Positions 1-64,000 of a stretch of 64,000 bases of DNA are shown in pieces. The DNA is taken from positions 19,540-83,539 of the forward strand of contig JBAZGE010000001.1 of NCBI GenBank assembly GCA_041653035.1, read 5' to 3'. The position numbers were made by a program, and so were the translations under genes. The notes under the pieces are model-generated. The model did no database searches. It had not been told where the DNA came from and was given only the letters and a program-made list of their open reading frames with translations. This stretch comes from Candidatus Omnitrophota bacterium (GTDB lineage Bacteria > Omnitrophota > Gorgyraeia > Gygaellales > Profunditerraquicolaceae). Positions within the stretch are counted from its first letter, which is position 1. Each line of letters starts with the position of its first letter.

Positions 1-8931: not shown

Positions 8932-10338
8932 TTATTTGCCTATACAAAAATCGCTGAAAATCCTATCCAGCAGGTCTTCAGAAAACCGTTTTCCCAGAAT
9001 CTCATCAAAATATCCAAGAACTTCTTTGATATCCTGCGCGATAAATTCCAGAGATATCCTTTTCTCCAATGAATGTAAAATCCCGGCGATCAAGGTATCC
9101 GCTTTCTTAACCGCGTGAATATGCCTGGCATTGCTCATCTGCATTGAGGCGCCGGGAGAAAAGCCTCCTTTGCACACGCAACCGATAACCGCCTCTTCCA
9201 ACCCGCGGATATTCTTAAGTTTTCGGGCGGAGATCTCGATCGGAGTACCGAACCGCCCGGCAATGACCGACGCTTTGATGCGCCGCGGCAGATCTGTTTT
9301 ATTCAATACGGCGATGATCTTTTTATGTTTAAGCCTGCGCATGAGCGCGGTGTCTTCGGCCGACAACTCGCGGCTCGCGTCAAAAACCAGGATCACCACG
9401 TCGGCGGAATCCATATATTTCCTTGCGCGCTGGACCGCTTTTTTTTCAACCACATCACGGGGTTTCACGATCCCGGCGGTATCCACGATTTTCACGGGGA
9501 TACCGCGCATATCGATGATCTCCTCAATGGTATCCCGTGTCGTTCCGGCAACAGGCGTTACGATCGACCGTTCCTGTTTGAGAATAACATTCAAAAGCGA
9601 CGATTTCCCGACATTAGGCTTCCCGCAGATAACCACGCTCACGCCCTCGCGGAAAATACGCGCCCGGGCGGAAGAATCCAATATCTCCCGTAACCAAACG
9701 CTTACTTCCCGCACCGTTCCGGAAATTTCTTCGCGCTGAACCGGATCGATTTCCTCTTCGGGAAAGTCGATATTCGCCTCGATCACCGCAAGGGCTTCAA
9801 CCAGACGCTTCCGTATTTTCCGCACCTCGCGGGAAAATACTCCCCGCAGCTGCTCCATGCTTATGATGAGAGCGGAATCCGTCTTGGCCTTAATAATATC
9901 CAGGACCGCTTCGGCTTGGGAAAGATCGATCCTTCCGTTTAAAAACGCCCTTCTGGTAAATTCTCCCGGCTGAGCAAGGCGGCAGCCCTTTTCCAGGATA
10001 CGTTCCAGCACCGCCCGCTGCGCAACGATCCCCCCGTGGCAATTTACCTCAACCACATCCTCGCGGGTATAGCTGCGCGGGGCGCGCATCACCGTCACCA
10101 AGACTTCATCGATAATCCCGGGGCGCGCTGAACCGCCGGCCGGGACATCCTCCTTTACAATCCAGCCGTAATGCAGGGTATACCCCGGCGACCGCGCGAG
10201 CCGTTTGCCGTTCGCGGGGACAAAAATCATCTCGGCGATTTCTATGGCCCGCGTGCCGCTCACGCGCACGATTCCGATCCCCGATTCTCCCGAAGCGGTT
10301 GCTATGGCCGCGATCGTATCCTCTTTATATAATTCCAT
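8932..10338 (-). CDS. mnmE: tRNA modification GTPase MnmE
   Basis: 468 aa. N-terminal TIAAIATA, G-domain (GKPNVGKSSLLN, DTAG), C-terminal CIGK. Confidence 0.9.
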   Translation of the reverse strand: MELYKEDTIAAIATASGESGIGIVRVSGTRAIEIAEMIFVPANGKRLARSPGYTLHYGWIVKEDVPAGGSARPGIIDEVLVTVMRAPRSYTREDVVEVNCHGGIVAQRAVLERILEKGCRLAQPGEFTRRAFLNGRIDLSQAEAVLDIIKAKTDSALIISMEQLRGVFSREVRKIRKRLVEALAVIEANIDFPEEEIDPVQREEISGTVREVSVWLREILDSSARARIFREGVSVVICGKPNVGKSSLLNVILKQERSIVTPVAGTTRDTIEEIIDMRGIPVKIVDTAGIVKPRDVVEKKAVQRARKYMDSADVVILVFDASRELSAEDTALMRRLKHKKIIAVLNKTDLPRRIKASVIAGRFGTPIEISARKLKNIRGLEEAVIGCVCKGGFSPGASMQMSNARHIHAVKKADTLIAGILHSLEKRISLEFIAQDIKEVLGYFDEILGKRFSEDLLDRIFSDFCIGK

Positions 10339-10344
10339 CGCTCA

Positions 10345-11772
10345 TTATCGAATTCTTGCGTGAAGGCCCTTCGCCAACAGCGCCCTCGCCTCGGCTACGA
10401 GAAACAACGATCCCGCCACTACTATCACCGAATCCCGGTCCGCATTGCTGCGCGCCAGTTCCAATGCCGTTCCGACATCCCGGGCAACGCTCATTCCGCG
10501 CGCTCCTGCACAGGCGCGCGCGCAGGCAGCGATATCCCCCGGCTCCGCAGCGCGGGGATTATTCGCGCGGGAAAAGATCACCACTTCACAATAAGGGATA
10601 AGTTCGGCGCAAATTCCCCGGATATCTTTGTCCAGGGAAATCCCCACGATGCAAATAATCCGTTTCCCGGGGAAATACTCCTTGAGATTCTCCCGAAGCA
10701 CTCGCGCTGAGGCAGAATTATGGGCCCCATCCAGCACGATCAAAGGCTCCCCGGAAAAAATCTGAAATCTGCCCGGCCATGCCGTTTGATACAATCCTTC
10801 TTTGATGACTTTCTTTTTTATCCGCAGGCCGTCCGTCATACCCAACAAAACAACAAGACTTACTCCCAGCGCGGCGTTAACCTGTTGATGCTTACCTAAA
10901 AGCTTTATTCTCAAATTCTTGAAATCACCCAAGATTCCGCGTATAGAAAATTCCTGATACTCCAGGCACGCATAACCGCTTTCACAGAATATGTCTTTCC
11001 CGATCTCATAAAACACCCCGCCCTGCCTCCGGCACCGGTCCCGTAAAACCTTTAAAACCTCGACATCCTGCGGAGCACTCACTACGTTCAACCGGGCGTC
11101 CGCCATACCGGCATCCCGGGGCATTTTTATAATACCCGCTTTTTCAGCCGCAATTTCCGCAGGAGTATTGCCTAATTTCTGCGTATGGTCGAGGCTTATC
11201 GAAGTAATCCCGCAGACATGAGACCGGACAACATTCGTAGCATCCAGTCTTCCTCCGAGCCCGGTTTCTAAAACCGCGAAGTCAACTTTTTTTTCTTTGA
11301 AATACTGAAATGCCAAAGCGGTATACACTTCAAAGAATGAAAGCGGGCCGTATTTCGAAACCCGGTTATACCTGTTTATTACCGGTTTAAGCCGCCCTAC
11401 CAGTTCGTCAAGTGCCCGCTTCCCGATCATCCCCTCGAGATCTATAAATCCCGAAGGTTGACGCTTCGGAGACCGTCCGCCCCTTATATGCAATATCCGA
11501 ATCCGTTCCCGGACATCCAAGAGATGCGGCGACGTATATAAACCGACTTTGTATCCGGCCGCGCGCAAGACAAAGGCAGTGAATGCCGAAACCGAACCTT
11601 TCCCTTTGGTACCCGCGATATGTATGCAACGCAGAGAATCCTGAGGATTACCTATGAGACAGAGAAAATCCCGGATGCGTTCAAGCTTAAACGAACGCTT
11701 ATAGGAATACTCGTTTTTTCTCTCGTAATTAATGAACGAATCCAGGTATTGAACGGTTTTGAGGTAGGACAT
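10345..11772 (-). CDS. folC: Folylpolyglutamate synthase / dihydrofolate synthase
   Basis: 475 aa. IHIAGTKGKGS P-loop and YTSPHL motif of the Mur ligase/FolC family. Confidence 0.85.
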   Translation of the reverse strand: MSYLKTVQYLDSFINYERKNEYSYKRSFKLERIRDFLCLIGNPQDSLRCIHIAGTKGKGSVSAFTAFVLRAAGYKVGLYTSPHLLDVRERIRILHIRGGRSPKRQPSGFIDLEGMIGKRALDELVGRLKPVINRYNRVSKYGPLSFFEVYTALAFQYFKEKKVDFAVLETGLGGRLDATNVVRSHVCGITSISLDHTQKLGNTPAEIAAEKAGIIKMPRDAGMADARLNVVSAPQDVEVLKVLRDRCRRQGGVFYEIGKDIFCESGYACLEYQEFSIRGILGDFKNLRIKLLGKHQQVNAALGVSLVVLLGMTDGLRIKKKVIKEGLYQTAWPGRFQIFSGEPLIVLDGAHNSASARVLRENLKEYFPGKRIICIVGISLDKDIRGICAELIPYCEVVIFSRANNPRAAEPGDIAACARACAGARGMSVARDVGTALELARSNADRDSVIVVAGSLFLVAEARALLAKGLHARIR

Positions 11773-13332
11773 TTAATGTCTGAAGTGACGCATGCCGGTG
11801 GTTACCATCGCGATCTTGTATTTATCACAAGCCGCGATTATTTCCGCGTCGGCAATCGAACCGCCTGGCTGGATAATGGCCGTAACCCCTGCCCGGGCAG
11901 CCTCGACGATCGCATCCGTTTTCGGGAAAAAGGCATCCGACGCCATACAACTGTTCTTGGCATATTTTCCGGCTTTTCTCCGGGCAATGATCATGGAATC
12001 GACCCGGGACATCTGGCCGGCGCCGATACCTACCGTTTTGCTCCCCTGGGCCAAAACGATAGCGTTGGATTTCACGTGTTTGGCGACCTTCCAGGCGAAC
12101 AAAAGAGTGGAATACTGGGCTTTCGTGGGTTTCTTACGGGTAACCACCGTAAGTTTATCCTTATCTAACGTCTGGATATCTTTATCCTGCAAAAGCAATC
12201 CGCCGCTTACTTTTTTATAATCATACTCCCGCACCGCTTCTCTGTCTTTCAACTCCAGTAACCGAAGGTTCTTTTTAGAGGCGAATATCCCGCGGGCCTC
12301 CCGAGAAACCCCGGGAGCGATAATGCACTCGAGAAAACCGCTGGAGGCGATAATCCCGGCGGTTTTGGCATCCAAAGGACGGTTGAGCCCCACAATCCCG
12401 CCGAATGCGGAAAGCGGGTCGCAGGCACGGGCAGACTTGAAAGCAAGAGACAAATCTTTTGCCTCGGCAGCTCCACAAGGATTATTATGTTTGACAATCA
12501 CTGCGGCCGGTCCGTTAAATTCCTTTACCAATTCCCAGACACTGTTTAAATCCAATATATTATTATAGGAAAGCTCCTTTCCCTGCAGCTGCCTGAGGTT
12601 GATCAACCCCCGGGAAAAAGATTTATCCTTATAGAAAGCCGCTCCCTGATGCGGATTTTCCCCATAGCGTAAATCCTGGATCTTGCGGAATTCCAGGCGC
12701 AGAGACTCCGGGAACCGATCTGCCGCAGGCTCGCTGTTCTCCCCCTGCCCGCTTAAATACTCATAGATCGCTTTGTCATATGCGGCGGTCAACCGGAAAA
12801 CTTCGCCGGCAAGAACAGCCGCAGTCTCTTCACTGATGCCCCCGTTATTCATGGCCAATTCCTGGTATAAACGCGCGTATTGCGCAGGGGCAGAGACAAC
12901 CACGACCGATTGATGATTCTTGGCAGCGGAACGAAGCATGGAAGGGCCTCCGATATCAATATTCTCAATAGCCTCTTCCCTGGTAACTTGCTCCCGGGCG
13001 ATCGTTTTCTGGAAAGGATATAAATTAACCACCACCATATCGATCAATCCAATACCGTATTTCTTTAAAACCGCCCGGTGTTCGGGATTCGCACGCAGGG
13101 CAAGAAGTCCGCCGTGGATTTTTGGATGCAGGGTCTTTACTCTCCCATCCAGCATTTCCGGAAACCCGGTATAGTCGGACACGTCAATAACCGGGATATT
13201 ATTCTCTCTCAGAGCTTTTGCCGTTCCTCCGGTCGAAAGGATCTCCACTCCCAGAAAGGAAAGCTGGCGGCAAAATTCCACGACCCCCGTTTTATCCGAC
13301 ACACTGACCAATGCGCGTTTGATCTGAATCAT
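11773..13332 (-). CDS. purH: Bifunctional AICAR transformylase / IMP cyclohydrolase
   Basis: 519 aa. ALVSVSDKTG, STGGTAK and DGRVKTLHPKIHGG motifs. Confidence 0.9.
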   Translation of the reverse strand: MIQIKRALVSVSDKTGVVEFCRQLSFLGVEILSTGGTAKALRENNIPVIDVSDYTGFPEMLDGRVKTLHPKIHGGLLALRANPEHRAVLKKYGIGLIDMVVVNLYPFQKTIAREQVTREEAIENIDIGGPSMLRSAAKNHQSVVVVSAPAQYARLYQELAMNNGGISEETAAVLAGEVFRLTAAYDKAIYEYLSGQGENSEPAADRFPESLRLEFRKIQDLRYGENPHQGAAFYKDKSFSRGLINLRQLQGKELSYNNILDLNSVWELVKEFNGPAAVIVKHNNPCGAAEAKDLSLAFKSARACDPLSAFGGIVGLNRPLDAKTAGIIASSGFLECIIAPGVSREARGIFASKKNLRLLELKDREAVREYDYKKVSGGLLLQDKDIQTLDKDKLTVVTRKKPTKAQYSTLLFAWKVAKHVKSNAIVLAQGSKTVGIGAGQMSRVDSMIIARRKAGKYAKNSCMASDAFFPKTDAIVEAARAGVTAIIQPGGSIADAEIIAACDKYKIAMVTTGMRHFRH

Positions 13333-13353
13333 GCTGTCCTCTCCATAATAAAT

Positions 13354-14058
13354 TCATTTATTAAACCGAAAATTAATCAAATCCCCGTCTTGAACGACAT
13401 ATTCCTTATTTTCCAGCCGCAGTTTATCATGAGCGCGCGCCTGGTTAAAATCGCCCGCACTCATAAGATCCGCGTAGCTCATTACTTCCGCCCGTATAAA
13501 CCCTTTTTGGATATCGGAATGGATACACCCGGCCGCTTCCCAAGCCGAAGCCCCTTTCCTGACCGCCCAGGAATGGGAATCTTTATCGCCCGCCGTGAAA
13601 AACGATATAAACCCGAGCCCGTAATAAGCGGAAAATAATATCTTTTCCTTATTCTCGAGGTCTTCGCTTTTGACCAGAAAAAGAGGTTTCATGGTCAACA
13701 GAGGGTATCCCTGAATGATCTTTTTTTCCGCTTCGCTCAACACCACTCCGGCGAGCAATTCTTCTTTTTCCAGCATGGGTTTAAAACGATTGAATAACTC
13801 CTTCTCCACGGGGTCTTCGGTACGCTCAAGCCTGGTCTCCACAAATTCAAGATCCCCGACAATAAGATCAAACCTGCCTTTTTCGGGACAGACGATCCCG
13901 TCCGCTTCCTTGAGTTTATCGGATTCGGTAATAATGTCCGCCTGGATAAAAACCTTCTTCGCGGATTTAAACATATCCTTTAATGTATCGATCCGTTCGT
14001 CAACAATATTCCCTTTGCCTGTCGAAAATCCTTCAATGCCGAATATACCTATCTTCAA
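13354..14058 (-). CDS. YchF-like protein retaining the C-terminal TGS/DUF933 region but lacking a canonical N-terminal P-loop G-domain
   Basis: C-terminal KEYVVQDGDLINFRFNK and AAGCIHSDIQKGFIRAEV match the YchF C-terminus. The N-terminus (IGIFGIEGFSTGKG) has no GxxxxGK[ST]. 234 aa versus about 360 for YchF. Confidence 0.5.
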   Translation of the reverse strand: MKIGIFGIEGFSTGKGNIVDERIDTLKDMFKSAKKVFIQADIITESDKLKEADGIVCPEKGRFDLIVGDLEFVETRLERTEDPVEKELFNRFKPMLEKEELLAGVVLSEAEKKIIQGYPLLTMKPLFLVKSEDLENKEKILFSAYYGLGFISFFTAGDKDSHSWAVRKGASAWEAAGCIHSDIQKGFIRAEVMSYADLMSAGDFNQARAHDKLRLENKEYVVQDGDLINFRFNK

Positions 14059-14146
14059 CTTTACCTCCGGATTTTTCTAATCGCACTCGGTTAACTATAA
14101 ATTTTTCTCGTTTAGCGCTCTCCTGTCATCTGTTATCTGTAAACTG

Positions 14147-16084
14147 TCAACTATTCTCTTCTTCCTCTTTATGATGCGCTTGATACTGACTTACAATGGT
14201 TCCGGCTATCTTGGGCGGCACCTGTTCATAATGCGAAAATTTCATGGTATAGATCCCTTTCCCCTGAGTCATGGATCGAAGGTCATTGCCGTAGGTGAAC
14301 ATCTCCGCAAGGGGAACCTGCGCTTTAACAACCTGCAGTTTACCCCTGGCTTCCATGCCTACCGGCCGGCCGCGGCGGGAATTCAAATCCCCGGATACAG
14401 CGCCCAGGTAATCTTCCGGAATAGCCACATCCACATTCATGACCGGCTCAAGCAGGACCGGGTTAGCGACCATGAATGCCTTGCGTAATCCGATCCTGGC
14501 GGCGATCTGAAACGCCATATCGGAAGAGTCAACATCGTGGTAAGAACCGTCATACACGGTAACCTGCAGATCCACTACCGGGAAACCGGCGATAATACCT
14601 TCCGCCATGGTATTCCTGACCCCTTTTTCCACCGACGGTATGAAATTTTTCGGGATAGCACCGCCAAAGACCTTATCGACGAACTCAAACCCTTTACCGG
14701 CCGTAGGGGAGACCTCAAGCCAGACATCGCCGTACTGTCCCCGTCCGCCCGATTGCCGTTTAAACTTCCCCTGGCATTTAGCGGTCCTGGTGATAGTTTC
14801 TTTATACGGTACCTTCGGTTTGCCCAGGTCAACCCCGACATTAAACCGTTTCTTAAGCCGGGCAACGATCACGTTAATATGCAGATCACCGATACCCGAA
14901 ACAACCATTTCTTTGGTTTCAGGATCCACTTTTACCTGGAACGTCGGGTCTTCCGCGGTCAGCTTATGGAGCGCCAGCGATATTTTCTCTTCATCCTGCC
15001 GGGCATGAGGTTTTATGGAAGCGGACATCATCCCCTCCGGGAACTCAAAAGGCTTAAATAAAACCGGTTTCCCCTGCTCGGTTAAAGAATCAGCGGTATG
15101 CGTCCCTTTTAATTTTGGAATGGCCACGATATCACCGCACGTTGCCGCGTCCAAACTCCTCTGCTCTTTCCCCTGCAAGAGATATATCTGCCCCATATGT
15201 TCTGTTTCTTTCCTGGTAACGTTATAAAAGACGGCGTTAGCGGCCAACTTCCCGGAAAAAACCCTGACCAGCGTCAACTGGCCCACATACGGATCAAAAA
15301 TACTCTTAAATACAAAAGCGGAAAACGGAGAGGATTCACTGAATTCAACGTTCCCTTCCGTCATTTCCAACGCCGGCCTTTCCACGGGGGAAGCGAAATA
15401 TTTCTTTATGATCTCGAGCATTTCATCCAACCCTTTATCGTTCAAAGCCGAACCGTACACAATGGGGAATATCTTGGCGGTAAGGATCGCTTTATGTAAT
15501 CCCGCTTTCACCTCGGCTTCCGAAAGCTTCCCCTCGCTTAAAAACTTTTCCAGCAGCGCGTCATCGGTCTCGGCCACCAACTCCATGAGATCATCTTCAT
15601 GGGCTTTATCCAACGGGATCGCTTTTTTAGAAAGAACCTCCCTGATTTCGCCGGTCACCTTCTCCAGATTCACATCTTCTTTGTCTGTTTTATTCACAAA
15701 GATAAGACGGGGGAGCTTTTCTTTCTCCAGCATTTCCCAGCCTCGCTCCGTGCCTACTTCTACCCCGGATGACGCATCCACCACTACGATCCCGTTATCC
15801 ACGGCCCGAATAGCGGATATGTTCTCCCCCACAAAATCAAGGTACCCGGGGGTATCAATAATCTGAATACGCAGGTCCTGCCACTCACAATGCATGAAAC
15901 TGGCATTAATCGAACTTTTGCGTTCGATCTCATCCCAATTATAGTCGCTAACCGTATTCCCCTCGGCAAGGGTTCCTTTGCGATTCGTAGTTCCGCAGTG
16001 AAAAAGCAGGCTTTCTGATAAGGTCGTTTTTCCGGCATGAGCATGTCCCAAGAGTATTACGCTTCTTTTGTTTTGAACATCCAT
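14147..16084 (-). CDS. Elongation factor G-like translational GTPase (EF-G paralog, 645 aa)
   Basis: GHAHAGKTT P-loop, DTPG and NKTD G-motifs, and EF-G domains II-V. Shorter than canonical EF-G. Confidence 0.8.
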   Translation of the reverse strand: MDVQNKRSVILLGHAHAGKTTLSESLLFHCGTTNRKGTLAEGNTVSDYNWDEIERKSSINASFMHCEWQDLRIQIIDTPGYLDFVGENISAIRAVDNGIVVVDASSGVEVGTERGWEMLEKEKLPRLIFVNKTDKEDVNLEKVTGEIREVLSKKAIPLDKAHEDDLMELVAETDDALLEKFLSEGKLSEAEVKAGLHKAILTAKIFPIVYGSALNDKGLDEMLEIIKKYFASPVERPALEMTEGNVEFSESSPFSAFVFKSIFDPYVGQLTLVRVFSGKLAANAVFYNVTRKETEHMGQIYLLQGKEQRSLDAATCGDIVAIPKLKGTHTADSLTEQGKPVLFKPFEFPEGMMSASIKPHARQDEEKISLALHKLTAEDPTFQVKVDPETKEMVVSGIGDLHINVIVARLKKRFNVGVDLGKPKVPYKETITRTAKCQGKFKRQSGGRGQYGDVWLEVSPTAGKGFEFVDKVFGGAIPKNFIPSVEKGVRNTMAEGIIAGFPVVDLQVTVYDGSYHDVDSSDMAFQIAARIGLRKAFMVANPVLLEPVMNVDVAIPEDYLGAVSGDLNSRRGRPVGMEARGKLQVVKAQVPLAEMFTYGNDLRSMTQGKGIYTMKFSHYEQVPPKIAGTIVSQYQAHHKEEEENS

Positions 16085-16240
16085 AAGCGAACTCCTTCCA
16101 TTTTTATACTTTCATAGCACTCCCACTCCCAAAAAACGCTGAAAGAAAAACAGATTTGCAGGGCATCCGGAAATAATGGACTATTCTTTTTAGAACATAT
16201 AATTATATAATGCAGGAATTTATGGGTCAAGACAAAAAAA

Positions 16241-16288
16241 GGGGACGGTTCTATTTTTTTATTTTTTAAAAAAAATAGAACCGTCCCC
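16241..16288. terminator. Bidirectional Rho-independent terminator
   Basis: Perfect 20-bp inverted repeat GGGGACGGTTCTATTTTTTT / AAAAAAAATAGAACCGTCCCC flanked by an A-run on the left and a T-run on the right. Sits between kamA-like (minus, upstream) and EF-G-like genes. Confidence 0.6.
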
Positions 16289-16302
16289 TTTTTTTTTATG
16301 AA

Positions 16303-16330
16303 GTAGGGGCACGGCATGCCGTGCCCCTAC
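16303..16330. repeat. 28-nt perfect palindrome GTAGGGGCACGGCATGCCGTGCCCCTAC (copy 1 of 2)
   Basis: Self-complementary. Lies 11 nt downstream of the kamA-like stop. A near-identical copy is at 60364..60395. Confidence 0.6.
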
Positions 16331-16340
16331 GATTAATGCA

Positions 16341-17525
16341 TCATTCGAAGTAGGTATAAATCTTATTCTTGTAATTCCTCAATACGTACTTACCTTTTGC
16401 CTGAGAAATGATATATCCGGGACCTATGGGGATCTTTCCGCCGCCGCCGGGTGCGTCTATAACAAAGGTGGGAACGGCATAACCGGTAGTATGCCCCCTC
16501 AACTTTTCTATGATATTGATGCCTTCGCTTACCGACGTTCTGAAATGCTGCGTCCCGCGGACCAAGTCGCATTGGTAAATATAATACGGCCTGACCCTGA
16601 TTTTGAGCAGTTCCTGCATAAGCTTGCGCATGATGTACGGCCGTTCATTGACACCTTTTAAAAGCACGGTCTGGCTGCCCAAAGGGAAACCGGAATCAGC
16701 CAGCATTTCACAGGCAACCCTGGTCCTGCGGGTTATTTCCTTGGGATGGTTAAAATGGATGCTTATCCATACCGGGCCGAATTGCTTAAGAGAAGCGATA
16801 AGCTTTTCAGTAATACGCTGCGGAAGCGTGACCGGAACCCTGGTCCCGATACGCACGAACTCTATGTGCGGAATGCTGCGCACCTTCTTCAACAGATCCA
16901 ACAAAACATCATCCTCCAAGGTCAGCGGATCTCCTCCGGAAATCAGCACATCCCGAATCTTCTTGTTTGACCGTATATACTCAATAGCCGCATCCCAGCG
17001 GGTTGTCGAATTATCCATCTGCGCTTCAGCGCCCACCAGCCTTCTTCTCGTACAATGCCGGCAATACATCGCGCAATGCTCGGTACCCAGTAGCAGCACG
17101 CGATCCGGGTACCGGTGCACTAAATAAGGCGCGGGAGAATCGGTGTCTTCACCGCACGGGTCAACCATTTCATACGGGCCGACTTTGAACTCATTGGCAG
17201 TCGGGACAGCCTGCCGCCTGATAGGGCACGCGGGATCATCGGCATCGATAAGCGTTGCCCAGTAAGGAGTAATAGCCATGGCCATCCGCCCTTTGGCGTT
17301 TTTTATGCCCTCTTCCTCTTCCGGGGTTAATTTTATCACCTGGCTTATCTGCTCCAGCTTGGTAATCCGGTTTTTCATCTGCCAATGCCAATCTTCCCAG
17401 TCAAGAGGATTAACATCTTTATACAGGCTTATTTGCTGGTAATCACGCCCTCTTCTGGTTAATCGCGTCGCTATGATATTTTCAGCAATCATCTTCTGAT
17501 TCTCTGTCGCCGCCGTATTACCCAT
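16341..17525 (-). CDS. kamA: Lysine 2,3-aminomutase (KamA-type radical SAM aminomutase)
   Basis: 394 aa, high similarity along the length to Clostridium KamA: CAMYCRHC radical-SAM cluster motif, PYYIYQCDL and DAPGGGGK regions retaining both Asp residues used for lysine epsilon-amino binding. Full-length KamA type, not the short EpmB type. Confidence 0.85.
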   Translation of the reverse strand: MGNTAATENQKMIAENIIATRLTRRGRDYQQISLYKDVNPLDWEDWHWQMKNRITKLEQISQVIKLTPEEEEGIKNAKGRMAMAITPYWATLIDADDPACPIRRQAVPTANEFKVGPYEMVDPCGEDTDSPAPYLVHRYPDRVLLLGTEHCAMYCRHCTRRRLVGAEAQMDNSTTRWDAAIEYIRSNKKIRDVLISGGDPLTLEDDVLLDLLKKVRSIPHIEFVRIGTRVPVTLPQRITEKLIASLKQFGPVWISIHFNHPKEITRRTRVACEMLADSGFPLGSQTVLLKGVNERPYIMRKLMQELLKIRVRPYYIYQCDLVRGTQHFRTSVSEGINIIEKLRGHTTGYAVPTFVIDAPGGGGKIPIGPGYIISQAKGKYVLRNYKNKIYTYFE

Positions 17526-18525
17526 TATTTATCTTCCTCCTTTTAAAGGCGTTCATCAATACAGAATCAATGATTTCATCGTATTTCATCCCGGCCGCAT
17601 ATGCCATGATCGGAAAATTTGAAGTTCTCGGGTTCAGGCCCGGCAGGGGGTTTATCTCCAGCACATAGGGAATATTATCCTTGTTCAAACGGATATCGGT
17701 CCGCGATATATCACAACATCCTATGGCGCGGTGGGTCCTGAATGCAGTTTCTTTTACCAATTTTTCCGTTTTGGCATCCAAGCGCGCAGGGCAATAAAAA
17801 GTCGGCGTCAAACCCAGTTCCTCATTACCCTGGAATTCCTTCATTCGCCATGAATAAAAATACTCTCCGCTTTTTGCGCACGAAGAAAAATCTATTTCTA
17901 AAATGGGGAGTACCCGGACGGTACCATTCTCCAATATCCCCACGGTCAGTTCCTTGCCTTCGATGAACTCCTCGGCTATGACTTCCTGCCGGTAATGCTT
18001 CAACATCTCCCGCACCCGCGCATACAAACCGTCCTTTGTTTTAACCACATTCGCGGTACTCACGCCCTTAGCCGACCCCTCGCAGTTCGGTTTGATAATG
18101 AGCGGGAATACCAGCTCCGAATCAAGTTGTTCGTCTCCTTTTGAAAAAAGCTGGAACGCCGGAGTCGGTATATTATCGGCTTTCAGAATTTTTTTGGTAA
18201 ACGCTTTATTAAGCGCCACTGCCAGGGAAAAGGTGTCGGAACCGGTGTAGGGAATGTTTAAAAAATCCAGTATGGCGGGGATATGCGACTCGCGGAACTT
18301 CCCGTTAGTGCCTTCCGCGATATTAAAAACCATGTCTGTGCGGTTATTCTTAAAATGAGAAAATAAATCCGGGCGCTCGGCATCAATAAAATCAACGCTG
18401 TGCCCGCGGGATTTCAAGGCATTGGTAATGGCATTAACGGTTTCCGGAGAGTCAAATTCGGAAAAATAATCGGGAGGCTTTGAATCGTCTTCTTTCTTAA
18501 GATTACAGGTGAGGGCTATCTTCAT
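17518..18525 (-). CDS. ATP-grasp ligase of the D-alanine--D-alanine ligase family (paralog A)
   Basis: 335 aa. Ddl-like architecture: N-domain, central PLIIKPNCEGSAKGVS, EEFIEGKELTVGIL, C-terminal DIRLNKDNIPYVLEINPLPGL. Overlaps the kamA start by 8 nt. Confidence 0.7.
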   Translation of the reverse strand: MKIALTCNLKKEDDSKPPDYFSEFDSPETVNAITNALKSRGHSVDFIDAERPDLFSHFKNNRTDMVFNIAEGTNGKFRESHIPAILDFLNIPYTGSDTFSLAVALNKAFTKKILKADNIPTPAFQLFSKGDEQLDSELVFPLIIKPNCEGSAKGVSTANVVKTKDGLYARVREMLKHYRQEVIAEEFIEGKELTVGILENGTVRVLPILEIDFSSCAKSGEYFYSWRMKEFQGNEELGLTPTFYCPARLDAKTEKLVKETAFRTHRAIGCCDISRTDIRLNKDNIPYVLEINPLPGLNPRTSNFPIMAYAAGMKYDEIIDSVLMNAFKRRKINNG

Positions 18526-18526
18526 T

Positions 18527-19525
18527 TTAGTTTAGGTTATACCGCTTGATTGCGCAGTTCAGTATCTTACCGATGATATCATCGTAGGTGATCCCCATAG
18601 CCTTGGCCACCACCATGAACACATCTTCCGACGACAAAGAAGGCAGAGGATTTATCTCCAGCACATACGGATTCCCCTGCTCATCCACCCTGAAATCGAT
18701 CCTGCCTAAGTCCTTACATTCAACAGACTCAAAGGTTTTAAGCGCCAACCTGTTGATCTTGTTTTTAAGGCCGTCGTTTATCCGCGCCGGGCACACATAT
18801 TGCAGTTTTTCCGAAGTAATGTGGCCGAAGGTATAAAACCTATCCTGCAGCTTCAGCCTGCCTTCGATCTCGATCTGGACAATCGGCATAATCTCGGGAG
18901 GCTCGTTACCGATAATCGCAACGGTAAATTCTTCCCCACGGATAAACTCCTCAACCAATGCCGGCTGTTTATAGGTGCGGATCACGTATTCCACTTGTTT
19001 TTTCAATTCCTCGGGGGTTCCCACACGGGATGATTCACTTAATCCTTTGGAAGAGCCCTCAAAACGCGGTTTTACGAAAAGCGGATATTGCAAATGGTCG
19101 GTTGATAACACGGAATTACCGTCGGGATCCGCCTTCACCTCAAAAAACCGCGGGGTGGGAATTTTATCGGCGATAAAAATCTTTTTTGCCATTACTTTAT
19201 CAAGCGTCATCCCCAGCGTCAACGCGTCCGCTCCCACAAAAGGGATACCGGCCATTTCCAGTAAAATAGGCACCTGAGATTCCCTGTTCCTGCCGCACAA
19301 CCCCTCCGAAATATTAAGCACGATATCCACATCCAGCCTGCCGATGCTGTCCAACAAAGACGAAACATTGCCGATTTTCTTCGTCTTAAACCCATTAGAT
19401 TCTATCGCGGCGGAAATACGGTCAATGGTCGAGGGATGATCAAACTCAGCGTTCGCGTCTGCCGGATCGCCTTTCTTAAATTCGTAATCTGTTTTTAAAT
19501 CGTAGGTTATGCCGACCGTTTTCAC
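18527..19525 (-). CDS. ATP-grasp ligase of the D-alanine--D-alanine ligase family (paralog B)
   Basis: Ddl-like motifs (PLFVKPRFEGSSKGLS, EEFIRGEEFTVAII, RIDFRVDEQGNPYVLEINPLPSL). The track ORF extends to 19588 (GTG). The more likely start is the GTG near 19525 (MKTVGITYDL) preceded by an AGAGGA SD. Ends 1 nt before paralog A. Confidence 0.65.
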   Translation of the reverse strand: MKTVGITYDLKTDYEFKKGDPADANAEFDHPSTIDRISAAIESNGFKTKKIGNVSSLLDSIGRLDVDIVLNISEGLCGRNRESQVPILLEMAGIPFVGADALTLGMTLDKVMAKKIFIADKIPTPRFFEVKADPDGNSVLSTDHLQYPLFVKPRFEGSSKGLSESSRVGTPEELKKQVEYVIRTYKQPALVEEFIRGEEFTVAIIGNEPPEIMPIVQIEIEGRLKLQDRFYTFGHITSEKLQYVCPARINDGLKNKINRLALKTFESVECKDLGRIDFRVDEQGNPYVLEINPLPSLSSEDVFMVVAKAMGITYDDIIGKILNCAIKRYNLN

Positions 19526-19598
19526 TGTTCCTCTTTGATTCCTTCGGTTTTGCTGCCTCTTATCCCGATGATTTGTTTCACAAATCACGGGATAAATT

Positions 19599-19650
19599 CG
19601 CGCCTATAAGCTACGGAAGTCCCCGTGGGGGACTTCCGTAGCTTATGCGC
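19599..19650 (-). promoter_or_regulatory. Very stable perfect hairpin (20-bp stem, 3-nt loop) in the 5' leader of the ATP-grasp/kamA operon
   Basis: TATAAGCTACGGAAGTCCCC-GTG-GGGGACTTCCGTAGCTTAT, extendable with GCGC flanks. About 60 nt upstream of the proposed start codon. No U-run follows, so not a classic terminator. Confidence 0.4.
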
Positions 19651-19656
19651 TCATTT

Positions 19657-19687
19657 AATAAAAAAGGCTCTTCCCATATTAAGAGCC
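19657..19687 (-). terminator. Intrinsic terminator inside the leader (candidate attenuator) or terminator of the upstream UPF0280 gene
   Basis: Minus-transcript GGCUCUU-AAUAUGGG-AAGAGCC followed by UUUUUUAUU. Lies downstream of a sigma70-like promoter and upstream of the hairpin and operon. Confidence 0.45.
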
Positions 19688-19764
19688 TCAGTCTATGCAC
19701 CCGTTTTTTTTCACGTTTTTTAACCACCCTCCTGTAGTTTTCTCCTACATCTTGTATTGACGGT

Positions 19765-19796
19765 ATAAATTTATCACAACCTGTTGTCATTGTCAA
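19765..19796 (-). promoter_or_regulatory. Sigma70-like promoter (TTGACA-N17-TAAATT) for the ATP-grasp/kamA operon
   Basis: Minus-orientation TTGACAatgacaacaggttgtgaTAAATT. The only good -35/-10 pair in the 250-nt intergenic region. Confidence 0.4.
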
Positions 19797-19838
19797 GATT
19801 TATTTATCGACGGAGAAGCCGGTTTTTTAAAAAATATT

Positions 19839-20645
19839 TTATGCGATCTCAAAACAACTGCCCCATCCGGCCATATGATTCCCCAGCACAACGATCACAC
19901 CGCGTATTCCTTTGATCGAACGCGCAAAATCAATCGCCCCGGCGCAGTCTCCCTTCGCGTTTACCCGGTTTGCGGCGGCAGTGGCGACGGCATCGGCTAA
20001 CGCCGCATTCCCCGCCGCGACCACCACGCTATCCGCGATACCGAAGCTCAACGAATGGCCGACGGTCCCCGAAGAAGCGCAAATCCCCAGTGGAGTACCC
20101 CGGGGTTTTATTTTCAGGCGCAGGGAGTTTAAAACGCTGTTTTTACCGTGATAAAAACCAACCCGTATATCGCGGGTGATACGCATAAAAATATCGCCCC
20201 CGTTCTCCACAATAACATCGGTATACCCTTTGCGCAGAATATCCCTGCCCACAAACTGCGCGATCGCTCCGGCAACCGCCGCCATCGGGCCCACATTGGC
20301 GGCAAAAGCCTGCCGGGCCATTTCCCTGACGATCGGCTCGGCCCGTAATTCAACCGCAATTGGTTTCAACGACGTGAGAAACCGTTTATCTTTATAATTA
20401 ATGTAATCTTCGATCGCCCCGCGGTAAAGGCCGATCCTGCGCAGCACAAAAGCACGATCCAAAGGCTTATTGGTAAGAATCTGCACGTCGGTTTCTTTAA
20501 CCACGATCTCTTCTGTATACAAACCTTTCGGATATACCCAATCCCGGTAAAAACGGCGCTGAAAACGGGCATTTTTCATATGTACCTTCGTGAGAAACGG
20601 CCGCGGCCGTTCCCTCTTCTCCCCGGTTACGCATGAATTCCGCAA
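19839..20645 (-). CDS. UPF0280/ApbE-like family protein
   Basis: 268 aa. GPMAAVAGAIAQ and IVENGGDIF motifs reminiscent of the ApbE-like UPF0280 family. The start is probably the internal Met (MKNARFQ). Confidence 0.45.
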   Translation of the reverse strand: MRNSCVTGEKRERPRPFLTKVHMKNARFQRRFYRDWVYPKGLYTEEIVVKETDVQILTNKPLDRAFVLRRIGLYRGAIEDYINYKDKRFLTSLKPIAVELRAEPIVREMARQAFAANVGPMAAVAGAIAQFVGRDILRKGYTDVIVENGGDIFMRITRDIRVGFYHGKNSVLNSLRLKIKPRGTPLGICASSGTVGHSLSFGIADSVVVAAGNAALADAVATAAANRVNAKGDCAGAIDFARSIKGIRGVIVVLGNHMAGWGSCFEIA

Positions 20646-21256
20646 GAAGAGAGATCGATTTTTAATTGTTCGACGCCCCGGTAAACGAATCCTTTTATCC
20701 CGAGGGACAGCGCCCCTTCGATAAGTTCCGGACGGTCGTCGGTATAAAAAACAGTCTGCGCGGGCATTGCCAGCACCTCCAGCGCTTTCCTGTAAATCCG
20801 CGGATCGGGTTTGATGACGCCCGTTTCGAAAGAAGTGACAACGGCGTGAAAAACGTCAAAGACGGGAAAATGCTCTTTCAGGTAGTTGTAATGCAGGACA
20901 TTAATATTGGACAGGAGGAGAACTTTGTATCGTTTCCGCAACCCCTTAACCAGGCCATACAAAGCTTTATTCTCATCGCTGAGAAAAAAAATCCCGTTCC
21001 ATACGGGGAGAAAATCATCATATTCCATGCACAGGCCAAGCGCCTCTTTTATTTTCAAAAAGAATTCTTCGGGAGACAGTTTTCCTGCTTCAAACAACTG
21101 GGTCAGCCCCGAAGAAAAAAAAAGGTCATATACTTCCTGCGGCGTCTTATGCATGACTCCGGAAAGTTTCCGGGCGGCGATCCCATGATCAAAGTCAACA
21201 AGCACCCGGCCTAGATCAAAAATGATACCTTGAATCGATGCGTTCGATTGCGGCAT
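20627..21256 (-). CDS. HAD-superfamily hydrolase
   Basis: 209 aa. N-terminal IIFDLGRVLVDF (HAD motif I-like), later LLLSNIN and a C-terminal FYTDD motif. Confidence 0.7.
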   Translation of the reverse strand: MPQSNASIQGIIFDLGRVLVDFDHGIAARKLSGVMHKTPQEVYDLFFSSGLTQLFEAGKLSPEEFFLKIKEALGLCMEYDDFLPVWNGIFFLSDENKALYGLVKGLRKRYKVLLLSNINVLHYNYLKEHFPVFDVFHAVVTSFETGVIKPDPRIYRKALEVLAMPAQTVFYTDDRPELIEGALSLGIKGFVYRGVEQLKIDLSSCGIHA

Positions 21257-21281
21257 ATATAATTAACTGGTCGCTTCCGGT

Positions 21282-22283
21282 TTAATTATTCCTGTCCCGT
21301 TTATCCTTAAATAAATCCAGGAACCGGTCTTCATATTCCTTATACACATTCCACTTATCCAGCTCGGCCTTCAATTCCTGCGCCTTAGTGAGATCCTGCT
21401 TGACCTGCGAGAAAAGTTTCTCGATCCTCTCTTTGATTGAAAGCGGGAGTTTGGTAAGCTGGCTGAGCGACTTTTTTATTTTCTCTATTTCGTCTTCTCC
21501 GATCGGCCCCGGGGCAGGGCCCACCTTCAGATAATCGAGCAGACTGTTAATCTGATTCTCCATGACCTGCGCCTGTTCGGTAAGTTCGGAAAGGTCGACC
21601 TTCTTATTCAGGATCTTGCACAGTACCTCCAATACAGCCTGCGAGGCGCGGGGATTTTCAACCTGGATGGTATAGAGCGGGATCTCCCCCAGCAGGCACA
21701 GGCCGGGAAACCCCTCCCGTTTGGCGATACCCAGAAAAAGCCCGTTCATCCCGCTTATCTGCCCCTCGGATAACATACGCAGATCGTATTTTTTCATCTC
21801 GTTGTTGATCGCCGCCGCCGTAGCCGTATACCACACCCCGGGCGGCTGGGTATGCTCGATCGGCTGGGGCATGGCCGCGAAGCCGAAAATCGTTTTTACC
21901 TTGTAATGCCTGGCTACCGAAAGGATCCTCCGGGAATACTCCTCCGCGAGCGCCAGGTCCGGCTGGGCGTCGCTTACGAAAAATATCAGATCGTTCTTCC
22001 CCTCCTTATTTTTATAAAAATAAAACCTGCTGAACGGCGGCTCCGGGAGATTAAGGACACCCCCCCGCACCGTGCTTTCGGTCAGGTAAAAAAAATCCAT
22101 CGACGGGATCTCGGCGAATTCTTCCGCCTTCAGTTTATGCACCAGATATGTCGCCGCCTTAAAAGCCACCTCTCCCATGCCGGGCCAGGCGACTATCAAA
22201 TACGGATTTTTCAATTTCGGCCTTCTGCAGAATTTTATTCCTTCCATAACACTCTCCGGGTTAAACCCGAACTTCTCATGCAC
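21282..22283 (-). CDS. PAC2-family protein (proteasome-assembly-chaperone-2-like)
   Basis: 333 aa. N-terminal LIVAWPGMGEVA... and central GFAAMPQPIEH pattern resemble PAC2/COG2047 proteins. Coiled-coil C-terminus. Assignment by recall only. Confidence 0.5.
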   Translation of the reverse strand: MHEKFGFNPESVMEGIKFCRRPKLKNPYLIVAWPGMGEVAFKAATYLVHKLKAEEFAEIPSMDFFYLTESTVRGGVLNLPEPPFSRFYFYKNKEGKNDLIFFVSDAQPDLALAEEYSRRILSVARHYKVKTIFGFAAMPQPIEHTQPPGVWYTATAAAINNEMKKYDLRMLSEGQISGMNGLFLGIAKREGFPGLCLLGEIPLYTIQVENPRASQAVLEVLCKILNKKVDLSELTEQAQVMENQINSLLDYLKVGPAPGPIGEDEIEKIKKSLSQLTKLPLSIKERIEKLFSQVKQDLTKAQELKAELDKWNVYKEYEDRFLDLFKDKRDRNN

Positions 22284-22291
22284 AATCCGGG

Positions 22292-23434
22292 TTAAAATTT
22301 GTAAATTTTCAGGAATTCTTCCAGCATGCGAGCGCCCTTGTACAAATTATCGACCTTTGCATACTCATCCACGGTGTGCGCACAGCCGCCGCATCCAAAG
22401 CCGGTGGCTACCGCGGGTATATTTTTATGTTGAAAAAAAGTTATTACCGTTGCCCCTTCCGACCCCTTGATCCGGGCCCGGACACCGGTGGCGCGTGCCG
22501 CCTGTTTTAAAAACACCACCAGCGGATGTTCTTCGCCGATATAATACGGATTTTGAATACCTTCGATTTCAACGGTAAACTTCCGGGCATGTTTCTTCGT
22601 TATCGCCCGCAGGTCTTTCAGTATCCTCTGTGCGTTCATCCCGGGAAGATACCGAAAATCCAATTCGCACTCACACCAGTCCGCAACCACATTTACCTTA
22701 TCTCCTCCGCGCATAGTCCCGATATTCACCGTGGCCGGCCGCAGATAAGCACTGCCCTGCTTTTGAACGCCCGGTTCGTACCTGAATCTATACGCCTTTA
22801 TCTCTCCGAGAATCCGTACAGCCGCGTCTATGGCGTTTCGCCCGAGCCAGGGATATGCGCCGTGCGCCCGTTTCCCTGCAATGATGAGCTTCAAATGCAT
22901 AAGCCCCTTTTGGGCCACAATCACCTCGAAATCATCCGCGTCCAGCACCAGGGCCGCGTCAGGCTTCAGGATACCCTTATCAAGAAGCGGGATCAAGCCC
23001 AGTCCGGAACCACTCTCTTCATCAGCGGTAGCGGCGAACAATAGATTATAGTCTAATTGAATTCTATCTTCAACTAAACTTTTTATAACCTCCATAAGAC
23101 ACGCCAGATTCCCCTTACAATCGGTTGTCCCCAGGCCGTACATCTTCCCGCCGGAAACGATCCCCCGAAACGGGGGAAATTTCCAATTCTTGCCAGCCGG
23201 GACCGTATCCAGGTGAGGAGTCGCCAGCAAGGAACGTTTTTTGTCCCGGCCCTTAAAAACCGCCACAACGTTCGGCCGGCCTTTTTTAAACTCATATATC
23301 TTAGACTTGATCCCCAGCCCCTCTAAATATCCGGTCACAAAACGGGCTATACGGATTTCATCACCCGGGGGATTCTCCGAGTTGATGCCGATCAATTTCC
23401 CGGTTAACGCGATAAGCCTTTTTTGATTGATCAT
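22292..23434 (-). CDS. M20-family metallopeptidase/deacylase (ArgE/DapE-like)
   Basis: HLDTVP, GLGTTDCKG and ATADEESGS metal-binding motifs. Likely start is MINQKRL at 23434 (the track ORF starts at 23479). Confidence 0.75.
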   Translation of the reverse strand: MINQKRLIALTGKLIGINSENPPGDEIRIARFVTGYLEGLGIKSKIYEFKKGRPNVVAVFKGRDKKRSLLATPHLDTVPAGKNWKFPPFRGIVSGGKMYGLGTTDCKGNLACLMEVIKSLVEDRIQLDYNLLFAATADEESGSGLGLIPLLDKGILKPDAALVLDADDFEVIVAQKGLMHLKLIIAGKRAHGAYPWLGRNAIDAAVRILGEIKAYRFRYEPGVQKQGSAYLRPATVNIGTMRGGDKVNVVADWCECELDFRYLPGMNAQRILKDLRAITKKHARKFTVEIEGIQNPYYIGEEHPLVVFLKQAARATGVRARIKGSEGATVITFFQHKNIPAVATGFGCGGCAHTVDEYAKVDNLYKGARMLEEFLKIYKF

Positions 23435-23658
23435 CAGTGAGAACAGGTGGCACAATTGTGGCTTGAACAACCACTGCACCCCGAAGAAGAAGCGGTCAGC
23501 GCGCCGCTTTTATCCCGCGAGGCAAAAGAAAAACCGGACATCAGGCGGTTTAAGTCCGCCTTACCGCACTTCGGACAAATTACTTTTTCTCCGCTGCTGC
23601 GCACCAGGAACTCAAATCGATGGCGGCATTTATTACAATTGTATTCGTAAATCGGCAT
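23434..23658 (-). CDS. FmdB-family zinc-ribbon protein
   Basis: 74 aa. MPIYEYNCNKC...CPKCG CxxC pairs at the N-terminus, Ser/Cys-rich tail. Confidence 0.7.
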   Translation of the reverse strand: MPIYEYNCNKCRHRFEFLVRSSGEKVICPKCGKADLNRLMSGFSFASRDKSGALTASSSGCSGCSSHNCATCSH

Positions 23659-23660
23659 GA

Positions 23661-23756
23661 GTAGTGTGTAAGTGTATAAGTGTAAAGTGTGTAAGTATGG
23701 TGGCCTTCAGCGCCGCCTTACACACTTACAAACTTAAACACTTTACACTGACTTAT
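23661..23756. repeat. Imperfect ~38-nt-arm inverted repeat built from GTGTAA(G)/TTACAC units
   Basis: Left arm GTGTGTAAGTGTATAAGTGTAAAGTGTGTAAG, right arm CTTACACACTTACAAACTTAAACACTTTACAC, loop ~20 nt. Intergenic between FmdB and the M1-Omp85 gene. Confidence 0.5.
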
Positions 23757-23758
23757 CG

Positions 23759-26662
23759 TTAAAACGCTTGAGAGAGCCCGAACCACACATGCGGTTCTTC
23801 TTTCGGTTCGTTGATAGCCTGGGCAACATCCAGACGTACGACGGCTTTCTCAAGAAAACCGAGTATATTAAGATGCAACCGCAGCCCCAGGCCGGCGTCC
23901 TTTTTAAAATCGGCCTCGCGGTATGACGCATACCAGGCCCTTCCCGCGTCAAAAAAACCGACGGCCTGGATCTTATCAAGAGAAAATGATCTGCCCGGCG
24001 CGCGCCAGCGCATATCGGAGCGCAAGGGCAGGCGGTATTCGACGCCCCCCAGCAACATATGAGCTCCGGCAACCGTTTTACGGCTGTATCCCCGCAGGCC
24101 ATCCGGCCCGCCCATCTGGAAAAGGTCTTTATCCGACCCCTCGCCCCAGCCGAATTTAACACGGGCGGCTATAACATGCTGGAGCCGGGGAACGAGAAGA
24201 TGATACCTGTCTAATTCCAGACTCGTCCGCCAGAATGTTTCGTGCCCGCCTAAAAAATGCCCCGCAAACTCCTGTGTGGGAATAAATTTCCATCCGTACT
24301 GGGGATCGGGATACGGACCGTACCTCCCCAGTGAACCGGTTACCCCGATAATCGCCTCGTCTTTCCTGCGGTAATGCTGAGACTGAATAGATTCCTGCCC
24401 CTGCAGGCCGGCTGATTTCAATTCCTGATTCCGGATAAGATACCCGGTTACATGGTCGTTCAGGTCGAAAAGACCGTAACTTGCGGGCCAGAGTTCTTTA
24501 CGAACATACAATTTACCGCCGGTGAGATCGCGGCCGTCCTTGCTTGATTCATAATCAAAAATCTCAAACCCGGCCGCGGTCTGGGTATTAAAAAGATGCC
24601 CCAGCTCATACCCCAGCCGGGAATCCAGGGCTTTACCGTTAAAATCATAATCCGTGCTTAAGCGCACGACGGCATTATACGGGGCGGCCAGGGATGCCGC
24701 CGCTCCCGCGGAAGAACCGCCCACGTTCGGGCCGGCAATAAGATTATAGGAATCCCGCGAAGAGAAAAGCGGGATCTCATACGGAAAAAAGTAGAACGGG
24801 ACCGGCTTTAGATCGAATTTACGCGGCCAGTGATTATTCGTACGGTCTACATCCAAGACAATAGATCCATCAGGATCCACCTCCACCCGTGTTACTTTTC
24901 TGCCTGGATCCGTTCCGACAATCTTTATCTTCGATATCCCGTCCCAGGAATCTTCCGTGCCGCCGCCATCCGCATACACGATCCTGGTTTTCACCGGCAT
25001 GGTAATGGCTCCGCGATTTTCCAGGACAACCCTGCCGGGTTTTACCGAGGCGACCGCGAAATCAACTTTATTGTCTGTTTTGAGCCACTGCTGAAAAAAA
25101 GAAGCCAGATCCCGGCCGGATTCTTCATTGCATATTCCGATAAACTCGCTCACCCTGATATTTTTGAATCTGAACTCGGCAGTATAGCGCCGCACGATCT
25201 TTTCAAAAACATCCTCTCCGATCTCCGCGCGCAGCATTCCCAGCACAGCGGCGCCTTTGCCGTAGGCCAAAGCGAAAATCGATGACGGTTCCTGAAAACC
25301 GGAAAGATCGCCGACAACCGCGCCATCTAAGCCGTTTTTCGCCATGTATATATACCGCGCGATGGCGGAGTCCCGAAAGGCAAAATTCGGGATGAACCAC
25401 CGCACTGCCCCCGGGAGCGTTAAAACCCCGGCGCGGGGGCCGTATTTATTCTCGAGATATTGCAGCAGCCAGAAAGAATTCATCCCTTCATCAAGGAACA
25501 TCTCCCGGTATTCGTCGGAACCGATAATATTGTAAAACCACTGGTGCCCGGTTTCATGAGAGATCAGGAAATCAAAGTATCGGCTTAAAAACCCCGGCAG
25601 TGTATACGCCCTTGTGTCGATAAAAACCAGGCCCGACGACTGGCAGCCGCCGTATCCCAGGTAGCTGGGAACCAGGTTCAACTGCGGATAGGGATATCCG
25701 CCGAAACGCGCGGCATAGAAACGCATGATATCCCGCGCATTATGAGCGGCATCCCGCGCCGCTGTCTCATCCCCGGGCAGATAATAGGCGTTGATATGCA
25801 CATCCCCGTCTTCCAGCGTATACACCGAAAAATCATCCGAGATCCCCATGCCGAAATCCCGCACCGGCGATCCGGTTTCCATGGAAAATGTCTGGGTTCC
25901 GTCGGTATTTATATCTTTCTGCCGGAGCGTTCCCGAAGACACAACGGTCTGGCCGGCGGGGACTGTCAACATGACTTTATAGTACGCCGCCTCGCTGAAA
26001 AAAGGCTGGTGATAGATATAAAAAGGATAGTTGTGCCAGCCGTCGTCGTCGAACACGCTTAAGATCGGATACCAGCGTGTCAGGCTGACAATATTCTTAT
26101 GCCATCCGAATCTTCCGAAAGAATGCGGGATATCCACGACATAATCCATTTCCATCTCGACGGACTGCCCGGGAGGCACGGGAGCATTCAACCGCACCCT
26201 GAGCAAAGTACGATCCTTGCCGTCATCGGAAAAAACGAGCGCTTTCCCCGAGGAAGAAACAGCGTTAATTTTTAAATCGCCGCTTTGAAACCCTTCCGGG
26301 AAAGGATTGACCTTAAAATATCCGGCATATCGGTATAGAAAACGGATGTCTTCCTTGGAATAATACCGGTGCGGATAGATATGAAAAAACAGTTCTTTTA
26401 ATTCTTTATCGGAGTTATTGGTATACGCCACTTTCTGCCGGGCGGAAATCCGATGTTTCGCGATATCAAGCGTCGCATTGATCTCATATCGAGGCGGCTC
26501 AGCAGCGGATAACAGTTCACCGTACGCCGAAGGGCGGCACCCGCCGTTCCAATACGGCGGGGCGCTGACAGTTGACAGTAAAAAAGCGGAAAATAGTATT
26601 TGTACTATTCTATGAACCGTGAACAATGAACGGTGAACTATCTTAATGGACATGTCTCGCAT
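23759..26662 (-). CDS. M1-family (aminopeptidase N-like) zinc peptidase fused to a C-terminal Omp85/D15-type outer-membrane beta-barrel
   Basis: 967 aa. Signal-like N-terminus. HETGH...(18)...E gluzincin motif (ISHETGHQWFYN...FLDEGMNSFW). C-terminal ~300 aa rich in Gly/aromatic beta-strand patterns ending ...VWFGLSQAF (terminal Phe typical of OM beta-barrels). Confidence 0.65.
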   Translation of the reverse strand: MRDMSIKIVHRSLFTVHRIVQILFSAFLLSTVSAPPYWNGGCRPSAYGELLSAAEPPRYEINATLDIAKHRISARQKVAYTNNSDKELKELFFHIYPHRYYSKEDIRFLYRYAGYFKVNPFPEGFQSGDLKINAVSSSGKALVFSDDGKDRTLLRVRLNAPVPPGQSVEMEMDYVVDIPHSFGRFGWHKNIVSLTRWYPILSVFDDDGWHNYPFYIYHQPFFSEAAYYKVMLTVPAGQTVVSSGTLRQKDINTDGTQTFSMETGSPVRDFGMGISDDFSVYTLEDGDVHINAYYLPGDETAARDAAHNARDIMRFYAARFGGYPYPQLNLVPSYLGYGGCQSSGLVFIDTRAYTLPGFLSRYFDFLISHETGHQWFYNIIGSDEYREMFLDEGMNSFWLLQYLENKYGPRAGVLTLPGAVRWFIPNFAFRDSAIARYIYMAKNGLDGAVVGDLSGFQEPSSIFALAYGKGAAVLGMLRAEIGEDVFEKIVRRYTAEFRFKNIRVSEFIGICNEESGRDLASFFQQWLKTDNKVDFAVASVKPGRVVLENRGAITMPVKTRIVYADGGGTEDSWDGISKIKIVGTDPGRKVTRVEVDPDGSIVLDVDRTNNHWPRKFDLKPVPFYFFPYEIPLFSSRDSYNLIAGPNVGGSSAGAAASLAAPYNAVVRLSTDYDFNGKALDSRLGYELGHLFNTQTAAGFEIFDYESSKDGRDLTGGKLYVRKELWPASYGLFDLNDHVTGYLIRNQELKSAGLQGQESIQSQHYRRKDEAIIGVTGSLGRYGPYPDPQYGWKFIPTQEFAGHFLGGHETFWRTSLELDRYHLLVPRLQHVIAARVKFGWGEGSDKDLFQMGGPDGLRGYSRKTVAGAHMLLGGVEYRLPLRSDMRWRAPGRSFSLDKIQAVGFFDAGRAWYASYREADFKKDAGLGLRLHLNILGFLEKAVVRLDVAQAINEPKEEPHVWFGLSQAF

Positions 26663-27270
26663 TTAGGTTTATTTTTCAAGCAGAAATCTTTTCCCAACCG
26701 CACTAACAGAGCGTGATATTCGTTAAACAGCCGCGCATCCGGATCGAGATTCCGCATAAACAGGTTTTGCACTGCCGCATAATCATCGTTTATCCCGGCC
26801 ATCCCGTGCCGGGATAATATCCGTTTGGTATAGGCATCCACGACAAATACCGGCCGGCCCAGCGCGTATAACAATATGGAATCCGCGGTTTCCGGGCCTA
26901 TGCCGTTTACGGAAAGCAGCTGTTCCCGCAGCCGGGGCGTTTCCACGGAAAGCGTCTCGCGTATATTTCCCCGGTATTCTTTCACAAAAAAATCAATAAA
27001 GTTCTTGAGGCGCCCGGATTTGATATTGTAATAGCCGGCCGGCCTGATCAAAGAAGCCAGCCTCGCCTGAGATAAACCGTGCAATCCGGAAAGGGTCAGC
27101 ACCGTGTGCCTTTTTAAATTCCCGACGGCCTTTTCCACATTGCCCCAATTGGTATTTTGCGTCAGGATCGCGCCCACCATAACCTCAAGAGGCGTATCCG
27201 CCGGCCACCAGTGCTGAGGGCCGAAACGCGCAAAGAGCTTCCTGTATATCGAAATCAATTGCGGCTTCAT
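26638..27270 (-). CDS. Endonuclease III-like HhH-GPD DNA glycosylase family protein
   Basis: 210 aa. HhH-GPD signature (LLSVNGIGPETADSILLYAL) and C-terminal Cys cluster CxxxxxxCxxC. Confidence 0.7.
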   Translation of the reverse strand: MKPQLISIYRKLFARFGPQHWWPADTPLEVMVGAILTQNTNWGNVEKAVGNLKRHTVLTLSGLHGLSQARLASLIRPAGYYNIKSGRLKNFIDFFVKEYRGNIRETLSVETPRLREQLLSVNGIGPETADSILLYALGRPVFVVDAYTKRILSRHGMAGINDDYAAVQNLFMRNLDPDARLFNEYHALLVRLGKDFCLKNKPKCETCPLR

Positions 27271-27284
27271 ATGCTCCGGACCGC

Positions 27285-29234
27285 TTATTTTAATTCCAGC
27301 GGATTATATCCGTAATACGCGAAAATCGTATACGCGGTGCCGGACACACAGCCGGTAGACTCCCCTTTCGGAGACCTCCATCCGTGGCCGGTATCAACAA
27401 AATCCGCGCTGGCATACGGCAGGCAACCTTCGCCTTGCCCGGAAGGAGAAGGACTGCAGATGATCATATTGCACAGATGTCCCAGATATTCCTCCGCTTG
27501 AATCCGATATTTCCCGGATTTCTCTAAATCCCCCGTCTGCCGGTAATACTCCGCCATTATCTTAAAAGAAGTTATCATCTGTGCCGTCCATTCCGTGGAA
27601 ATTACGCCGCCCCGCGCCAGGTGGCGCTGCGGAGCGAAATCAAACCCCTTTACGGCAACCGTTTTCCCGTCCGGCCGCGGATAAGAAACACTCACGCCGC
27701 ACTGCTCCGCGGCAAATTCCATGATCTTATCCGGATCCATGCCCGCTTCTTTAAGTTTCGCCGGACCGATGGCCGCGATAGACCAGGCATAGGTATCGGT
27801 AGCAATGGTGGAATCGCCTTTCCCGCGCGTGATCGGAACATCCAGCTTATCGTAACTATACAGCAGGAGCCACTTGAACGCCTTATCCCGCGCCGCGGCA
27901 TACCGGGGATTACCGGTCAAAACGAAAAGCATATTAAAAAACGCGTACGCATCCAGATTGTGTTCGGTACTGTACCATGAAAACGACGGGCCTCCGCGGA
28001 TCCCCCCGTCAGTATCCTGTGACTGCAGGGACATGACGGCACGCGCGAGTCCCTCTGCCAAAGGGATGTACCGGGGATCCTTGGTTTTGTGCGCGTATTG
28101 CACCGCGGCTATCCCCACCCACACATTGGGGCCGGAATGCACCAGATATTCAGCGGGATTCCCGTCATTGACATAATACGCGTTAAAAAAAAGGCCGTTT
28201 TCCCGCTTTGCCTTATCGGCGAAAAACTCCAGGATCCTGCGCGCGCGTTCCGTATCGCCCGCATACATATAAACCTGTGCCGCCAAAGCCTGATCATAGA
28301 TGAAGGCCTGGCCGGACATATCCGTATCCCCTTCGAAACTCATGACCAGCCCGGTGTGCGGATTCTGATGCACCGCGAGCCACTGGTACATCTTATGAAA
28401 ATTAGCCTCGGTCAATGCGGACTTTTCCCGGTCCAGACGCTCCAGTTCCCGGGCAACCGCCGTTTTCTGTTGCCCGGCGGAAAAAACCCGCTCTTGCAGC
28501 AATTCTTTCTCCCGGGACAACGCTGAGATCCGGGAATTATATTCTTCTATTCTTTTCCCGCTTTCGGATCTTTCCTGGCCCATAGCCGTCTCAAGCATCA
28601 TTTTTTCCTGTTCCAAAGACTTCATGCGCGACTCCAGATCCCCGATTTTAAGCTGTGCCCCTTCGGTCTCCCGGCTTATCACCTTTAACCGTTCCCGGGC
28701 GACATTCGATTCCTGGATAACTTTTATCAATTGCCCGACCAGCAGTCTATTCCCTTTTACCAGCCTGAAATTGAAATACCCGTTAATACCGAGCACCGCG
28801 CCCAGAACGATAACCACCGTCATTACCGCGGGCAGGAACATCTGTTTTGCCCGGGCGAAACGCAGGATACGATCTTTCCCTTCCTCATCAATAGACACGT
28901 ACCTCAGTCCGGCCAAACATCGTTCCTTGTCTTCCGCGATATCCTGGAACCAAACCACGCGCGCCCGGGCGCTTACCGCCGATCCGGCAATGAACGGGAT
29001 CTCAATTTCCAACGCAAGCATCACTTCTGCGTTTTTGATCTGCCGCGCCAAAAGCGGATCGGGTTTATTTATCCGAAGGCATATTCCGCCCTTCCCCACG
29101 TTATTGGTGAACCCCTGTTGCCAATCCGATAGAAATTCTTTTCCATCCAGGCTCACCAGCCGGAACTGCACGGGCAAAATCGTATCCATACGGATATAAC
29201 TACGCTGTTCCTGTATTTTGGGGTCCATACTCAT
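27285..29234 (-). CDS. PilZ-domain protein with TM segment, coiled coil and C-terminal (alpha/alpha)6-barrel-like (glycosidase/epimerase-like) domain
   Basis: N-terminal RSYIR (RxxxR) and NNVGKGG (D/NxSxxG-like) PilZ motifs. TM helix AVMTVVIVLGAVLGI. Heptad-rich 190-300. C-terminal YDQALAAQVY... pattern. Confidence 0.55.
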   Translation of the reverse strand: MSMDPKIQEQRSYIRMDTILPVQFRLVSLDGKEFLSDWQQGFTNNVGKGGICLRINKPDPLLARQIKNAEVMLALEIEIPFIAGSAVSARARVVWFQDIAEDKERCLAGLRYVSIDEEGKDRILRFARAKQMFLPAVMTVVIVLGAVLGINGYFNFRLVKGNRLLVGQLIKVIQESNVARERLKVISRETEGAQLKIGDLESRMKSLEQEKMMLETAMGQERSESGKRIEEYNSRISALSREKELLQERVFSAGQQKTAVARELERLDREKSALTEANFHKMYQWLAVHQNPHTGLVMSFEGDTDMSGQAFIYDQALAAQVYMYAGDTERARRILEFFADKAKRENGLFFNAYYVNDGNPAEYLVHSGPNVWVGIAAVQYAHKTKDPRYIPLAEGLARAVMSLQSQDTDGGIRGGPSFSWYSTEHNLDAYAFFNMLFVLTGNPRYAAARDKAFKWLLLYSYDKLDVPITRGKGDSTIATDTYAWSIAAIGPAKLKEAGMDPDKIMEFAAEQCGVSVSYPRPDGKTVAVKGFDFAPQRHLARGGVISTEWTAQMITSFKIMAEYYRQTGDLEKSGKYRIQAEEYLGHLCNMIICSPSPSGQGEGCLPYASADFVDTGHGWRSPKGESTGCVSGTAYTIFAYYGYNPLELK

Positions 29235-29296
29235 ATCGCCTTCCCTAATGCAGAAGGGGCGAACAGCCGTTCGCCCCTCCGAAGATCTTCAAACGC

Positions 29297-31675
29297 TTAC
29301 GGTTTCGTTTCCAGGACAATCCTCTGTTTTATTTTTTTCGCCAGATGTTCCAAAAAGGCCTTAAAATCGGCGTATTCCCCCTGACTGATAACTTTTCTCT
29401 TGGAATCCACTTTCTGGCGAAACTTAATTTTATTACCTTCCCGTTTATACTCAACCAATACCTTCAGCCACGGAGAATCTTCCTCTATGCCTTGCGGAAT
29501 ATATTTCGCGGAAAACCCTTCGGGGATTTCTATGACAAACGTGGTATCCTGCGTATTCAAAGCATTGAAATATATCGGATAGGTTCTCGCGTCCTTTGCC
29601 GCCAGCGACGTATCCATACTGGCCAGCTGGGGCATAATGCGCAGATTACCCGCGGCGGTAAAATACTCGGGGCCGCGAAAAGCATAGCGCAGCTCAACCG
29701 GCGTTCCCAGCGCTTCCATATTCTTGACCGTGTAATTTACCAACTGCGCGCCGATCGAGATATCCTGGATCCGCTCCTCGATCGCTTCCCGAACCAGCTG
29801 CGGCGGAGTATATAACAACCAGTAGCGCTCCGATTGGTCATAAAACCCATGGGTAACGATCGCCTTTTCCACGCCGATCCCTTCGTCGGCCCCCACGCGT
29901 ATACGTACGTCGTTCTGCAAACGGTTATGTTCCGGAGGATAAAACGGTGTGCGCATAATCGTATACCCGTCCTCCTTGACCAGGAATATGTTTCTGTCCT
30001 GATCGCCGGGAGGAAGATCCCCGAAGGAACACGTCTCTGCCGTAGGATCGAGAAAAACAACCGAATCCTTGGCCTGTACCGCCGCGATACAATGGTTAAA
30101 AAGTACCGCCGGAAAATCATTGTTCAGATTAAAATAATCTGTGGTGGCGATAAGCAGCGGCCAGGCGGAAAAACCCGCTTCTTTCAGCAGGGTAACCAGA
30201 AGGATCGCCTGGTCTTTACAATCGCCGTATTTATTCCTGAAGATGTCCTCCGCTTTATGCGGCTCATACCCGGCATCCCCGTATTCCACCGCCACATAAC
30301 GGATATTCTGCGCACAAAAGTTGTAGAGAACAGCCATCTTCGCCGCATCCTCTTTAATCCCGTGTGTTAATTCCGATACTTTTTGCCTGATCGCGTCATC
30401 CGCCTTTATCTTATCTTTTGCCAGCGGCCACCACCACTCATATATCTCCTGCCAACTCTGGAACGAAGACACCAGGATAGTGGGGTTAATCTCCACATAC
30501 GGAGGCATGTTGGATTCCGGCAGGATCTGCGGCACATCCTTGAAATCCCACCGGTAAATACGAGCCTCTCCTTTTTCTTCAATAACCGGCTCAAGCCGGG
30601 CATTGAAACTATTATAAGGCTCATTCAGTATCTTCAGATTCACCTTTTTATCCTTCGGAACACTCAGGCTAAAGGTTGCGTTGATCACGGGTTCGGACGA
30701 TTGAACCGGATACCCGGTTATAAAATCCTTCTTGTTTATAAGCTGATTGCGGTGTATCTTCAGTTTATATTCTATGCTTGCTCCCTCGGTAATTTCCGGG
30801 AAGGAGATAATGAACACGCGGGCATTGCTGTAAAGTGGAAAATTAAGATATTTGGATACGTCGCGGATATGCCGGCTGCCTACTTCAACCACGCTGCCGT
30901 CAGGTTTTATGGTGCGGGCGTACTCTAAATCCACCTTTTCGTCGGTTGAATCGTAATCGACGTGGATCTCGGAAAATTTCTCTTTACCCCGCTCGTTCAG
31001 GATCTTGACCAGATAGTGCAGGGCGGTCACTTCCGTATTAGAAGGGGTCACTTCCGTTTTTTCATCGGCATACAAAATAAAAGCGCCTGCCTGCGGATAC
31101 GCTTCCGCTTTCGGCGCACCGGCAAGCATCTCAGAGATACGCGGATCCACGTCTTTTATGTTCGAGCGGCTGTTCTTTTTTTCGATAACCCCGATCCTCT
31201 CCTGCGCCGCCGCCCGAAAATCAGGCGATTGTACCTTCTGGTACGCCTCCAATGCTTTGTCAAAAAGATTCAGCCGTTCACTGGTCAATCCGTAATAAAA
31301 CAAGTATTCGTCATCAAGGGACGGCTCTTTCCTGAAAATCTCAAGGGCATCGGCATAATTGCCGATTTTAAATTGCGCGATCGCCGACAGTTTTTTAGCC
31401 TGTGGAGCAGGAACATGCTTAAACTCCTCTATAGCCTCTTGGAACCTGCCGTTGGTGTAATATAGAAAACCCAGCTCAAAACGCAGGGTCCGGTCATCCT
31501 TATTCCGGGCGATCAAATCCCGGTATTTCCCGACCGCTTCTTCATACATAACGCCGGACTGTTTCGAATAACCGCGCGCGCGGCTCAGCTCCATATTTTC
31601 CGACGAGCAGGATGTCATAATGAGGCATAATGCGGCCCAGCTTATTATCGATCTCCCCCGGTAATTCTTATTCAT
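29297..31675 (-). CDS. Lipoprotein with N-terminal TPR repeats, DUF3857-like region and transglutaminase-like cysteine-protease core
   Basis: 792 aa. Lipobox (LIMTSCSS). TPR helices. YGDCKDQAILLVTLLKEAGF matches the transglutaminase-like Cys core. Confidence 0.65.
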   Translation of the reverse strand: MNKNYRGRSIISWAALCLIMTSCSSENMELSRARGYSKQSGVMYEEAVGKYRDLIARNKDDRTLRFELGFLYYTNGRFQEAIEEFKHVPAPQAKKLSAIAQFKIGNYADALEIFRKEPSLDDEYLFYYGLTSERLNLFDKALEAYQKVQSPDFRAAAQERIGVIEKKNSRSNIKDVDPRISEMLAGAPKAEAYPQAGAFILYADEKTEVTPSNTEVTALHYLVKILNERGKEKFSEIHVDYDSTDEKVDLEYARTIKPDGSVVEVGSRHIRDVSKYLNFPLYSNARVFIISFPEITEGASIEYKLKIHRNQLINKKDFITGYPVQSSEPVINATFSLSVPKDKKVNLKILNEPYNSFNARLEPVIEEKGEARIYRWDFKDVPQILPESNMPPYVEINPTILVSSFQSWQEIYEWWWPLAKDKIKADDAIRQKVSELTHGIKEDAAKMAVLYNFCAQNIRYVAVEYGDAGYEPHKAEDIFRNKYGDCKDQAILLVTLLKEAGFSAWPLLIATTDYFNLNNDFPAVLFNHCIAAVQAKDSVVFLDPTAETCSFGDLPPGDQDRNIFLVKEDGYTIMRTPFYPPEHNRLQNDVRIRVGADEGIGVEKAIVTHGFYDQSERYWLLYTPPQLVREAIEERIQDISIGAQLVNYTVKNMEALGTPVELRYAFRGPEYFTAAGNLRIMPQLASMDTSLAAKDARTYPIYFNALNTQDTTFVIEIPEGFSAKYIPQGIEEDSPWLKVLVEYKREGNKIKFRQKVDSKRKVISQGEYADFKAFLEHLAKKIKQRIVLETKP

Positions 31676-31687
31676 ACCGATCCTCCG

Positions 31688-32512
31688 TTAGGTAATCTCC
31701 AGGTTCACTATATTATCTATCCTAAACGTCCGCGCCTCATTCCGCACAGTGCAGAGACCGAGAAGATACGCATGTCTCCCGTCTTTTTTTATCTGGCGGG
31801 GAAGGACGCTCCGTTCCGAGACCCGGGCATCCCGGTTGGACAAGTATTTTATTTTCACTCGCACGCCCAGGCTTATCGCTTCCTGCAATTCCGCTATTCG
31901 CTGCGTATGGATATCCCGCAGATAATCCGAATCAAGGCCAAAAAGATGTACCATATTCTCAAACCCGCATATCCCTTTTTTTTTCAATTCCGCCGTCAGA
32001 GAATCAAAAACCTCCACCGTCAGGGCCGCATCGGAAAGGGCGCGGTGTTCCTGCCGCTCTTCCATCCCCAGGGTCTCCGCCACAAACCAAAGAGCATGGC
32101 GCTCAAGAGCAGGCAAAAGCTTTTTTGCCATTTTTAATATGTCGATCACAACCAAGCCGTGTAAGGGAAAATCCGTCTCCGCTAATCTAACCTCATTATA
32201 CAAAAAAGCCATGTCGAAGCCGGCGTTGTAAGAACACAGGCACGAATCGCCGACAAACTTTAAAAATTCCGGCAAGACCGCTTCCATGCGCGGCGCCTGC
32301 GCCACCATATCCGGACTGATACGATTAACCCGGAAAGCGGCTTCGGATATCGGACGCTGGGGATTAATCAATGACTGGAATTGAGCGACCTTCCGGTTGT
32401 TAACCAGTTTAACCGCCGCTATTTCCACGACACGATCGCCGAATTCCGGATTCAAACCGGTAGTTTCCGTATCAAATATGGTAAATACTATATCGTCTAT
32501 GTTTTTAGCCAT
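31688..32512 (-). CDS. DEDDh 3'-5' exonuclease (DnaQ/RNase T-like) with C-terminal WYL-like domain
   Basis: Exo I FDTETTG, Exo II YNAGFDMAFL, Exo III HRALSDAAL. C-terminal RSVLPRQIKKDGRHAYLLGLCTVRNEARTFRIDNI fits the WYL-domain consensus. Confidence 0.7.
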   Translation of the reverse strand: MAKNIDDIVFTIFDTETTGLNPEFGDRVVEIAAVKLVNNRKVAQFQSLINPQRPISEAAFRVNRISPDMVAQAPRMEAVLPEFLKFVGDSCLCSYNAGFDMAFLYNEVRLAETDFPLHGLVVIDILKMAKKLLPALERHALWFVAETLGMEERQEHRALSDAALTVEVFDSLTAELKKKGICGFENMVHLFGLDSDYLRDIHTQRIAELQEAISLGVRVKIKYLSNRDARVSERSVLPRQIKKDGRHAYLLGLCTVRNEARTFRIDNIVNLEIT

Positions 32513-33428
32513 GCCTTAAGCCGCCTCTGTTTTTTCGCTGCACCAGATAAGCCGGAACCGCATATGCAGGATAATAGGAACGCTTAACTTTCTTGAGGTT
32601 CTCCAACCCTGAATCATCCATGATATTGATATAGGCATACTCTTTAAACTCGGCGCAGAAATTCCTGAAAATAAACTGGCTCAAGCCTTTGACGGCGCGG
32701 TCGGCAATCTCATACAAAACACAGAACGTGTCTTCGCACACCGGGAAACCAAAGGTAAACGCCTTTATCCGGCCGTCAATCTTCACTACTCTGCCCGTAC
32801 AATGCAAGCGATCGTAATCACCCAGCAGAATTTTCAGGGAGTTCAAACCATCACGCATCATCCCGGTGTACACCGGGTCTTTATTCCCGATACCGCGCTC
32901 GTGCATCCATCGGTTATACAACGCGATACACGCCTCCCCGGATTCCGGAAAGAACGATGCGTATTCACCATGGTAATGTTTCACGAAATAATTGACCCCG
33001 GACCGCTTGGATTTAAATCGATCCCCCCGCAACCCCGCCATATCCGTCTGTTTACAAAGGTAGTCGCAGGATTTCAAAACCGAATCGTATCCCCACGCTT
33101 TATACCGCGCGATATCCCCTTCTTCCACGTTTTCTATGCGGGATAAAGACGCGTCCCGGTTATGTTCCGCCATCACCGCAAAAGCTTTCTCTATCACCAG
33201 AGGGCTTTTCTCTATGCCCAACGGGGGAAGGTACATGAAACAACTTATCCCGTCTTTAAAAAAAACGCACAATTCCCCGTCAATGATCATCCAGAATATC
33301 TCGAACAAACCCTTCCATATATATATATTCGGGAAGGCATAGACGGAAAGCCGGTGTTTTTCCAAACCCAGGAAGCGATCAAAAACACGTCTGTCTTGCA
33401 TGTGGAGAATACGGGATTTGCCGGTCAC
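32505..33428 (-). CDS. DUF2156-like protein (homolog of the MprF C-terminal aminoacyl-tRNA-dependent transferase domain)
   Basis: 307 aa. C-terminal GLENLKKVKRSYYPAYAVPAY resembles the GLxxFKxKFxP...Y ending of DUF2156/LPG-synthase C-domain proteins. 8-nt overlap with the exonuclease gene, 4-nt overlap with ykgJ. Recall-based. Confidence 0.5.
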   Translation of the reverse strand: MTGKSRILHMQDRRVFDRFLGLEKHRLSVYAFPNIYIWKGLFEIFWMIIDGELCVFFKDGISCFMYLPPLGIEKSPLVIEKAFAVMAEHNRDASLSRIENVEEGDIARYKAWGYDSVLKSCDYLCKQTDMAGLRGDRFKSKRSGVNYFVKHYHGEYASFFPESGEACIALYNRWMHERGIGNKDPVYTGMMRDGLNSLKILLGDYDRLHCTGRVVKIDGRIKAFTFGFPVCEDTFCVLYEIADRAVKGLSQFIFRNFCAEFKEYAYINIMDDSGLENLKKVKRSYYPAYAVPAYLVQRKNRGGLRHG

Positions 33429-33937
33429 CGGAACAGCTCCCTCAGATCCAGCACATCTTTATATGTCTGTATAATATGTGGATTTCGTTTCAACAGGCCG
33501 CACTGCGGTTCTTTGTTCAAGAGATCTTCGAGATAGGCGATATAATTCTCCCATCCCCCGCCTGCCCCCTTACCGGAAACACGCACCATCTCTTCGGCAA
33601 AAGGACAGTTCGCGTCAACCGCAAGAAAAATTCTTCCATCCCTGCGGTTAATAACAAACGGGTAAAGCAGGCATTCAAACGGCCGGACCGCGTAGAGAAC
33701 GCAGGTATTATCTTCGATGCGCAAAAATGGGCAGAAAAACCCCTCCCCCCCCGGATCCCGGATAAGCCGTATACGTTTATCGGCTGTAACACAGGAATCG
33801 GACTGCGCGTATCCCCGAATATTCAGGATATCTTCATCGGTCAATCCGGGAGACCAGGCGGAATCCGGCCGAAGGAACCGGCAGCATCCCCGGCATTGAA
33901 GGCAGTAGTCACTTGTAATAAATTGTTTTAAGGACAT
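33425..33937 (-). CDS. YkgJ/UPF0153-family Cys-rich (Fe-S or Zn) protein
   Basis: 170 aa. CLQCRGCC (CxxCxxCC) N-terminal motif, FFCPFL, CVLYAVRPFECLLYPF. Confidence 0.65.
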   Translation of the reverse strand: MSLKQFITSDYCLQCRGCCRFLRPDSAWSPGLTDEDILNIRGYAQSDSCVTADKRIRLIRDPGGEGFFCPFLRIEDNTCVLYAVRPFECLLYPFVINRRDGRIFLAVDANCPFAEEMVRVSGKGAGGGWENYIAYLEDLLNKEPQCGLLKRNPHIIQTYKDVLDLRELFR

Positions 33938-33972
33938 AACCGAGACGCCTGTAAGGACAGCACCTGCGCAAG

Positions 33973-34293
33973 CTATTTTACGATACTTCCGGTCTTTATT
34001 TCCCTGTCCGGGCTGAGTATGGAGATACCGGTTTCATCCGAAGCCGCCAGAAGCATACCCTGGCTTTCCACTCCGCGCAAAACCGCGGGCTCCAGATTAT
34101 CGATCACCACGATCAAACGGCCGGGCAAGTCTTCCTTCTTATAAGAACCGCGGATACCGGCGACAATCTGTTTGGTCTTATCTGCGATCTCAATGGTCAG
34201 GACGTATAACCTGTCGGCATTCGGATGATCCTGCGCTTCTTTAATTCTGGCAATTTTCAACTCTAATTTTTTAAACTCCTCTAAAGTAACCAT
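33973..34293 (-). CDS. tRNA-binding domain protein (CsaA/Trbp111-like, MetRS C-terminal-like)
   Basis: 106 aa. KIARIKEAQDHPNADRLYVLTIEIADKTKQIVAGI...VVIDNLEPAVLRGVESQGMLLA matches the CsaA/EMAP tRNA-binding fold. Confidence 0.7.
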   Translation of the reverse strand: MVTLEEFKKLELKIARIKEAQDHPNADRLYVLTIEIADKTKQIVAGIRGSYKKEDLPGRLIVVIDNLEPAVLRGVESQGMLLAASDETGISILSPDREIKTGSIVK

Positions 34294-34337
34294 CCGGTTC
34301 TCCTTCTTACGGTATTTGCTGAGGGGATATTCAAACT

Positions 34338-34964
34338 TTAAGCGGTCTGTTTCGCATCTTCCGGCGGCTCCGGGGGATTAAGCAAGCCGCCCGAAACTAT
34401 CAGGCGTATTGCGTCTTTCATGCTTATATTCAGGCGAATTACATCCTTCCGGGGGATAAACACAAAAAAGCCCGTGGCCGGGTTGGGAACCGCCGGCACG
34501 TAAACATTCAACAGATCGTGTCCGGTTTTCTCTTTTATTTCTTTAAAATTCTCGCCGACCACAAACCCTATCGACCATATCCCCTGGCGGGGATATTCAA
34601 AAATAACGATTATCCGCTGGCTTACCTTATCGGAAGGGAACAACATCTCGAAGATTTGTTTTACGGAAGGATATATATGGCGGATAAGAGGGAATCTGCC
34701 TCCTATCCTGTCCGCTAAACGCTGAATCCCCCTGCCGAAGAGGTGAGTACTGACAAAGCCCACCCCGATAATTCCGAAAAAAAACAGGATAAAACCCAGA
34801 CCGGGGATATATATCCCGAAGCTGCGCATGAAATAGATATTGATCAACCGCCCCAGTATGCCGTCGATAAAACGGAAAATAACAAAGAGCACGTACCCGC
34901 TGATAAATAACGGCAAAGTCACGAAAAGCCCGGTCAGGAAATATTTCTTAAGCCGACGCCGCAT
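34338..34964 (-). CDS. DUF502-family membrane protein
   Basis: Two TM helices and the FIDGILGRLINI...IPGLGFI pattern. Start taken at MRRRLKKYF (the track ORF extends to 35072, overlapping the next gene). Confidence 0.6.
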   Translation of the reverse strand: MRRRLKKYFLTGLFVTLPLFISGYVLFVIFRFIDGILGRLINIYFMRSFGIYIPGLGFILFFFGIIGVGFVSTHLFGRGIQRLADRIGGRFPLIRHIYPSVKQIFEMLFPSDKVSQRIIVIFEYPRQGIWSIGFVVGENFKEIKEKTGHDLLNVYVPAVPNPATGFFVFIPRKDVIRLNISMKDAIRLIVSGGLLNPPEPPEDAKQTA

Positions 34965-34980
34965 AAAACGATCCTTCTTT

Positions 34981-35958
34981 TTACCGCGTATCTCTCTTTT
35001 TGCCCGCCTGAGCCTGGCGTATCTCAACGTTCTGCCGCTCGCCGGTCGTATAATTATATGCATCCAACGCAATGCGGGATATCATTCTTTTTGCCGGGCG
35101 GGAGATCTTGTCATTGTGTTTTATCAAAGCGCAGATAAGAAAATCACCCTGCGGAGTGAATACGATACCCGCATCGTGGCACACCCCCTGCTCCAGGCCG
35201 GTTTTATGAGCGATCTCGATACCCCGGGGAAGCCGGGCGGGGATGCGGTCATGCATTTTTTGCTGTTTGAGAATATCCAGACACCGGTCCGAAATCCGCC
35301 CGTTCAACAGTTTCTTCCGGTATATATTCTCCAGGAGCTGCGCCTGATCGGCGGCTGTGGTAAAATTCTCCACGCCCTTTTTCCTGCCCGAAAAATCCAT
35401 CATCTTCCTTTTAATATCCGTATTCTCCAATCCCAGGTACCGGAATGCGGGATTTAAATATTCAAACCCGAGGAGATCGATAAGAATGTTGGCTGCGGTA
35501 TTATCGCTCTCGGTAATCATGATCGCTACCAGATCTCCGACGGTAAATCGTTTCCCTGCCGGCATGTTCTTAAGCGAACCGGAACCGCCCGTCTTATACC
35601 TGTTTTGCAGGGTTACGACCCCGTTCATATCCACCTTACCGCTTTCCCCGGCAAGAAAAACCGCGGCCATCACGGGGATCTTGACCAAACTCGCCGAAGG
35701 GAACGGCATATCCTTATTGATCTCGATCGTCCACCCCGTGGAAAGGTCCTTAAGGACCAATCCCATGGAACCGTTATACCCGGAAACCGTCTTTCGTACG
35801 GACTGTCCCAGATCATCCCAAGCGGCTTTTTTCTTCCGCAGATTAGCCTGTTCCTCTTTTATCCTGGAGAAACGGGCATAGACCCCGAAAGAAAAATACG
35901 CGCAGCAGGCAAAAATGAAAACCGACAAAAGTGTAAAAAAGAATCTTTTTTTAATCAT
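34981..35958 (-). CDS. Class A beta-lactamase-like serine hydrolase
   Basis: SASLVK (SxxK), ESDNTA (SDN) and HKTG (KTG) motifs. N-terminal signal/anchor. Confidence 0.65.
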   Translation of the reverse strand: MIKKRFFFTLLSVFIFACCAYFSFGVYARFSRIKEEQANLRKKKAAWDDLGQSVRKTVSGYNGSMGLVLKDLSTGWTIEINKDMPFPSASLVKIPVMAAVFLAGESGKVDMNGVVTLQNRYKTGGSGSLKNMPAGKRFTVGDLVAIMITESDNTAANILIDLLGFEYLNPAFRYLGLENTDIKRKMMDFSGRKKGVENFTTAADQAQLLENIYRKKLLNGRISDRCLDILKQQKMHDRIPARLPRGIEIAHKTGLEQGVCHDAGIVFTPQGDFLICALIKHNDKISRPAKRMISRIALDAYNYTTGERQNVEIRQAQAGKKRDTR

Positions 35959-36257
35959 CCCGCGAGATAAGCCCAGTGGCGCAGGACACCGAGCAAAAAT
36001 GACTGTAAAAATATAATTAACAACACCGCGATAAAAGGCGAAAGATCCAGGCCGAATTTAAAACCAAACGGCAGCATCTTTCTGATCGGATTCAGGACCG
36101 GCTCGGTAATTCCCTGCAGGAACTGGACGACAGGATTAAACGGATCGGGATTTACCCAGCTGATCAGCGCCCTCACGATAATGAGCCAGTAATATACCGT
36201 GAGCACTATATCCAGAATACGGGTAATCGAAAGCAAAAAGGTAGACAGGACAAACAT
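35955..36257 (-). CDS. YggT-family membrane protein
   Basis: YYWLIIVRALISWVNPDPFNPVVQFL...PVLNPIRKMLP typical of YggT. Start taken at the internal MFVLSTF. Confidence 0.6.
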   Translation of the reverse strand: MFVLSTFLLSITRILDIVLTVYYWLIIVRALISWVNPDPFNPVVQFLQGITEPVLNPIRKMLPFGFKFGLDLSPFIAVLLIIFLQSFLLGVLRHWAYLAG

Positions 36258-36421
36258 TTTCTTTCCTCCGTAGATGAAGCCCGCGGCTTTACAACCGCAG
36301 TGCCTTTTAGTGCCCCCGAAGGGCGGGATCCTCCGAAGCAAAACTCAGTGTAGATTCATGCGAAGGAGGAGGGACTACTGTATCACAGAATACCGGAACA
36401 ATCAATCCGGGATGCGGGCAC

Positions 36422-36676
36422 CTATGGATTCTTGCGCAGATTATCCGGGGCCGCGACCGAAATGACATTGGTGGACTGCACAAAATACACCGGATTACCT
36501 TCTTTATCGTATTTATTATCCACGCGCAGAACCTTGGTGGCGACCAGCTTCATTTTTATCATCGTCCCGTCATCAAGCAGATATTGATTCCATTGTTCGC
36601 CGGACTGACTGACTTCGACGGGAGTGGCCTCTACCTCTTCCCCGCCGAAATTTATTTTTACCTTGTTACTCGGCAT
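36422..36676 (-). CDS. Small hypothetical protein (84 aa)
   Basis: ORF only. Overlaps the SOD stop by 11 nt. No motif recognised. Confidence 0.3.
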   Translation of the reverse strand: MPSNKVKINFGGEEVEATPVEVSQSGEQWNQYLLDDGTMIKMKLVATKVLRVDNKYDKEGNPVYFVQSTNVISVAAPDNLRKNP

Positions 36677-37289
36677 ACTCTTCCCTCCCTATACTCCGGA
36701 CGGGCTGCCGGCTTTGAACCGCATCCCAATCGATCACGTTGAAAAAAGCTTCTATATATTTTATCCGTTCAAGCTGATAATCGGTAATAAAAGCGTGTTC
36801 GAACACATCCATGACCAGCAGGGGTTTGGCGCCGCTCAAGTGGCCGGCGTCGTGTTCGTTTATCCAGGCGTTGAACAATTTTCCATTCTGCGCATCCTGA
36901 TACAGGATAACCCAGCCGATCCCGCGCATAACGCCCGTAGAAACAAAATCCTGTTTCCATGCCTCAAAGGAGCCGAAATCATCGCTGATTTTTTTATGCA
37001 ACGCGCCCTTGCTGTCCAGCGGTTTCTTTCCCCCCATATTCTCAAAATAATATTCGTGCAGGCGCATACCGTTGAATTCCCATCCGAACCTGCGCTTCAA
37101 TTCAGCGTATTCGGGAGTACGATCCTTGCCTTCGGCAAGCAGCGCATTCAGCCTTTCCTGAAGCGTATTGACGTTCTTGACATAACCCTGGTACAGTTTG
37201 AAATGATTATTCAAAAGAATATCGCTGAAACCGGACATCCCCGTCAACCGCGCGAAATCTTTAGCCTGATAAATGATACTTATTCCCAT
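36666..37289 (-). CDS. sodA: Fe/Mn superoxide dismutase family protein (divergent N-terminal His region)
   Basis: C-terminal DVFEHAF (DxWEH ligand motif), GIGWVIL, LHEYYFENM (His81 region). The N-terminal region reads NNHFKLYQGYV instead of the canonical HHxKHHQxYV. Confidence 0.7.
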   Translation of the reverse strand: MGISIIYQAKDFARLTGMSGFSDILLNNHFKLYQGYVKNVNTLQERLNALLAEGKDRTPEYAELKRRFGWEFNGMRLHEYYFENMGGKKPLDSKGALHKKISDDFGSFEAWKQDFVSTGVMRGIGWVILYQDAQNGKLFNAWINEHDAGHLSGAKPLLVMDVFEHAFITDYQLERIKYIEAFFNVIDWDAVQSRQPVRSIGREEYAE

Positions 37290-37434
37290 GCCGCACCTCC
37301 TTATTGCTATGAATCTATTTTAACACAGCGAAGAACGATTGCAACAATTCATCGTGAGCGGGTTCTGAGGAAATAACGGGAAACCGGGGAAGGCGAAAAA
37401 AGACCGGCACATTCCTTCAGGGAGGAGGAAACTA

Positions 37435-37510
37435 CGGGGTCGACGAGATTTGAACTCGCGGTCTTCGCCGTGACAGGGCGACGTGTTAAACCAGACTACA
37501 CTACGACCCC
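37435..37510 (-). tRNA. tRNA-Asp (anticodon GUC)
   Basis: Manual cloverleaf: acceptor GGGGUCG/CGACCCC, D-stem GUGU/ACAC, anticodon stem UCGCC/GGCGA with loop CUGUCAC, T-loop UUCAAAU. 76 nt. Confidence 0.85.
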
Positions 37511-37529
37511 AATAAAGCAGAACTAAGAG

Positions 37530-37889
37530 CTAAGAATTAAGAAAGATTAGTTTGGTTAAAATTTTTATTACTTCTATGTTGCGATTTTCTATATCTAATA
37601 AAGCCTTTTTATCCGAACAAATCAACCCGGAATCTTTAAGAATCTGCAGCCAATTATCCAATTCATATCCTGAATTCAGCGCAATTTCGAAATAACTGCT
37701 TTTTTGTCTGTCTGATCTTACAGCATTCCCTTCCGCAATATTAGCTCCTATGGAGGTTGCTGAGTTTAAACATTGTATCACAATTCCTGAAAACTTTGAA
37801 CTACAATTTTTTAATATTTCAATCAGCAAGAGCGCGTTTTTATGAGCCTTTTGCCATGCCACAAGCTTTCTATAATTCGGCACATCCAT
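37530..37889 (-). CDS. Four-helix-bundle protein (TIGR02436 / 23S rRNA intervening-sequence protein / Avd-like family)
   Basis: 119 aa. ALNSATSIGANIAEGNAVRSDRQKSSYFEIALNSGYELDNWL matches the family consensus. Confidence 0.7.
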   Translation of the reverse strand: MDVPNYRKLVAWQKAHKNALLLIEILKNCSSKFSGIVIQCLNSATSIGANIAEGNAVRSDRQKSSYFEIALNSGYELDNWLQILKDSGLICSDKKALLDIENRNIEVIKILTKLIFLNS

Positions 37890-37938
37890 GCTTTTAAACG
37901 CTCGTTTTTTCTTAGCTCTTAGTTCTTAGTTCTTAACT

Positions 37939-38012
37939 CTGAATTAATGGGCGCTAGAGGACTTGAACCCCTGACCTGTTGAATGTAAGTCAACTGCTCT
38001 AACCAGCTGAGC
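37939..38012 (-). tRNA. tRNA-Val (anticodon UAC)
   Basis: Manual cloverleaf: acceptor GGGCGCU/AGCGCCC, D-stem GCUC/GAGC, anticodon stem GUUGA/UCAAC with loop CUUACAU, T-stem AGGGG/CCUCU. 74 nt, no encoded CCA. Confidence 0.85.
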
Positions 38013-38691
38013 TAAGCGCCCGGATTTTACTCCATTTTCCAATTCCCGCTATCCAACCATCGATTTTAGCTTTTAAACGGGTATCGCACACTACAATTCT
38101 GAATGTCCCTAAAGGCAACGTATCTCTTTTATGCTTACTGGCTTTACTTATTCCAAATTGTGTCTTATGAAATTGACTTAATGGAATTTCGCTTATTTTA
38201 GACCAGAATTTTTCTGCTTTTTCCCTATCTAAATGCGGATGTATATTTACGAGCCCTCGAAATTTTTGCTCAGGGACATTGCATACTTCCCTGAAAAATC
38301 TCATCATTAACGCAATCATTGCGGGGTCTGAATTACTAAAATTAATGACATTTACAGTTGCTTTATAGCCTTCTGCCCAATATAAAGCACCTCCTAAAAT
38401 CTTTAATGTTTCTTTCGAACAACGGCTTGATATTTCGAGAAAGGCAGCATCAGCGATTTTTTTGCGTAAAGCCGCCCAAATATTTTTGGGGCTGTTCGGA
38501 TGATTGGCTGCTTTCGCTCTCGCCTGATCCTGTTTGAACTCTAAACGCTCGATTTGCTCAGCCGTCAGGGAGATTTCTCTTACCCAATCACTGACTGAAC
38601 TTTTTGCACATCCAGTCTTTTCTACAATTTCTCGCAGAGAATATCCGAGGGAACGTAATCTTTTAGCTTCTTTTTGTTCTTTGACTTTCAT
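37999..38691 (-). CDS. HTH-containing protein with a LAGLIDADG-like motif (putative free-standing homing-endonuclease-like gene)
   Basis: 230 aa. N-terminal resolvase-type HTH (LRSLGYSLREIVEKTGCAKSSVSDWVR). KILGGALYWAEGYK resembles a LAGLIDADG block. The 3' end overlaps tRNA-Val by 14 nt. Confidence 0.4.
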   Translation of the reverse strand: MKVKEQKEAKRLRSLGYSLREIVEKTGCAKSSVSDWVREISLTAEQIERLEFKQDQARAKAANHPNSPKNIWAALRKKIADAAFLEISSRCSKETLKILGGALYWAEGYKATVNVINFSNSDPAMIALMMRFFREVCNVPEQKFRGLVNIHPHLDREKAEKFWSKISEIPLSQFHKTQFGISKASKHKRDTLPLGTFRIVVCDTRLKAKIDGWIAGIGKWSKIRALSSAG

Positions 38692-38884
38692 ATCCGGACA
38701 ATAAATTATAATCTAAATATATTATATATCAGTGGTTCGTTTTGTCAAATAATTTTAGTCCCTCCAAACGCCTCTTTGGAAAGCGTCACTCCCTTACGTA
38801 CTATTAAAGAACAACGATGCACACCCTGAATTATAAACAGTAACACAAAAACAACGGAATTTCAACCCGGAGTACCTGTTGCGC

Positions 38885-39343
38885 TTACTGCCCCCCCAGC
38901 TTGCCCAGGATACCGAGCGTAAAGGCCATCACGAACAAAGCCACGGTCTCGGCCATGCCCAGGACCACAATATAATTCCCGAATCCTTTATTGGTCTCTC
39001 CCATGGCGTCGCAGGCGCTGGCGGCGCATTTGCCCTGCCAGTACGCGCTTAAACCTATAGCGAGCCCGGCGAAAGCCCCGACTCCCCAAAGATACTGTCC
39101 TTTGGCGGCAAGTTCATACATCTTATTCATCACGATCATCCCGTAAATGGTCTGCGTAAGCGGCGCGCCCACAAAAGCAATCAGCATGAACGATGCCGTT
39201 TTATTCTGCGCATAATTTTTTTTCCACGCGCCGATAGCAGCCATGCCGGCCGTACCTGCGCCTGCGGCAGAACCACAGGCAGACAAAGCAAGAACCAGCG
39301 CGAATCCCAAATCCTTGAACTGCACAAGCACATTTCCTTCCAT
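38885..39343 (-). CDS. ntpK: V-type ATP synthase subunit K (proteolipid)
   Basis: 152 aa, four hydrophobic helices, Gly/Ala-rich (GAGTAGMAAIGA...), conserved Glu in the last helix (MAETVALF). Confidence 0.8.
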   Translation of the reverse strand: MEGNVLVQFKDLGFALVLALSACGSAAGAGTAGMAAIGAWKKNYAQNKTASFMLIAFVGAPLTQTIYGMIVMNKMYELAAKGQYLWGVGAFAGLAIGLSAYWQGKCAASACDAMGETNKGFGNYIVVLGMAETVALFVMAFTLGILGKLGGQ

Positions 39344-39356
39344 AGTTTCCTCCCGG

Positions 39357-41120
39357 TTATTCTTTCAACGGATCATATTCCATTCCGCTCCAGGCCACAT
39401 TTGCATGACTGGAAAATTCCAAAACGTTAAGCCTGATGCCGTGCACCAGCACCGACATCGGCCCCAAGACAACATTCAACCCGTGTCCGATCAGCGCGAT
39501 CAAAACACCCGCAGACAAAGCCCCGAACCCGCCGCCTAACCCTGCCGCCATGGTATTGGTGGTTTCGGCAATCGCCACGCCCGCCAGCCCGACCGCAAAA
39601 AGACGGACATACGATACCACATCGGTAAAATTATTCATCAGGCTCAAAGCGGCCGTACCGAGCCCTTCGCCTATTGTTTTCAGTATATTACGCTGCGGAT
39701 TGGTAAATAAAATAACCAGCACGACGCCCGTCAGTATCAGCCATTTTCCCCCTGCGGGAAAAGATTCCCCCAGAATCAAGGTGCGCGCCAGGAAAAACGC
39801 GGTCCAGAGGACACAGATCCAGCCGGCATCCGCCAACGCCGCCGGCGACGGCAGTTTAATCAAGGCGCGCCAGGAATGGGCGAGGGAAAGATGCAAAGCT
39901 CCCAGAAAAAAACAGAATGTTTGCATAAACTTAGCGTCGTTTAATTGCGGGACTAACGGCTGCCATCCCCGTTTCAACAACCAGTCTTGGCCAAAAAAAG
40001 TCCCGGTCAACAATCCCCAGGCAATCGCGCAGGAACTCAATAAATACAACAGGTAAAATATTTTTTTCGCGGAAACATCTTTCTTTAATTTATTCTGCAG
40101 CCATACCGTGAACAATATGTATATGAGGCCATACCCGGCATCGCCGATCAGAATACCGAAGAAAATACCGAGGAAAATCAAAAAAAGCGCGCTCACGTCA
40201 AGTTCCCGGTACCCGGGAATAATCCCCAAAAGAGTAAACACCGGTTTTATCAAACCGACCCAGCGGGGACTACGGATCAAAGTAGGCACGGTGTCTTCTT
40301 CCGATGGCTGCCGAAGAGAAACCGCCCATTTTTTTTCCTGCGCTTCCTTCAACAGCGCGTCAACCGCATCAAAGGGAACATACCCGCACAAATAGGCAAT
40401 GCCCCCTGATTCTCCCATGCCTTTTAAAGCCCGATGAAACTCCAGTTCTTTTTCAATACTCCCCCGGTGCCGTTCAATATCCTTGAAATACCCTGCCTGC
40501 CGGCGTATTTCTTCCCGCAGAGATACTTCTACCCGCCCATCCTCCTCCAGCTTCCGGCGCATAGCGGTCAAAGACATTTTAGGCGCGGCAATCTCCTTAT
40601 ACGGCACCTCTGATTTTTCCCGTGAAACAACAAAACACCGGACAATGCCGTTGCGCACGGTTATTTTCCTGACGATCAGGGACGCATCCAAAACGTTGAT
40701 CCCGGCTTCCGGTATTTCAAAAAAACGGACATATATATTTCTTTCGGACAAGGCGCGGATCTGTTCCTGATCAACATCGCCCCAGGCTTCCCATTCAGCG
40801 ATCCGGGCTTCCAACAACCGGGCATATTCCTGGAGATGATCCAGCCGTTTTTCCATATCGATGATATGGCGGATTACCGCCTTCCAATCCACCGCGGACT
40901 GCGCGGGCTGTTCAAAATCTTTTTCCCCGCAAAAACGGGAAAGGATGTCCAAAGCGGCGGCCGCCAGCACACTGTCTTCCTGAAGCGCCGCGATATCCGC
41001 GCCCTGAGGAACCTGCTGATGCTCCACGTGCACCACTCCCAGCCTGCGCAGATGAATGAGCGTATCCTGCGCATCCCGAGACCGGCACAGGCACCAGACT
41101 TTTTTCATAGGGACGATCAT
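39357..41120 (-). CDS. ntpI: V-type ATP synthase subunit I (a-subunit)
   Basis: 587 aa. Soluble N-terminal coiled-coil half and multi-TM C-terminal half. Position in the operon. Confidence 0.8.
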   Translation of the reverse strand: MIVPMKKVWCLCRSRDAQDTLIHLRRLGVVHVEHQQVPQGADIAALQEDSVLAAAALDILSRFCGEKDFEQPAQSAVDWKAVIRHIIDMEKRLDHLQEYARLLEARIAEWEAWGDVDQEQIRALSERNIYVRFFEIPEAGINVLDASLIVRKITVRNGIVRCFVVSREKSEVPYKEIAAPKMSLTAMRRKLEEDGRVEVSLREEIRRQAGYFKDIERHRGSIEKELEFHRALKGMGESGGIAYLCGYVPFDAVDALLKEAQEKKWAVSLRQPSEEDTVPTLIRSPRWVGLIKPVFTLLGIIPGYRELDVSALFLIFLGIFFGILIGDAGYGLIYILFTVWLQNKLKKDVSAKKIFYLLYLLSSCAIAWGLLTGTFFGQDWLLKRGWQPLVPQLNDAKFMQTFCFFLGALHLSLAHSWRALIKLPSPAALADAGWICVLWTAFFLARTLILGESFPAGGKWLILTGVVLVILFTNPQRNILKTIGEGLGTAALSLMNNFTDVVSYVRLFAVGLAGVAIAETTNTMAAGLGGGFGALSAGVLIALIGHGLNVVLGPMSVLVHGIRLNVLEFSSHANVAWSGMEYDPLKE

Positions 41121-41734
41121 CCTGCCACCTCAAACGCCAGAAGTTCTTCTATTTTCCGTTTGGCGATTTTACTTCTTCCCACGGCATTAGCCATCTGATC
41201 GCCAATGTAGATCTTGATCCTGCGGACCGCCTCCTCCGCCTCGGGGATCTTTACCTTTTCAAACAGATTAACCCTCTGCGTGGTAATACGCAGTTCATGC
41301 CGGAGTATCTCTATCGCCCGCCGCATGATCCCTATCTCTTCACGCAAAGAAACCAGTTCCCGCAAAAGCCCGATCGCCGCATCTACCCAGGGAGGAACCA
41401 GGAATAAATCATATTCCGCCTCGGCAAAATCCGCGCGCTCAAAAACAGGAAGATCGACCCCCGCCACATTCCTGGCCCCGGACACAATCTTAAGAGGGGC
41501 AATCCACGCGGACAACGATATCCCCGAATCCGCAAGAAGCCCAATCCAGGAAAGAACGGCCGACCTTCGGGAGTTTTCCGTCCGCAGCTTCTCTTCAAAA
41601 ATGCCGTTCCAGCGCAGGATCTCCATCTGCAGCTGCTGTTTCTTAAGCTGTAACGTCGGCAGGTACCTCCGGAATTGACGGAGATCATCCCGCTGCCGCT
41701 TCAATTCACCTTTTGTTAATTTTATCTTAACCAT
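41117..41734 (-). CDS. ntpD: V-type ATP synthase subunit D
   Basis: 205 aa. N-terminal KLTKGELKRQRDDLRQFRRYLPTLQLKKQQLQ pattern typical of subunit D. 4-nt overlap with ntpI. Confidence 0.75.
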   Translation of the reverse strand: MVKIKLTKGELKRQRDDLRQFRRYLPTLQLKKQQLQMEILRWNGIFEEKLRTENSRRSAVLSWIGLLADSGISLSAWIAPLKIVSGARNVAGVDLPVFERADFAEAEYDLFLVPPWVDAAIGLLRELVSLREEIGIMRRAIEILRHELRITTQRVNLFEKVKIPEAEEAVRRIKIYIGDQMANAVGRSKIAKRKIEELLAFEVAG

Positions 41735-41744
41735 AAACCAAGTT

Positions 41745-41838
41745 CCGTAATACGTAATTCGTAAACGGTAAATCGTAATGAAAATGGATTCCCCTGTATA
41801 GAACTCTCCTTTTACGATTTACGCATTACGAAATTACG
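41745..41838. repeat. Imperfect inverted repeat built from CGTAA(T/A)/TTACG pentamer units, intergenic inside the V-ATPase operon
   Basis: Left arm CCGTAATACGTAATTCGTAAACGGTAAATCGTAA, right arm TTTTACGATTTACGCATTACGAAATTACGG, ~30-nt spacer. Confidence 0.4.
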
Positions 41839-41848
41839 GCATAAAAGT

Positions 41849-43147
41849 TTACGCCGAATGCTGCCAGTATTGCTCGATAAGCGATTTTTTAATACCGGTC
41901 TCCTCGGGGGTGAAACATTCTCCCAAAATCTGCCATCCTCTATCCAATGCTTTTTCGAGAGAGATATTGACCTTTAAAGACATCATTTCGCTTTCAAAAA
42001 TCATTCCGTATTTGAGCAGTTTTTTATCCCACGCGCTCATCTGAAACCCCATGGCCTGTTTTTCCAGCGTTTCCCGGTAACCGGCAAAAAGCTGTATCAT
42101 GGTATCCATGATCGTACGGTGGTCGGAACGGGTCTTCCCGTTCACCTGCTGTTTCAGGCGGCTCAGAGATCCGAACGGTTCGATCACGCTGTTCTTTAGA
42201 TAAAACTGCCCCTCGGTTATGTATCCGGTATTATCCGGAACGGGATGCGTCACATCATCGCCGGGCATAGTGGTCACCGCCAGTATGGTGATGGAGCCGG
42301 CACTATCAAAATCAACCGCTTTCTCATAGCGGGCGGCGAGTTGACTGTAGAGATCACCGGGATACCCGCGGTTCGACGGAACCTGTTCCATGGTAATGGC
42401 GATCTCCTTTAACGCGTCGGCGAAATTGGTCATGTCGGACAGCAAGACCAGCACCCGCTTGCCGTTCAGGGCGAAATGCTCGGCAACCGCCAGGCTTATA
42501 TCCGGGACCAGCAGGCATTCTACCGTCGGATCCGAAGCGGTGTGGATAAAAAAGATCGAACGGGAAAGAGCGCCTTTTTCTTCCAGCGTATCCCGGAAGA
42601 AAAGATAATCGTCGTATTTCAACCCCATGCCGCCGAGTATGATGATATCCACTTCCGCCTGGACCGCGATACGGGCCAGGACATCATTATAGGGTTCGCC
42701 GGCTATGGAAAAAATCGGGAGCTTTTGGGATTCGACCAGAGAATTAAACACATCGATCATGGGAATGCCCGTCCGGATCATTTTATTCGGGATGATCCTC
42801 TTCACCGGGTTTACCGGCGGGCCGCCGATATCCACCAGGTTATCCCCCAGCACCGGGCCTTTGTCCAAAGGATGACCGCTGCCGTTGAAAATCCTGCCCA
42901 TAAGGTCTTCGCCGCTGGCAACGCGCATGGGATGACCTAGAAAACGGACCCGGTCCCCGGTAGAAACCCCCTTGCTCCCGGCGAATATCTGCAGGGATAC
43001 GCGTTTTCCGTCAAGACGGATGACCTGGGCGAGGGAAACGCCCCGTGAAGTTGTGATCTCGGCTATCTCATTATATCCGATACCTTCCGCTTCCACGGTG
43101 ATTACGTCTCCGGCAATCTGAACGATACTTGTATAAATTTTTTGCAT
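41849..43147 (-). CDS. ntpB: V-type ATP synthase subunit B
   Basis: 432 aa. A/B-family nucleotide-binding fold with degenerate P-loop ([12 protein letters not shown]), as in non-catalytic B subunits. Confidence 0.9.
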
Positions 43148-43154
43148 GGTTTTG

Positions 43155-44894
43155 TTATTGTTGTTGGTGCCGTTTCTGCTCTACGAGCAAAGATAGCTCC
43201 TGTTCGATCTGCTCAAATTCGGGAGATCTGAACGGAGAAGAATTCCACCCTTTGAACAACTGGCGCAGCTGCTGAAAAAAGTGAAGCGCTTTTTCCTTGT
43301 TCTCAAAATCAAATTCCGCGTCAAGGATATCGTGAATGAACGAAAAAATGTATTTCTGCCGGTCCGCCGGGCAGGCCTCGTCGACCGCATCAAACGCGTT
43401 TTGCTGAAGATACACGGAATCAAAAAACTCTCCCTTAAGATATTCAACGTAATCGGGCAGAGATGTCCCTTCTTCACCGATAACCTTCATCATCTGGGAC
43501 ACCTCGTGGCTTTTACGCAGAATATCCTGCCCTTTTTCACGATGGAGCCGGCCGATTATGCTGGGATACTTGCTCCAACTGATCAAAGGATCGATCGCCG
43601 GATAACGCCGGGCGTCGGAACGCTCACGGGAAAGCCCGTGAAACGCGCCTACTACTTTTAACGTGGCCTGGGTTACCGGTTCCTCAAAATTCCCTCCTGC
43701 CGGGCTGATGGTCCCGCCGATAGTAACCGAACCGATGGACCCGTCATACAGCCTGACCACTCCCGCGCGCTCATAAAAAGAGGCTATCCGAGATTCCAGG
43801 TACGCCGGGAAGGCTTCTTCCCCGGGGATCTCCTCCAGGCGGCCGGACATCTCCCGCATAGCCTGCGCCCACCGGGAAGTGGAATCTGCAAGCAGCAAAA
43901 CATGCAGTCCCATCTGCCGGTAATATTCGGCGATGGTCACCGCGGTATACACGCTCGATTCCCGCGCGGCAACAGGCATGGAACTGGTATTACAGATTAT
44001 CACCGTGCGGTCGCTCAACGGCTTCTGTGTCCGCGGATCGACCAGTTCCGGAAATGTCTTCAAGGTCTCGACAACTTCTCCCGCGCGCTCGCCGCAGGCA
44101 GCGATAATGACGACATCCGCCTCTGCGTGCCGGCTGACCAGCTGCTGCAGCACGGTCTTTCCGGCGCCAAAAGGCCCGGGAATACAATACGTCCCCCCGC
44201 GGGCAACCGGAAAAAGCGAATCGATCAAACGCATCTTGGTTACCAGCGGCTCTTCGGGTTTCAACCGTTCAGCATACGCCTTAATAGCCAGCTTTACCGG
44301 CCAGCGCTGCTTCAGGCACACATTCTCTTCTTTTCCCGCCGTATCCCGCAGCCGGGCAATCGGCTGTTTCAGATTATACCGGCCCAGGTTCGCAATACTG
44401 AGTACCTCTGCCGTGCCCTTCAGAAAGAACGGCGCCATGATAAAATGCCTGAATATTTTTTCCGGCACAAACCCCAGGCGGGTACCGGCTTTCACCATAT
44501 CGCCTTTTTTAACCAGAGGCGTAAATTCCCACTCGGCAGACTCGGCAAGAGGGGCGGGATACACTCCCCGTTTTAAGAAAAACCCGTACTCCTCGGCAAG
44601 ATGCGGCAGAGGATTCTGCAGTCCATCAAAGATCTGCCCCAGAAGCCCGGGGCCGAGTTCGGCCGAAAGCAATTCTCCCGTGAATTCCACCGTGTCCCCG
44701 ACCCGCAGTCCGCCCGTATTTTCATATACCTGAGTCTCCGCCTCATTGTTCCTGACGCGGATAACCTCGGCTTTGAGCGCCTCCTGCCCGCTGTGTATAT
44801 ACGCCACTTCGTTCTGTATCACCGTTGAATCGATCCGCGCGGTCACCATATTACCGCTGACTTTTATAACCTTCCCTTTTCTCTGAGACTGCAT
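43155..44894 (-). CDS. ntpA: V-type ATP synthase catalytic subunit A
   Basis: 579 aa. [12 protein letters not shown] Walker A. A-subunit-specific non-homologous region. Confidence 0.9.
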
Positions 44895-44906
44895 ATTTTT
44901 TCCCGG

Positions 44907-45446
44907 TTATTGCTTCTGTGTGGTGCCCGGCAATACCCGCTCCAATTCTTTTTGTTTATCCGCTCCGGCGATTGTATCCCAGCGCACAAGGATGTGCAGC
45001 TTCAACGCATACACAACCAAAACCTCCAGATCAAAATAATGCCCGAATGAAAGCTCGTCGAGTTTCCGCCACCGCTCCTGATCCAGGAATTTTTCTCCGT
45101 CCATAAACGACGGGATGCGCTGGCTGTTCATCGCGGCATGATACAGCGCGCTTTCAGTGTATCCGTCCCGGCGCAGATACCGGGCCGGGTCTATTTTCCT
45201 GCGGGCGGCGCGGATCTTCACCAGTTCATTGCGCAGAGCGGTTTCAAACTCCATCCACTCTTTCAACAGGGGAAGATCGGTCTCATCTTCCAGGAACAGA
45301 TCCCTGCCGCACAAGGCTACGGCAGCATAGTCTTTTTCCGGGATCAAATCCGCGCACTGCCGGAGAAAATGTTCAAACGAAAATGGGGGTTTTGCCCCAA
45401 AATGAAGCATGGGCAGACTTGCAACAAAATAGTAGTAGTTCGACAT
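44907..45446 (-). CDS. DUF2764-like protein of V-ATPase operons
   Basis: 179 aa. MSNYYYFVASLPML N-terminus. Position between subunits E and A as in chlamydial/spirochaetal operons. Recall-based. Confidence 0.45.
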   Translation of the reverse strand: MSNYYYFVASLPMLHFGAKPPFSFEHFLRQCADLIPEKDYAAVALCGRDLFLEDETDLPLLKEWMEFETALRNELVKIRAARRKIDPARYLRRDGYTESALYHAAMNSQRIPSFMDGEKFLDQERWRKLDELSFGHYFDLEVLVVYALKLHILVRWDTIAGADKQKELERVLPGTTQKQ

Positions 45447-45464
45447 AATAATCCGCGTCCCCAG

Positions 45465-46070
45465 CTATGGGTTTATCCTGAGGATCTCCGCCAGTTTCGG
45501 CTTCACCTGCGCCCCCAAGTATTGCGCCAGGGATCTATCGGTAAAATCAAAGCGCGATTTCCCGGAATCAAAACTGATGACAAAACCGGCCTGAATATCG
45601 TCCTGCGCGCGCAATTCTATCCCTTTTTTGAGTTCGCCGTTCAGCTTACTCAGGAAAGCCCCTTCTAAAACGCGCTTGTCCTGTTCTTTAAGATACACCA
45701 AGACTTGCGAATCCTGCCCGCGGCAATATTCCTTTACCAGCGCAGTGATGATCGCGGCGAGCGCATCCGGCGTCAATGCCGCCGATGCTTCCGTGATTAT
45801 CATCCTCTCCAGCATTTCAGATATCTCCCGTTTCAAAGAAAGCAACAAATCCCTTCCTGCCTGCTGTAAAGAGGCCTGCGAGCTTGCCTGCATGCTGTCG
45901 ATCCGATCCTGCGCCTCCTCGACCATTTTTTTCGCCTGGGCCTCGGTTTTTTGCATGATCATCCCGGCTTTATCCCGCGCTTCCTGCTCTATCCGGCGGG
46001 CTTTTTCTTCTGCGGCCTGAACGCCTTCCTCGTTTATCTTTTCGATAAGTTCCTTGATCTGATCTGTCAT
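45465..46070 (-). CDS. ntpE: V-type ATP synthase subunit E
   Basis: 201 aa. Highly charged helical N-terminus (EEKARRIEQEARDKA...) and globular C-terminus. First gene of the operon. Confidence 0.7.
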   Translation of the reverse strand: MTDQIKELIEKINEEGVQAAEEKARRIEQEARDKAGMIMQKTEAQAKKMVEEAQDRIDSMQASSQASLQQAGRDLLLSLKREISEMLERMIITEASAALTPDALAAIITALVKEYCRGQDSQVLVYLKEQDKRVLEGAFLSKLNGELKKGIELRAQDDIQAGFVISFDSGKSRFDFTDRSLAQYLGAQVKPKLAEILRINP

Positions 46071-46091
46071 ACAACACTCCTCGCGGTTATC

Positions 46092-46775
46092 CTACAGGAT
46101 ATTCTCCACTGCTTTACGCGGATCGCCTGCTTCCAGGATCGGCCTGCCAACCACTAAAAAATCACTCCCTGCCGTAAGCGCCTCTTTCGCTGTCGCGGTC
46201 CTTTTTTGATCATCTCCCGGCGCGGTTTTCGGCCGTATCCCGGGCGTCACAATTATAAATTTCTTTTTGATGGTTTTGCGCAACAGGCGGACCTCCCGGG
46301 CGGAACAAACCACGCCGTCAAGTCCTGCCGCTAATCCCGCCTTTGCAAGTTTAAGCACGTCCGCGGGGCCGGCCTCCCGGCTGGTTAAAACCGTTACGCC
46401 GATCAGTAAAGGCCTTCGCCGGCGGAGGAATTTCGCTTCGGCTTTTGCCGCCTGCACCGCCGCGGAAAGCATCTCTTTCCCGCCGCTTATATGCACGGTA
46501 AGCATTTTAATCTCCAGGCGCACCGCCTGCCGCACGGCACGGGCAACCGTGTTGGGAATATCGTGGAATTTCAGCTCCAGGAACACCTCCGCACCTTTAT
46601 TGCGGATATACTCGATGACCCGGGGCCCTGCCGCAGTGAACAACTGGGAACCCACTTTAAAAATCCCCACCGGGGGATACAATTCATTCACCAATTTCCT
46701 GGCCTGGACTATGGTATCCACATCAAGAGCAACTATGAGCTTAGTCCGGAGTATCGCTGCGGAGTTTTGAGTCAT
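46092..46775 (-). CDS. pyrF: Orotidine 5'-phosphate decarboxylase
   Basis: 227 aa. KLIVALDVDT and FKVGSQLF motifs, Lys/Asp active-site region. Confidence 0.85.
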   Translation of the reverse strand: MTQNSAAILRTKLIVALDVDTIVQARKLVNELYPPVGIFKVGSQLFTAAGPRVIEYIRNKGAEVFLELKFHDIPNTVARAVRQAVRLEIKMLTVHISGGKEMLSAAVQAAKAEAKFLRRRRPLLIGVTVLTSREAGPADVLKLAKAGLAAGLDGVVCSAREVRLLRKTIKKKFIIVTPGIRPKTAPGDDQKRTATAKEALTAGSDFLVVGRPILEAGDPRKAVENIL

Positions 46776-47701
46776 GAGTTCAGGGAACCTATCAGAGTTT
46801 TGATGTTTTTTATATTCTTTTTTACTAAATATTTTTGTATGCCTTCGATGATCTCCCCGGTGATCCCGGGATTGATGAAATTTGCCGTGCCTACGGCGAC
46901 CGCGGTCGCCCCGGCGATCAAAAATTCAAGGGCATCAGCGGCGCTCATGATACCGCCCATACCGATGACGGGAATGCTGAGTTTCTGTGCGGCATCGCAG
47001 ACCATTTTCAAAGCAATAGGCTTGATGGCCGGTCCGCTTAACCCGCCGATACGGTTCCCCAATTTCGGTTTTCGACTTTCGATATCTATGCTCATGCCGT
47101 AAAACGTATTGACCAGGCTTACCGCGTCGCTCCCCGCCCGTTCCGCAGCCAGGGCGATCTCCGTGATATCGGTCACATTCGGGGACAATTTGGTGATGAT
47201 TGTTTTCCGCGTAACCTTTCTAACCGATCGTACGGCACTATAGGTCGTTCGTGCGTCCTGCGCGATGAGCGGATATTTCATGCCCCTCTTCCCCTGAACG
47301 ACGTTTGGACAGGAAATGTTCAACTCCAGAGCCTCAACCGCCGGGATTTCGTTCAACCTGCCTGCCAAAGCCGCAAACTCCCCTATCCCGCCTTCCGAAG
47401 CGATACTCACGATCACCGGAATGCCGAAGTCTTTCAATACCGGGAGTTTTTCTCTAACAAAAACCTCCAGCCCCGGGTTCTCAAGGCCTATCGAATTCAA
47501 CATCCCCGCGGATGTCTCGCAGGTACGCGGAGGGACATTCCCCGGCCGGGGGTTCACGGTAATGGTCTTTGATACAACCGCTCCCAATTTTTTCAAAGCG
47601 GCAAAATCCTTAAATTCCTCGGCATAACCGAATGTGCCCGAAGCAGCCATGACCGGGTTTTTAAGAGCCAGCTTCCCGATTTTTACCGAATAGTTACTCA
47701 C
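46772..47701 (-). CDS. pyrD: Dihydroorotate dehydrogenase 1B catalytic subunit
   Basis: 309 aa. ASGTFGY, NISCPNV (active Cys), GGI...G FMN-binding motifs. 4-nt overlap with pyrF. Confidence 0.85.
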   Translation of the reverse strand: MSNYSVKIGKLALKNPVMAASGTFGYAEEFKDFAALKKLGAVVSKTITVNPRPGNVPPRTCETSAGMLNSIGLENPGLEVFVREKLPVLKDFGIPVIVSIASEGGIGEFAALAGRLNEIPAVEALELNISCPNVVQGKRGMKYPLIAQDARTTYSAVRSVRKVTRKTIITKLSPNVTDITEIALAAERAGSDAVSLVNTFYGMSIDIESRKPKLGNRIGGLSGPAIKPIALKMVCDAAQKLSIPVIGMGGIMSAADALEFLIAGATAVAVGTANFINPGITGEIIEGIQKYLVKKNIKNIKTLIGSLNS

Positions 47702-49184
47702 TGGTTATCTCCTGCGGCCGTTTAACACCGTATACAAACGGAACCGGTTTTACCGTTAACGCGCTTTCATACGCTTTGACGGCTTCTTCATACATACCTT
47801 TGCCCATATACGCATCTCCCAGACGGCGGAAAGCTTCGATAAAACGCGGGTCGAACTCTATGGCTTTTTTTAGTGTTTCGATAGCCCGGTCATATAACCG
47901 GTTATCCCGGTAAACCCCTCCGAGTCCGGCGTAAAACAACGCGGATTCCGGATCAAGCTGTATCGACTTGAGAAGCTCTTTAACCGCATAGTCCTGCAGG
48001 CCCATTTTATGATACGTACGGCCAAGCGTATAATGGACAAGCGCGTACTCAGGATCGATCGCAAGCGCTTCCTTCAAAAGAACCGACGCCCGGGAAAATT
48101 TTCCCTGAAGGACATAAACATCGGCAAGGACAATGCGGGCAGGGATATTTTCGGGCGCCAACTGAAGCGCTTTCCGGCACTCGGCTATGGCTTTTTCGTA
48201 CCGGCCTTTTTTTCCGAAAATGACGGCAAGCCCTACGCGCGTTTCCACAGAACCGGGTTCGAGCCCGGCTGCGCGCTGATACGTCTTAAGCGCGTTATGC
48301 TCTTCTCCGTTCATGTCGTAAGCGTTCCCCAGCATTACCAGGATATCAACGGCATAGGGATCAAGCGTTATCGCCTTCCTTAAAATATCTATCGCCTCGG
48401 CATACCTGCTCTGTTCCTGGTATATCGCGCCGATGCCTTTATAAAATACTGTCTGCTGAGGGTCAAGACGAATAGCCTGAGCCATTTCCCGGAGGGCGTC
48501 GGAATCTTTCCCCAGATCGTGATATAACCGGCCAAGGGTATAATGCGCTCTGGGATACGCGGGATCGAGCGCGACTGCTTCCGTCAAAACTGCCGCCGCC
48601 TTATCATGTTTTTTTCTGGAAAGATATACATCTCCGAGCGTATCACGGGCCGCGGCATTACCGGGCTCAAGTTTAAGCGCCTTCTCGCATTCTATAACAG
48701 CCTGGTCACACAGGCCTTTTCGCCTGAATATTCGGGCGATATGCGCGTATGTATACGCATAATCGGGAACGGTCTTTAATCCCTTTTCCAACTCAAGAAA
48801 AGAATCTTCCAGCATTCCTTTGGCGTAGTAAATATCCGCCAGGCCGAAGTGCGCCCATCCTGCAGTCATTCCTTTTGGATCAAGGGCCGCCGCCCGCTCA
48901 TATAAGTCCAGCGCGCTATCGTACCGTTTTTGGATCGCGTAAATCATTCCCAGGCGCAGATGCGCTTCGGCACGATCAGGCGAGAGTTTTCCCGCTTGTT
49001 CAAGTTCCACAAGCGCTTCTTTATATTTACCGCCTTTATAGAGAAGGATCCCGCTTTCAAAATGATTTTCCTGCGCGGTTTTCGCGAAACCATACGGGGA
49101 AACCGTGCACAACAAAACCGTGAGCGCAAAAGCCCGTTCGATCCTCATAATTACGCGCGGATTTATGTTAAAAGCTCGGCTCAA
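47694..49184 (-). CDS. Secreted multi-TPR repeat protein
   Basis: 496 aa. Signal-like N-terminus and >10 TPR units (A..Y..G....A...Y..AL.L.P). Confidence 0.6.
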   Translation of the reverse strand: MSRAFNINPRVIMRIERAFALTVLLCTVSPYGFAKTAQENHFESGILLYKGGKYKEALVELEQAGKLSPDRAEAHLRLGMIYAIQKRYDSALDLYERAAALDPKGMTAGWAHFGLADIYYAKGMLEDSFLELEKGLKTVPDYAYTYAHIARIFRRKGLCDQAVIECEKALKLEPGNAAARDTLGDVYLSRKKHDKAAAVLTEAVALDPAYPRAHYTLGRLYHDLGKDSDALREMAQAIRLDPQQTVFYKGIGAIYQEQSRYAEAIDILRKAITLDPYAVDILVMLGNAYDMNGEEHNALKTYQRAAGLEPGSVETRVGLAVIFGKKGRYEKAIAECRKALQLAPENIPARIVLADVYVLQGKFSRASVLLKEALAIDPEYALVHYTLGRTYHKMGLQDYAVKELLKSIQLDPESALFYAGLGGVYRDNRLYDRAIETLKKAIEFDPRFIEAFRRLGDAYMGKGMYEEAVKAYESALTVKPVPFVYGVKRPQEITSE

Positions 49185-50316
49185 TGCACAGAATCTTATA
49201 TTTTTTGAAATCCTTGAGCCCTCCCTTGATGAAACTCAGGTTCGTTAGATATTTTAATTTACACCAGGTAAAGAATTGCGATTTAGGTTCCATATCGAAA
49301 TTCCACTTCACGTACTGATACAGGAAATACACGGTCAACAGGAAAGATATAAGCGTGAATATCTTGATACCTGCGCCGGCGGCAATAAAACTCAGGAGCA
49401 ATCCTATCACGAAAAACAAGCCAAAGAGATGCATCAGGTGAAAATTCCCGATATACACAAACCCGCGCAGGGGGAACGGCAGGATAAAAGACGGGCACCC
49501 GTTAAAACACTGCATAAGTATCTCAAGGCCGTTCTTCTTTACGTATTTATTCAAAAGCGGCAGGTGCGCCTGCCCGTAGGTGACCCATACTTTCCGTAAT
49601 GCCTGGGTGTCCGCCCGGTGCATATGGTCGACTTTCGCCAAGGGGGCAAAATAAAATTTCCAGCCTTTGCTTCGGTGCTGATAACTCAAGTCCATATCCT
49701 CACCCGTCGGCAGGTCCCAGAATCTTCCGCCGATATCTTTCATCGCCGACCTGCGGTACGCCACATTGCAGGTCCCGAAGAAATACCCGCGGTGCCCGCA
49801 AATATCAGACGGTTTAGGATTAACGGGAAAATCGGGATAATACCCTTCCTTTATAAACCCGTACCGGGGCGCAACCATGTTAAACCGGAAATGCTGGCAC
49901 CATGCTTCCACCATATTATTCGGGTCGACTTTTAACGTATAGACCTCGCCTCCGACCGCGGCTATTTTAGGATCGCGTTCAAAATGCTTAAGCATCTCGT
50001 TGACCCAGTTTTTATCCGGCGCGCAATCACCATCTGTAAAAAATAAAAAATCCCCTTTAACTACCTCGAGGATTTTATTGCGCGCGAAACCCGGCGAAGG
50101 GCAATGGGGGATCTCGACAAGCTTGATAAAAGGATACTTTTTCTGCCATTCCTTGATGATCGGTACGGTTTTATCCGTTGAGCCGCCGTCACCCACGACC
50201 CATTCCCAGGAATCCCGGGGATAATCGACATTTAAAAGGAACTCGAAACTTTTTTCGATAGTCCGCTCAAAATTCCTGACCGGAATGACGATGGAAATAA
50301 AAGGCGCCTTTGCCAT
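49168..50316 (-). CDS. Family-2 glycosyltransferase with C-terminal TM anchor
   Basis: ISIVIPVRN...GDGGSTD and FTDGDC (DxD) GT2-A motifs. C-terminal hydrophobic helices. Confidence 0.7.
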   Translation of the reverse strand: MAKAPFISIVIPVRNFERTIEKSFEFLLNVDYPRDSWEWVVGDGGSTDKTVPIIKEWQKKYPFIKLVEIPHCPSPGFARNKILEVVKGDFLFFTDGDCAPDKNWVNEMLKHFERDPKIAAVGGEVYTLKVDPNNMVEAWCQHFRFNMVAPRYGFIKEGYYPDFPVNPKPSDICGHRGYFFGTCNVAYRRSAMKDIGGRFWDLPTGEDMDLSYQHRSKGWKFYFAPLAKVDHMHRADTQALRKVWVTYGQAHLPLLNKYVKKNGLEILMQCFNGCPSFILPFPLRGFVYIGNFHLMHLFGLFFVIGLLLSFIAAGAGIKIFTLISFLLTVYFLYQYVKWNFDMEPKSQFFTWCKLKYLTNLSFIKGGLKDFKKYKILCIEPSF

Positions 50317-50418
50317 CCTTTCCCTCCTTATCTGGATTTGTTCTCCTTTTTAAAGTGCGTCTCCCGTCGTGCCCATAGATGCTCCTCTCGTGTCCTGCAT
50401 ACATGCTACATCATGCCT

Positions 50419-51339
50419 TTACCATAATATATCCAAAGCACCAAATACCGGGCCTTCTTTACAAACCCGCTTGTACCCCGCTTGGGTATTAATCACACAC
50501 CCCAGACACGCGCCTATCCCGCAGGCCATATGCGATTCCAGGGAAAGCTGGGCCGCAAGAGCGTATTTTTTCGCGATCCCGCTCATTACCTGGAGCATGG
50601 GCTTCGGCCCGCAGGCATAGATAGTTAACGGTACGCCAAAAGGCGGCACCGGCCCTTCCGCTAAGGCCGGGTGCTCACCGTTCACCGATGACAGCCGGGA
50701 TGTAAACAAATCGGTAACACGGCCTTTGAATCCGCGTGAGCCGTCGTCTGTTGCTATTGTAACATCGCAACCGCATTTTTTAAACTCTTTTTCGCACAAG
50801 ATATGTTCTCCGGTCCGCGCGCCGATCAAAACCTTGATCTTTGATCTTTTTCTCTCCGCCGGAGAGTTTGCGCCAAAAAAAATTTTCTCGCGTATTTTCT
50901 CCGCGAGGAACAAAAGCGGGGCGGCGCCCATGCCGCCGGCAATGAGAATCGGAGTGCGATTACCGGTTCCCGCTATACCAAAATCGAAACCGTTCCCCAG
51001 AGGGCCGATCATATCCAGAGACGTTCCGGATCTCTTGGCCGAGAGGATCTCCGTTCCCTGCCCCACCACTTCATATAAAATCTCAACCGTTTCCCGTTTC
51101 CCGTTTCCCGTTTCCGGACGTACACCGCTAACCGTATCCCGATAACCGATTTTATGGATACTGAACGGCCTCCGTAACAACGGCTGCAAGCCTTCCCCGA
51201 CACGGACCATCACAAACTGCCCGGGCAAAGCCGCCCGGGCTATTTCCGGAGCTTCAACACTCAGATGGAAATAATTACTTTTAACTCTGGTGTTCTGAAT
51301 TACTTTTGCCTTTAGTTGAACCATTCTTCTCCAAGACAA
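50419..51339 (-). CDS. pyrK: Dihydroorotate dehydrogenase electron-transfer subunit
   Basis: 306 aa. RPFS FAD motif. C-terminal 2Fe-2S CGIGACLGC. Contains a repeat-encoded insertion (PETGNGKRETVE). Confidence 0.8.
   Translation of the reverse strand: MSWRRMVQLKAKVIQNTRVKSNYFHLSVEAPEIARAALPGQFVMVRVGEGLQPLLRRPFSIHKIGYRDTVSGVRPETGNGKRETVEILYEVVGQGTEILSAKRSGTSLDMIGPLGNGFDFGIAGTGNRTPILIAGGMGAAPLLFLAEKIREKIFFGANSPAERKRSKIKVLIGARTGEHILCEKEFKKCGCDVTIATDDGSRGFKGRVTDLFTSRLSSVNGEHPALAEGPVPPFGVPLTIYACGPKPMLQVMSGIAKKYALAAQLSLESHMACGIGACLGCVINTQAGYKRVCKEGPVFGALDILW
51087..51114. repeat. Tandem 7-nt repeat (CCGTTTC)x4 within the pyrK coding sequence
   Basis: Read directly. Encodes ETGNGKRET on the minus strand. 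Confidence 0.8.
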
Positions 51340-52012
51340 GCGTGCTTTTTCTGAGGTAAATTATAAGGCCGATAAATAACCCGATGGTCATCAAAATCCC
51401 GGCTGCCTCCCCCAGATAAACGGTTATGCCGTTCATCATAACATCCTCCCATGATTCCATCAGAAGCGTAACAAACAATACCACCAGTATTGTCCCGAGT
51501 TCTCTCCTAAGCCAGATAAATTTCATGGGCAAATATTCATTGATATCCCGTTCGAACAAGCTCCGGAGGGAGGGAAAAAGACGGGGGACAGCACGTTGAT
51601 ATTTCGGGAACTCCGCGGGAAATAAAATCAACAGTTTCTTTTCTTCGCTAAAAATGAGGAGAATGTAACGGATGACAAAAACAACCAGAAAAATAGCCAC
51701 CACCCACCACTTAAACAACATAAGCACGATGCCGAACCCGATCAGTAATATGCCTAAATACATGGGATTACGGACAAAGGCGTACGGGCCGCTCTGAATA
51801 AGCGAATGCCCGCTGTGGGAATATTCGGATTTATATCCGCGGGCTGAAGCGCGAAAGAGCTGCCCCAAAAGAATACAGGTGACCCCAAGCACTTCAAAAA
51901 ATTCATCCCATAGTTCGATCTGCCCCCTGCGCAAGAAAAAGTCGGGAAAAACGCTGATGCCCAACAAAACAAAAACCATGATCACGCCGTTTATCTTAAG
52001 ACGCTTCTTCAT
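51281..52012 (-). CDS. Isoprenylcysteine carboxyl methyltransferase (ICMT)/phospholipid methyltransferase-family membrane protein
   Basis: Multi-TM. GPYAFVRNPMYLG motif. Start taken at MKKRLKING (the track ORF reaches 52087, overlapping mutM). Confidence 0.55.
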   Translation of the reverse strand: MKKRLKINGVIMVFVLLGISVFPDFFLRRGQIELWDEFFEVLGVTCILLGQLFRASARGYKSEYSHSGHSLIQSGPYAFVRNPMYLGILLIGFGIVLMLFKWWVVAIFLVVFVIRYILLIFSEEKKLLILFPAEFPKYQRAVPRLFPSLRSLFERDINEYLPMKFIWLRRELGTILVVLFVTLLMESWEDVMMNGITVYLGEAAGILMTIGLFIGLIIYLRKSTLVLEKNGSTKGKSNSEHQS

Positions 52013-52065
52013 ACTTTTTATACCCCTTGAAGATGAATAAATACCGCCGGTTACGCGCGCGGATA

Positions 52066-52866
52066 CTATCGTTGACATCGGGGACAAAAATAAGTCCCCC
52101 GCCCGCCCAATGAAATTCTTTTAACCGGTGTTTTACAACAAAAACACCGTTCGCCTTCCCTGCCGTACACCTTATGCCGCGACTTAAAACTGCCCTTCCG
52201 CCCCGACAGGCGCACGTACGTATCCACGGAAGATCCTCCGTGCTTCACCGCCTCTTTTAAAATATCTTTTATGGCCAGAAGCAGTTTCTCCTTTTCTTCG
52301 CCGGAAAGAGAACACGCCGGCCGCGCCGGATGGATCCCGGCCCGGAACAAACTCTCCGCCGCATACAGATTCCCTATGCCGGCGATAAAATCCTGCTCCA
52401 TCAGAAGAGGTTTTATTTTTGTTCTTTTCGTTCCCAGTTTTTCCTTGAAATCTTCGGGGGTTAAGTCAAACGGTTCGGGGCCGAGCTGTTGAATGAAACG
52501 CAATGAACGCCAGTCATCCAGAAGCCGCACCTCAGCGAACAGGCGCTGGTCGCTAAAATCCATTATCCGGCCGTCCGCGAAACGGAAACTCAAACGGCTC
52601 CCCCGGCCGCTGCCCGGATAAACCAATTGCCCGGTCATTTTCAAATGAATAACCAGCGCTTTCCCATTCGACAACTCCAGGATCAAAACCTTCCCTTTAC
52701 GCAGGATATCCGTTATTTCAAGGCCGACAAGCCCTTTTTTGAATTTATCCACGGACGGAAACCGGATCACCGCCGGATTGTACACGCAGACCTCGGCTAT
52801 CCGCTTACCGACCACCGCCTTTTTCAAATCTCTTTTTATGGTCTCGACTTCCGGCAATTCGGGCAT
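52066..52866 (-). CDS. mutM: Formamidopyrimidine-DNA glycosylase
   Basis: MPELPEVE N-terminus, H2TH region, C-terminal zinc finger CxxC...CxxC. Confidence 0.85.
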   Translation of the reverse strand: MPELPEVETIKRDLKKAVVGKRIAEVCVYNPAVIRFPSVDKFKKGLVGLEITDILRKGKVLILELSNGKALVIHLKMTGQLVYPGSGRGSRLSFRFADGRIMDFSDQRLFAEVRLLDDWRSLRFIQQLGPEPFDLTPEDFKEKLGTKRTKIKPLLMEQDFIAGIGNLYAAESLFRAGIHPARPACSLSGEEKEKLLLAIKDILKEAVKHGGSSVDTYVRLSGRKGSFKSRHKVYGREGERCFCCKTPVKRISLGGRGTYFCPRCQR

Positions 52867-52879
52867 TTCTCGTCACCAT

Positions 52880-53278
52880 TTACGAACTATGAGCTATTTT
52901 CACCCAGACTTCTCTCATCCGCGGACCGTCGCTTTCACAAAAATATATCCCCTGCCAGTTCCCCAGGGCTAAGCGTCCGCCTTCAACAAACACATTCACC
53001 GAAGAACCAAACAACGAAGATTTAATGTGCCCATCCGAATTACCCTCGGTATGCGCATACCCGGCATTTGCCGGAATAAGTTTATTGAGCGTATCCGTAA
53101 TATCTTTTTTTACCGCGGCATCCGCATTCTCGTTAATAGTCAGGCCGGCGGTGGTATGCGGGCAAAACACAAAACAAATACCGCCGCTTATTTTGCTTTT
53201 ATCTACTATCCGCTGGACCTCCGCGGTTATATCGACCAGACCCGTTCTTGAATACGTTTTTAGGCCGATTCTCTCCAT
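52880..53278 (-). CDS. YjbQ/UPF0047-family protein
   Basis: 132 aa. GICFVFCPHTTAGLTINEN and GHIKSSLFGSSV motifs. Confidence 0.7.
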   Translation of the reverse strand: MERIGLKTYSRTGLVDITAEVQRIVDKSKISGGICFVFCPHTTAGLTINENADAAVKKDITDTLNKLIPANAGYAHTEGNSDGHIKSSLFGSSVNVFVEGGRLALGNWQGIYFCESDGPRMREVWVKIAHSS

Positions 53279-53293
53279 AAAACCATCATCCTC

Positions 53294-56617
<3,324 letters not shown>

Positions 56618-56659
56618 TCTTAACTCCTTTGCAGTTATTAACCTGATGCAAATCCCGGA

Positions 56660-57736
56660 TTAAACACAATATTTCATAAACCTGTCAAACACCGGATTGA
56701 CTTCGTCAAAACCCGGACTGGCCGGCTCATACTGTACGCCGATAATTTTCAATTTTTTGTTTTCCACCTCTTCGATAGTGCGGTCATTCAGATTGTACCC
56801 GGTGATCTTGAAATCTTTGTTCCGGCATAATGATTCCGGATCGACAACGGAAGAATGGTTTTGAACGGTAATCTCGCTTTTATGGGAAACCGGATTATAC
56901 ACCGGATAATTCACCCCGTGATGCCCCAGCTTCATTTTTGTTATCTTGGCGCCGCAGGCGCGCGCTATCACGTGAAACCCCGCGGAGATCCCCAAGAGAG
57001 GGATCTTCCCCGGCAGCCCGTGCATATTCCGGGCGGCATTTTCCAGTGCCGGATCGTCCTCCGGACCGCCGGAAATAATAATGCCGCGCGGTTTCGAAGA
57101 AAGGATGTCCGCTGACAGAGCGTCATGAGGAAAAAGAGTGACGCAGAACCCGGCGTCCCGCAGCTGCTTGGCCATACTATTGGTCATGCCTAAATCCAAA
57201 ACCGCGATCCTTTTCGATTTCGGGTTTTCCCGGGACGGCATCGTTTTCATAGAAACGGAAATATCCGGCAATAAACTTGCCGGCTGTTTTTTGCATTCCG
57301 CGTTTAATTTCGCCAGCAAATCCCCGGGCTCGAAACATTCGGAAGAAATAATCCCCGCCATTTCCCCTTTTTGCCTGATATGCACGGCCAGAGAACGGGT
57401 ATCTATTCCGGAAATCACCGGAAGATTGTTTTCTTTCGCGAAATCGTTAAAACTCCCCTTTGCCTGCCAATTGGAAAAGATGCGCGACTGCTCTTTTATC
57501 ACTGCTCCCCGGGCCCACGACTTTTTCGATTCGTTGAATTTTGGCGCAGCGCCGTAATTCCCAATCAGAGGATAGGTAAACACTACGATCCTGCCGGCAT
57601 TAGCCGGATCAGTCATACTCTCCTGATATCCCACAACCGCAGTATTTAAAATTACCTTACCCACGCTCTCCCCCGAGCCAACCGGGGATTCCCCGAAAAA
57701 ACTTTTCCCGTCTTCAAGCATTAAGATCGCTTTCAT
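56660..57736 (-). CDS. carA: Carbamoyl-phosphate synthase small subunit (glutamine amidotransferase)
   Basis: 358 aa. N-terminal CPSase small-chain domain. GATase triad region (GISAGFHV, HH near the C-terminus). Confidence 0.9.
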   Translation of the reverse strand: MKAILMLEDGKSFFGESPVGSGESVGKVILNTAVVGYQESMTDPANAGRIVVFTYPLIGNYGAAPKFNESKKSWARGAVIKEQSRIFSNWQAKGSFNDFAKENNLPVISGIDTRSLAVHIRQKGEMAGIISSECFEPGDLLAKLNAECKKQPASLLPDISVSMKTMPSRENPKSKRIAVLDLGMTNSMAKQLRDAGFCVTLFPHDALSADILSSKPRGIIISGGPEDDPALENAARNMHGLPGKIPLLGISAGFHVIARACGAKITKMKLGHHGVNYPVYNPVSHKSEITVQNHSSVVDPESLCRNKDFKITGYNLNDRTIEEVENKKLKIIGVQYEPASPGFDEVNPVFDRFMKYCV

Positions 57737-57798
57737 CCATAAACTCCTTCTTACCGTAATTGTCGGTCTCCAGCCGCGAGTTTCCAGCTCTTAAAATC

Positions 57799-58317
57799 TT
57801 ATCGACTTTTTTTAATGATTTTTTTTACAACTTCCACTGTCTCTTCAACCGTATGAACCCGGATAATACCCGGGATATCGTCCAAACTTACCTTACCAAG
57901 GAATTTTGCAGTTAAAGAACCTTCCTGGCCAAGATTTTCGGGGACTAAACCAACTACGGGTATCCCAAACTGCAGGCAATAGGCGATCTCTGAAAGCGTT
58001 CCTGCTTCCCCAGGCAAAGCAATTACCACATCTGCGCTTTTAACGACCATAACATTCCGTGCCAGGCCCATTCCCGTAGGAATCACCACATCTACAAACG
58101 GATTGGCATCATTCTTATGATACCCCGGAATAATACCTATAGTGGTCCCGCCAACAGATTTAAATCCAGAACAAATTGCATTCATCACTCCACTTAATCC
58201 GCCACAAACAATAAAATCAACCACTTTTATTAATTTTTTACCGAGCTTTTGGGCCATACGCTCCACATCTTGATTACAACTATGTCCCCCTATTACTCCT
58301 ACGATCTTCTTCCGCAT
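57799..58317 (-). CDS. LOG-family / TIGR00725 (lysine-decarboxylase-like) protein
   Basis: 172 aa. IVCGGLSGVMNA and LPGEAGTLSE motifs. Confidence 0.6.
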   Translation of the reverse strand: MRKKIVGVIGGHSCNQDVERMAQKLGKKLIKVVDFIVCGGLSGVMNAICSGFKSVGGTTIGIIPGYHKNDANPFVDVVIPTGMGLARNVMVVKSADVVIALPGEAGTLSEIAYCLQFGIPVVGLVPENLGQEGSLTAKFLGKVSLDDIPGIIRVHTVEETVEVVKKIIKKSR

Positions 58318-58429
58318 ATTTTATTTTGTTTTATAAATAGAGCGTCTGGATTTGACCGCAATCGAATTTTTACTATATTAGTTTTTCTATTTTCGATTGC
58401 TCTAAAATTTTACCGCGGGCAAAAATTTT

Positions 58430-58501
58430 CGCCCCTGACAGGAGTCGAACCTGTACAACTGGCTTCGGAGGCCAGTGCCCTATCCATTGGACTACAGGGG
58501 C
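58430..58501 (-). tRNA. tRNA-Arg (anticodon CCG)
   Basis: Manual cloverleaf: acceptor GCCCCUG/CAGGGGC, anticodon stem CUGGC/GCCAG with loop CUCCGAA, T-loop UUCGACU. 72 nt. Confidence 0.85.
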
Positions 58502-58556
58502 AAATTTAGTTGTCGGTTGTCAGTTTTCAGTTATGAGAACAACACGGGGCCGCAAA

Positions 58557-59051
58557 TTAGCCGCGGCTGCCAAGGTTGAGCGCTTGTTTTATGGTTGAAA
58601 GAGCATATTCGCGGTCATTAACCTTGACCTGCGGGATTGAAAATCGTTTAAAAGCTTTCGCGCCTTTACCGGTAAGGATATTCTGCATATAATCGAGGCA
58701 ACGGCCATTACCGGTTCCACTGCCGTAGGTCGTAAACAAAACCACGGTTTTCCCTTCCAGGCCGGAACACCGGTCTAAATAGGTATTCATTGCCGGCGCC
58801 GGGCCAAACGCCCATACCGGAGTCCCCATGCAAATCACATCATACGGCCCAAGGTTAAAATCCATCTCCGGAAGCACGCTTCTGGCGCGCCCAAAAGCAC
58901 GAGCCGCTTGCCTGAAGAACGAACCGGATTCATCCAGAGACTTGAGTTCACAAAGTTGAATATCCCCCTGATCTTTCAAAGATTCAGCGAGCAAAGAAGC
59001 CGTTTTTCCGGTATTCCCGGAATACGAGTAGAAGACAATAATACCCTTCAT
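58557..59051 (-). CDS. Flavodoxin-like protein
   Basis: Start taken at MKGIIVFYSYSGNTGK (flavodoxin FMN-phosphate loop T/SxTGxT). The track ORF extends to 59135. Confidence 0.7.
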   Translation of the reverse strand: MKGIIVFYSYSGNTGKTASLLAESLKDQGDIQLCELKSLDESGSFFRQAARAFGRARSVLPEMDFNLGPYDVICMGTPVWAFGPAPAMNTYLDRCSGLEGKTVVLFTTYGSGTGNGRCLDYMQNILTGKGAKAFKRFSIPQVKVNDREYALSTIKQALNLGSRG

Positions 59052-59134
59052 AAGAGCCTCCCGGTATCGATTGAGCGGAGCCCCTCGGCCTAAAGGCCAA
59101 GGCTCCCTCCCCGAAGCAAAGAACACATTCCACA

Positions 59135-59164
59135 AAATCCCCGGGCTTCAGACCGGGGATTTTA
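59135..59164 (-). terminator. Hairpin terminator downstream of rfbB
   Basis: AAAATCCCCGG-GCTTCAGA-CCGGGGATTTT perfect 11-bp stem with A/T-rich ends (could act bidirectionally). Confidence 0.45.
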
Positions 59165-59229
59165 CGAAGGGGATTGAACAAAAGAAAGCGAATAGAATCT
59201 ATTTAGGCTACCATGAAACAGGATACTTT

Positions 59230-60279
59230 TCAAGCGTTTTTGCGCCTGTTAAAAGAGTTACTTTCGGTATTTCTGACCGTTTTTTTATACACCTTTTTCC
59301 AGTACTTCTTCAAAGAAAAGACTTTGTGCTCCAGCCAGGCCACATGCCTTACATACCAATCCACCGTTTTAACCAAGCCTTCTTCAAAAGATGTACCCGG
59401 ACGCCATCCCAGATCCTGTTCTATCCTGGAAAAATTCAGGCTGTACCTGAAATCATGCCCCGGGCGGTCGGCGACGAATTCGATCAGGCTATGCGGCTTG
59501 CCGAGCATATCCAGGATATTCCGGGCCACCTCGATATTCTTCCGCTCATTCCCTGAACCCACATTATACACTTCTCCCGGACGGGCCTTTTGCACGGCCT
59601 TCATGATCGCCTCCGCGCAATCCGAAACATACAGCCATTCGCGCACGTTCAACCCTTTGGCGAATACCGGGATTTTTTCGTTCTTCAAAGCTTTATATAT
59701 GATCACCGGAATGAATTTCTCGGGATACTGCCACGGCCCGTAATTATTGGACGGCCTGAGGATAACCGCCGGAAAACCGAACGTCCGGACGTACGACCCG
59801 ACCAACAGGTCGGCCGCCGCCTTGCTTGAGGAATACGGAGAACTGGGATTAAACGGGGTATGTTCGTAAAATTGCCCCGTATGAATATCGCCGTATACCT
59901 CGTCGGTTGAAATATGGATAAACTTACGTATGCCGCTTTTTCTCGATGCGTCCAAAAGCACCTGCGTTCCCTGTACATTGGTCTTTATAAAAGCCCCGCT
60001 GTTCAGGATACTCCGGTCAACATGGGTTTCCGCGGCAAAATGCAGGACTATATCCGGTTTTTCTTTTTTAAAGATCTCCTCGACCCTGCGCGCATCGCAG
60101 ATATCCGCCCGAAAAAAAGAACACGCTTGACCCGCCTCAGCCAGGCGCAGCGCATCCCCCGCGTATGAAAGCTTGTCTACCACGGCTGCCGCATACCCCC
60201 GGCAGACCGCCTGACGGATGAATTCGCTCCCGATAAAACCAGCCCCTCCTGTTACCAATAATTTTGTTTTCCGTGCCAT
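59230..60279 (-). CDS. rfbB: dTDP-glucose 4,6-dehydratase
   Basis: 349 aa. LVTGGAGFIGS, HISTDEVYG, YSSSK motifs of extended short-chain dehydrogenase/reductase (SDR) family dehydratases. Confidence 0.85.
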   Translation of the reverse strand: MARKTKLLVTGGAGFIGSEFIRQAVCRGYAAAVVDKLSYAGDALRLAEAGQACSFFRADICDARRVEEIFKKEKPDIVLHFAAETHVDRSILNSGAFIKTNVQGTQVLLDASRKSGIRKFIHISTDEVYGDIHTGQFYEHTPFNPSSPYSSSKAAADLLVGSYVRTFGFPAVILRPSNNYGPWQYPEKFIPVIIYKALKNEKIPVFAKGLNVREWLYVSDCAEAIMKAVQKARPGEVYNVGSGNERKNIEVARNILDMLGKPHSLIEFVADRPGHDFRYSLNFSRIEQDLGWRPGTSFEEGLVKTVDWYVRHVAWLEHKVFSLKKYWKKVYKKTVRNTESNSFNRRKNA

Positions 60280-60363
60280 TTTGAAATTATACCACGCCGC
60301 CTCTTCAAGTCAAATCTTTCCATGTCCGAATCCGAGAACGAAAAAAATCGTCTGCGGAATTCG

Positions 60364-60395
60364 CCGTAGGGACACGGCATGCCGTGCCCCTACGG
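60364..60395. repeat. Palindrome CCGTAGGGACACGGCATGCCGTGCCCCTACGG (copy 2 of the 28-nt element, 1 mismatch)
   Basis: Self-complementary. Lies 7 nt downstream of the radC stop. Core identical to 16303..16330 except for one base. Confidence 0.6.
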
Positions 60396-60401
60396 TCGGA
60401 T

Positions 60402-61091
60402 TCAAATCTTCATCAACCCCTTCTCTTTAAAGCTCAAGAACCGGTCTCCGGCAACAACGATATGATCCAGCACTTCTATACCCAAAACATCCCCCGCTTC
60501 TTGAAGCCTCCTGGTAATGGCAAGGTCATCTTCCGAAGGCTCCGGATCTCCGGAAGGATGATTATGGGCAATGATGACCTGCGCGGCCAGATTTTTTATC
60601 GCCGGCTCAAAGACCTCCCGCGGATGCACGAGGCTGGCGTTCAAAGAACCGATCGAAACCACCTCTCTTTTTATCTCCTGGTTCCGCGTATCCAAAAAAA
60701 GGACCACAAAGTGTTCCTTTTTCAAGAAACGGATGTCCCGTAATTCCCTGAAGGCATCCTCCGGAGAAACTATCTGCCCGATCCCCGTCTTTTTATCGTT
60801 CAGCAGGCGGCGGGCAAGTTCAAAACATGCCGCGATCCCGCAGGCCTTCGCCCTGCCAATGCCGGGTACAAGCATGAGATCCCGGACGCTCGCCTCGGGC
60901 AACAGCTTGGTCCCGAAGCGGTGCAGAATATTCTCCGCGATCGACAGAACATTCCGGCCTTTTTTTCCGCTGCCCAGAATGATCGCCAGGAGCTCGGTAT
61001 TCGTCAGCCTTCCCGGCCCGTATTCGGATAATTTTTCCCGCGGCCGCACAGCGCGCGGAAGATCTCGTATAGCACCATGAGCAGTTATCAT
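60402..61091 (-). CDS. radC: RadC-family JAB/MPN-domain protein
   Basis: 229 aa. HhH N-region and IIAHNHPSGDPEPSEDD JAMM motif. Confidence 0.8.
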   Translation of the reverse strand: MITAHGAIRDLPRAVRPREKLSEYGPGRLTNTELLAIILGSGKKGRNVLSIAENILHRFGTKLLPEASVRDLMLVPGIGRAKACGIAACFELARRLLNDKKTGIGQIVSPEDAFRELRDIRFLKKEHFVVLFLDTRNQEIKREVVSIGSLNASLVHPREVFEPAIKNLAAQVIIAHNHPSGDPEPSEDDLAITRRLQEAGDVLGIEVLDHIVVAGDRFLSFKEKGLMKI

Positions 61092-61205
61092 ACATCCCTC
61101 CTGGATTTGCCAAAACAGGTTTCGTTGCGGCTTCTCATTATCAATAGACGCGCCAAAAGGAAAAATCTAACTGAATTATTAAAAGTTTTTTCTGAGGAGG
61201 CGCGA

Positions 61206-61958
61206 TCAACGGGGAACTGCGCGGCCCATGAAGAAACGGAAAACATTTAAAATAATGACGGCAATGATCCCGGCAAACCCGGTCTGAAAGAGGGCGCGGG
61301 AAATAAGATTGGCTTTCTTCAATATCCGGATGCCTTCCACATACACGATCTCGCAGGCGCCTGCGCCGGTATCGTTCCTGACAATACTGGTATTCCATTG
61401 TAAATCGGACGGATTAAACGCCTCGTTCTTGCCCGGACTGTGCGCCTTTACATTGACCAGTTTGCCGGTTATCTGTATCTGATCCCCGGAAACCAGGTTC
61501 CTCGCCAGGCTTTCAAGGCGGGGCTCCTTAAAAATCAGGTGATTGTTGGAAATTTCATTGAAATTGAATGTAATATCCCCCCACCATTCCACATTACACC
61601 AGCGGCAATCCTGAACGAAACGGATCCTTTTATATTGATACACCCTGTTCCCCACGTTACTGCCCCACAAGAGGCACACATCCAGGGGAAACACGCTGGA
61701 GGACTTATAAATACTGAAGAACTTATAATCCATTTTACTGACCAGCAAGCCGCTGATTTGATAATCATACAACGGGGTCAATTCATACCGATAACCGTCC
61801 CTTTCAAAACGTATGGGCGCTGTGACATAAGGCTTCTCTTGGAAAGGCTGTAAGAGGACTTCCGGCGCGATCGAATTAACCTCCGTGATATTATTACGCG
61901 TAAAAAAAGTGACAGCCGTAGTTAAAAGAAAAATCGGTAATATTATTTTATTCAGCAT
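61206..61958 (-). CDS. Hypothetical secreted protein with C-terminal TM helix
   Basis: 250 aa. Signal-like N-terminus (ILPIFLLTTAVTFF) and C-terminal hydrophobic helix (GFAGIIAVIILNVF). No motif recognised. Confidence 0.35.
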   Translation of the reverse strand: MLNKIILPIFLLTTAVTFFTRNNITEVNSIAPEVLLQPFQEKPYVTAPIRFERDGYRYELTPLYDYQISGLLVSKMDYKFFSIYKSSSVFPLDVCLLWGSNVGNRVYQYKRIRFVQDCRWCNVEWWGDITFNFNEISNNHLIFKEPRLESLARNLVSGDQIQITGKLVNVKAHSPGKNEAFNPSDLQWNTSIVRNDTGAGACEIVYVEGIRILKKANLISRALFQTGFAGIIAVIILNVFRFFMGRAVPR

Positions 61959-61962
61959 GGCC

Positions 61963-62466
61963 TCACCATGTATTATAGTGTATTTTTGCCGCGTCGAACC
62001 GGTTTGCCGGCGGCAATTCCTGCGCCGGATACCCCACCGGGATCAACGCCAACGGAACAACGTATTCGGGAATACCCAGGAGCTTACGGGCCGCGGTAAC
62101 CCGGTTTCCTTCGGGATAAAATCCCACCCAAACCGCCCCCAACCCTTTTTCCGCCACCGCGATAAGGATATTCTCCGCGGCCGCGGAACAATCCTGGACC
62201 CAAAAACCCTTATGGACTTCTTTTTTCAGATCCCCGCATACCAGGATCGCCGCCGGGGCATCTTTAACCATCCCGGCGTGGGGATGGATTTTAGGTATTT
62301 CAGCCAATACCTGACGGTTATCGATCACTACAAACTGCCAGGGCTGTTCATTACCCGCTGAAGGAGCGCTCATCGCCGCCTCCAGTAATTCTTTGATTAT
62401 TTCCCGGGAAACGGGTTTCTCCGAATACCTGCGAATACTGCGGCGATTCAAGATAGCCTGCATATA
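61963..62466 (-). CDS. Nitroreductase-family protein
   Basis: AILNRRSIRRY and APSAGNEQPW FMN-binding motifs. Start taken at the internal MQAILNRR. Confidence 0.7.
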   Translation of the reverse strand, partial: YMQAILNRRSIRRYSEKPVSREIIKELLEAAMSAPSAGNEQPWQFVVIDNRQVLAEIPKIHPHAGMVKDAPAAILVCGDLKKEVHKGFWVQDCSAAAENILIAVAEKGLGAVWVGFYPEGNRVTAARKLLGIPEYVVPLALIPVGYPAQELPPANRFDAAKIHYNTW

Positions 62467-62519
62467 ACCTCCGATTTCAATTGTTTCGTATCGCGTATCA
62501 CTCCCCGCGGACACACGAA

Positions 62520-63878
62520 CTAAATCAAATGCAGATACGTTTTTCCTTCCGAAAAAGGATTCAAGGACCGCTCGATCTCTATGTCTTTCCGGTCCTGCAA
62601 ATCGATCATCTCCCGTTTCTCCCGGGGATAAACGGCTTCTATTTGAGGTTTGAATATTTCCCTCTCATTTTCCTGCCGCACCACGGCGATCCGCCCGTCG
62701 TTCAAACATACCAGCGTTCCCACCGGCCAGACCCCCATAATACGAAAGAACGCATCCAGCAAATCCGGGTCAAATCCGGCCCCCCGATCGCGGCTCATAA
62801 TTTTGTATATGGCCTCCGGCGGATAATCGGCTTTATAACTCCGCCTCTGCGAGAGCGCGTCATACACATCGCATATGGCGACGATCAGAGCGGCGATATG
62901 CGGCTTATAGGGAAAATCAACCTTGGGATACCCCTTTAAGTCATACCGCATGTGGTGTTCAAAGGCAACCAAAACCGGCAAATCCCCCAGGCTTTCCGTA
63001 TAACGCAGAAGCAGGGCCGCTCCCAACTGACTATGGCTCTTGATATTGGCAAATTCCGCATCGGACAATTTATCCCGTTTATCGATAATCTTACGCGAGA
63101 TATAAATCTTGCCGGTGTCGTGAAAAAGCGCGGCCGCGCCGATCTCCGATACTTCTTCTTTGGAAAAACCGAGTTTGGCGGAAAAATACATCACCAACAC
63201 GGAAACATTCATAATATGCAAAAAAGTGGTACTGTCGTGCCTTTTAAGAGAAGCCAATTTCATAATCCCCCGGTACAGATCGGCGATATTGTCCACCATA
63301 TTGGACATGGTTACCTTGAGCGCCATTTTATCTATAGCCGCGTTATTGAAAAGGGCTTCCTGATACTCGGAAAACCGCGACGCGAAATACTCATAGGAAT
63401 TCACCTGCGTGCCGGCGGGATTTACCTTCGCCGCCTTATCGCCCTGGCTGGCAGCGACGGAAGACTGCACGGATCCGGCCGAAATATTTTTGACGCCTAA
63501 TTCATCCAGAAAAATCTGGGGCGCCCTTTTGACCTGGTCCTTATTAATATTGACTACGAATACAATAAACTTATGCAGGTCTTCTTTGCTCACCCCTTGA
63601 TAAAAAATGATCTTCTCGATCTCCCGGGCCTTTAAGTTGAGTATAAGCGGGAGGGCGGCTTTGCTCAATTCAAAAAATATCTCTTTTTCAAAAACCACTT
63701 CTTCCCCGATAATACCCACCACAACCTCATTCCTCTCTTTGAAGATTTCCTGCAGGGACTGGCGTATCTTGTCAACGGAGGCCTCGAATTTCGCGTGCGC
63801 GCCGGAATACAGCCTGACCATCTGAAAGGAAGCGGACATATCCAGGATTAACTGTTTAACCTTTTCTATGAGTTCCAT
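62520..63878 (-). CDS. HD-GYP domain c-di-GMP phosphodiesterase with N-terminal sensor/helical region
   Basis: HD motif (FHDTGKI), HHMRYDLKGYP (GYP). Start taken at MELIEKVKQ (the track ORF begins 15 codons earlier). Confidence 0.75.
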   Translation of the reverse strand: MELIEKVKQLILDMSASFQMVRLYSGAHAKFEASVDKIRQSLQEIFKERNEVVVGIIGEEVVFEKEIFFELSKAALPLILNLKAREIEKIIFYQGVSKEDLHKFIVFVVNINKDQVKRAPQIFLDELGVKNISAGSVQSSVAASQGDKAAKVNPAGTQVNSYEYFASRFSEYQEALFNNAAIDKMALKVTMSNMVDNIADLYRGIMKLASLKRHDSTTFLHIMNVSVLVMYFSAKLGFSKEEVSEIGAAALFHDTGKIYISRKIIDKRDKLSDAEFANIKSHSQLGAALLLRYTESLGDLPVLVAFEHHMRYDLKGYPKVDFPYKPHIAALIVAICDVYDALSQRRSYKADYPPEAIYKIMSRDRGAGFDPDLLDAFFRIMGVWPVGTLVCLNDGRIAVVRQENEREIFKPQIEAVYPREKREMIDLQDRKDIEIERSLNPFSEGKTYLHLI

Positions 63879-64000
63879 AACCGAAGCACCTTTCCGGCTT
63901 TTCTTTTTACATCCCAGTCCCACAAAGAAAATTTCTTGGTCAGAAAAACGAGATATTCCCGCGCAGCCCGCAGATCCAGCCCTTCTACTACCGAGATATT

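What the first reader, a model, noticed from the sequence alone, without database searches (positions are those of the whole stretch)
16341..19588. KamA-type lysine 2,3-aminomutase in a tight operon with two paralogous Ddl-family ATP-grasp ligases: candidate undescribed beta-lysine ligation pathway
Three genes are packed ligase-ligase-aminomutase, with a 1-nt gap and an 8-nt overlap. Upstream is a dedicated promoter/leader and downstream a bidirectional terminator, so they form one transcription unit. The aminomutase is full length and collinear with Clostridium KamA. It keeps the CxxxCxxC cluster motif and both Asp residues (in CDL and DAPGGGGK) that bind the lysine epsilon-amino group, so the product should be beta-lysine rather than beta-glutamate or beta-arginine. 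The known fates of beta-lysine need partners that are absent here: EpmA (EF-P beta-lysylation), the GNAT AblB (N-epsilon-acetyl-beta-lysine), or NRPS machinery (streptothricin-type). Instead there are two D-Ala-D-Ala-ligase-family enzymes, a family that condenses two free amino/hydroxy acids with ATP. The simplest reading is ATP-dependent synthesis of a beta-lysine-containing di- or tripeptide, or a short beta-lysine oligomer. That product could be an osmolyte, a cell-wall precursor variant or a secondary metabolite. I am not aware of a characterised pathway with this composition.
Basis: partly seen in the sequence, partly recalled or inferred. Interest (0 to 1): 0.8.

Follow-up and report, generated by a model that had tools for sequence, protein, structure and literature searches.

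The report
Uncharacterised beta-lysine ligation operon
A tightly packed three-gene operon couples the enzyme that makes beta-lysine to two ATP-dependent ligases related to D-alanine-D-alanine ligase; the trio is conserved in Omnitrophota and, with additions or gene fusions, in Ignavibacteriota and many archaea, so it probably makes a beta-lysine-containing small molecule that has not been described.

Summary
Three minus-strand genes (lig1, lig2, KamA) lie 1 nt apart and 8 nt overlapping, between a dedicated leader and a bidirectional terminator.

Two corrections. lig1 most likely starts at 19525, not 19588. The aminomutase is not full length: it stops at the equivalent of Clostridium LAM residue 367 and lacks the Zn/oligomerisation cysteines.

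KamA keeps every lysine-specific catalytic residue. Both ligases keep the ATP-grasp catalytic residues but fail all Ddl family thresholds and have lost Ddl substrate residues (His63 to Glu throughout the family, Tyr216 lost).

The order lig1-lig2-KamA recurs in 79 of 80 related species-level loci, all from MAGs and mostly labelled Omnitrophota, while the flanks vary. More than 100 protein clusters are KamA-ligase fusions. Tandem ligase-ligase fusions are also common. In Ignavibacteriota, including cultured Rosettibacter firmus, the set is ligase-ligase-GNAT-KamA.

A conserved leader with an intrinsic terminator precedes lig1 in 77 of 81 sequences searched and occurs nowhere else in them.

No held paper describes the combination.

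Best reading: a beta-lysine-containing small peptide or amide is made in two ATP-dependent ligations. The product and its role (possibly a compatible-solute-like metabolite) are inferred, not shown.

The parts
19768..19796 (-). Promoter-like site (TTGACA, 17 nt, TAAATT with TG extension) of the operon
   Evidence: The consensus scan matches 10 of 12 positions. The number of such sites in the region is no higher than in shuffles, so on its own this is weak. Related loci show a TACAAT -10-like element at the same relative place.
19657..19744 (-). Conserved leader / candidate attenuator. It has four elements: AGGAGG (19733-19728); after 13 nt a GTG followed by an A-run (19714 onward; possible mini-ORF MKKNGCID*, 19714-19688); a terminator hairpin (19689-19664); and a T-run.
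   Evidence: Covariance model R1, built from 33 leaders, finds this element once per locus in 77 of 81 sources. Each hit is immediately 5' of lig1, and there are no other hits in 1.35 Mb on either strand. The window hit scores 57 bits, E=4.6e-6. RNAalifold supports only the terminator hairpin, where 2 pairs show compensatory changes. There is no Rfam match. In 22 of 51 parsed loci the T-run ends 35 nt or less from the lig1 start, which leaves no room for a separate promoter.
19559..19650 (-). Optional two-hairpin module between the terminator and lig1. Hairpin A is a 19-bp near-perfect stem, GCGCATAAGCTACGGAAGT...; then comes CGAATTTATCCCG, followed by hairpin B ending ...CGGGATAAG.
   Evidence: The 235-nt leader folds at -88 kcal/mol, z=-8.9. 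The module is present in 7 of 79 related leaders, with conserved flanking words and variable loops. It occurs only once in the window. Its function is unknown.
18527..19525 (-). lig1: Ddl-like ATP-grasp ligase, about 332 aa from the GTG at 19525. The longest ORF reaches 19588.
   Evidence: Pfam Dala_Dala_lig_C scores 6e-39. It is below all Ddl cut-offs. It keeps K97, K144, E180, E187, R255, D257, E270 and N272 (E. coli DdlB numbering). It differs at H63 (Glu), G276 (Ser) and S281 (Asp), and no Lys aligns with K215. Median identity over 80 related loci is 70%.
17518..18525 (-). lig2: Ddl-like ATP-grasp ligase, 335 aa, a paralog of lig1
   Evidence: Pfam scores 7e-34. It is 35% identical to lig1. 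It keeps all the ATP/Mg residues plus K215, G276 and S281, with H63 replaced by Glu and Y216 lost. The AlphaFold model has pLDDT 86 and pTM 0.87; its best PDB matches are Ddl structures at TM 0.77-0.79 and only 20-30% identity. The family-specific insertion at residues 15-23 is the one low-confidence segment. A 100% identical protein is on record from a Candidatus Omnitrophota MAG.
16341..17525 (-). Short KamA-type lysine 2,3-aminomutase, 394 aa
   Evidence: It matches 2A5H at 479 bits over LAM residues 6-367. TIGR03820 AblA scores 509.2 against a cut-off of 525.4; the TIGR00238 KamA family scores 357 against 199. The catalytic and lysine-binding residues are kept, while Cys268 and the C-terminal tail are absent. 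Its start overlaps the end of lig2 by 8 nt, and an overlap of 5-10 nt is the rule in related loci.
16241..16288 (.). Bidirectional intrinsic terminator that closes the operon. A second hairpin at 16303-16330 lies directly after the stop codon.
   Evidence: The terminator has a 20-bp stem with T-runs on both strands; the sequence is. The downstream EF-G paralog has its own promoter-like site (TTGACC-17-TATAAT, 16230-16202).

Best explanation
The operon is the minimal form of a widespread, uncharacterised biosynthetic module.

Step 1 (strongly inferred from residues). The short KamA converts free L-lysine to beta-lysine by the radical-SAM/PLP mechanism.

Step 2 (inferred). The two Ddl-like ATP-grasp paralogs probably act together as a hetero-oligomer. 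Each would use ATP to activate a carboxylate as an acyl phosphate and join it to an amine. Together they would form two amide bonds around beta-lysine. The product would be a small beta-lysine-containing peptide or amide: a di- or tripeptide, or a short beta-lysine oligomer.

Variation in other lineages. The same core carries tailoring enzymes: most often a roughly 157-aa GNAT, sometimes a MurL-like ATP-dependent enzyme or a LysA/FslC-like decarboxylase. This pattern is typical of a free metabolite whose charged ends are capped. The closest comparisons are N-epsilon-acetyl-beta-lysine and the dipeptide osmolyte NAGGN. The Omnitrophota version has none of these in the operon, so its product would be uncapped and more cationic.

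Regulation (inferred from anatomy). Expression depends on read-through of an intrinsic terminator in a conserved leader. The signal may be ribosome occupancy of a very short, A-rich, Lys-codon-bearing leader ORF.

Physiological role. A compatible-solute-like or other abundant cytoplasmic metabolite is the least certain part of this reading.
For: Linkage.
- The order lig1-lig2-KamA is kept in 79 of 80 species-level loci, while the flanking genes vary. L075 and L081 share only the trio.
- Overlapping stop and start codons between lig2 and KamA are the rule.

Fusions.
- KamA-ligase fusions (Radical_SAM + LAM_C + Dala_Dala_lig_C) appear among the library representatives.
- More than 100 clusters at 90% identity are such fusions. 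They are labelled Thermoplasmatota, Methanocellales, Woesearchaeota, Nanoarchaeota, Spirochaetales and Deltaproteobacteria.
- 33 of the 150 best lig2 representatives are tandem ligase-ligase fusions in which both halves keep the catalytic residues.

A sample chosen by KamA similarity.
- Of 80 metagenome loci picked only by similarity to the KamA-ligase fusion, about 60 have adjacent Ddl-like ligases.
- The commonest layout is L-L-GNAT-K: 20 complete and 4 truncated.
- The layout is confirmed in the cultured Rosettibacter firmus.

Substrate.
- D293, D330, R134 and K337 are invariant in all ligase-associated KamAs examined.
- The ligase family replaces Ddl His63 with an invariant Glu and has further invariant acidic residues (E23, D25, E71, E79). 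That fits a cationic substrate.

Not a Ddl.

Regulation: a leader specific to this operon.

Context hints of ion or osmotic homeostasis: Na+/H+ exchangers with TrkA_N in L083; MscL, Na+/H+, Na+/Ca2+ and CorA genes in L088.

Literature: no held paper combines an aminomutase or beta-lysine with an ATP-grasp ligase in this sense.
Against: - No product has been observed; the chemistry rests on homology and gene linkage alone.
- The ligase substrates are unknown, and the role of the acidic residues is a guess.
- lig1 lacks an aligned K215 and has changes at G276 and S281, so it could be a non-catalytic or differently acting partner.
- The osmolyte idea is weak for this organism. The Omnitrophota MAG records name groundwater, lake, peat and other samples that I take to be mostly low-salt. 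The operon lacks the GNAT that would neutralise charge. The ion-transport neighbours were seen in only two loci.
- The window also encodes two spermidine synthases, so a role as a polyamine substitute is not needed.
- The identity comparison with neighbouring genes is biased, because the loci were chosen as the best lig2 matches.
- The leader-ORF reading has exceptions. Two loci have start-stop (TTG/GTG TAA), three or four have no Lys codon, and the spacing from the SD-like block to the start is long, about 13 nt.
Confidence: 0.6

Rival explanations
1. Protein modification. Beta-lysine made by KamA is attached by the ATP-grasp pair to a lysine or a carboxylate of a protein, for example a translation factor. 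This would be a non-orthologous replacement of EpmA/EpmB-type EF-P beta-lysylation, or a RimK-like tailing.
For: - The EpmB/EpmA system is a precedent for KamA-like enzymes feeding a protein modification, and RimK is a precedent for ATP-grasp protein ligases (my own knowledge).
- In Omnitrophota the operon often sits next to an EF-G paralog (45-47 loci) and a YchF-like gene (62-64 loci).
- Strong sequence conservation would suit a housekeeping role.
Against: - The aminomutase is LAM/AblA-type, not EpmB (509 against 240 bits).
- The EF-G gene has its own promoter-like site beyond a terminator, and is absent from many loci that keep the trio.
- The same core occurs in archaea, which use aIF5A/hypusine rather than EF-P (my own knowledge).
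- The ligases have the Ddl fold, a small-substrate type, not the RimK type.
- The partner enzymes elsewhere (GNAT, FslC/LysA-like decarboxylase, MurL-like enzyme) look like small-molecule tailoring.
- No efp gene is in the window.
Confidence: 0.12
2. Homo-oligomer or polymer. The two ligases start and extend a chain of beta-lysines. This would resemble the beta-lysine tail of streptothricins, epsilon-poly-lysine or cyanophycin, but be made by ATP-grasp enzymes.
For: - Two catalytically competent paralogs, and three ligase domains in L090, L091 and L092.
- The acidic substrate pockets suit a substrate that is cationic at both the donor and the acceptor site.
- The Omnitrophota operon encodes no enzyme that would supply a second building block.
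Against: - Ddl-type enzymes are known for single condensations (my own knowledge).
- lig1 and lig2 differ at acceptor-site positions (S281 against D281, G276 against S276). That suggests two different acceptors rather than repeated use of one.
- The GNAT, decarboxylase and MurL-like partners in other lineages fit a defined small product better.
Confidence: 0.13
3. An ordinary cell-wall gene next to an unrelated one. One or both ligases are the organism's D-Ala-D-Ala (or D-Ala-D-X) ligase, and KamA is adjacent only by synteny.
For: - The best sequence and fold matches are Ddl enzymes.
- Public annotations call these proteins 'D-alanine--D-alanine ligase'.
- No other ddl was seen in the 64-kb window.
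Against: - They score below all curated Ddl and Van cut-offs.
- His63 and Tyr216 are lost and the N-terminal substrate loop is rebuilt.
- KamA-ligase fusion proteins exist in over 100 clusters.
- The system occurs in lineages labelled Thermoplasmatota, Woesearchaeota and Nanoarchaeota. Archaea do not make murein (my own knowledge).
- There is no mur or ftsQ context.
Confidence: 0.03
4. Catabolism. KamA begins lysine fermentation, as in Clostridium and Fusobacterium, and the ligases are incidental.
For: KamA is about 60% identical by eye to the fermentative C. subterminale enzyme (alignment).
Against: - No beta-lysine 5,6-aminomutase, 3,5-diaminohexanoate dehydrogenase, or the cleavage enzyme and lyase that follow it (kce, kal) was found in the window or in any related locus examined.
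- The conserved partners are ligases.
Confidence: 0.02

Closest known systems
AblA/AblB pathway for N-epsilon-acetyl-beta-lysine (methanogens, some bacteria)
   Same: A LAM-type lysine 2,3-aminomutase makes beta-lysine. TIGR03820 is the best-scoring model here. In most lineages other than Omnitrophota the cluster also carries a GNAT.
   Different: - Two Ddl-like ATP-grasp ligases are the invariant partners, and they have no counterpart in AblAB.
- The Omnitrophota operon has no GNAT.
- The GNAT elsewhere is small (about 157 aa) and did not hit any beta-lysine acetyltransferase model; its best matches are weak RimI and AAC(6') hits.
- The KamA lacks the C-terminal region and falls just below the AblA cut-off.
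NAGGN pathway (Ngg + AsnO) for the dipeptide osmolyte N-acetylglutaminylglutamine amide
   Same: The logic is the same: non-ribosomal, ATP-dependent peptide-bond formation combined with N-acetylation, and further capping of the C-terminus, to give a cytoplasmic solute. The role of Ngg is described in PMC8070244. Ligase-GNAT fusion proteins exist in this family too (L083, L091, L102).
   Different: The building block is different (beta-lysine from a radical-SAM enzyme), the ligase clade is different (Ddl-like), and there are two ligases. No AsnO-type amidotransferase was seen. The resemblance is analogy only; no homology was tested.
D-Ala-D-Ala ligase (Ddl) and VanA-type ligases
   Same: Same fold, and the same ATP/Mg and transition-state residues. 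The presumed acyl-phosphate mechanism is the same.
   Different: - Below the family cut-offs.
- Substrate residues are changed.
- There is a family-specific N-terminal insertion.
- The ligases are paired or fused as heterologous tandems, or fused to KamA.
- There is no cell-wall gene context.
EpmB/EpmA beta-lysylation of EF-P
   Same: A KamA-family aminomutase supplies beta-lysine to an ATP-dependent ligase.
   Different: EpmB scores far below its cut-off here (240 against 369). The ligases are ATP-grasp enzymes, not class-II aaRS paralogs. The system is also found in archaea.
Carnosine synthase and other ATP-grasp L-amino-acid ligases (BacD, RizA, BL00235)
   Same: These are ATP-grasp enzymes that make free dipeptides. 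Carnosine synthase uses a beta-amino acid as its carboxyl donor (my own knowledge).
   Different: The sequence relationship is only distant (BL00235 E=9e-9 against Ddl 4e-29). No aminomutase partner is known for them.

Membership tests
Lysine 2,3-aminomutase (KamA/AblA, EC 5.4.3.2) | Radical-SAM CxxxCxxC cluster motif | tested here: met
   C125, C129 and C132 equivalents are present in the window protein and in 12 relatives. Pfam Radical_SAM scores 4.9e-12.
Lysine 2,3-aminomutase (KamA/AblA, EC 5.4.3.2) | PLP-binding lysine (K337) and lysine-specific Asp293/Asp330 plus Arg134 | tested here: met
   All four are conserved in the window protein and in all ligase-associated KamAs aligned.
Lysine 2,3-aminomutase (KamA/AblA, EC 5.4.3.2) | Curated equivalog score (TIGR03820, cut-off 525.4) | tested here: not met
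   The score is 509.2 bits, just below the cut-off, because only model positions 6-360 of 417 are matched. The KamA family model TIGR00238 is passed (357 against 199).
Lysine 2,3-aminomutase (KamA/AblA, EC 5.4.3.2) | C-terminal oligomerisation region with the Zn site (Cys268 plus a C-terminal Cys cluster in the C. subterminale enzyme) | tested here: not met
   Cys268 is Arg here, and D/S/N/R in relatives. The protein ends at LAM residue 367, and in fusion proteins the ligase begins at that point.
Lysine 2,3-aminomutase (KamA/AblA, EC 5.4.3.2) | Enzymatic conversion of L-lysine to beta-lysine | not testable with these tools
   Needs an anaerobic enzyme assay.
D-alanine--D-alanine ligase (Ddl, EC 6.3.2.4) | Curated family score (TIGR01205 cut-off 245.65; NF002378 cut-off 243) | tested here: not met
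   lig1 scores 157 and 171 bits; lig2 scores 168 and 199 bits.
D-alanine--D-alanine ligase (Ddl, EC 6.3.2.4) | ATP-grasp fold with the ATP/Mg and catalytic residues K97, K144, E180, E187, R255, D257, E270, N272 | tested here: met
   All are present in both proteins. The lig2 model matches Ddl structures at TM 0.77-0.79.
D-alanine--D-alanine ligase (Ddl, EC 6.3.2.4) | D-Ala binding residues (Glu15-Ser150-Tyr216 triad, His63, Ser281/Leu282) | tested here: not met
   - His63 is Glu in every member examined.
- Tyr216 is Thr in lig1 and Glu in lig2.
- The Glu15 region is replaced by an 'EFD' motif after an insertion.
- lig1 has Asp at position 281.
- Ser150 is kept in both.
The alignment around the omega-loop is uncertain.
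D-alanine--D-alanine ligase (Ddl, EC 6.3.2.4) | It is the only ddl of the genome, or sits in a mur/fts context | not tested
   There is no mur or fts context in the window or in related loci.
EpmB/EpmA EF-P beta-lysylation system | EpmB equivalog score (TIGR03821, cut-off 369.3) and an EpmA/efp partner | tested here: not met
   The score is 240 bits. No efp gene was found by tblastn, and no class-II aaRS-like ORF was found in the window.
AblA/AblB N-epsilon-acetyl-beta-lysine system | An adjacent GNAT beta-lysine acetyltransferase | tested here: not met
   There is no GNAT in the window. A small GNAT is present in the related L-L-g-K clusters of Ignavibacteriota and other loci.
Glutamate / arginine 2,3-aminomutases | Equivalog scores (TIGR04368 cut-off 650; TIGR04468 cut-off 600) and replacement of Asp293/Asp330 | tested here: not met
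   The scores are 464 and 407 bits. Both Asp residues are retained.

The most novel reading that the evidence does not exclude
The trio is the minimal core of an ancient pathway present in both Bacteria and Archaea that no held paper describes. Its product would be a beta-lysine-derived peptide or amide metabolite. The pathway is widespread in Omnitrophota (586 confirmed hits in species-representative genomes). It also occurs in MAGs labelled Woesearchaeota and Nanoarchaeota, and in Thermoplasmatota, Methanocellales and Ignavibacteriota. The short KamA would work physically coupled to a hetero-oligomeric pair of Ddl-like ligases. In Omnitrophota the operon would be switched by a new ribosome-dependent transcription attenuator that senses lysine or translation status.
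Probability: 0.45. Interest if true: 0.75.

Novelty: new variant of a known kind. Interest (0 to 1): 0.65.

Why it matters
Beta-lysine has few known fates: acetylation to an osmolyte, EF-P modification, lysine fermentation and NRPS antibiotics. A fifth fate, ATP-grasp ligation, would add a new branch of beta-amino-acid metabolism. It would also give a function to a large block of proteins now annotated as 'D-alanine--D-alanine ligase'; lig2 alone has 1082 relatives at E<=1e-30 among 50%-identity clusters.

The module is conserved in lineages known almost only from metagenomes, such as Omnitrophota and archaea labelled Woesearchaeota and Nanoarchaeota. Its product could therefore be an important and unrecognised cell constituent there.

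The GNAT-containing version occurs in cultured Ignavibacteriota (Rosettibacter firmus, Stygiobacter electus, Melioribacter), so the question can be tested directly by metabolomics and genetics.

The operon-specific leader is a candidate new cis-regulatory element.

Tried and rejected
- Known RNA families in the leader. Rfam found nothing at gathering thresholds and nothing credible at E up to 5. Nineteen loci of other lineages had no riboswitch near the cluster.
- A structured aptamer in the leader. RNAalifold on 33 leaders supports only the terminator hairpin. I therefore dropped the riboswitch reading in favour of a leader-ORF or protein-mediated attenuator, which remains unproven.
- The two-hairpin module as a dispersed repeat. 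Its conserved words occur only once in the window.
- A link to EF-P. No efp gene is in the window or in the Omnitrophota loci.
- Distant-homolog locus search. The accepted search returned only close relatives, mostly labelled Omnitrophota, because only the best 80 are kept. Breadth had to come from the representative library, the fusion search and the metagenome scan.
- Literature. Six word combinations around aminomutase, beta-lysine, ATP-grasp, D-alanine ligase, Omnitrophota and Melioribacter found no description of the system. Iyer et al. 2009 on amidoligases (PMC3268129), the paper most likely to mention it, is not held, so prior in-silico mention cannot be excluded.
- Cluster names. The lookup gave no organism names for the library representatives.
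- Polyamine-substitute idea. It is weakened by two spermidine synthase genes in the window.

Full report
**1. The observation**

The window carries three minus-strand ORFs: 18527..19588, 17518..18525 and 16341..17525. They are separated by a 1-nt gap and an 8-nt overlap.
- Pfam assigns Dala_Dala_lig_C to the first two and Radical_SAM plus LAM_C to the third.
- The two ligases are 35% identical paralogs.
- A promoter-like site (19796-19768) lies upstream and a 20-bp bidirectional terminator (16241-16288) lies downstream.
- The next gene downstream is an EF-G paralog. It has its own promoter-like site after that terminator.

- The likely lig1 start is the GTG at 19525. It is preceded by AAGAGGAA, and the protein then begins like lig2 and like the roughly 328-332-aa homologs.
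- The aminomutase is not full length (see section 3).

A protein 100% identical to lig2 is on record from a Candidatus Omnitrophota MAG.

**2. What the ligases are**

Both proteins hit only Ddl/Van models in NCBIfam, and both fall below every curated cut-off: 171 and 199 bits against 243.

Aligned with E. coli DdlB, both keep the ATP/Mg and transition-state residues K97, K144, E180, E187, R255, D257, E270 and N272. The D-Ala site is changed:
- His63 is Glu in every family member examined.
- Tyr216 is lost.
- The Glu15 region is replaced by an insertion followed by a conserved EFD motif.
- lig1 also differs at G276 (Ser) and S281 (Asp), and no Lys aligns with K215. lig2 keeps these three.

An AlphaFold model of lig2 (pLDDT 86, pTM 0.87) has the Ddl fold. 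Its best PDB matches are Ddl structures at TM 0.77-0.79 and 20-30% identity. The only low-confidence stretch is the family-specific insertion at residues 15-23.

The ligases therefore work like Ddl (ATP-grasp, acyl-phosphate chemistry) but are not Ddl. The additional invariant acidic residues (E23, D25, E71, E79) would suit a cationic substrate. That last point is inference.

**3. What the aminomutase is**

The protein aligns with C. subterminale LAM (2A5H) at 479 bits over LAM residues 6-367.
- It keeps the CxxxCxxC cysteines, R134, D293, D330 and K337.
- NCBIfam ranks AblA-type LAM first (509 bits). Glutamate 2,3-aminomutase (464), arginine 2,3-aminomutase (407) and EpmB (240) all fall below their cut-offs. 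The KamA family model is passed.
- The protein ends at the equivalent of LAM residue 367, and Cys268 is Arg.

All ligase-associated KamAs I aligned share this shortened form. In the fusion proteins the ligase domain begins exactly where the KamA ends. The subfamily has thus lost the C-terminal region that, from my own knowledge of the LAM structure, holds the inter-subunit Zn site. I infer that it assembles with the ligases instead.

**4. Conservation of the trio**

A scan of one genome per species gave 586 confirmed hits; only the best 80 were returned. All 80 are from MAGs. Sixty are labelled Omnitrophota or Omnitrophica, 18 'uncultured Planctomycetales', one Deltaproteobacteria and one Margulisiibacteriota.
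- tblastn finds lig1-lig2-KamA in that order in 79 of the 80. The one miss is a contig end.
- The flanks vary. The EF-G paralog is present in 45-47 loci, YchF-like in 62-64, and PAC2/HAD/M20 in about 40-49. L075 and L081 share only the trio.
- Median identities are KamA 72%, lig2 71% and lig1 70%. The neighbours are lower: PurH 65%, EF-G 60%, MnmE 56% and FolC 47%. The loci were selected as the best lig2 matches, so the lig2 figure is biased upward.
- A lig2/KamA overlap of 5-10 nt is the rule.

**5. Fusions and distribution beyond Omnitrophota**

In the library of 50%-identity representatives, lig2 has 1082 relatives at E<=1e-30.
- Among the best 150, 33 are tandem ligase-ligase fusions in which both halves keep the catalytic residues.
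- Three of the 150 are KamA-ligase fusions, confirmed by Pfam.
- A search with one such fusion returned more than 100 further 90%-identity clusters with the same architecture. Their labels are Thermoplasmatota, Methanocellales, Woesearchaeota, Nanoarchaeota, Spirochaetales and Deltaproteobacteria.

Gene contexts around the fusions:
- fusion + ligase-GNAT fusion (L083);
- fusion + ligase (L088, a contig carrying a protein that NCBI labels Woesearchaeota);
- fusion + ligase + GNAT (L089, Methanocellales);
- fusion + two ligases (L090).

In 80 metagenome loci chosen only by similarity to the fusion protein, about 60 carry adjacent Ddl-like ligases.
- The commonest layout is ligase-ligase-GNAT-KamA: 20 complete and 4 truncated.
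- Other layouts are K-L-L(g), KL-L-L(g), L-L-K, K-L-p and L-L-p-d-K.
- Here g is a roughly 157-aa GNAT. p is a 441-486-aa protein distantly similar to the ATP-dependent epimerase MurL (E=9e-11, far below its cut-off). d is a LysA/FslC-like PLP decarboxylase.
- The L-L-g-K layout belongs to Ignavibacteriota. Cultured carriers include Rosettibacter firmus, where the context is confirmed in L171, Stygiobacter electus and Melioribacter sp..

Tandem ligase fusions without KamA sit next to Peptidase_S58 genes (L085-L087). I treat these as a separate branch.

**6. Regulation**

Between the promoter and lig1 lies a conserved leader. Its elements, in order, are:
- an AGGAGG-like block;
- about 13 nt later, TTG or GTG followed by an A-run (consensus TTGGAAAAA);
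- about 15-25 nt later, a GC-rich hairpin with a T-run.

A covariance model built from 33 leaders finds the element exactly once per locus in 77 of 81 sources. It is always immediately 5' of lig1 and occurs nowhere else in 1.35 Mb on either strand. The window copy is at 19657-19744.

RNAalifold supports only the terminator hairpin, and Rfam has no match. In 22 of 51 parsed loci the T-run ends 35 nt or less from the lig1 start codon. In those loci lig1 must be transcribed by read-through of the terminator.

The unstructured upstream block reads as an SD plus a very short ORF, for example MEKIG*, MEK*, or MKKNGCID* in the window. A Lys codon is usually at position 2 or 3. The stop codon lies near or inside the 5' arm of the terminator. 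This suggests attenuation in which the ribosome itself acts as antiterminator, as in pyrBI (my own knowledge).

There are exceptions: two loci with start-stop, a few without a Lys codon, and the long SD-to-start spacing. I rate this mechanism as plausible but unproven.

The window and 6 other loci carry an extra two-hairpin module between the terminator and lig1.

**7. Interpretation**

Shown here:
- the three proteins, their families and their residues;
- the conserved linkage, the fusions and the operon-specific leader.

Strongly inferred: KamA makes beta-lysine from free lysine.

Inferred:
- the two ligases act together, on the evidence of the tandem fusions;
- both are active, on the evidence of residue conservation in both halves;
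- they ligate beta-lysine in two ATP-dependent steps into a small peptide or amide;
- other lineages tailor that product by acetylation, decarboxylation or a MurL-like reaction.

Archaeal carriers, the small-substrate Ddl fold and the tailoring enzymes argue against cell-wall and EF-P-type roles. The absence of kamDE, kdd, kce and kal argues against fermentation.

The closest functional analogues are AblAB (N-epsilon-acetyl-beta-lysine) and the Ngg/AsnO route to the dipeptide osmolyte NAGGN (PMC8070244).

Ion-transport neighbours in two loci hint at osmotic or ionic homeostasis. For the Omnitrophota, which lack the GNAT and appear to come mostly from low-salt sites, the physiological role stays open.

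**8. Novelty**

Searches of the held literature found no description of this gene combination. The one comparative-genomics paper most likely to mention it is not held.

The enzyme families are known. The pathway composition, the shortened ligase-coupled KamA subfamily and the leader have not, as far as I can tell, been described. I rate the finding a new variant of a known kind, with interest 0.65.

Noticed in passing
window 19559-19650 (-); also L022, L023, L030, L038, L048, L054 upstream of lig1: A two-hairpin module lies between the leader terminator and lig1 in 7 of 79 related leaders and is duplicated in L054. The conserved words are AATGAG, CATAACTTA...TAAGTTATG and CGAATTAATCCCG...CGGGATAAG; the loops vary. 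It occurs only once in the window. It could be a second regulatory RNA or a small inserted palindromic element.
   Followed up: partly
L085, L086, L087: Tandem ligase-ligase fusion proteins of the same Ddl-like family (682-724 aa), with no KamA nearby, sit directly upstream of a Peptidase_S58 gene (the DmpA/BapA family). This looks like a sister system that makes and perhaps cleaves a different D- or beta-peptide.
   Followed up: no
L098, L099, L105 (K-L-p); L106, L113 (L-L-p-d-K); L094 (KL-d-p): Some KamA-ligase clusters add one or two further genes. One encodes a 441-486-aa protein with an SxGKDS motif and a CxxCxxC motif, distantly similar to the ATP-dependent epimerase MurL. The other encodes a LysA/FslC-like PLP decarboxylase. 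Both suggest tailoring of the C-terminus of the product.
   Followed up: partly
window 23759-26662 (-): A 967-aa protein combines a Peptidase_M1 domain with a C-terminal Omp85 (outer-membrane beta-barrel) domain, which is an unusual architecture. It is conserved in relatives such as L001.
   Followed up: no
window 698-1567 and 1572-2447 (-): Two adjacent paralogous spermidine/spermine synthase genes. They bear on the question of whether the beta-lysine product replaces polyamines; their presence suggests it does not need to.
   Followed up: no
window 19839-23479 (-): An upstream block recurs next to the operon in about half of the related loci. It comprises an ArgE/DapE-family M20 deacylase (above the TIGR01910 cut-off), a PAC2 (proteasome-assembly-chaperone-like) protein, a HAD hydrolase and a PRK04334-type hypothetical protein (tagged PF27030 AbpE_bact in a relative). 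A DapE-like enzyme could tie in with lysine supply, or could deacylate the product. This was not tested.
   Followed up: partly
window 13354-14058 (-): The YchF-like ORF is only 234 aa and matches only the YchF C-terminal domain (protein residues 151-233). The same length is called in L001. It may be a truncated YchF relative without the usual GTPase domain.
   Followed up: no
window 32505-33428 (-): A stand-alone LPG_synthase_C (MprF C-terminal, lysyl-transferase-type) protein of 307 aa lies next to a CxxCxxCC protein. It is another lysine-transferring enzyme type, 13 kb from the operon, with no evident link to it.
   Followed up: no
window 38885-45446 (-): A V/A-type ATPase gene set (subunits c, I, D, B, A and a DUF2764 protein) is present rather than an F-type ATPase set.
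   Followed up: no
window 14147-16084 (-): A short EF-G paralog (645 aa) with its own promoter-like site lies directly downstream of the operon terminator. It is present at this position in 45-47 of the related loci and absent from others that keep the trio.
   Followed up: partly

What the first reader, a model, noticed from the sequence alone, without database searches (positions are those of the whole stretch)
31688..34293. Overlapping four-gene operon: tRNA-binding protein, YkgJ Cys-rich protein, DUF2156 aminoacyl-tRNA-transferase-like protein and DEDDh exonuclease-WYL
In transcription order the genes are:
- a CsaA/Trbp111-type tRNA-binding domain protein;
- a UPF0153 CxxCxxCC metal-binding protein;
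- a protein resembling the C-terminal aminoacyl-tRNA-dependent transferase domain of MprF (DUF2156);
- a DnaQ/RNase T-like 3'-5' exonuclease.
The last three overlap by 4 and 8 nt. Three of the four have plausible tRNA connections. One binds tRNA, DUF2156 enzymes use aminoacyl-tRNA as donor, and DEDDh nucleases include tRNA 3'-end trimmers. This suggests an uncharacterised aminoacyl-tRNA-dependent modification or tRNA-processing module. The WYL domain on the nuclease implies ligand-regulated activity.
Basis: partly seen in the sequence, partly recalled or inferred. Interest (0 to 1): 0.65.

Follow-up and report, generated by a model that had tools for sequence, protein, structure and literature searches.

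The report
Cys-rich protein plus aminoacyl-tRNA transferase operon
A real, phylum-wide conserved four-gene operon of Omnitrophota bacteria whose core is an undescribed partnership, fused into one protein in other phyla, between a cysteine-rich metal-binding protein and an enzyme family that takes amino acids off charged tRNAs; the tRNA-binding protein and the exonuclease are lineage-specific add-ons.

Summary
Four minus-strand genes at 31688-34293 encode tRNA_bind, CxxCxxCC, free-standing DUF2156 and DEDDh exonuclease+WYL, with 4- and 8-nt overlaps. All domains pass Pfam thresholds.

The organism is an Omnitrophota bacterium. The same four genes, in the same order, occur in 69 of 80 other Omnitrophota species. 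They also occur in a 38%-identical relative whose other flanking protein-coding genes are unrelated.

- In 60 of the 150 best family representatives the two are one polypeptide, for example in Nitrospirota.
- In Poribacteria and other Nitrospirota they are adjacent genes.
- None of these outside loci carries the tRNA-binding or exonuclease gene.

The core is therefore a two-component, probably metal-cluster-dependent, aminoacyl-tRNA transferase of unknown acceptor. The Trbp111-like protein is a plausible trans-acting tRNA clamp confined to this lineage. The exonuclease is the loosest member: it resembles DNA-polymerase proofreading nucleases rather than RNase T, and six species lack its WYL domain.

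Verdict: a new variant of a known kind. Function is inferred, not shown.

The parts
33973..34293 (-). Gene 1: free-standing Trbp111/MetRS-C-type tRNA-binding OB-fold protein (106 aa)
   Evidence: PF01588 at E 2.3e-27. The best NCBIfam hit is metG_C_term, 113.9 bits, just under its 116.65 cut-off; CsaA scores only 50 bits. The best PDB matches are the P. abyssi MetRS C-domain 1mkh (E 2.5e-30) and Trbp111 1pyb. The E76-S77-x-G79-M80-x-L82 motif is >=97% conserved in 68 sequences. The gene lies upstream of the Cys-rich gene in 72 of 80 species, with a 4-nt overlap in 57.
33425..33937 (-). Gene 2: CxxCxxCC (PF03692, YkgJ-type) cysteine-rich metalloprotein (170 aa)
   Evidence: PF03692 at 37.1 bits against a cut-off of 23. 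Eight Cys are >=97% conserved: C12, C15, C18, C19, C69, C79, C89 and C111. The same eight are invariant in the fusion alignment A2. The gene is present in 78 of 80 species. An HMM built from these orthologues hits the N-termini of 60 of 150 DUF2156 representatives, mostly at E 1e-15 to 1e-51.
33881..33904 (-). CxxCxxCC motif (residues 12-19 of gene 2)
   Evidence: Read directly from the sequence as CLQCRGCC. All four Cys are >=97% conserved. In the homologous FliB the equivalent N-terminal Cys motif holds a [4Fe-4S] cluster (PMC8598068).
32505..33428 (-). Gene 3: free-standing DUF2156 (tandem-GNAT, alpha(+)-helix) aminoacyl-tRNA-transferase-like protein (307 aa, no membrane domain)
   Evidence: PF09924 at E 6.5e-24. 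PDB 2hqy matches at E 2.8e-26, or 3.3e-43 with a profile. The AF2 model has pLDDT 90.2. Foldseek finds 2hqy at TM 0.84, then the MprF synthase domains 4v36, 5vrv and 4v35, the aa-tRNA-dependent peptide synthases 9wqy/9wqx, and FemX.
32976..33017 (-). Predicted positively charged alpha(+) helix between the two GNAT halves (residues 138-151, FKSKRSGVNYFVKH)
   Evidence: The model places helix H138-151 between the two GNAT halves. K139, R142 and N146 are >=97% conserved, and R142 is invariant in the fusion proteins as well. This helix is the tRNA acceptor-stem binding element that defines the family (PMC8913301, PMC6103681, PMC13219428).
31688..32512 (-). Gene 4: DEDDh 3'-5' exonuclease with C-terminal WYL domain (274 aa)
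   Evidence: PF00929 at E 4.9e-35 and PF13280 at E 1.1e-12. The gene is present in 76 of 80 species and lies within 50 nt of gene 3 in 63 of 76. It is displaced by 0.2-4 kb in 9 species and absent in 3.
32006..32479 (-). Exonuclease domain (residues 12-169) with an intact DEDDh catalytic set
   Evidence: D14, E16, D100, H156 and D161 are >=97% conserved in 75 sequences. The best solved relatives are the PolC exonuclease domain 2p1j (E 9e-27) and DnaQ/epsilon 1j53.
31697..31897 (-). WYL domain (residues 206-272)
   Evidence: PF13280 at 48.3 bits. It is detected in 68 loci and genuinely absent in 6 species, where the protein is 192-196 aa (L051, L057, L064, L068, L075, L077).

Best explanation
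This is a genuine, vertically conserved Omnitrophota operon built around a two-component enzyme.

Core (shown by comparative evidence). The eight-cysteine CxxCxxCC protein (gene 2) and the free-standing DUF2156 protein (gene 3) act together as one unit. In Nitrospirota and other Omnitrophota lineages they are a single fused polypeptide.

Chemistry (inferred from family features). DUF2156 takes the aminoacyl group from an aminoacyl-tRNA, held through its basic alpha(+) helix. It transfers the group to an acceptor that is still unknown. The acceptor could be a lipid, as for MprF, ErdS and ErgS. It could also be a small molecule or peptide, as for VlmA and Sba18.

Role of the Cys-rich partner (speculative). 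It contributes a metal centre, probably Fe-S. It either binds the acceptor or tailors the product. The only characterised relatives, FliB and DpdM, are amine N-methyltransferases. N-methylation of the transferred aminoacyl amine is therefore one concrete possibility.

Gene 1 (inferred). In the window's lineage a translationally coupled Trbp111-like dimer has been recruited. It most likely acts in trans as a tRNA-elbow clamp or delivery factor. The aaRS fusions of LysX and ErdS, and the ErdS N-terminal helix, play this role in cis.

Gene 4 (weakest link). The DEDDh-WYL exonuclease is co-transcribed in most species. It may trim or check the 3' end of the tRNA involved, or it may be a DNA exonuclease that merely shares the operon.
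For: Domain identities are established.

Operon conservation:
- All four genes occur in the same order in 69 of 80 species-level Omnitrophota genomes at only about 50% protein identity.
- 57 of 72 tRNA_bind/CxxCxxCC junctions overlap by 4 nt.
- 30 of 76 DUF2156/exonuclease junctions overlap by 8 nt.
- Synteny breaks on both sides of the block. Insertions of 0-5 kb separate it from the downstream TPR/transglutaminase gene, and DUF502 is upstream in only a few loci.
- L090, at 38% identity, keeps all four genes with 4/14/4-nt overlaps between unrelated flanking protein-coding genes (HypF/C/D downstream).

Fusion evidence for genes 2+3:
- 60 of the 150 best 50%-cluster representatives of the DUF2156 clade carry an N-terminal domain. 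It matches the Omnitrophota gene-2 HMM, mostly at E 1e-15 to 1e-51.
- 1069 90%-clusters match a fusion query. They include the complete genome of Nitrospira sp. Nam80.
- Fused and split forms interleave on the domain tree.
- In Nitrospirota the fused (L081) and split (L092) forms occupy the same neighbourhood.
- Split adjacent pairs occur in Poribacteria (L093) and in a 5.9-Mb genome (L089).

Family features in gene 3:
- Tandem GNAT fold with the alpha(+) helix.
- Invariant R142, K247-G248, Q251 and K282.

Precedents from the literature:
- DUF2156 enzymes are strictly aa-tRNA dependent, and free-standing ones exist (PMC8913301).
- ErdS needs a tRNA-elbow clamp (PMC13219428).
- FliB binds a [4Fe-4S] cluster on its Cys motif and has 8 conserved Cys (PMC8598068).
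- DpdM, a YkgJ homologue, methylates the preQ1 amine (bioRxiv 10.1101/2023.04.13.536721).
Against: - No biochemical data exist for any member. The acceptor, the amino acid and the metal are all unknown.
- tRNA_bind and the exonuclease are absent from all 9 pair-only or fusion loci outside this lineage. One relative (L091) has tRNA_bind but no exonuclease.
- Their linkage could therefore be inherited synteny in a genome where almost all genes are co-directional and tightly packed.
- No fusion of tRNA_bind with either core protein was found.
- The exonuclease is closest to DNA-proofreading nucleases.
- Gene 2 shows only superfamily-level similarity to FliB and DpdM. No NCBIfam hit appears even at E<=10, so the methyltransferase idea rests on analogy.
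- The fusion model has pTM 0.69 with a disordered linker, so the domain arrangement is not reliably predicted.
Confidence: 0.55

Rival explanations
1. Only genes 2 and 3 work together. The tRNA-binding protein is a general housekeeping tRNA cofactor, of the MetRS beta-subunit or Trbp111 type. The exonuclease is a DNA repair or proofreading enzyme. Both merely share a lineage-specific transcription unit with the enzyme.
For: - Gene 1 scores 113.9 bits on the MetRS C-terminal or beta-subunit model, just under its cut-off. Its nearest relatives elsewhere are annotated as MetRS beta subunits.
- The exonuclease's best matches are PolC and DnaQ.
- Neither gene accompanies the core pair in Nitrospirota, Poribacteria or the fused-form Omnitrophota.
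- The whole window is one co-directional housekeeping stretch.
- An upstream tRNA-Val/tRNA-Asp pair and a downstream TPR/PilZ gene pair are also frequently syntenic. Background synteny in this phylum is therefore high.
Against: - The four-gene block keeps its order and its start/stop overlaps at 38-55% protein identity, while both flanks are repeatedly rearranged.
- The block recurs intact between unrelated flanking protein-coding genes in L090.
- tRNA_bind stays attached in L091 at 35% identity.
- The 4-nt tRNA_bind/CxxCxxCC overlap is kept in 57 of 72 species.
Confidence: 0.25
2. One reading: all four proteins form one tRNA-centred pathway. The exonuclease processes tRNA, and a small ligand switches it through the WYL domain.
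For: - Four-gene co-conservation with translational coupling.
- An intact DEDDh active site.
- The tRNA-binding and aa-tRNA-transferase assignments hold.
- A tRNA-Val/tRNA-Asp gene pair is syntenic upstream, including in L090 and L091.
Against: - The exonuclease is the least conserved member of the block. It is absent or displaced in 12 of 79 evaluable loci and absent from L091 and all pair-only or fusion loci.
- No RNase T-type match was found.
- The WYL domain is dispensable in 6 species.
- In enzymes that act on nucleic acids, WYL is a single-strand binding module rather than a ligand sensor (bioRxiv 10.1101/163188; PMC6547453).
- This reading gives no role to the Cys-rich protein, which is in fact the tightest partner.
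Confidence: 0.15
3. The DUF2156 protein is not aa-tRNA dependent. It is a tandem-GNAT acyl-CoA-type transferase, and the Cys-rich partner belongs to an unrelated redox chemistry.
For: - Foldseek also finds tandem-GNAT acetyl-CoA enzymes, such as the clavulanic-acid pathway protein 2wpw at E 5e-9, and other GNATs.
- Sequence-only profile search reaches no characterised enzyme, only 2hqy of unknown function.
- In B. thetaiotaomicron the 2hqy gene sits beside an ordinary GNAT gene, with no tRNA-related gene nearby.
Against: - The PF09924 match spans the full length at 85 bits.
- MprF synthase domains and aa-tRNA-dependent peptide synthases rank above the CoA-dependent tandem GNATs.
- The basic inter-GNAT helix and a C-terminal invariant Lys (K282) are conserved.
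- A tRNA-binding protein is translationally coupled in this lineage.
Confidence: 0.1
4. The block is an anti-phage defence or other mobile accessory system, as the WYL and DEDDh domains might suggest.
For: The PADLOC DEDDh and WYL domain models, which are CRISPR-associated, and PDC-S48 hit gene 4.
Against: - Those hits are at domain level only. Genes 1-3 have no PADLOC hit.
- The block is a single-copy, phylum-wide syntenic feature in a housekeeping region with EF-G, PurH, MnmE, V-ATPase and CarB. It does not sit in a variable island.
Confidence: 0.03

Closest known systems
Free-standing DUF2156 aminoacyl-tRNA transferases (fungal ErgS; bacterial structural-genomics protein 2hqy from B. thetaiotaomicron)
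   Same: - About 300 aa, soluble, with a tandem GNAT fold and a basic alpha(+) helix.
- No flippase domain and no aaRS domain.
- 2hqy is the closest solved structure: TM 0.84, 25% identity, profile E 3e-43.
   Different: - ErgS and 2hqy have no Cys-rich partner.
- The Bacteroides gene lies between LrgA/LrgB and a GNAT gene. No CxxCxxCC, tRNA_bind or exonuclease gene is nearby.
- The window's clade is defined by an obligate CxxCxxCC partner or fusion.
MprF / aminoacyl-phosphatidylglycerol synthases (L-PGS 4v36, A-PGS 4v35)
   Same: The same catalytic fold and Pfam family, PF09924. These enzymes use aa-tRNA as donor through the alpha(+) helix (PMC6103681).
   Different: - No N-terminal membrane flippase domain.
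- Only 11-18% identity.
- The acceptor is unknown.
- The window's enzyme is coupled to a metalloprotein, which MprF is not.
ErdS and LysX (aaRS-DUF2156 fusions)
   Same: A DUF2156 transferase is joined to a dedicated tRNA-handling module. In ErdS the tRNA elbow is clamped and the tRNA swings between active sites (PMC13219428). The Trbp111-like gene could be the trans equivalent.
   Different: - Here the tRNA-binding module is a separate 106-aa OB-fold protein with no synthetase activity.
- It is confined to one lineage.
PF03692 CxxCxxCC proteins: FliB (flagellin lysine N-methyltransferase) and DpdM (preQ1 N-methyltransferase), E. coli YkgJ
   Same: An N-terminal CxxCxxCC-type motif plus further conserved Cys, eight in both FliB and gene 2. 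[quoted passage not shown]
   Different: - Similarity is at superfamily level only: PF03692 E 5e-9, with no NCBIfam hit at E<=10.
- No searchable paper links this family to DUF2156.
DnaQ/PolC-type DEDDh proofreading exonucleases, and WYL-bearing nucleic-acid enzymes (Pif1-WYL)
   Same: An intact DEDDh motif set. The best PDB hits are 2p1j (PolC exonuclease) and 1j53 (epsilon subunit). The WYL domain sits at the C-terminus as an accessory module, as in Pif1.
   Different: - The protein falls below all DnaQ and PolC equivalog cut-offs.
- It has no polymerase-binding tail.
- In the literature searched, no paper combined 'WYL domain' with an exonuclease term.

Membership tests
DUF2156 / dGNAT-alpha(+) aminoacyl-tRNA transferases (PF09924) | Full-length profile match above the Pfam gathering score | tested here: met
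   85 bits against a cut-off of 27.5, covering residues 26-296 of 307.
DUF2156 / dGNAT-alpha(+) aminoacyl-tRNA transferases (PF09924) | Two GNAT folds in tandem | tested here: met
   The AF2 model has pLDDT 90.2. Foldseek matches 2hqy at TM 0.84, and 4v36, 5vrv, 4v35 and 6lv0 at E 1e-13 to 1e-10.
DUF2156 / dGNAT-alpha(+) aminoacyl-tRNA transferases (PF09924) | Positively charged helix between the GNAT halves, which binds the tRNA acceptor stem | tested here: met
   Helix 138-151, FKSKRSGVNYFVKH. K139 and R142 are >=97% conserved, and R142 is invariant in fusions.
DUF2156 / dGNAT-alpha(+) aminoacyl-tRNA transferases (PF09924) | CCA-pocket and oxyanion residues of GNAT II (ErdS R789-K790-G791-x-Q793-x-H795 and R914; FemX K305) | tested here: inconclusive
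   K247-G248-x-x-Q251 and K282 are invariant and resemble those motifs (PMC13219428).
DUF2156 / dGNAT-alpha(+) aminoacyl-tRNA transferases (PF09924) | aa-tRNA-dependent aminoacyl transfer activity | not testable with these tools
   Needs a biochemical assay.
MprF (bifunctional aaPG synthase/flippase) | N-terminal integral-membrane flippase domain | tested here: not met
   The protein is 307 aa and consists of the synthase-like domain only. Fusion relatives carry a CxxCxxCC domain in that position instead.
Trbp111 / MetRS C-terminal tRNA-binding domain (PF01588) | Profile match and the conserved E-S-x-G-M-L motif of the OB fold | tested here: met
   95.4 bits. PDB matches are 1mkh (E 2.5e-30) and 1pyb (E 1.4e-22). 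E76, S77, G79, M80 and L82 are >=97% conserved.
MetRS beta subunit (TIGR00399) / CsaA (TIGR02222) | Score above NCBIfam's curated cut-off | tested here: not met
   metG_C_term scores 113.9 against 116.65, a marginal miss. CsaA scores 50.4 against 119.65. No MetRS gene lies in the window.
PF03692 CxxCxxCC (YkgJ/UPF0153) | Profile match plus the CxxCxxCC motif and further conserved Cys | tested here: met
   37.1 bits against 23. C12, C15, C18, C19, C69, C79, C89 and C111 are >=97% conserved.
FliB / DpdM amine N-methyltransferases | Specific family-level similarity; Fe-S cluster; SAM-dependent methyl transfer | tested here: not met
   No NCBIfam family appears at E<=10 and no second Pfam family at E<=10. 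Cluster binding and methyl transfer cannot be tested here. The relationship is at superfamily level only.
DEDDh (DnaQ-like) 3'-5' exonucleases | Exo I/II/III motifs with the D-E-D-D-h residues | tested here: met
   D14, E16, D100, H156 and D161 are >=97% conserved. PF00929 scores 121.9 bits. TIGR00573 scores 101.9 against 71.5.
DNA polymerase III epsilon (DnaQ equivalogs) / RNase T | Equivalog-level score; for RNase T, a detectable match to solved RNase T | tested here: not met
   TIGR01406 scores 113.5 against 222.7, and PRK05711 107 against 196. No RNase T chain is among the PDB hits at E<=1e-3.
WYL domain (PF13280) | Profile match above threshold | tested here: met
   48.3 bits against 21.8, covering residues 206-272. 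The domain is absent in 6 orthologues.
Known anti-phage defence systems (PADLOC) | System-specific protein models for more than one component; variable-island context | tested here: not met
   Only generic DEDDh/WYL domain models and PDC-S48 hit gene 4. Genes 1-3 have no hit. The context is conserved housekeeping genes.

The most novel reading that the evidence does not exclude
CxxCxxCC-DUF2156 is an undescribed class of metal-cluster-dependent, bifunctional aminoacyl-tRNA transferases. It is spread through Omnitrophota, Nitrospirota and Poribacteria. It would make a new kind of aminoacylated cell component, possibly N-methylated or otherwise tailored. In one Omnitrophota lineage it would have its own tRNA-handling machinery: a trans-acting Trbp111 elbow clamp and a 3'-end exonuclease, possibly fed by the syntenic tRNA-Asp or tRNA-Val.
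Probability: 0.25. Interest if true: 0.75.

Novelty: new variant of a known kind. Interest (0 to 1): 0.6.

Why it matters
- DUF2156 enzymes divert charged tRNAs from translation to modify lipids and metabolites. Known forms are fused to a flippase (MprF), fused to a synthetase (LysX, ErdS), or stand alone (ErgS, VlmA).
- An obligate partnership with an eight-cysteine, probably Fe-S, protein would be a fourth architecture. It would give PF03692, a large and almost uncharacterised family, its first concrete partner outside methylation of flagellin or phage DNA.
- The fusion also occurs in Nitrospira, including one complete genome. The hypothesis may therefore be testable outside uncultured Omnitrophota.
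- If the Trbp111-like protein is a trans-acting tRNA clamp, the principle just shown structurally for ErdS would extend to bacteria.

Tried and rejected
- **Promoter and terminator scan of 29000-37500.** Counts did not exceed shuffled controls, so no operon boundaries could be drawn.
- **Rfam scan of 27000-38000.** It found only the two tRNAs.
- **Domain packing in the fusion.** The position of the Cys cluster relative to the active site could not be measured.
- **Search for a tRNA_bind fusion.** HMM search of the 150 representatives gave none. A concatenated tRNA_bind+CxxCxxCC query gave 89 hits, none with both domains. That search seemed to miss short proteins, so the negative is weak.
- **Closer family for genes 2 and 3.** NCBIfam at E<=10 returned nothing.
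- **Does the partnership extend to the closest solved homologue?** The B. thetaiotaomicron 2hqy loci have no CxxCxxCC, tRNA_bind or exonuclease gene, so it does not.
- **Defence-system reading.** Rejected on PADLOC results and context.
- **Is gene 1 simply the MetRS beta subunit?** This could not be settled.
- **Literature.** 13 papers mention DUF2156 or PF09924 and 32 mention PF03692, YkgJ or related terms. No listed title links the two families, and DUF2156 was not a term in the second search.

Full report
**1. What is there**

Four ORFs lie on the minus strand at the stated coordinates:
- 33973-34293, 106 aa
- 33425-33937, 170 aa
- 32505-33428, 307 aa
- 31688-32512, 274 aa

Genes 2/3 overlap by 4 nt and genes 3/4 by 8 nt. 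Genes 1/2 are 35 nt apart. The block is only 44 nt from the upstream DUF502 gene and 12 nt from the downstream 792-aa gene.

Nearly every long ORF of the 64-kb window is on the minus strand, and GC skew is uniformly negative. Strand and spacing alone therefore do not define an operon. The 4-nt overlap assumes the GTG start of gene 3. An ATG at codon 10 is an alternative.

**2. Domain identities**

- tRNA_bind PF01588, E 2e-27
- CxxCxxCC PF03692, E 5e-9
- LPG_synthase_C/DUF2156 PF09924, E 6.5e-24 over residues 26-296
- RNase_T PF00929, E 5e-35
- WYL PF13280, E 1e-12

*Gene 1.* It is closest to the MetRS C-terminal domain and to Trbp111, not to CsaA. metG_C_term scores 113.9 bits against a cut-off of 116.65, and CsaA scores 50 bits. 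PDB matches are 1mkh at E 2.5e-30 and 1pyb at E 1.4e-22.

*Gene 3.* It matches only one solved protein by sequence, the B. thetaiotaomicron protein 2hqy of unknown function.
- Its AF2 model has pLDDT 90.2. The model is a tandem GNAT with a basic helix at residues 138-151.
- Foldseek ranks 2hqy first at TM 0.84.
- MprF synthase domains (4v36, 5vrv, 4v35), aa-tRNA-dependent peptide synthases (9wqy, 9wqx) and FemX follow.

*Gene 4.* It has an intact DEDDh set: D14, E16, D100, H156 and D161 are >=97% conserved. Its best relatives are PolC and DnaQ proofreading domains. No RNase T chain appears at E<=1e-3.

*Gene 2.* It has eight Cys that are >=97% conserved. It has no solved relative.

**3. Organism and context**

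Homologues are annotated as Candidatus Omnitrophota. The window is ordinary chromosome. It carries EF-G, PurH, MnmE, a Mur ligase, V-type ATPase subunits and CarB. PADLOC gives only generic DEDDh/WYL domain hits and PDC-S48 on gene 4, and nothing for genes 1-3.

**4. Co-conservation inside the phylum**

A scan of one genome per species returned 80 Omnitrophota loci whose DUF2156 protein is 47-55% identical to the window's. Presence was checked by tblastn and HMM searches.

| Gene | Loci with the gene (of 80) |
|---|---|
| CxxCxxCC | 78 |
| tRNA_bind | 72 (one more cut by a contig end) |
| Exonuclease | 76 (one more cut by a contig end) |
| All four, same order and strand | 69 |

Junctions are tight:
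- tRNA_bind/CxxCxxCC overlap by 4 nt in 57 of 72 loci.
- DUF2156/exonuclease overlap by 8 nt in 30 of 76 and lie within 50 nt in 63 of 76.

The flanks are not stable. Between the exonuclease and the downstream TPR/transglutaminase gene there are 0-5 kb of other DNA. The window's upstream neighbours (DUF502, YGGT) recur in only a few loci.

Two deeper relatives were also examined:
- L090, at 38% identity, has all four genes with 4/14/4-nt overlaps. Its flanking protein-coding genes are unrelated, with HypF/C/D downstream.
- L091, at 35% identity, has the first three genes but an unrelated 315-aa gene in place of the exonuclease.

The exonuclease is displaced by 0.2-4 kb in nine species. In six species it lacks the WYL domain altogether.

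**5. The decisive new observation**

An exhaustive HMMER search of 1.84 billion cluster representatives with gene 3 found 185 relatives at E<=1e-30. Many are 420-545 aa, with the DUF2156 domain at the C-terminus.
- Pfam finds CxxCxxCC at the N-terminus in 8 of the 10 longer representatives (369-545 aa) that were scanned.
- An HMM built from the Omnitrophota gene-2 orthologues hits 60 of the 150 best representatives, mostly at E 1e-15 to 1e-51.
- The eight Cys are invariant in an alignment of 45 fusion proteins.
- A search with one fusion found 1069 clusters. These include Nitrospirota, among them the complete genome of Nitrospira sp. Nam80, and other Omnitrophota.
- Fused and split forms interleave on a tree of the DUF2156 domain.
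- In Nitrospirota the fused (L081) and split (L092) versions sit in the same neighbourhood. Shared neighbours are dCTP deaminase, a radical-SAM/LAM gene, glutaredoxin and CbbQ.
- Split adjacent or overlapping pairs also occur in Candidatus Poribacteria (L093) and in a 5.9-Mb genome (L089).

Genes 2 and 3 therefore form a Rosetta-stone pair and almost certainly one functional unit.

None of the nine pair-only or fusion loci has a tRNA_bind or DEDD exonuclease gene within 5-6 kb. One relative (L094) has DUF2156 alone. The closest solved homologue, 2hqy, has no such partner in Bacteroides. Its gene lies between LrgA/LrgB and a GNAT gene.

**6. Mechanism**

*Shown by comparison.* The CxxCxxCC protein and the DUF2156 protein act together. 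The four-gene block is under selection as a unit in one Omnitrophota lineage.

*Inferred from family knowledge.*
- All characterised DUF2156 enzymes transfer an aminoacyl group from aa-tRNA.
- They bind the acceptor stem through the basic helix between the two GNAT halves (PMC8913301, PMC6103681, PMC13219428).
- Gene 3 keeps that helix. K139 and R142 are conserved, and R142 is invariant in fusions.
- It also keeps invariant K247-G248, Q251 and K282. These resemble the CCA-pocket and oxyanion residues described for ErdS and FemX.
- The acceptor cannot be predicted from sequence, as PMC8913301 also states.

*The Cys-rich partner.* The only characterised relatives are FliB and DpdM.
- FliB is a [4Fe-4S]-dependent lysine N-methyltransferase that also has eight conserved Cys (PMC8598068).
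- DpdM is a YkgJ homologue that methylates the amine of preQ1.
- This suggests a metal-cluster-dependent tailoring or acceptor-binding role. Because the similarity is only at superfamily level, this is a lead and not a finding.

*The Trbp111-like protein.* The recent ErdS structure shows that a DUF2156 enzyme needs its tRNA's elbow clamped (PMC13219428). Trbp111-type proteins bind tRNA in a structure-specific way; this rests on my own knowledge of the family. A trans-acting clamp or delivery role is therefore plausible.

*The exonuclease.* Its role is open. The WYL domain's nearest solved relative is a C-terminal WYL (8bnv, E 3.4e-4). WYL domains of Pif1 helicase and WYL1 bind single-stranded DNA or RNA. 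I therefore read it as a substrate-binding module rather than a ligand sensor.

**7. A lead not resolved**

A tRNA-Val(TAC)/tRNA-Asp(GTC) pair lies upstream on the same strand in the window, at 37434-38021.
- The pair occurs in 37 of 80 loci, and in 28 of the 43 loci with at least 7 kb of upstream sequence.
- It lies within 300 nt of tRNA_bind in 11-12 species.
- It is also present in L090 and L091.
- It is absent from all eight pair-only or fusion loci that were scanned.

This may be residual synteny, or it may hint at the donor tRNA.

**8. Verdict**

- The conserved core is a CxxCxxCC + DUF2156 two-component, or fused, transferase.
- This pairing does not appear in the literature I could search.
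- tRNA_bind is a lineage-specific accessory, and the exonuclease is a looser one.

It is a new variant of a known kind of enzyme. Function is inferred rather than shown.

Noticed in passing
window 37434-37511 (tRNA-Asp GTC) and 37948-38021 (tRNA-Val TAC), minus strand; L001-L080, L090, L091: A tRNA-Val/tRNA-Asp gene pair is syntenic upstream of the block on the same strand in 37 of 80 Omnitrophota loci. It lies within 300 nt of tRNA_bind in 11-12 species, with a second mode at about 1.6 kb behind a variable outer-membrane-like gene. It also occurs in the distant loci L090 and L091, and is absent from every pair-only or fusion locus scanned. It could be residual synteny or a clue to the donor tRNA.
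   Followed up: partly
L051, L057, L064, L068, L075, L077 (exonuclease gene downstream of DUF2156): Six species have a 192-196-aa exonuclease at the orthologous position that ends before the WYL domain. No WYL remnant is detectable downstream. In this sub-lineage the PilZ-domain gene follows directly.
   Followed up: yes
L081 (Nitrospira sp. Nam80, fused) versus L092 (Nitrospirota MAG, split): The same neighbourhood holds a fused CxxCxxCC-DUF2156 gene in one genome and two adjacent genes in the other. Shared neighbours are dCTP deaminase, a radical-SAM/LAM_C gene, glutaredoxin, a roughly 490-aa unknown gene and CbbQ. This is a gene fusion or fission event caught at an orthologous locus.
   Followed up: partly
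L089:6935-7696 and L093:5897-6604: In Poribacteria and in a 5.9-Mb genome, the CxxCxxCC/DUF2156 pair is followed by an overlapping gene with a thiamine-pyrophosphokinase catalytic domain (TPK_catalytic). This neighbour differs from those in Omnitrophota.
   Followed up: no
window 32505-33428, residue C167 (also C54, C236): The DUF2156 domain carries a cysteine (C167) that is invariant in both the split and the fused forms (C338 in P0129). Two more Cys are conserved in the split clade. Whether any of them contributes to a shared metal site with the Cys-rich partner is unknown.
   Followed up: no
window 27285-31675 (792-aa TPR/DUF3857/transglutaminase-like gene and 649-aa gene with an N-terminal PilZ domain): This gene pair stays adjacent downstream of the block in most Omnitrophota loci at 50-60% identity. 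It is separated from the block by 0-5 kb of variable DNA. A sub-lineage lacks the 792-aa gene.
   Followed up: partly
window 1-64000: Essentially all long ORFs are on the minus strand and GC skew is negative throughout. The whole 64 kb is one co-directional stretch of housekeeping genes, including EF-G, PurH, MnmE, a Mur ligase, V-type ATPase and CarB.
   Followed up: no
window 34338-35072 and 34981-35958: The mechanically called DUF502 ORF (TTG start) overlaps the upstream class-A beta-lactamase-like ORF by 92 nt. The Pfam match starts at residue 95, so the true DUF502 start is probably further downstream.
   Followed up: no
P0439 (365 aa) and P0440 (430 aa): Two metagenomic proteins carry a tRNA_bind domain 70% identical to gene 1 at the C-terminus of a longer, unrelated N-terminal region that has no Pfam hit on record. 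It is unclear whether this is a real fusion or a gene-calling read-through.
   Followed up: partly

Follow-up and report, generated by a model that had tools for sequence, protein, structure and literature searches.

What does a WYL domain do when it is carried by a nuclease? Almost all work on WYL domains concerns transcription factors of DNA-damage and anti-phage regulation, in which they act as switches that sense ssDNA, and Pif1-WYL helicases represent, to our knowledge, the only characterised fusion of such a domain to an enzyme. The gene considered here, located in a 64-kb stretch of DNA from an Omnitrophota genome (the window, that is, the whole stretch that was analysed), encodes a DnaQ-family exonuclease of the DEDDh type followed by a C-terminal WYL domain. 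On the basis of its sequence, the initial annotation had proposed that the product could be an effector activated by a nucleic-acid signal, possibly in a defence or DNA-damage context. The exonuclease-WYL fusion was already catalogued in 2014, when the domain fused to WYL was labelled '3'->5' exoRNase' (Makarova et al. 2014); a search of the literature found no characterised DEDDh-WYL protein and no characterised WYL protein from Omnitrophota. The features of the gene and of its syntenic partners are collected in the table.

Table. Exonuclease-WYL gene, its domains and motifs, and its syntenic partners in the window.
Feature	Residues	Position	Strand	Basis
DnaQ-family (DEDDh) exonuclease + C-terminal WYL domain gene, complete, 274 aa, ATG start		31688..32512	(-)	ORF list; Pfam RNase_T + WYL
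DEDDh 3'-5' exonuclease domain	12-169	32006..32479	(-)	Pfam RNase_T; 2p1j sequence match; epsilon superposition
Exo I motif FDTETTGL (D14, E16)	13-20	32453..32476	(-)	Translation; invariant in homologue alignment
Exo II motif YNAGFD (D100)	95-100	32213..32230	(-)	Translation; invariant in homologue alignment
Exo III motif HRALSD (H156, D161), DEDDh signature	156-161	32030..32047	(-)	Translation; invariant in homologue alignment
Two-helix connector with conserved LFG(L/I) element	183-215	31868..31966	(-)	Model helices 184-191 and 196-215
WYL domain, five-stranded Sm-like barrel	206-272	31697..31897	(-)	Pfam WYL; profile + Foldseek matches
Arginine patch RNEARTFR (R257, R261, R264), beta4-beta5 region		31721..31744	(-)	Alignment with DdPif1 ssDNA-contact residues
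LPG_synthase_C (DUF2156) standalone protein, upstream partner		32505..33428	(-)	Pfam; synteny
CxxCxxCC (YkgJ-like) metal-binding protein, syntenic partner		33425..33937	(-)	Pfam; synteny
tRNA_bind (Trbp111/CsaA-like) protein, syntenic partner		33973..34293	(-)	Pfam; synteny

From the perspective of catalysis, the N-terminal domain has the hallmarks of a proofreading exonuclease. It is matched by RNase_T (Pfam PF00929) over residues 12-169 with E=4.9e-35, the DxE, NxxxFD and Hx4D motifs of the DnaQ/DEDDh superfamily are all present, and the five catalytic residues D14, E16, D100, H156 and D161 are invariant in an alignment of 46 homologues. Among solved proteins, the closest in sequence is the PolC-type exonuclease of T. 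maritima (2p1j, E=9.4e-27), and comparisons with PolC and epsilon gave E=6e-20 and about 1e-16, respectively. In the full-length AlphaFold2 model (pLDDT 90.2, pTM 0.88), the domain adopts the DnaQ RNase H-like alpha/beta fold; its rmsd is 1.8 Å to E. coli epsilon (2gui, 1j53; TMt 0.88) and 2.1-2.2 Å to the DnaQ domain of S. thermophilus. PolC and DnaQ are also the best NCBIfam matches; the cutoff of the broad dnaq subfamily-domain model TIGR00573 is passed (101.9 vs 71.5 bits), while the epsilon and PolC equivalog cutoffs, including those of TIGR01406/NF004316, are all missed (113.5 vs 222.7 and 107.1 vs 196 bits). RNase T appears as a structural neighbour in the fold search, with only 21-23% identity, and gave no sequence match at E<=0.01. 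Judging from these sequence comparisons, the domain is probably a metal-dependent 3'-5' exonuclease with DNA, rather than RNA, as its substrate.

After the exonuclease domain, the C-terminal alpha(PHP)-binding segment and clamp motif of epsilon-type proteins are absent, and a folded WYL domain is found instead. The Pfam WYL profile (PF13280) matches residues 206-272 with E=1.1e-12 and a score of 48.3 bits (gathering cutoff, 21.8), and is covered from position 3 to position 69 of 70; the WYL models of PADLOC match at E=5e-12 and 2e-11. A profile of the C-terminal region matches the WYL domains of PafBC (6sj9, E=2e-10) and DdPif1 (8bnv, E=2.3e-9), and Pif1 helicases are the only solved proteins that the full-length query matches by sequence through its WYL part. 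In the full-length model, the domain consists of helix 196-215 and strands 219-224, 231-244, 247-254, 259-264 and 268-273. When residues 183-274 are modelled alone (pLDDT 85.4), they too form one helix and five strands, and the top 29 Foldseek matches of this model in the PDB are all WYL domains, PafBC, CapW, BrxR and DriD among them, with an rmsd of 0.9-2.6 Å, mostly <=2.2 Å, over ~70 columns. Neither a WCX nor an HTH domain was found by Pfam, and the protein ends two residues past the WYL match. The domain assignments of the initial annotation are thus upheld at both ends of the protein: the Exo I, II and III motifs are intact, the DEDDh histidine included; the C-terminal sequence that it quoted occurs verbatim in the ORF; and the Sm-like WYL fold, whose absence from a predicted structure it had named as grounds for abandoning the assignment, is adopted. 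One detail needs correcting: in the eponymous W-Y-L motif on strand beta3, Y249 is at least 90% conserved and L250 invariant, but the literal W is not conserved, its position being taken by A here (A-Y-L) and by S, N, K or I in relatives.

The two domains are joined by helices 184-191 and 196-215, modelled with a pLDDT of 87-96, of which the second also begins the Sm-like WYL fold as its N-terminal helix. L190 and F191 are invariant or nearly so among homologues. The xxLFGL stretch of this linker was considered as an internal beta-clamp motif comparable to QTSMAF of epsilon and was set aside, as it is without the leading Q and forms part of the ordered helix 184-191 (pLDDT ~90), packed between the domains. 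Within the WYL domain, R234 and R261 never vary among the aligned homologues, and conservation of S225, R257 and R264 reaches at least 90%. The ssDNA-contact residues R464, R491, R495 and R498 of DdPif1 (PMC9964779) align with R234, R257, R261 and R264, respectively, so that four of the five contact arginines are kept; at the position of the fifth, R501, exonuclease-WYL proteins have Asn or Gly. Equivalents of the Ser and Arg residues of the CapW pocket (CapW S144/R164/R168/R184) are likewise conserved, and the arginines that flank the WYL motif in RWHVR of CapW are absent from the 274-aa protein. S225, R234 and R257/R261/R264 constitute the predicted binding face for single-stranded nucleic acid. 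The WYL domain looks capable of ligand binding, and its ligand would most probably be ssDNA.

The exonuclease-WYL gene is a chromosomal, vertically inherited core gene of Omnitrophota. More than 120 full-length homologue clusters share its architecture at 54-94% identity, and every named one belongs to this phylum. In genome scans, the single protein as query returned no loci, and the alignment-based scan retrieved mostly generic DnaQ exonucleases because its patterns derived from the Exo I motif, so that only loci L001-L005, L007 and L008 were informative. In two betaproteobacterial loci (L025 and L027), where matches reached residue ~233, no WYL domain was found. Viewed from the WYL side, the exonuclease fusion is the commonest architecture among the nearest relatives: 39 of 150 representatives carry RNase_T, and five of the 150 also match a model of Rv2179c-like exoribonucleases. 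Monophyly of all exonuclease-WYL proteins, as a single origin of the fusion would imply, was recovered in only 10-15 of 100 bootstraps.

The gene is part of a compact operon of housekeeping type. Its order is tRNA_bind, CxxCxxCC, LPG_synthase_C and exonuclease, with translational coupling, and the stop of LPG_synthase_C overlaps the start of the exonuclease gene (ATGGCTAA, as read directly from the sequence). The LPG_synthase_C/exonuclease arrangement recurs in loci L001-L005, L007 and L081-L085, and the slot of the exonuclease is fixed in all Omnitrophota loci examined. According to Pfam analysis of 27 window proteins, the window holds core metabolic and translation genes only. In locus L089, tRNA_bind is also near the exonuclease-WYL gene, with different genes between them. 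Taken by themselves, the tRNA_bind partner and the DUF2156 partner, which resembles aminoacyl-tRNA transferases, hint at RNA or tRNA biology rather than DNA biology. Outside Omnitrophota, the tRNA genes are unlinked from exonuclease-WYL and lexA or primase/MutS2 are present instead: an Elusimicrobiota homologue (L088, a single case) has lexA immediately upstream, and another homologue (L091) has MutS2, DnaG and a RecN-like gene in its vicinity. The neighbourhoods of the exonuclease are housekeeping in the 15 loci inspected, which come from several phyla, and in the phyla other than Omnitrophota they are chromosomal as well.

Within Omnitrophota, there is also a clade of orthologues that occupy the same syntenic slot with 206 aa and no WYL domain. 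This clade is nested within the WYL-bearing radiation in 95-97 of 100 bootstrap replicates. Its members retain the connector LFG(L/I) element as F-G-V and end in Q-x-S-L-F at the carboxy terminus, with Q in 112, L in 110 and F in all of 113 sequences; these are 72-86% identical to one another, and part of the conservation therefore reflects shared ancestry. In L008, the WYL-less protein is more divergent and terminates in HEFVF. QxSLF-COOH is confined to the WYL-less orthologues, so that the WYL domain and the tail motif are mutually exclusive. The tail fits the consensus for beta-clamp binding, QL[S/D]LF or QxxLF, whose critical positions are 1, 4 and 5 and to which the C-terminus of PolC, QLSLF, conforms (PMC12309361); from this motif match, we infer that the tail would bind the clamp. 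Since a passive, clamp-binding-like tail has replaced it in this nested lineage, the WYL domain would serve for targeting or anchoring at intermediates of DNA metabolism and not as a defence switch, which suggests that it steers the enzyme to sites of DNA replication or repair.

The reading that we favour, and to which we give an even chance, is that the enzyme is a housekeeping 3'-5' exonuclease acting on DNA, with a WYL domain that targets it in cis by binding ssDNA. In such a protein, the N-terminal domain, a two-metal DEDDh domain of the PolC/epsilon proofreading type, would remove nucleotides from a free 3'-OH end, with metals bound by D14, E16, D100 and D161 and with H156 as the general base. 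The two-helix connector would fix the orientation of the WYL domain, and S225, R234, R257, R261 and R264 would grip the sugar-phosphate backbone of adjacent ssDNA, thereby recruiting or anchoring the nuclease on replication or repair intermediates that contain ssDNA, such as gaps, flaps or primer termini. Pure anchoring is perhaps too simple, because WYL domains act allosterically in transcription factors, and ligand binding may also stimulate nuclease activity. In one lineage of Omnitrophota, the C-terminal beta-clamp-binding peptide would have taken over the job of the WYL domain. A bolder version, which we put forward tentatively and consider rather doubtful, is that the protein serves the Omnitrophota replisome, and perhaps that of related uncultured phyla, as a trans-acting exonuclease for proofreading or 3'-end editing, delivered by an ssDNA-sensing WYL domain instead of by polymerase or clamp binding, with the WYL domain and the clamp peptide interchangeable. 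If this were true, it would be the first WYL 'sensor' domain integral to the core machinery of DNA replication or repair.

Three other functions have to be weighed against targeting. The protein may be a ligand-gated nuclease, with the WYL domain as an allosteric sensor comparable to those of DriD, PafBC and CapW and with the exonuclease kept off until ssDNA or another nucleic-acid or nucleotide ligand is bound, as would suit a repair or degradation enzyme induced by damage. This corresponds to the part of the initial annotation's idea that leaves defence aside. Every WYL regulator characterised structurally undergoes an allosteric change on binding ssDNA. In the present family the residues of the ligand face are conserved, lexA adjoins the Elusimicrobiota homologue, and the rigid coupling predicted between the exonuclease and WYL domains (pTM 0.88) could let a signal pass from one to the other. 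However, the WCX domain and the HTH/linker helices behind the allostery of the regulators are missing, the protein stopping at WYL strand beta5, and in Pif1 helicases, the closest solved enzymes linked to a WYL domain, this domain is an accessory substrate binder. The substitution of a simple tethering peptide for the WYL domain in a nested lineage suits localisation better than gating, and the operon is of a housekeeping, constitutive-looking kind. We regard gating as unlikely. An RNA exonuclease that trims the 3' ends of tRNAs or small RNAs, similar to RNase T or oligoribonuclease, seems to us quite improbable. Here the WYL domain would be an Hfq/Sm-like ssRNA binder, and the function of the enzyme would be tied to the tRNA_bind and aminoacyl-tRNA-transferase-like genes transcribed along with its own: the operon with tRNA_bind and the standalone LPG_synthase_C is invariant, and tRNA_bind stays close in L089 despite the differing intervening genes. 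RNA was the ligand first proposed for PafBC, and the Sm fold of the WYL domain is one found in RNA binders; the 'exoRNase' label of 2014, the five Rv2179c-like matches among the 150 representatives and the presence of RNase T among the structural neighbours point in the same direction. Against these stand a domain sequence far nearer to the PolC/epsilon proofreaders than to RNase T, a beta-clamp-type tail in the WYL-less orthologues, the clamp being a DNA-bound platform, and the missing linkage to tRNA genes outside Omnitrophota.

The remaining candidate, an anti-phage or CRISPR-associated effector in which foreign nucleic acid on the WYL domain switches on the nuclease against invader or host nucleic acid, is very improbable. 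Defence islands often contain WYL regulators, and the PADLOC models for Cas-associated DEDDh and WYL proteins and for the candidate system PDC-S48 match individual domains of the protein, but the matches are single-domain only. The four immediate neighbours gave no convincing defence match with PADLOC (best E about 0.01), and a repeat scan of the 64-kb window found no CRISPR arrays or mobile-element repeats. A fixed syntenic position throughout the phylum at 54-94% identity, a housekeeping window, and chromosomal, non-defence contexts in the other phyla examined speak against it as well. A location in a defence island was accordingly rejected after PADLOC analysis of the gene and its four neighbours, repeat scans, Pfam searches of the 27 proteins and inspection of the 15 loci. 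The same was concluded for an origin in mobile elements, as searches of 50,697 phage records and 72,556 plasmids (tblastn) and of a viral structure library (Foldseek) did not recover the exonuclease-WYL architecture; their matches concern the exonuclease domain or PolC only. The defence context suggested by the initial annotation is therefore not supported, in view of the synteny, the operon and window, the lack of CRISPR arrays, repeats and defence partners, and the absence from the phage, plasmid and viral-structure collections; homologues in defence islands, for which it had proposed to look, were not seen among the 15 loci. Its DNA-damage context receives modest support from the homologues downstream of lexA and near MutS2, DnaG and the RecN-like gene. 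As for its nucleic-acid-activated effector, a WYL domain that couples the nuclease to nucleic acid, most likely ssDNA, is a reasonable proposal, but the defence-type, signal-activated setting finds no support.

The fusion belongs to the core genes of an entire phylum of ultra-small bacteria about which little is understood, and the change from a WYL domain to a clamp-type tail amounts to a natural 'domain-swap experiment' that provides a testable hypothesis for WYL domains attached to enzymes. It also advises caution against a default defence label for fusions of WYL domains and nucleases.

Compared with known systems, the protein shares features with several families. With the wHTH-WYL-WCX regulators, such as PafBC, DriD, CapW and BrxR, whose ligand is ssDNA from DNA damage, it has in common the WYL fold (rmsd 0.9-2.1 Å) and a conserved basic ligand face. 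It is not a member of this group, as it has no HTH, WCX or dimerisation helices, its output is an enzyme and not transcription, and the RWHVR motif of CapW and BrxR is missing (A-Y-L). DNA polymerase III's epsilon subunit and the proofreading domain of PolC have the same fold and catalytic motifs and give the best matches in sequence and structure, but epsilon carries an alpha(PHP)-binding C-terminal segment and an internal clamp motif, both of which exonuclease-WYL lacks. In E. coli Exonuclease I (SbcB), a DnaQ-fold exonuclease is likewise followed by a small beta-barrel domain, SH3-like in this case, and Foldseek aligned all 274 query columns with 4js4_B at a TMq of 0.55 and an rmsd of 6.7 Å. 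The extra domains of Exonuclease I help to enclose ssDNA and confer processivity.

The non-canonical DnaQ of mycobacteria, a trans-acting second proofreader, combines its exonuclease with an essential accessory BRCT domain and a C-terminal Q[Y/L]ALF (PMC11348249). It is likewise a DnaQ exonuclease with a C-terminal accessory targeting domain, and its QxxLF-type end recalls that of the WYL-less orthologues. However, its accessory domain is a protein-interaction module, and BRCT and the motif are found in one protein, whereas the Omnitrophota proteins have either the WYL domain or the motif. The nearest parallel in architecture is offered by the Pif1-WYL helicases of Thermotoga elfii (TePif1) and Deferribacter (DdPif1, 8BNV), in which a single C-terminal WYL domain is similarly appended to a nucleic-acid enzyme in the absence of HTH and WCX domains. 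In TePif1, full activity requires this domain, which binds ssDNA as an accessory module (PMC9964779), and the WYL domain of DdPif1 is among the closest solved sequences (E=2.3e-9), with its contact arginines aligned. Pif1-WYL pairs the domain with an SF1 helicase, the protein described here with a DEDDh exonuclease; by its architecture and its conserved ssDNA-contact arginines, exonuclease-WYL falls within the Pif1-WYL type of enzyme-appended accessory WYL domains.

The gene encodes a member of the DnaQ/DEDDh superfamily that carries a true C-terminal WYL domain, and the combination proposed in the initial annotation, of intact DEDDh motifs with a C-terminal WYL domain, is borne out by translation, Pfam, an alignment of 46 homologues and structural models. 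Direct translation contains the C-terminal sequence quoted in that annotation, together with the Exo I (FDTETTGL, residues 13-20), Exo II (YNAGFD, 95-100) and Exo III (HRALSD, 156-161) motifs. The Pfam match to RNase_T spans residues 12-169 (E=4.9e-35); in the profile search that had been suggested, the match to WYL spans residues 206-272 (E=1.1e-12) and scores 48.3 bits, where the gathering cutoff is 21.8. D14, E16, D100, H156 and D161 are invariant in the alignment, and the active site is predicted to be intact and of the two-metal DEDDh proofreading type. The WYL-core residues Y223, R234, P238, L250, C254, R261 and F263 are likewise invariant; the 'WYL' tryptophan is not conserved (A-Y-L in the window protein), and no WCX domain follows the WYL domain in the window protein. 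Membership among the wHTH-WYL-WCX regulators and identity as an epsilon equivalog were both rejected for this protein.

AlphaFold2 modelling of the full-length protein from the 46-homologue alignment yields two well-defined domains joined by helices 184-191 and 196-215, whose mutual orientation is defined, as indicated by a pLDDT of 90.2 and a pTM of 0.88. On superposition, the exonuclease half differs from E. coli epsilon by 1.8 A and from the S. thermophilus DnaQ domain by 2.1-2.2 A; the closest solved proteins by sequence are a T. maritima PolC-type exonuclease (2p1j, E=9.4e-27), PolC and epsilon. Modelled alone, residues 183-274 form one helix and five strands (pLDDT 85.4), and all top 29 Foldseek matches of this model in the PDB are WYL domains (PafBC, CapW, BrxR, DriD), superposed at 0.9-2.6 A, mostly <=2.2 A, over ~70 columns. 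The profile of the C-terminal region matches the WYL domains of PafBC (E=2e-10) and of the Pif1-WYL helicase DdPif1 (E=2.3e-9). Since both model and profile match WYL domains, the proposal withstands the structure prediction on which it had been staked, and in the models a genuine WYL fold is rigidly joined to the exonuclease.

Among 5.8 billion proteins searched, 2,597 matched the window protein, and the best 120 of these are all ~273 aa long, combine RNase_T with WYL and share about 53-94% identity with it; every named source among these 120 is Candidatus Omnitrophota. Against 1.84 billion cluster representatives, the C-terminal profile gave 2,499 matches at E<=1e-3, and the exonuclease fusion is the commonest among the nearest WYL relatives, as judged from the partners in the best 150: an exonuclease domain in 40 (local phmmer; 39 by Pfam), HTH_PafC in 31, WCX in 30 and HNH in 8 (Pfam). 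Divergent members occur in Candidatus Fischerbacteria, Elusimicrobiota and the Patescibacteria group, in chromosomal contexts unrelated to defence, adjoining ribosomal L21/L27 genes (locus L086) or cell-division genes (L090), or near MutS2, DnaG and a RecN-like gene (L091). In a single case, on an Elusimicrobiota contig (L088), the gene lies directly downstream of lexA (LexA_DNA_bind and Peptidase_S24) on the same strand, at a distance of 135 nt, a possible SOS link. Makarova et al. 2014 (PMC4012209) had already included a '3'->5' exoRNase' in their list of enzymatic partners of WYL, and literature searches found no paper characterising an exonuclease-WYL protein, although the architecture has been catalogued since 2014.

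Within Omnitrophota, the gene occupies a fixed position on one strand, after genes for tRNA_bind (~106-132 aa), CxxCxxCC (~165-186 aa) and standalone LPG_synthase_C/DUF2156 (~300 aa) proteins, in the homologous loci L081 (81% identity), L082/L083, L084/L085 and L001-L005. The DUF2156 and exonuclease genes overlap, stop to start (ATGGCTAA, window 32505-32512), and the gene 3' of exonuclease-WYL begins 12 nt past its stop with a GGAGG site ahead; promoter-like and terminator-like sites are no commoner than in shuffled sequence. Downstream, some genomes carry an insertion of hypothetical genes or PabB, beyond which the same TPR-DUF3857-transglutaminase, PilZ and HhH-GPD genes follow. The upstream trio (window 32505-34293, minus strand), which may be an aminoacyl-tRNA-dependent transferase module of unassigned function, persists even in the divergent lineage represented by L007. 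At locus L089, YjbQ and an LDcluster4 (LOG-like) protein stand in place of CxxCxxCC and DUF2156, so the linkage of tRNA_bind to the exonuclease outlasts these two genes.

The initial annotation had suggested that the protein could be a nucleic-acid-signal-activated effector, with homologues to be sought in defence islands; a defence framing does not hold. In addition to the conserved core-gene synteny and the chromosomal contexts of the homologues, the rest of the 64-kb window encodes core metabolism and translation (CarAB, PyrD/PyrF, PurH, EF-G, MnmE, Mur ligase, SOD, V-type ATPase) and contains no CRISPR array or terminal repeat. PADLOC matches on the gene were limited to its two individual domains, with nothing of note in its neighbours; in tblastn searches of 50,697 phage records and 72,556 plasmid records, the only matches were to the exonuclease domain or to PolC, and only the exonuclease half was matched in a viral structure library (TMq at most 0.59). 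Membership in any recognised defence system was rejected, a defence effector is very improbable, and the gene is a vertically inherited chromosomal core gene.

Other features of the window were recorded alongside. Its ~55 credible genes lie essentially all on the minus strand, with negative GC skew in every 2-kb bin, an extreme co-orientation that is presumably with replication. A 792-aa TPR, DUF3857 and transglutaminase-core protein adjoins a 649-aa protein that contains a long coiled coil and matches PilZ weakly at its N-terminus, and the pair is adjacent wherever the flank reaches (L003, L004, L081, L082/L083, L084). An unusual fusion of Peptidase_M1 (residues 307-526) with a C-terminal Omp85 barrel (760-967) is conserved in L081. 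The V-type (A/V) ATPase operon encodes subunits c, I and D and a DUF2764 protein (L081 homology, Pfam), its 432-aa and 579-aa ORFs presumably being subunits B and A, and a PAC2-family, proteasome-assembly-chaperone-like protein (E=1.7e-39) is encoded beside an M20 peptidase gene.

Coordinates of the exonuclease genes, their neighbours and other features
Feature	Location	Strand	Product
Exonuclease-WYL ORF	window 31688-32512	-	274 aa, ATG start
Standalone soluble LPG_synthase_C/DUF2156 gene	window 32505-33428	-	
CxxCxxCC gene	window 33425-33937	-	
tRNA_bind gene	window 33973-34293	-	
WYL-less exonuclease	L007:7998-8618	+	206 aa
WYL-less exonuclease	L008:871-1491	+	206 aa
lexA and divergent exonuclease-WYL gene	L088:2166-3737	+	
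tRNA_bind, YjbQ, LDcluster4, exonuclease-WYL	L089:5808-7828	+	
PAC2-family gene	window 21282-22283	-	
Peptidase_M1-Omp85 fusion	window 23759-26662	-	967 aa
TPR-DUF3857-transglutaminase pair	window 27285-31675	-	792 and 649 aa
V-type (A/V) ATPase operon	window 38885-45446	-	

Two more divergent Omnitrophota loci, L007 and L008, encode exonucleases without a WYL domain. The L007 gene occupies the same slot, with tRNA_bind, CxxCxxCC and DUF2156 ahead of it and, as in L084, PabB behind it, and its product ends at the very point at which the N-terminal helix of WYL would start; L008 is a short contig without the syntenic flanking genes. The WYL-less form is a sizeable subfamily in its own right: a search with the L007 protein gave 617 matches at E<=1e-20, the best 120 of which (P0277-P0396) are 72-100% identical to it, the 100% match being the L007 protein itself, and almost all 206 aa long. 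They end in Q-x-S-L-F-COOH (Q 112/113, S 101/113, L 110/113, F 113/113), next to variable positions 201 and 203, and the more divergent L008 protein ends in HEFVF. By pattern, this putative clamp-binding tail matches the bacterial beta-sliding-clamp-binding motif: the consensus is QL[S/D]LF, generally QxxLF with positions 1, 4 and 5 critical, and PolC ends in a similar QLSLF (PMC12309361). It also resembles the C-terminal Q[Y/L]ALF that follows an essential accessory BRCT domain in mycobacterial DnaQ, a trans-acting second proofreader (PMC11348249). In neighbour-joining trees of the exonuclease domain only (100 replicates), WYL-less proteins were monophyletic in 94-98 and nested within the WYL-bearing radiation in 95-97, and all exonuclease-WYL proteins were monophyletic against generic DnaQ-like outgroups in only 10-15. 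The simplest history would be that this lineage lost WYL and gained a clamp-binding-type tail.

Residues R464, R491, R495 and R498 of DdPif1 align with R234, R257, R261 and R264, and R501 with N267; the Ser/Arg residues of the CapW pocket correspond to S225, R234 and R261/R264, and the CapW RWHVR motif is not found in the window protein. These alignments show conservation of the basic surface through which other WYL proteins touch ssDNA. We propose, with about even confidence, that the WYL domain, by binding ssDNA in cis, would anchor or recruit the exonuclease to 3' ends beside ssDNA, such as gaps, flaps and primer termini. Its replacement by a putative clamp tether in the nested WYL-less lineage is consistent with targeting to sites of DNA replication or repair, and argues for DNA over RNA as substrate. 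That ssDNA or another ligand gates the enzyme allosterically, in the manner of DriD, PafBC and CapW, is plausible but considerably less likely, as the WCX and linker elements that pass the signal in those proteins are missing and the tail swap favours tethering. An RNA or tRNA 3'-end exonuclease tied to the tRNA_bind/DUF2156 operon would agree with the synteny and with the Sm fold of WYL, but the PolC/epsilon affinity of the exonuclease domain, the clamp-type tail of the WYL-less orthologues and the non-tRNA contexts in other phyla make it still less probable.

The main interest of the family lies in its phylum-wide conservation and in the natural swap between WYL and clamp-type tail, through which the role of a WYL domain appended to an enzyme can be tested directly. 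The anchoring role proposed here for the exonuclease has a parallel in Pif1 helicases, in which WYL serves as an accessory ssDNA-binding module.
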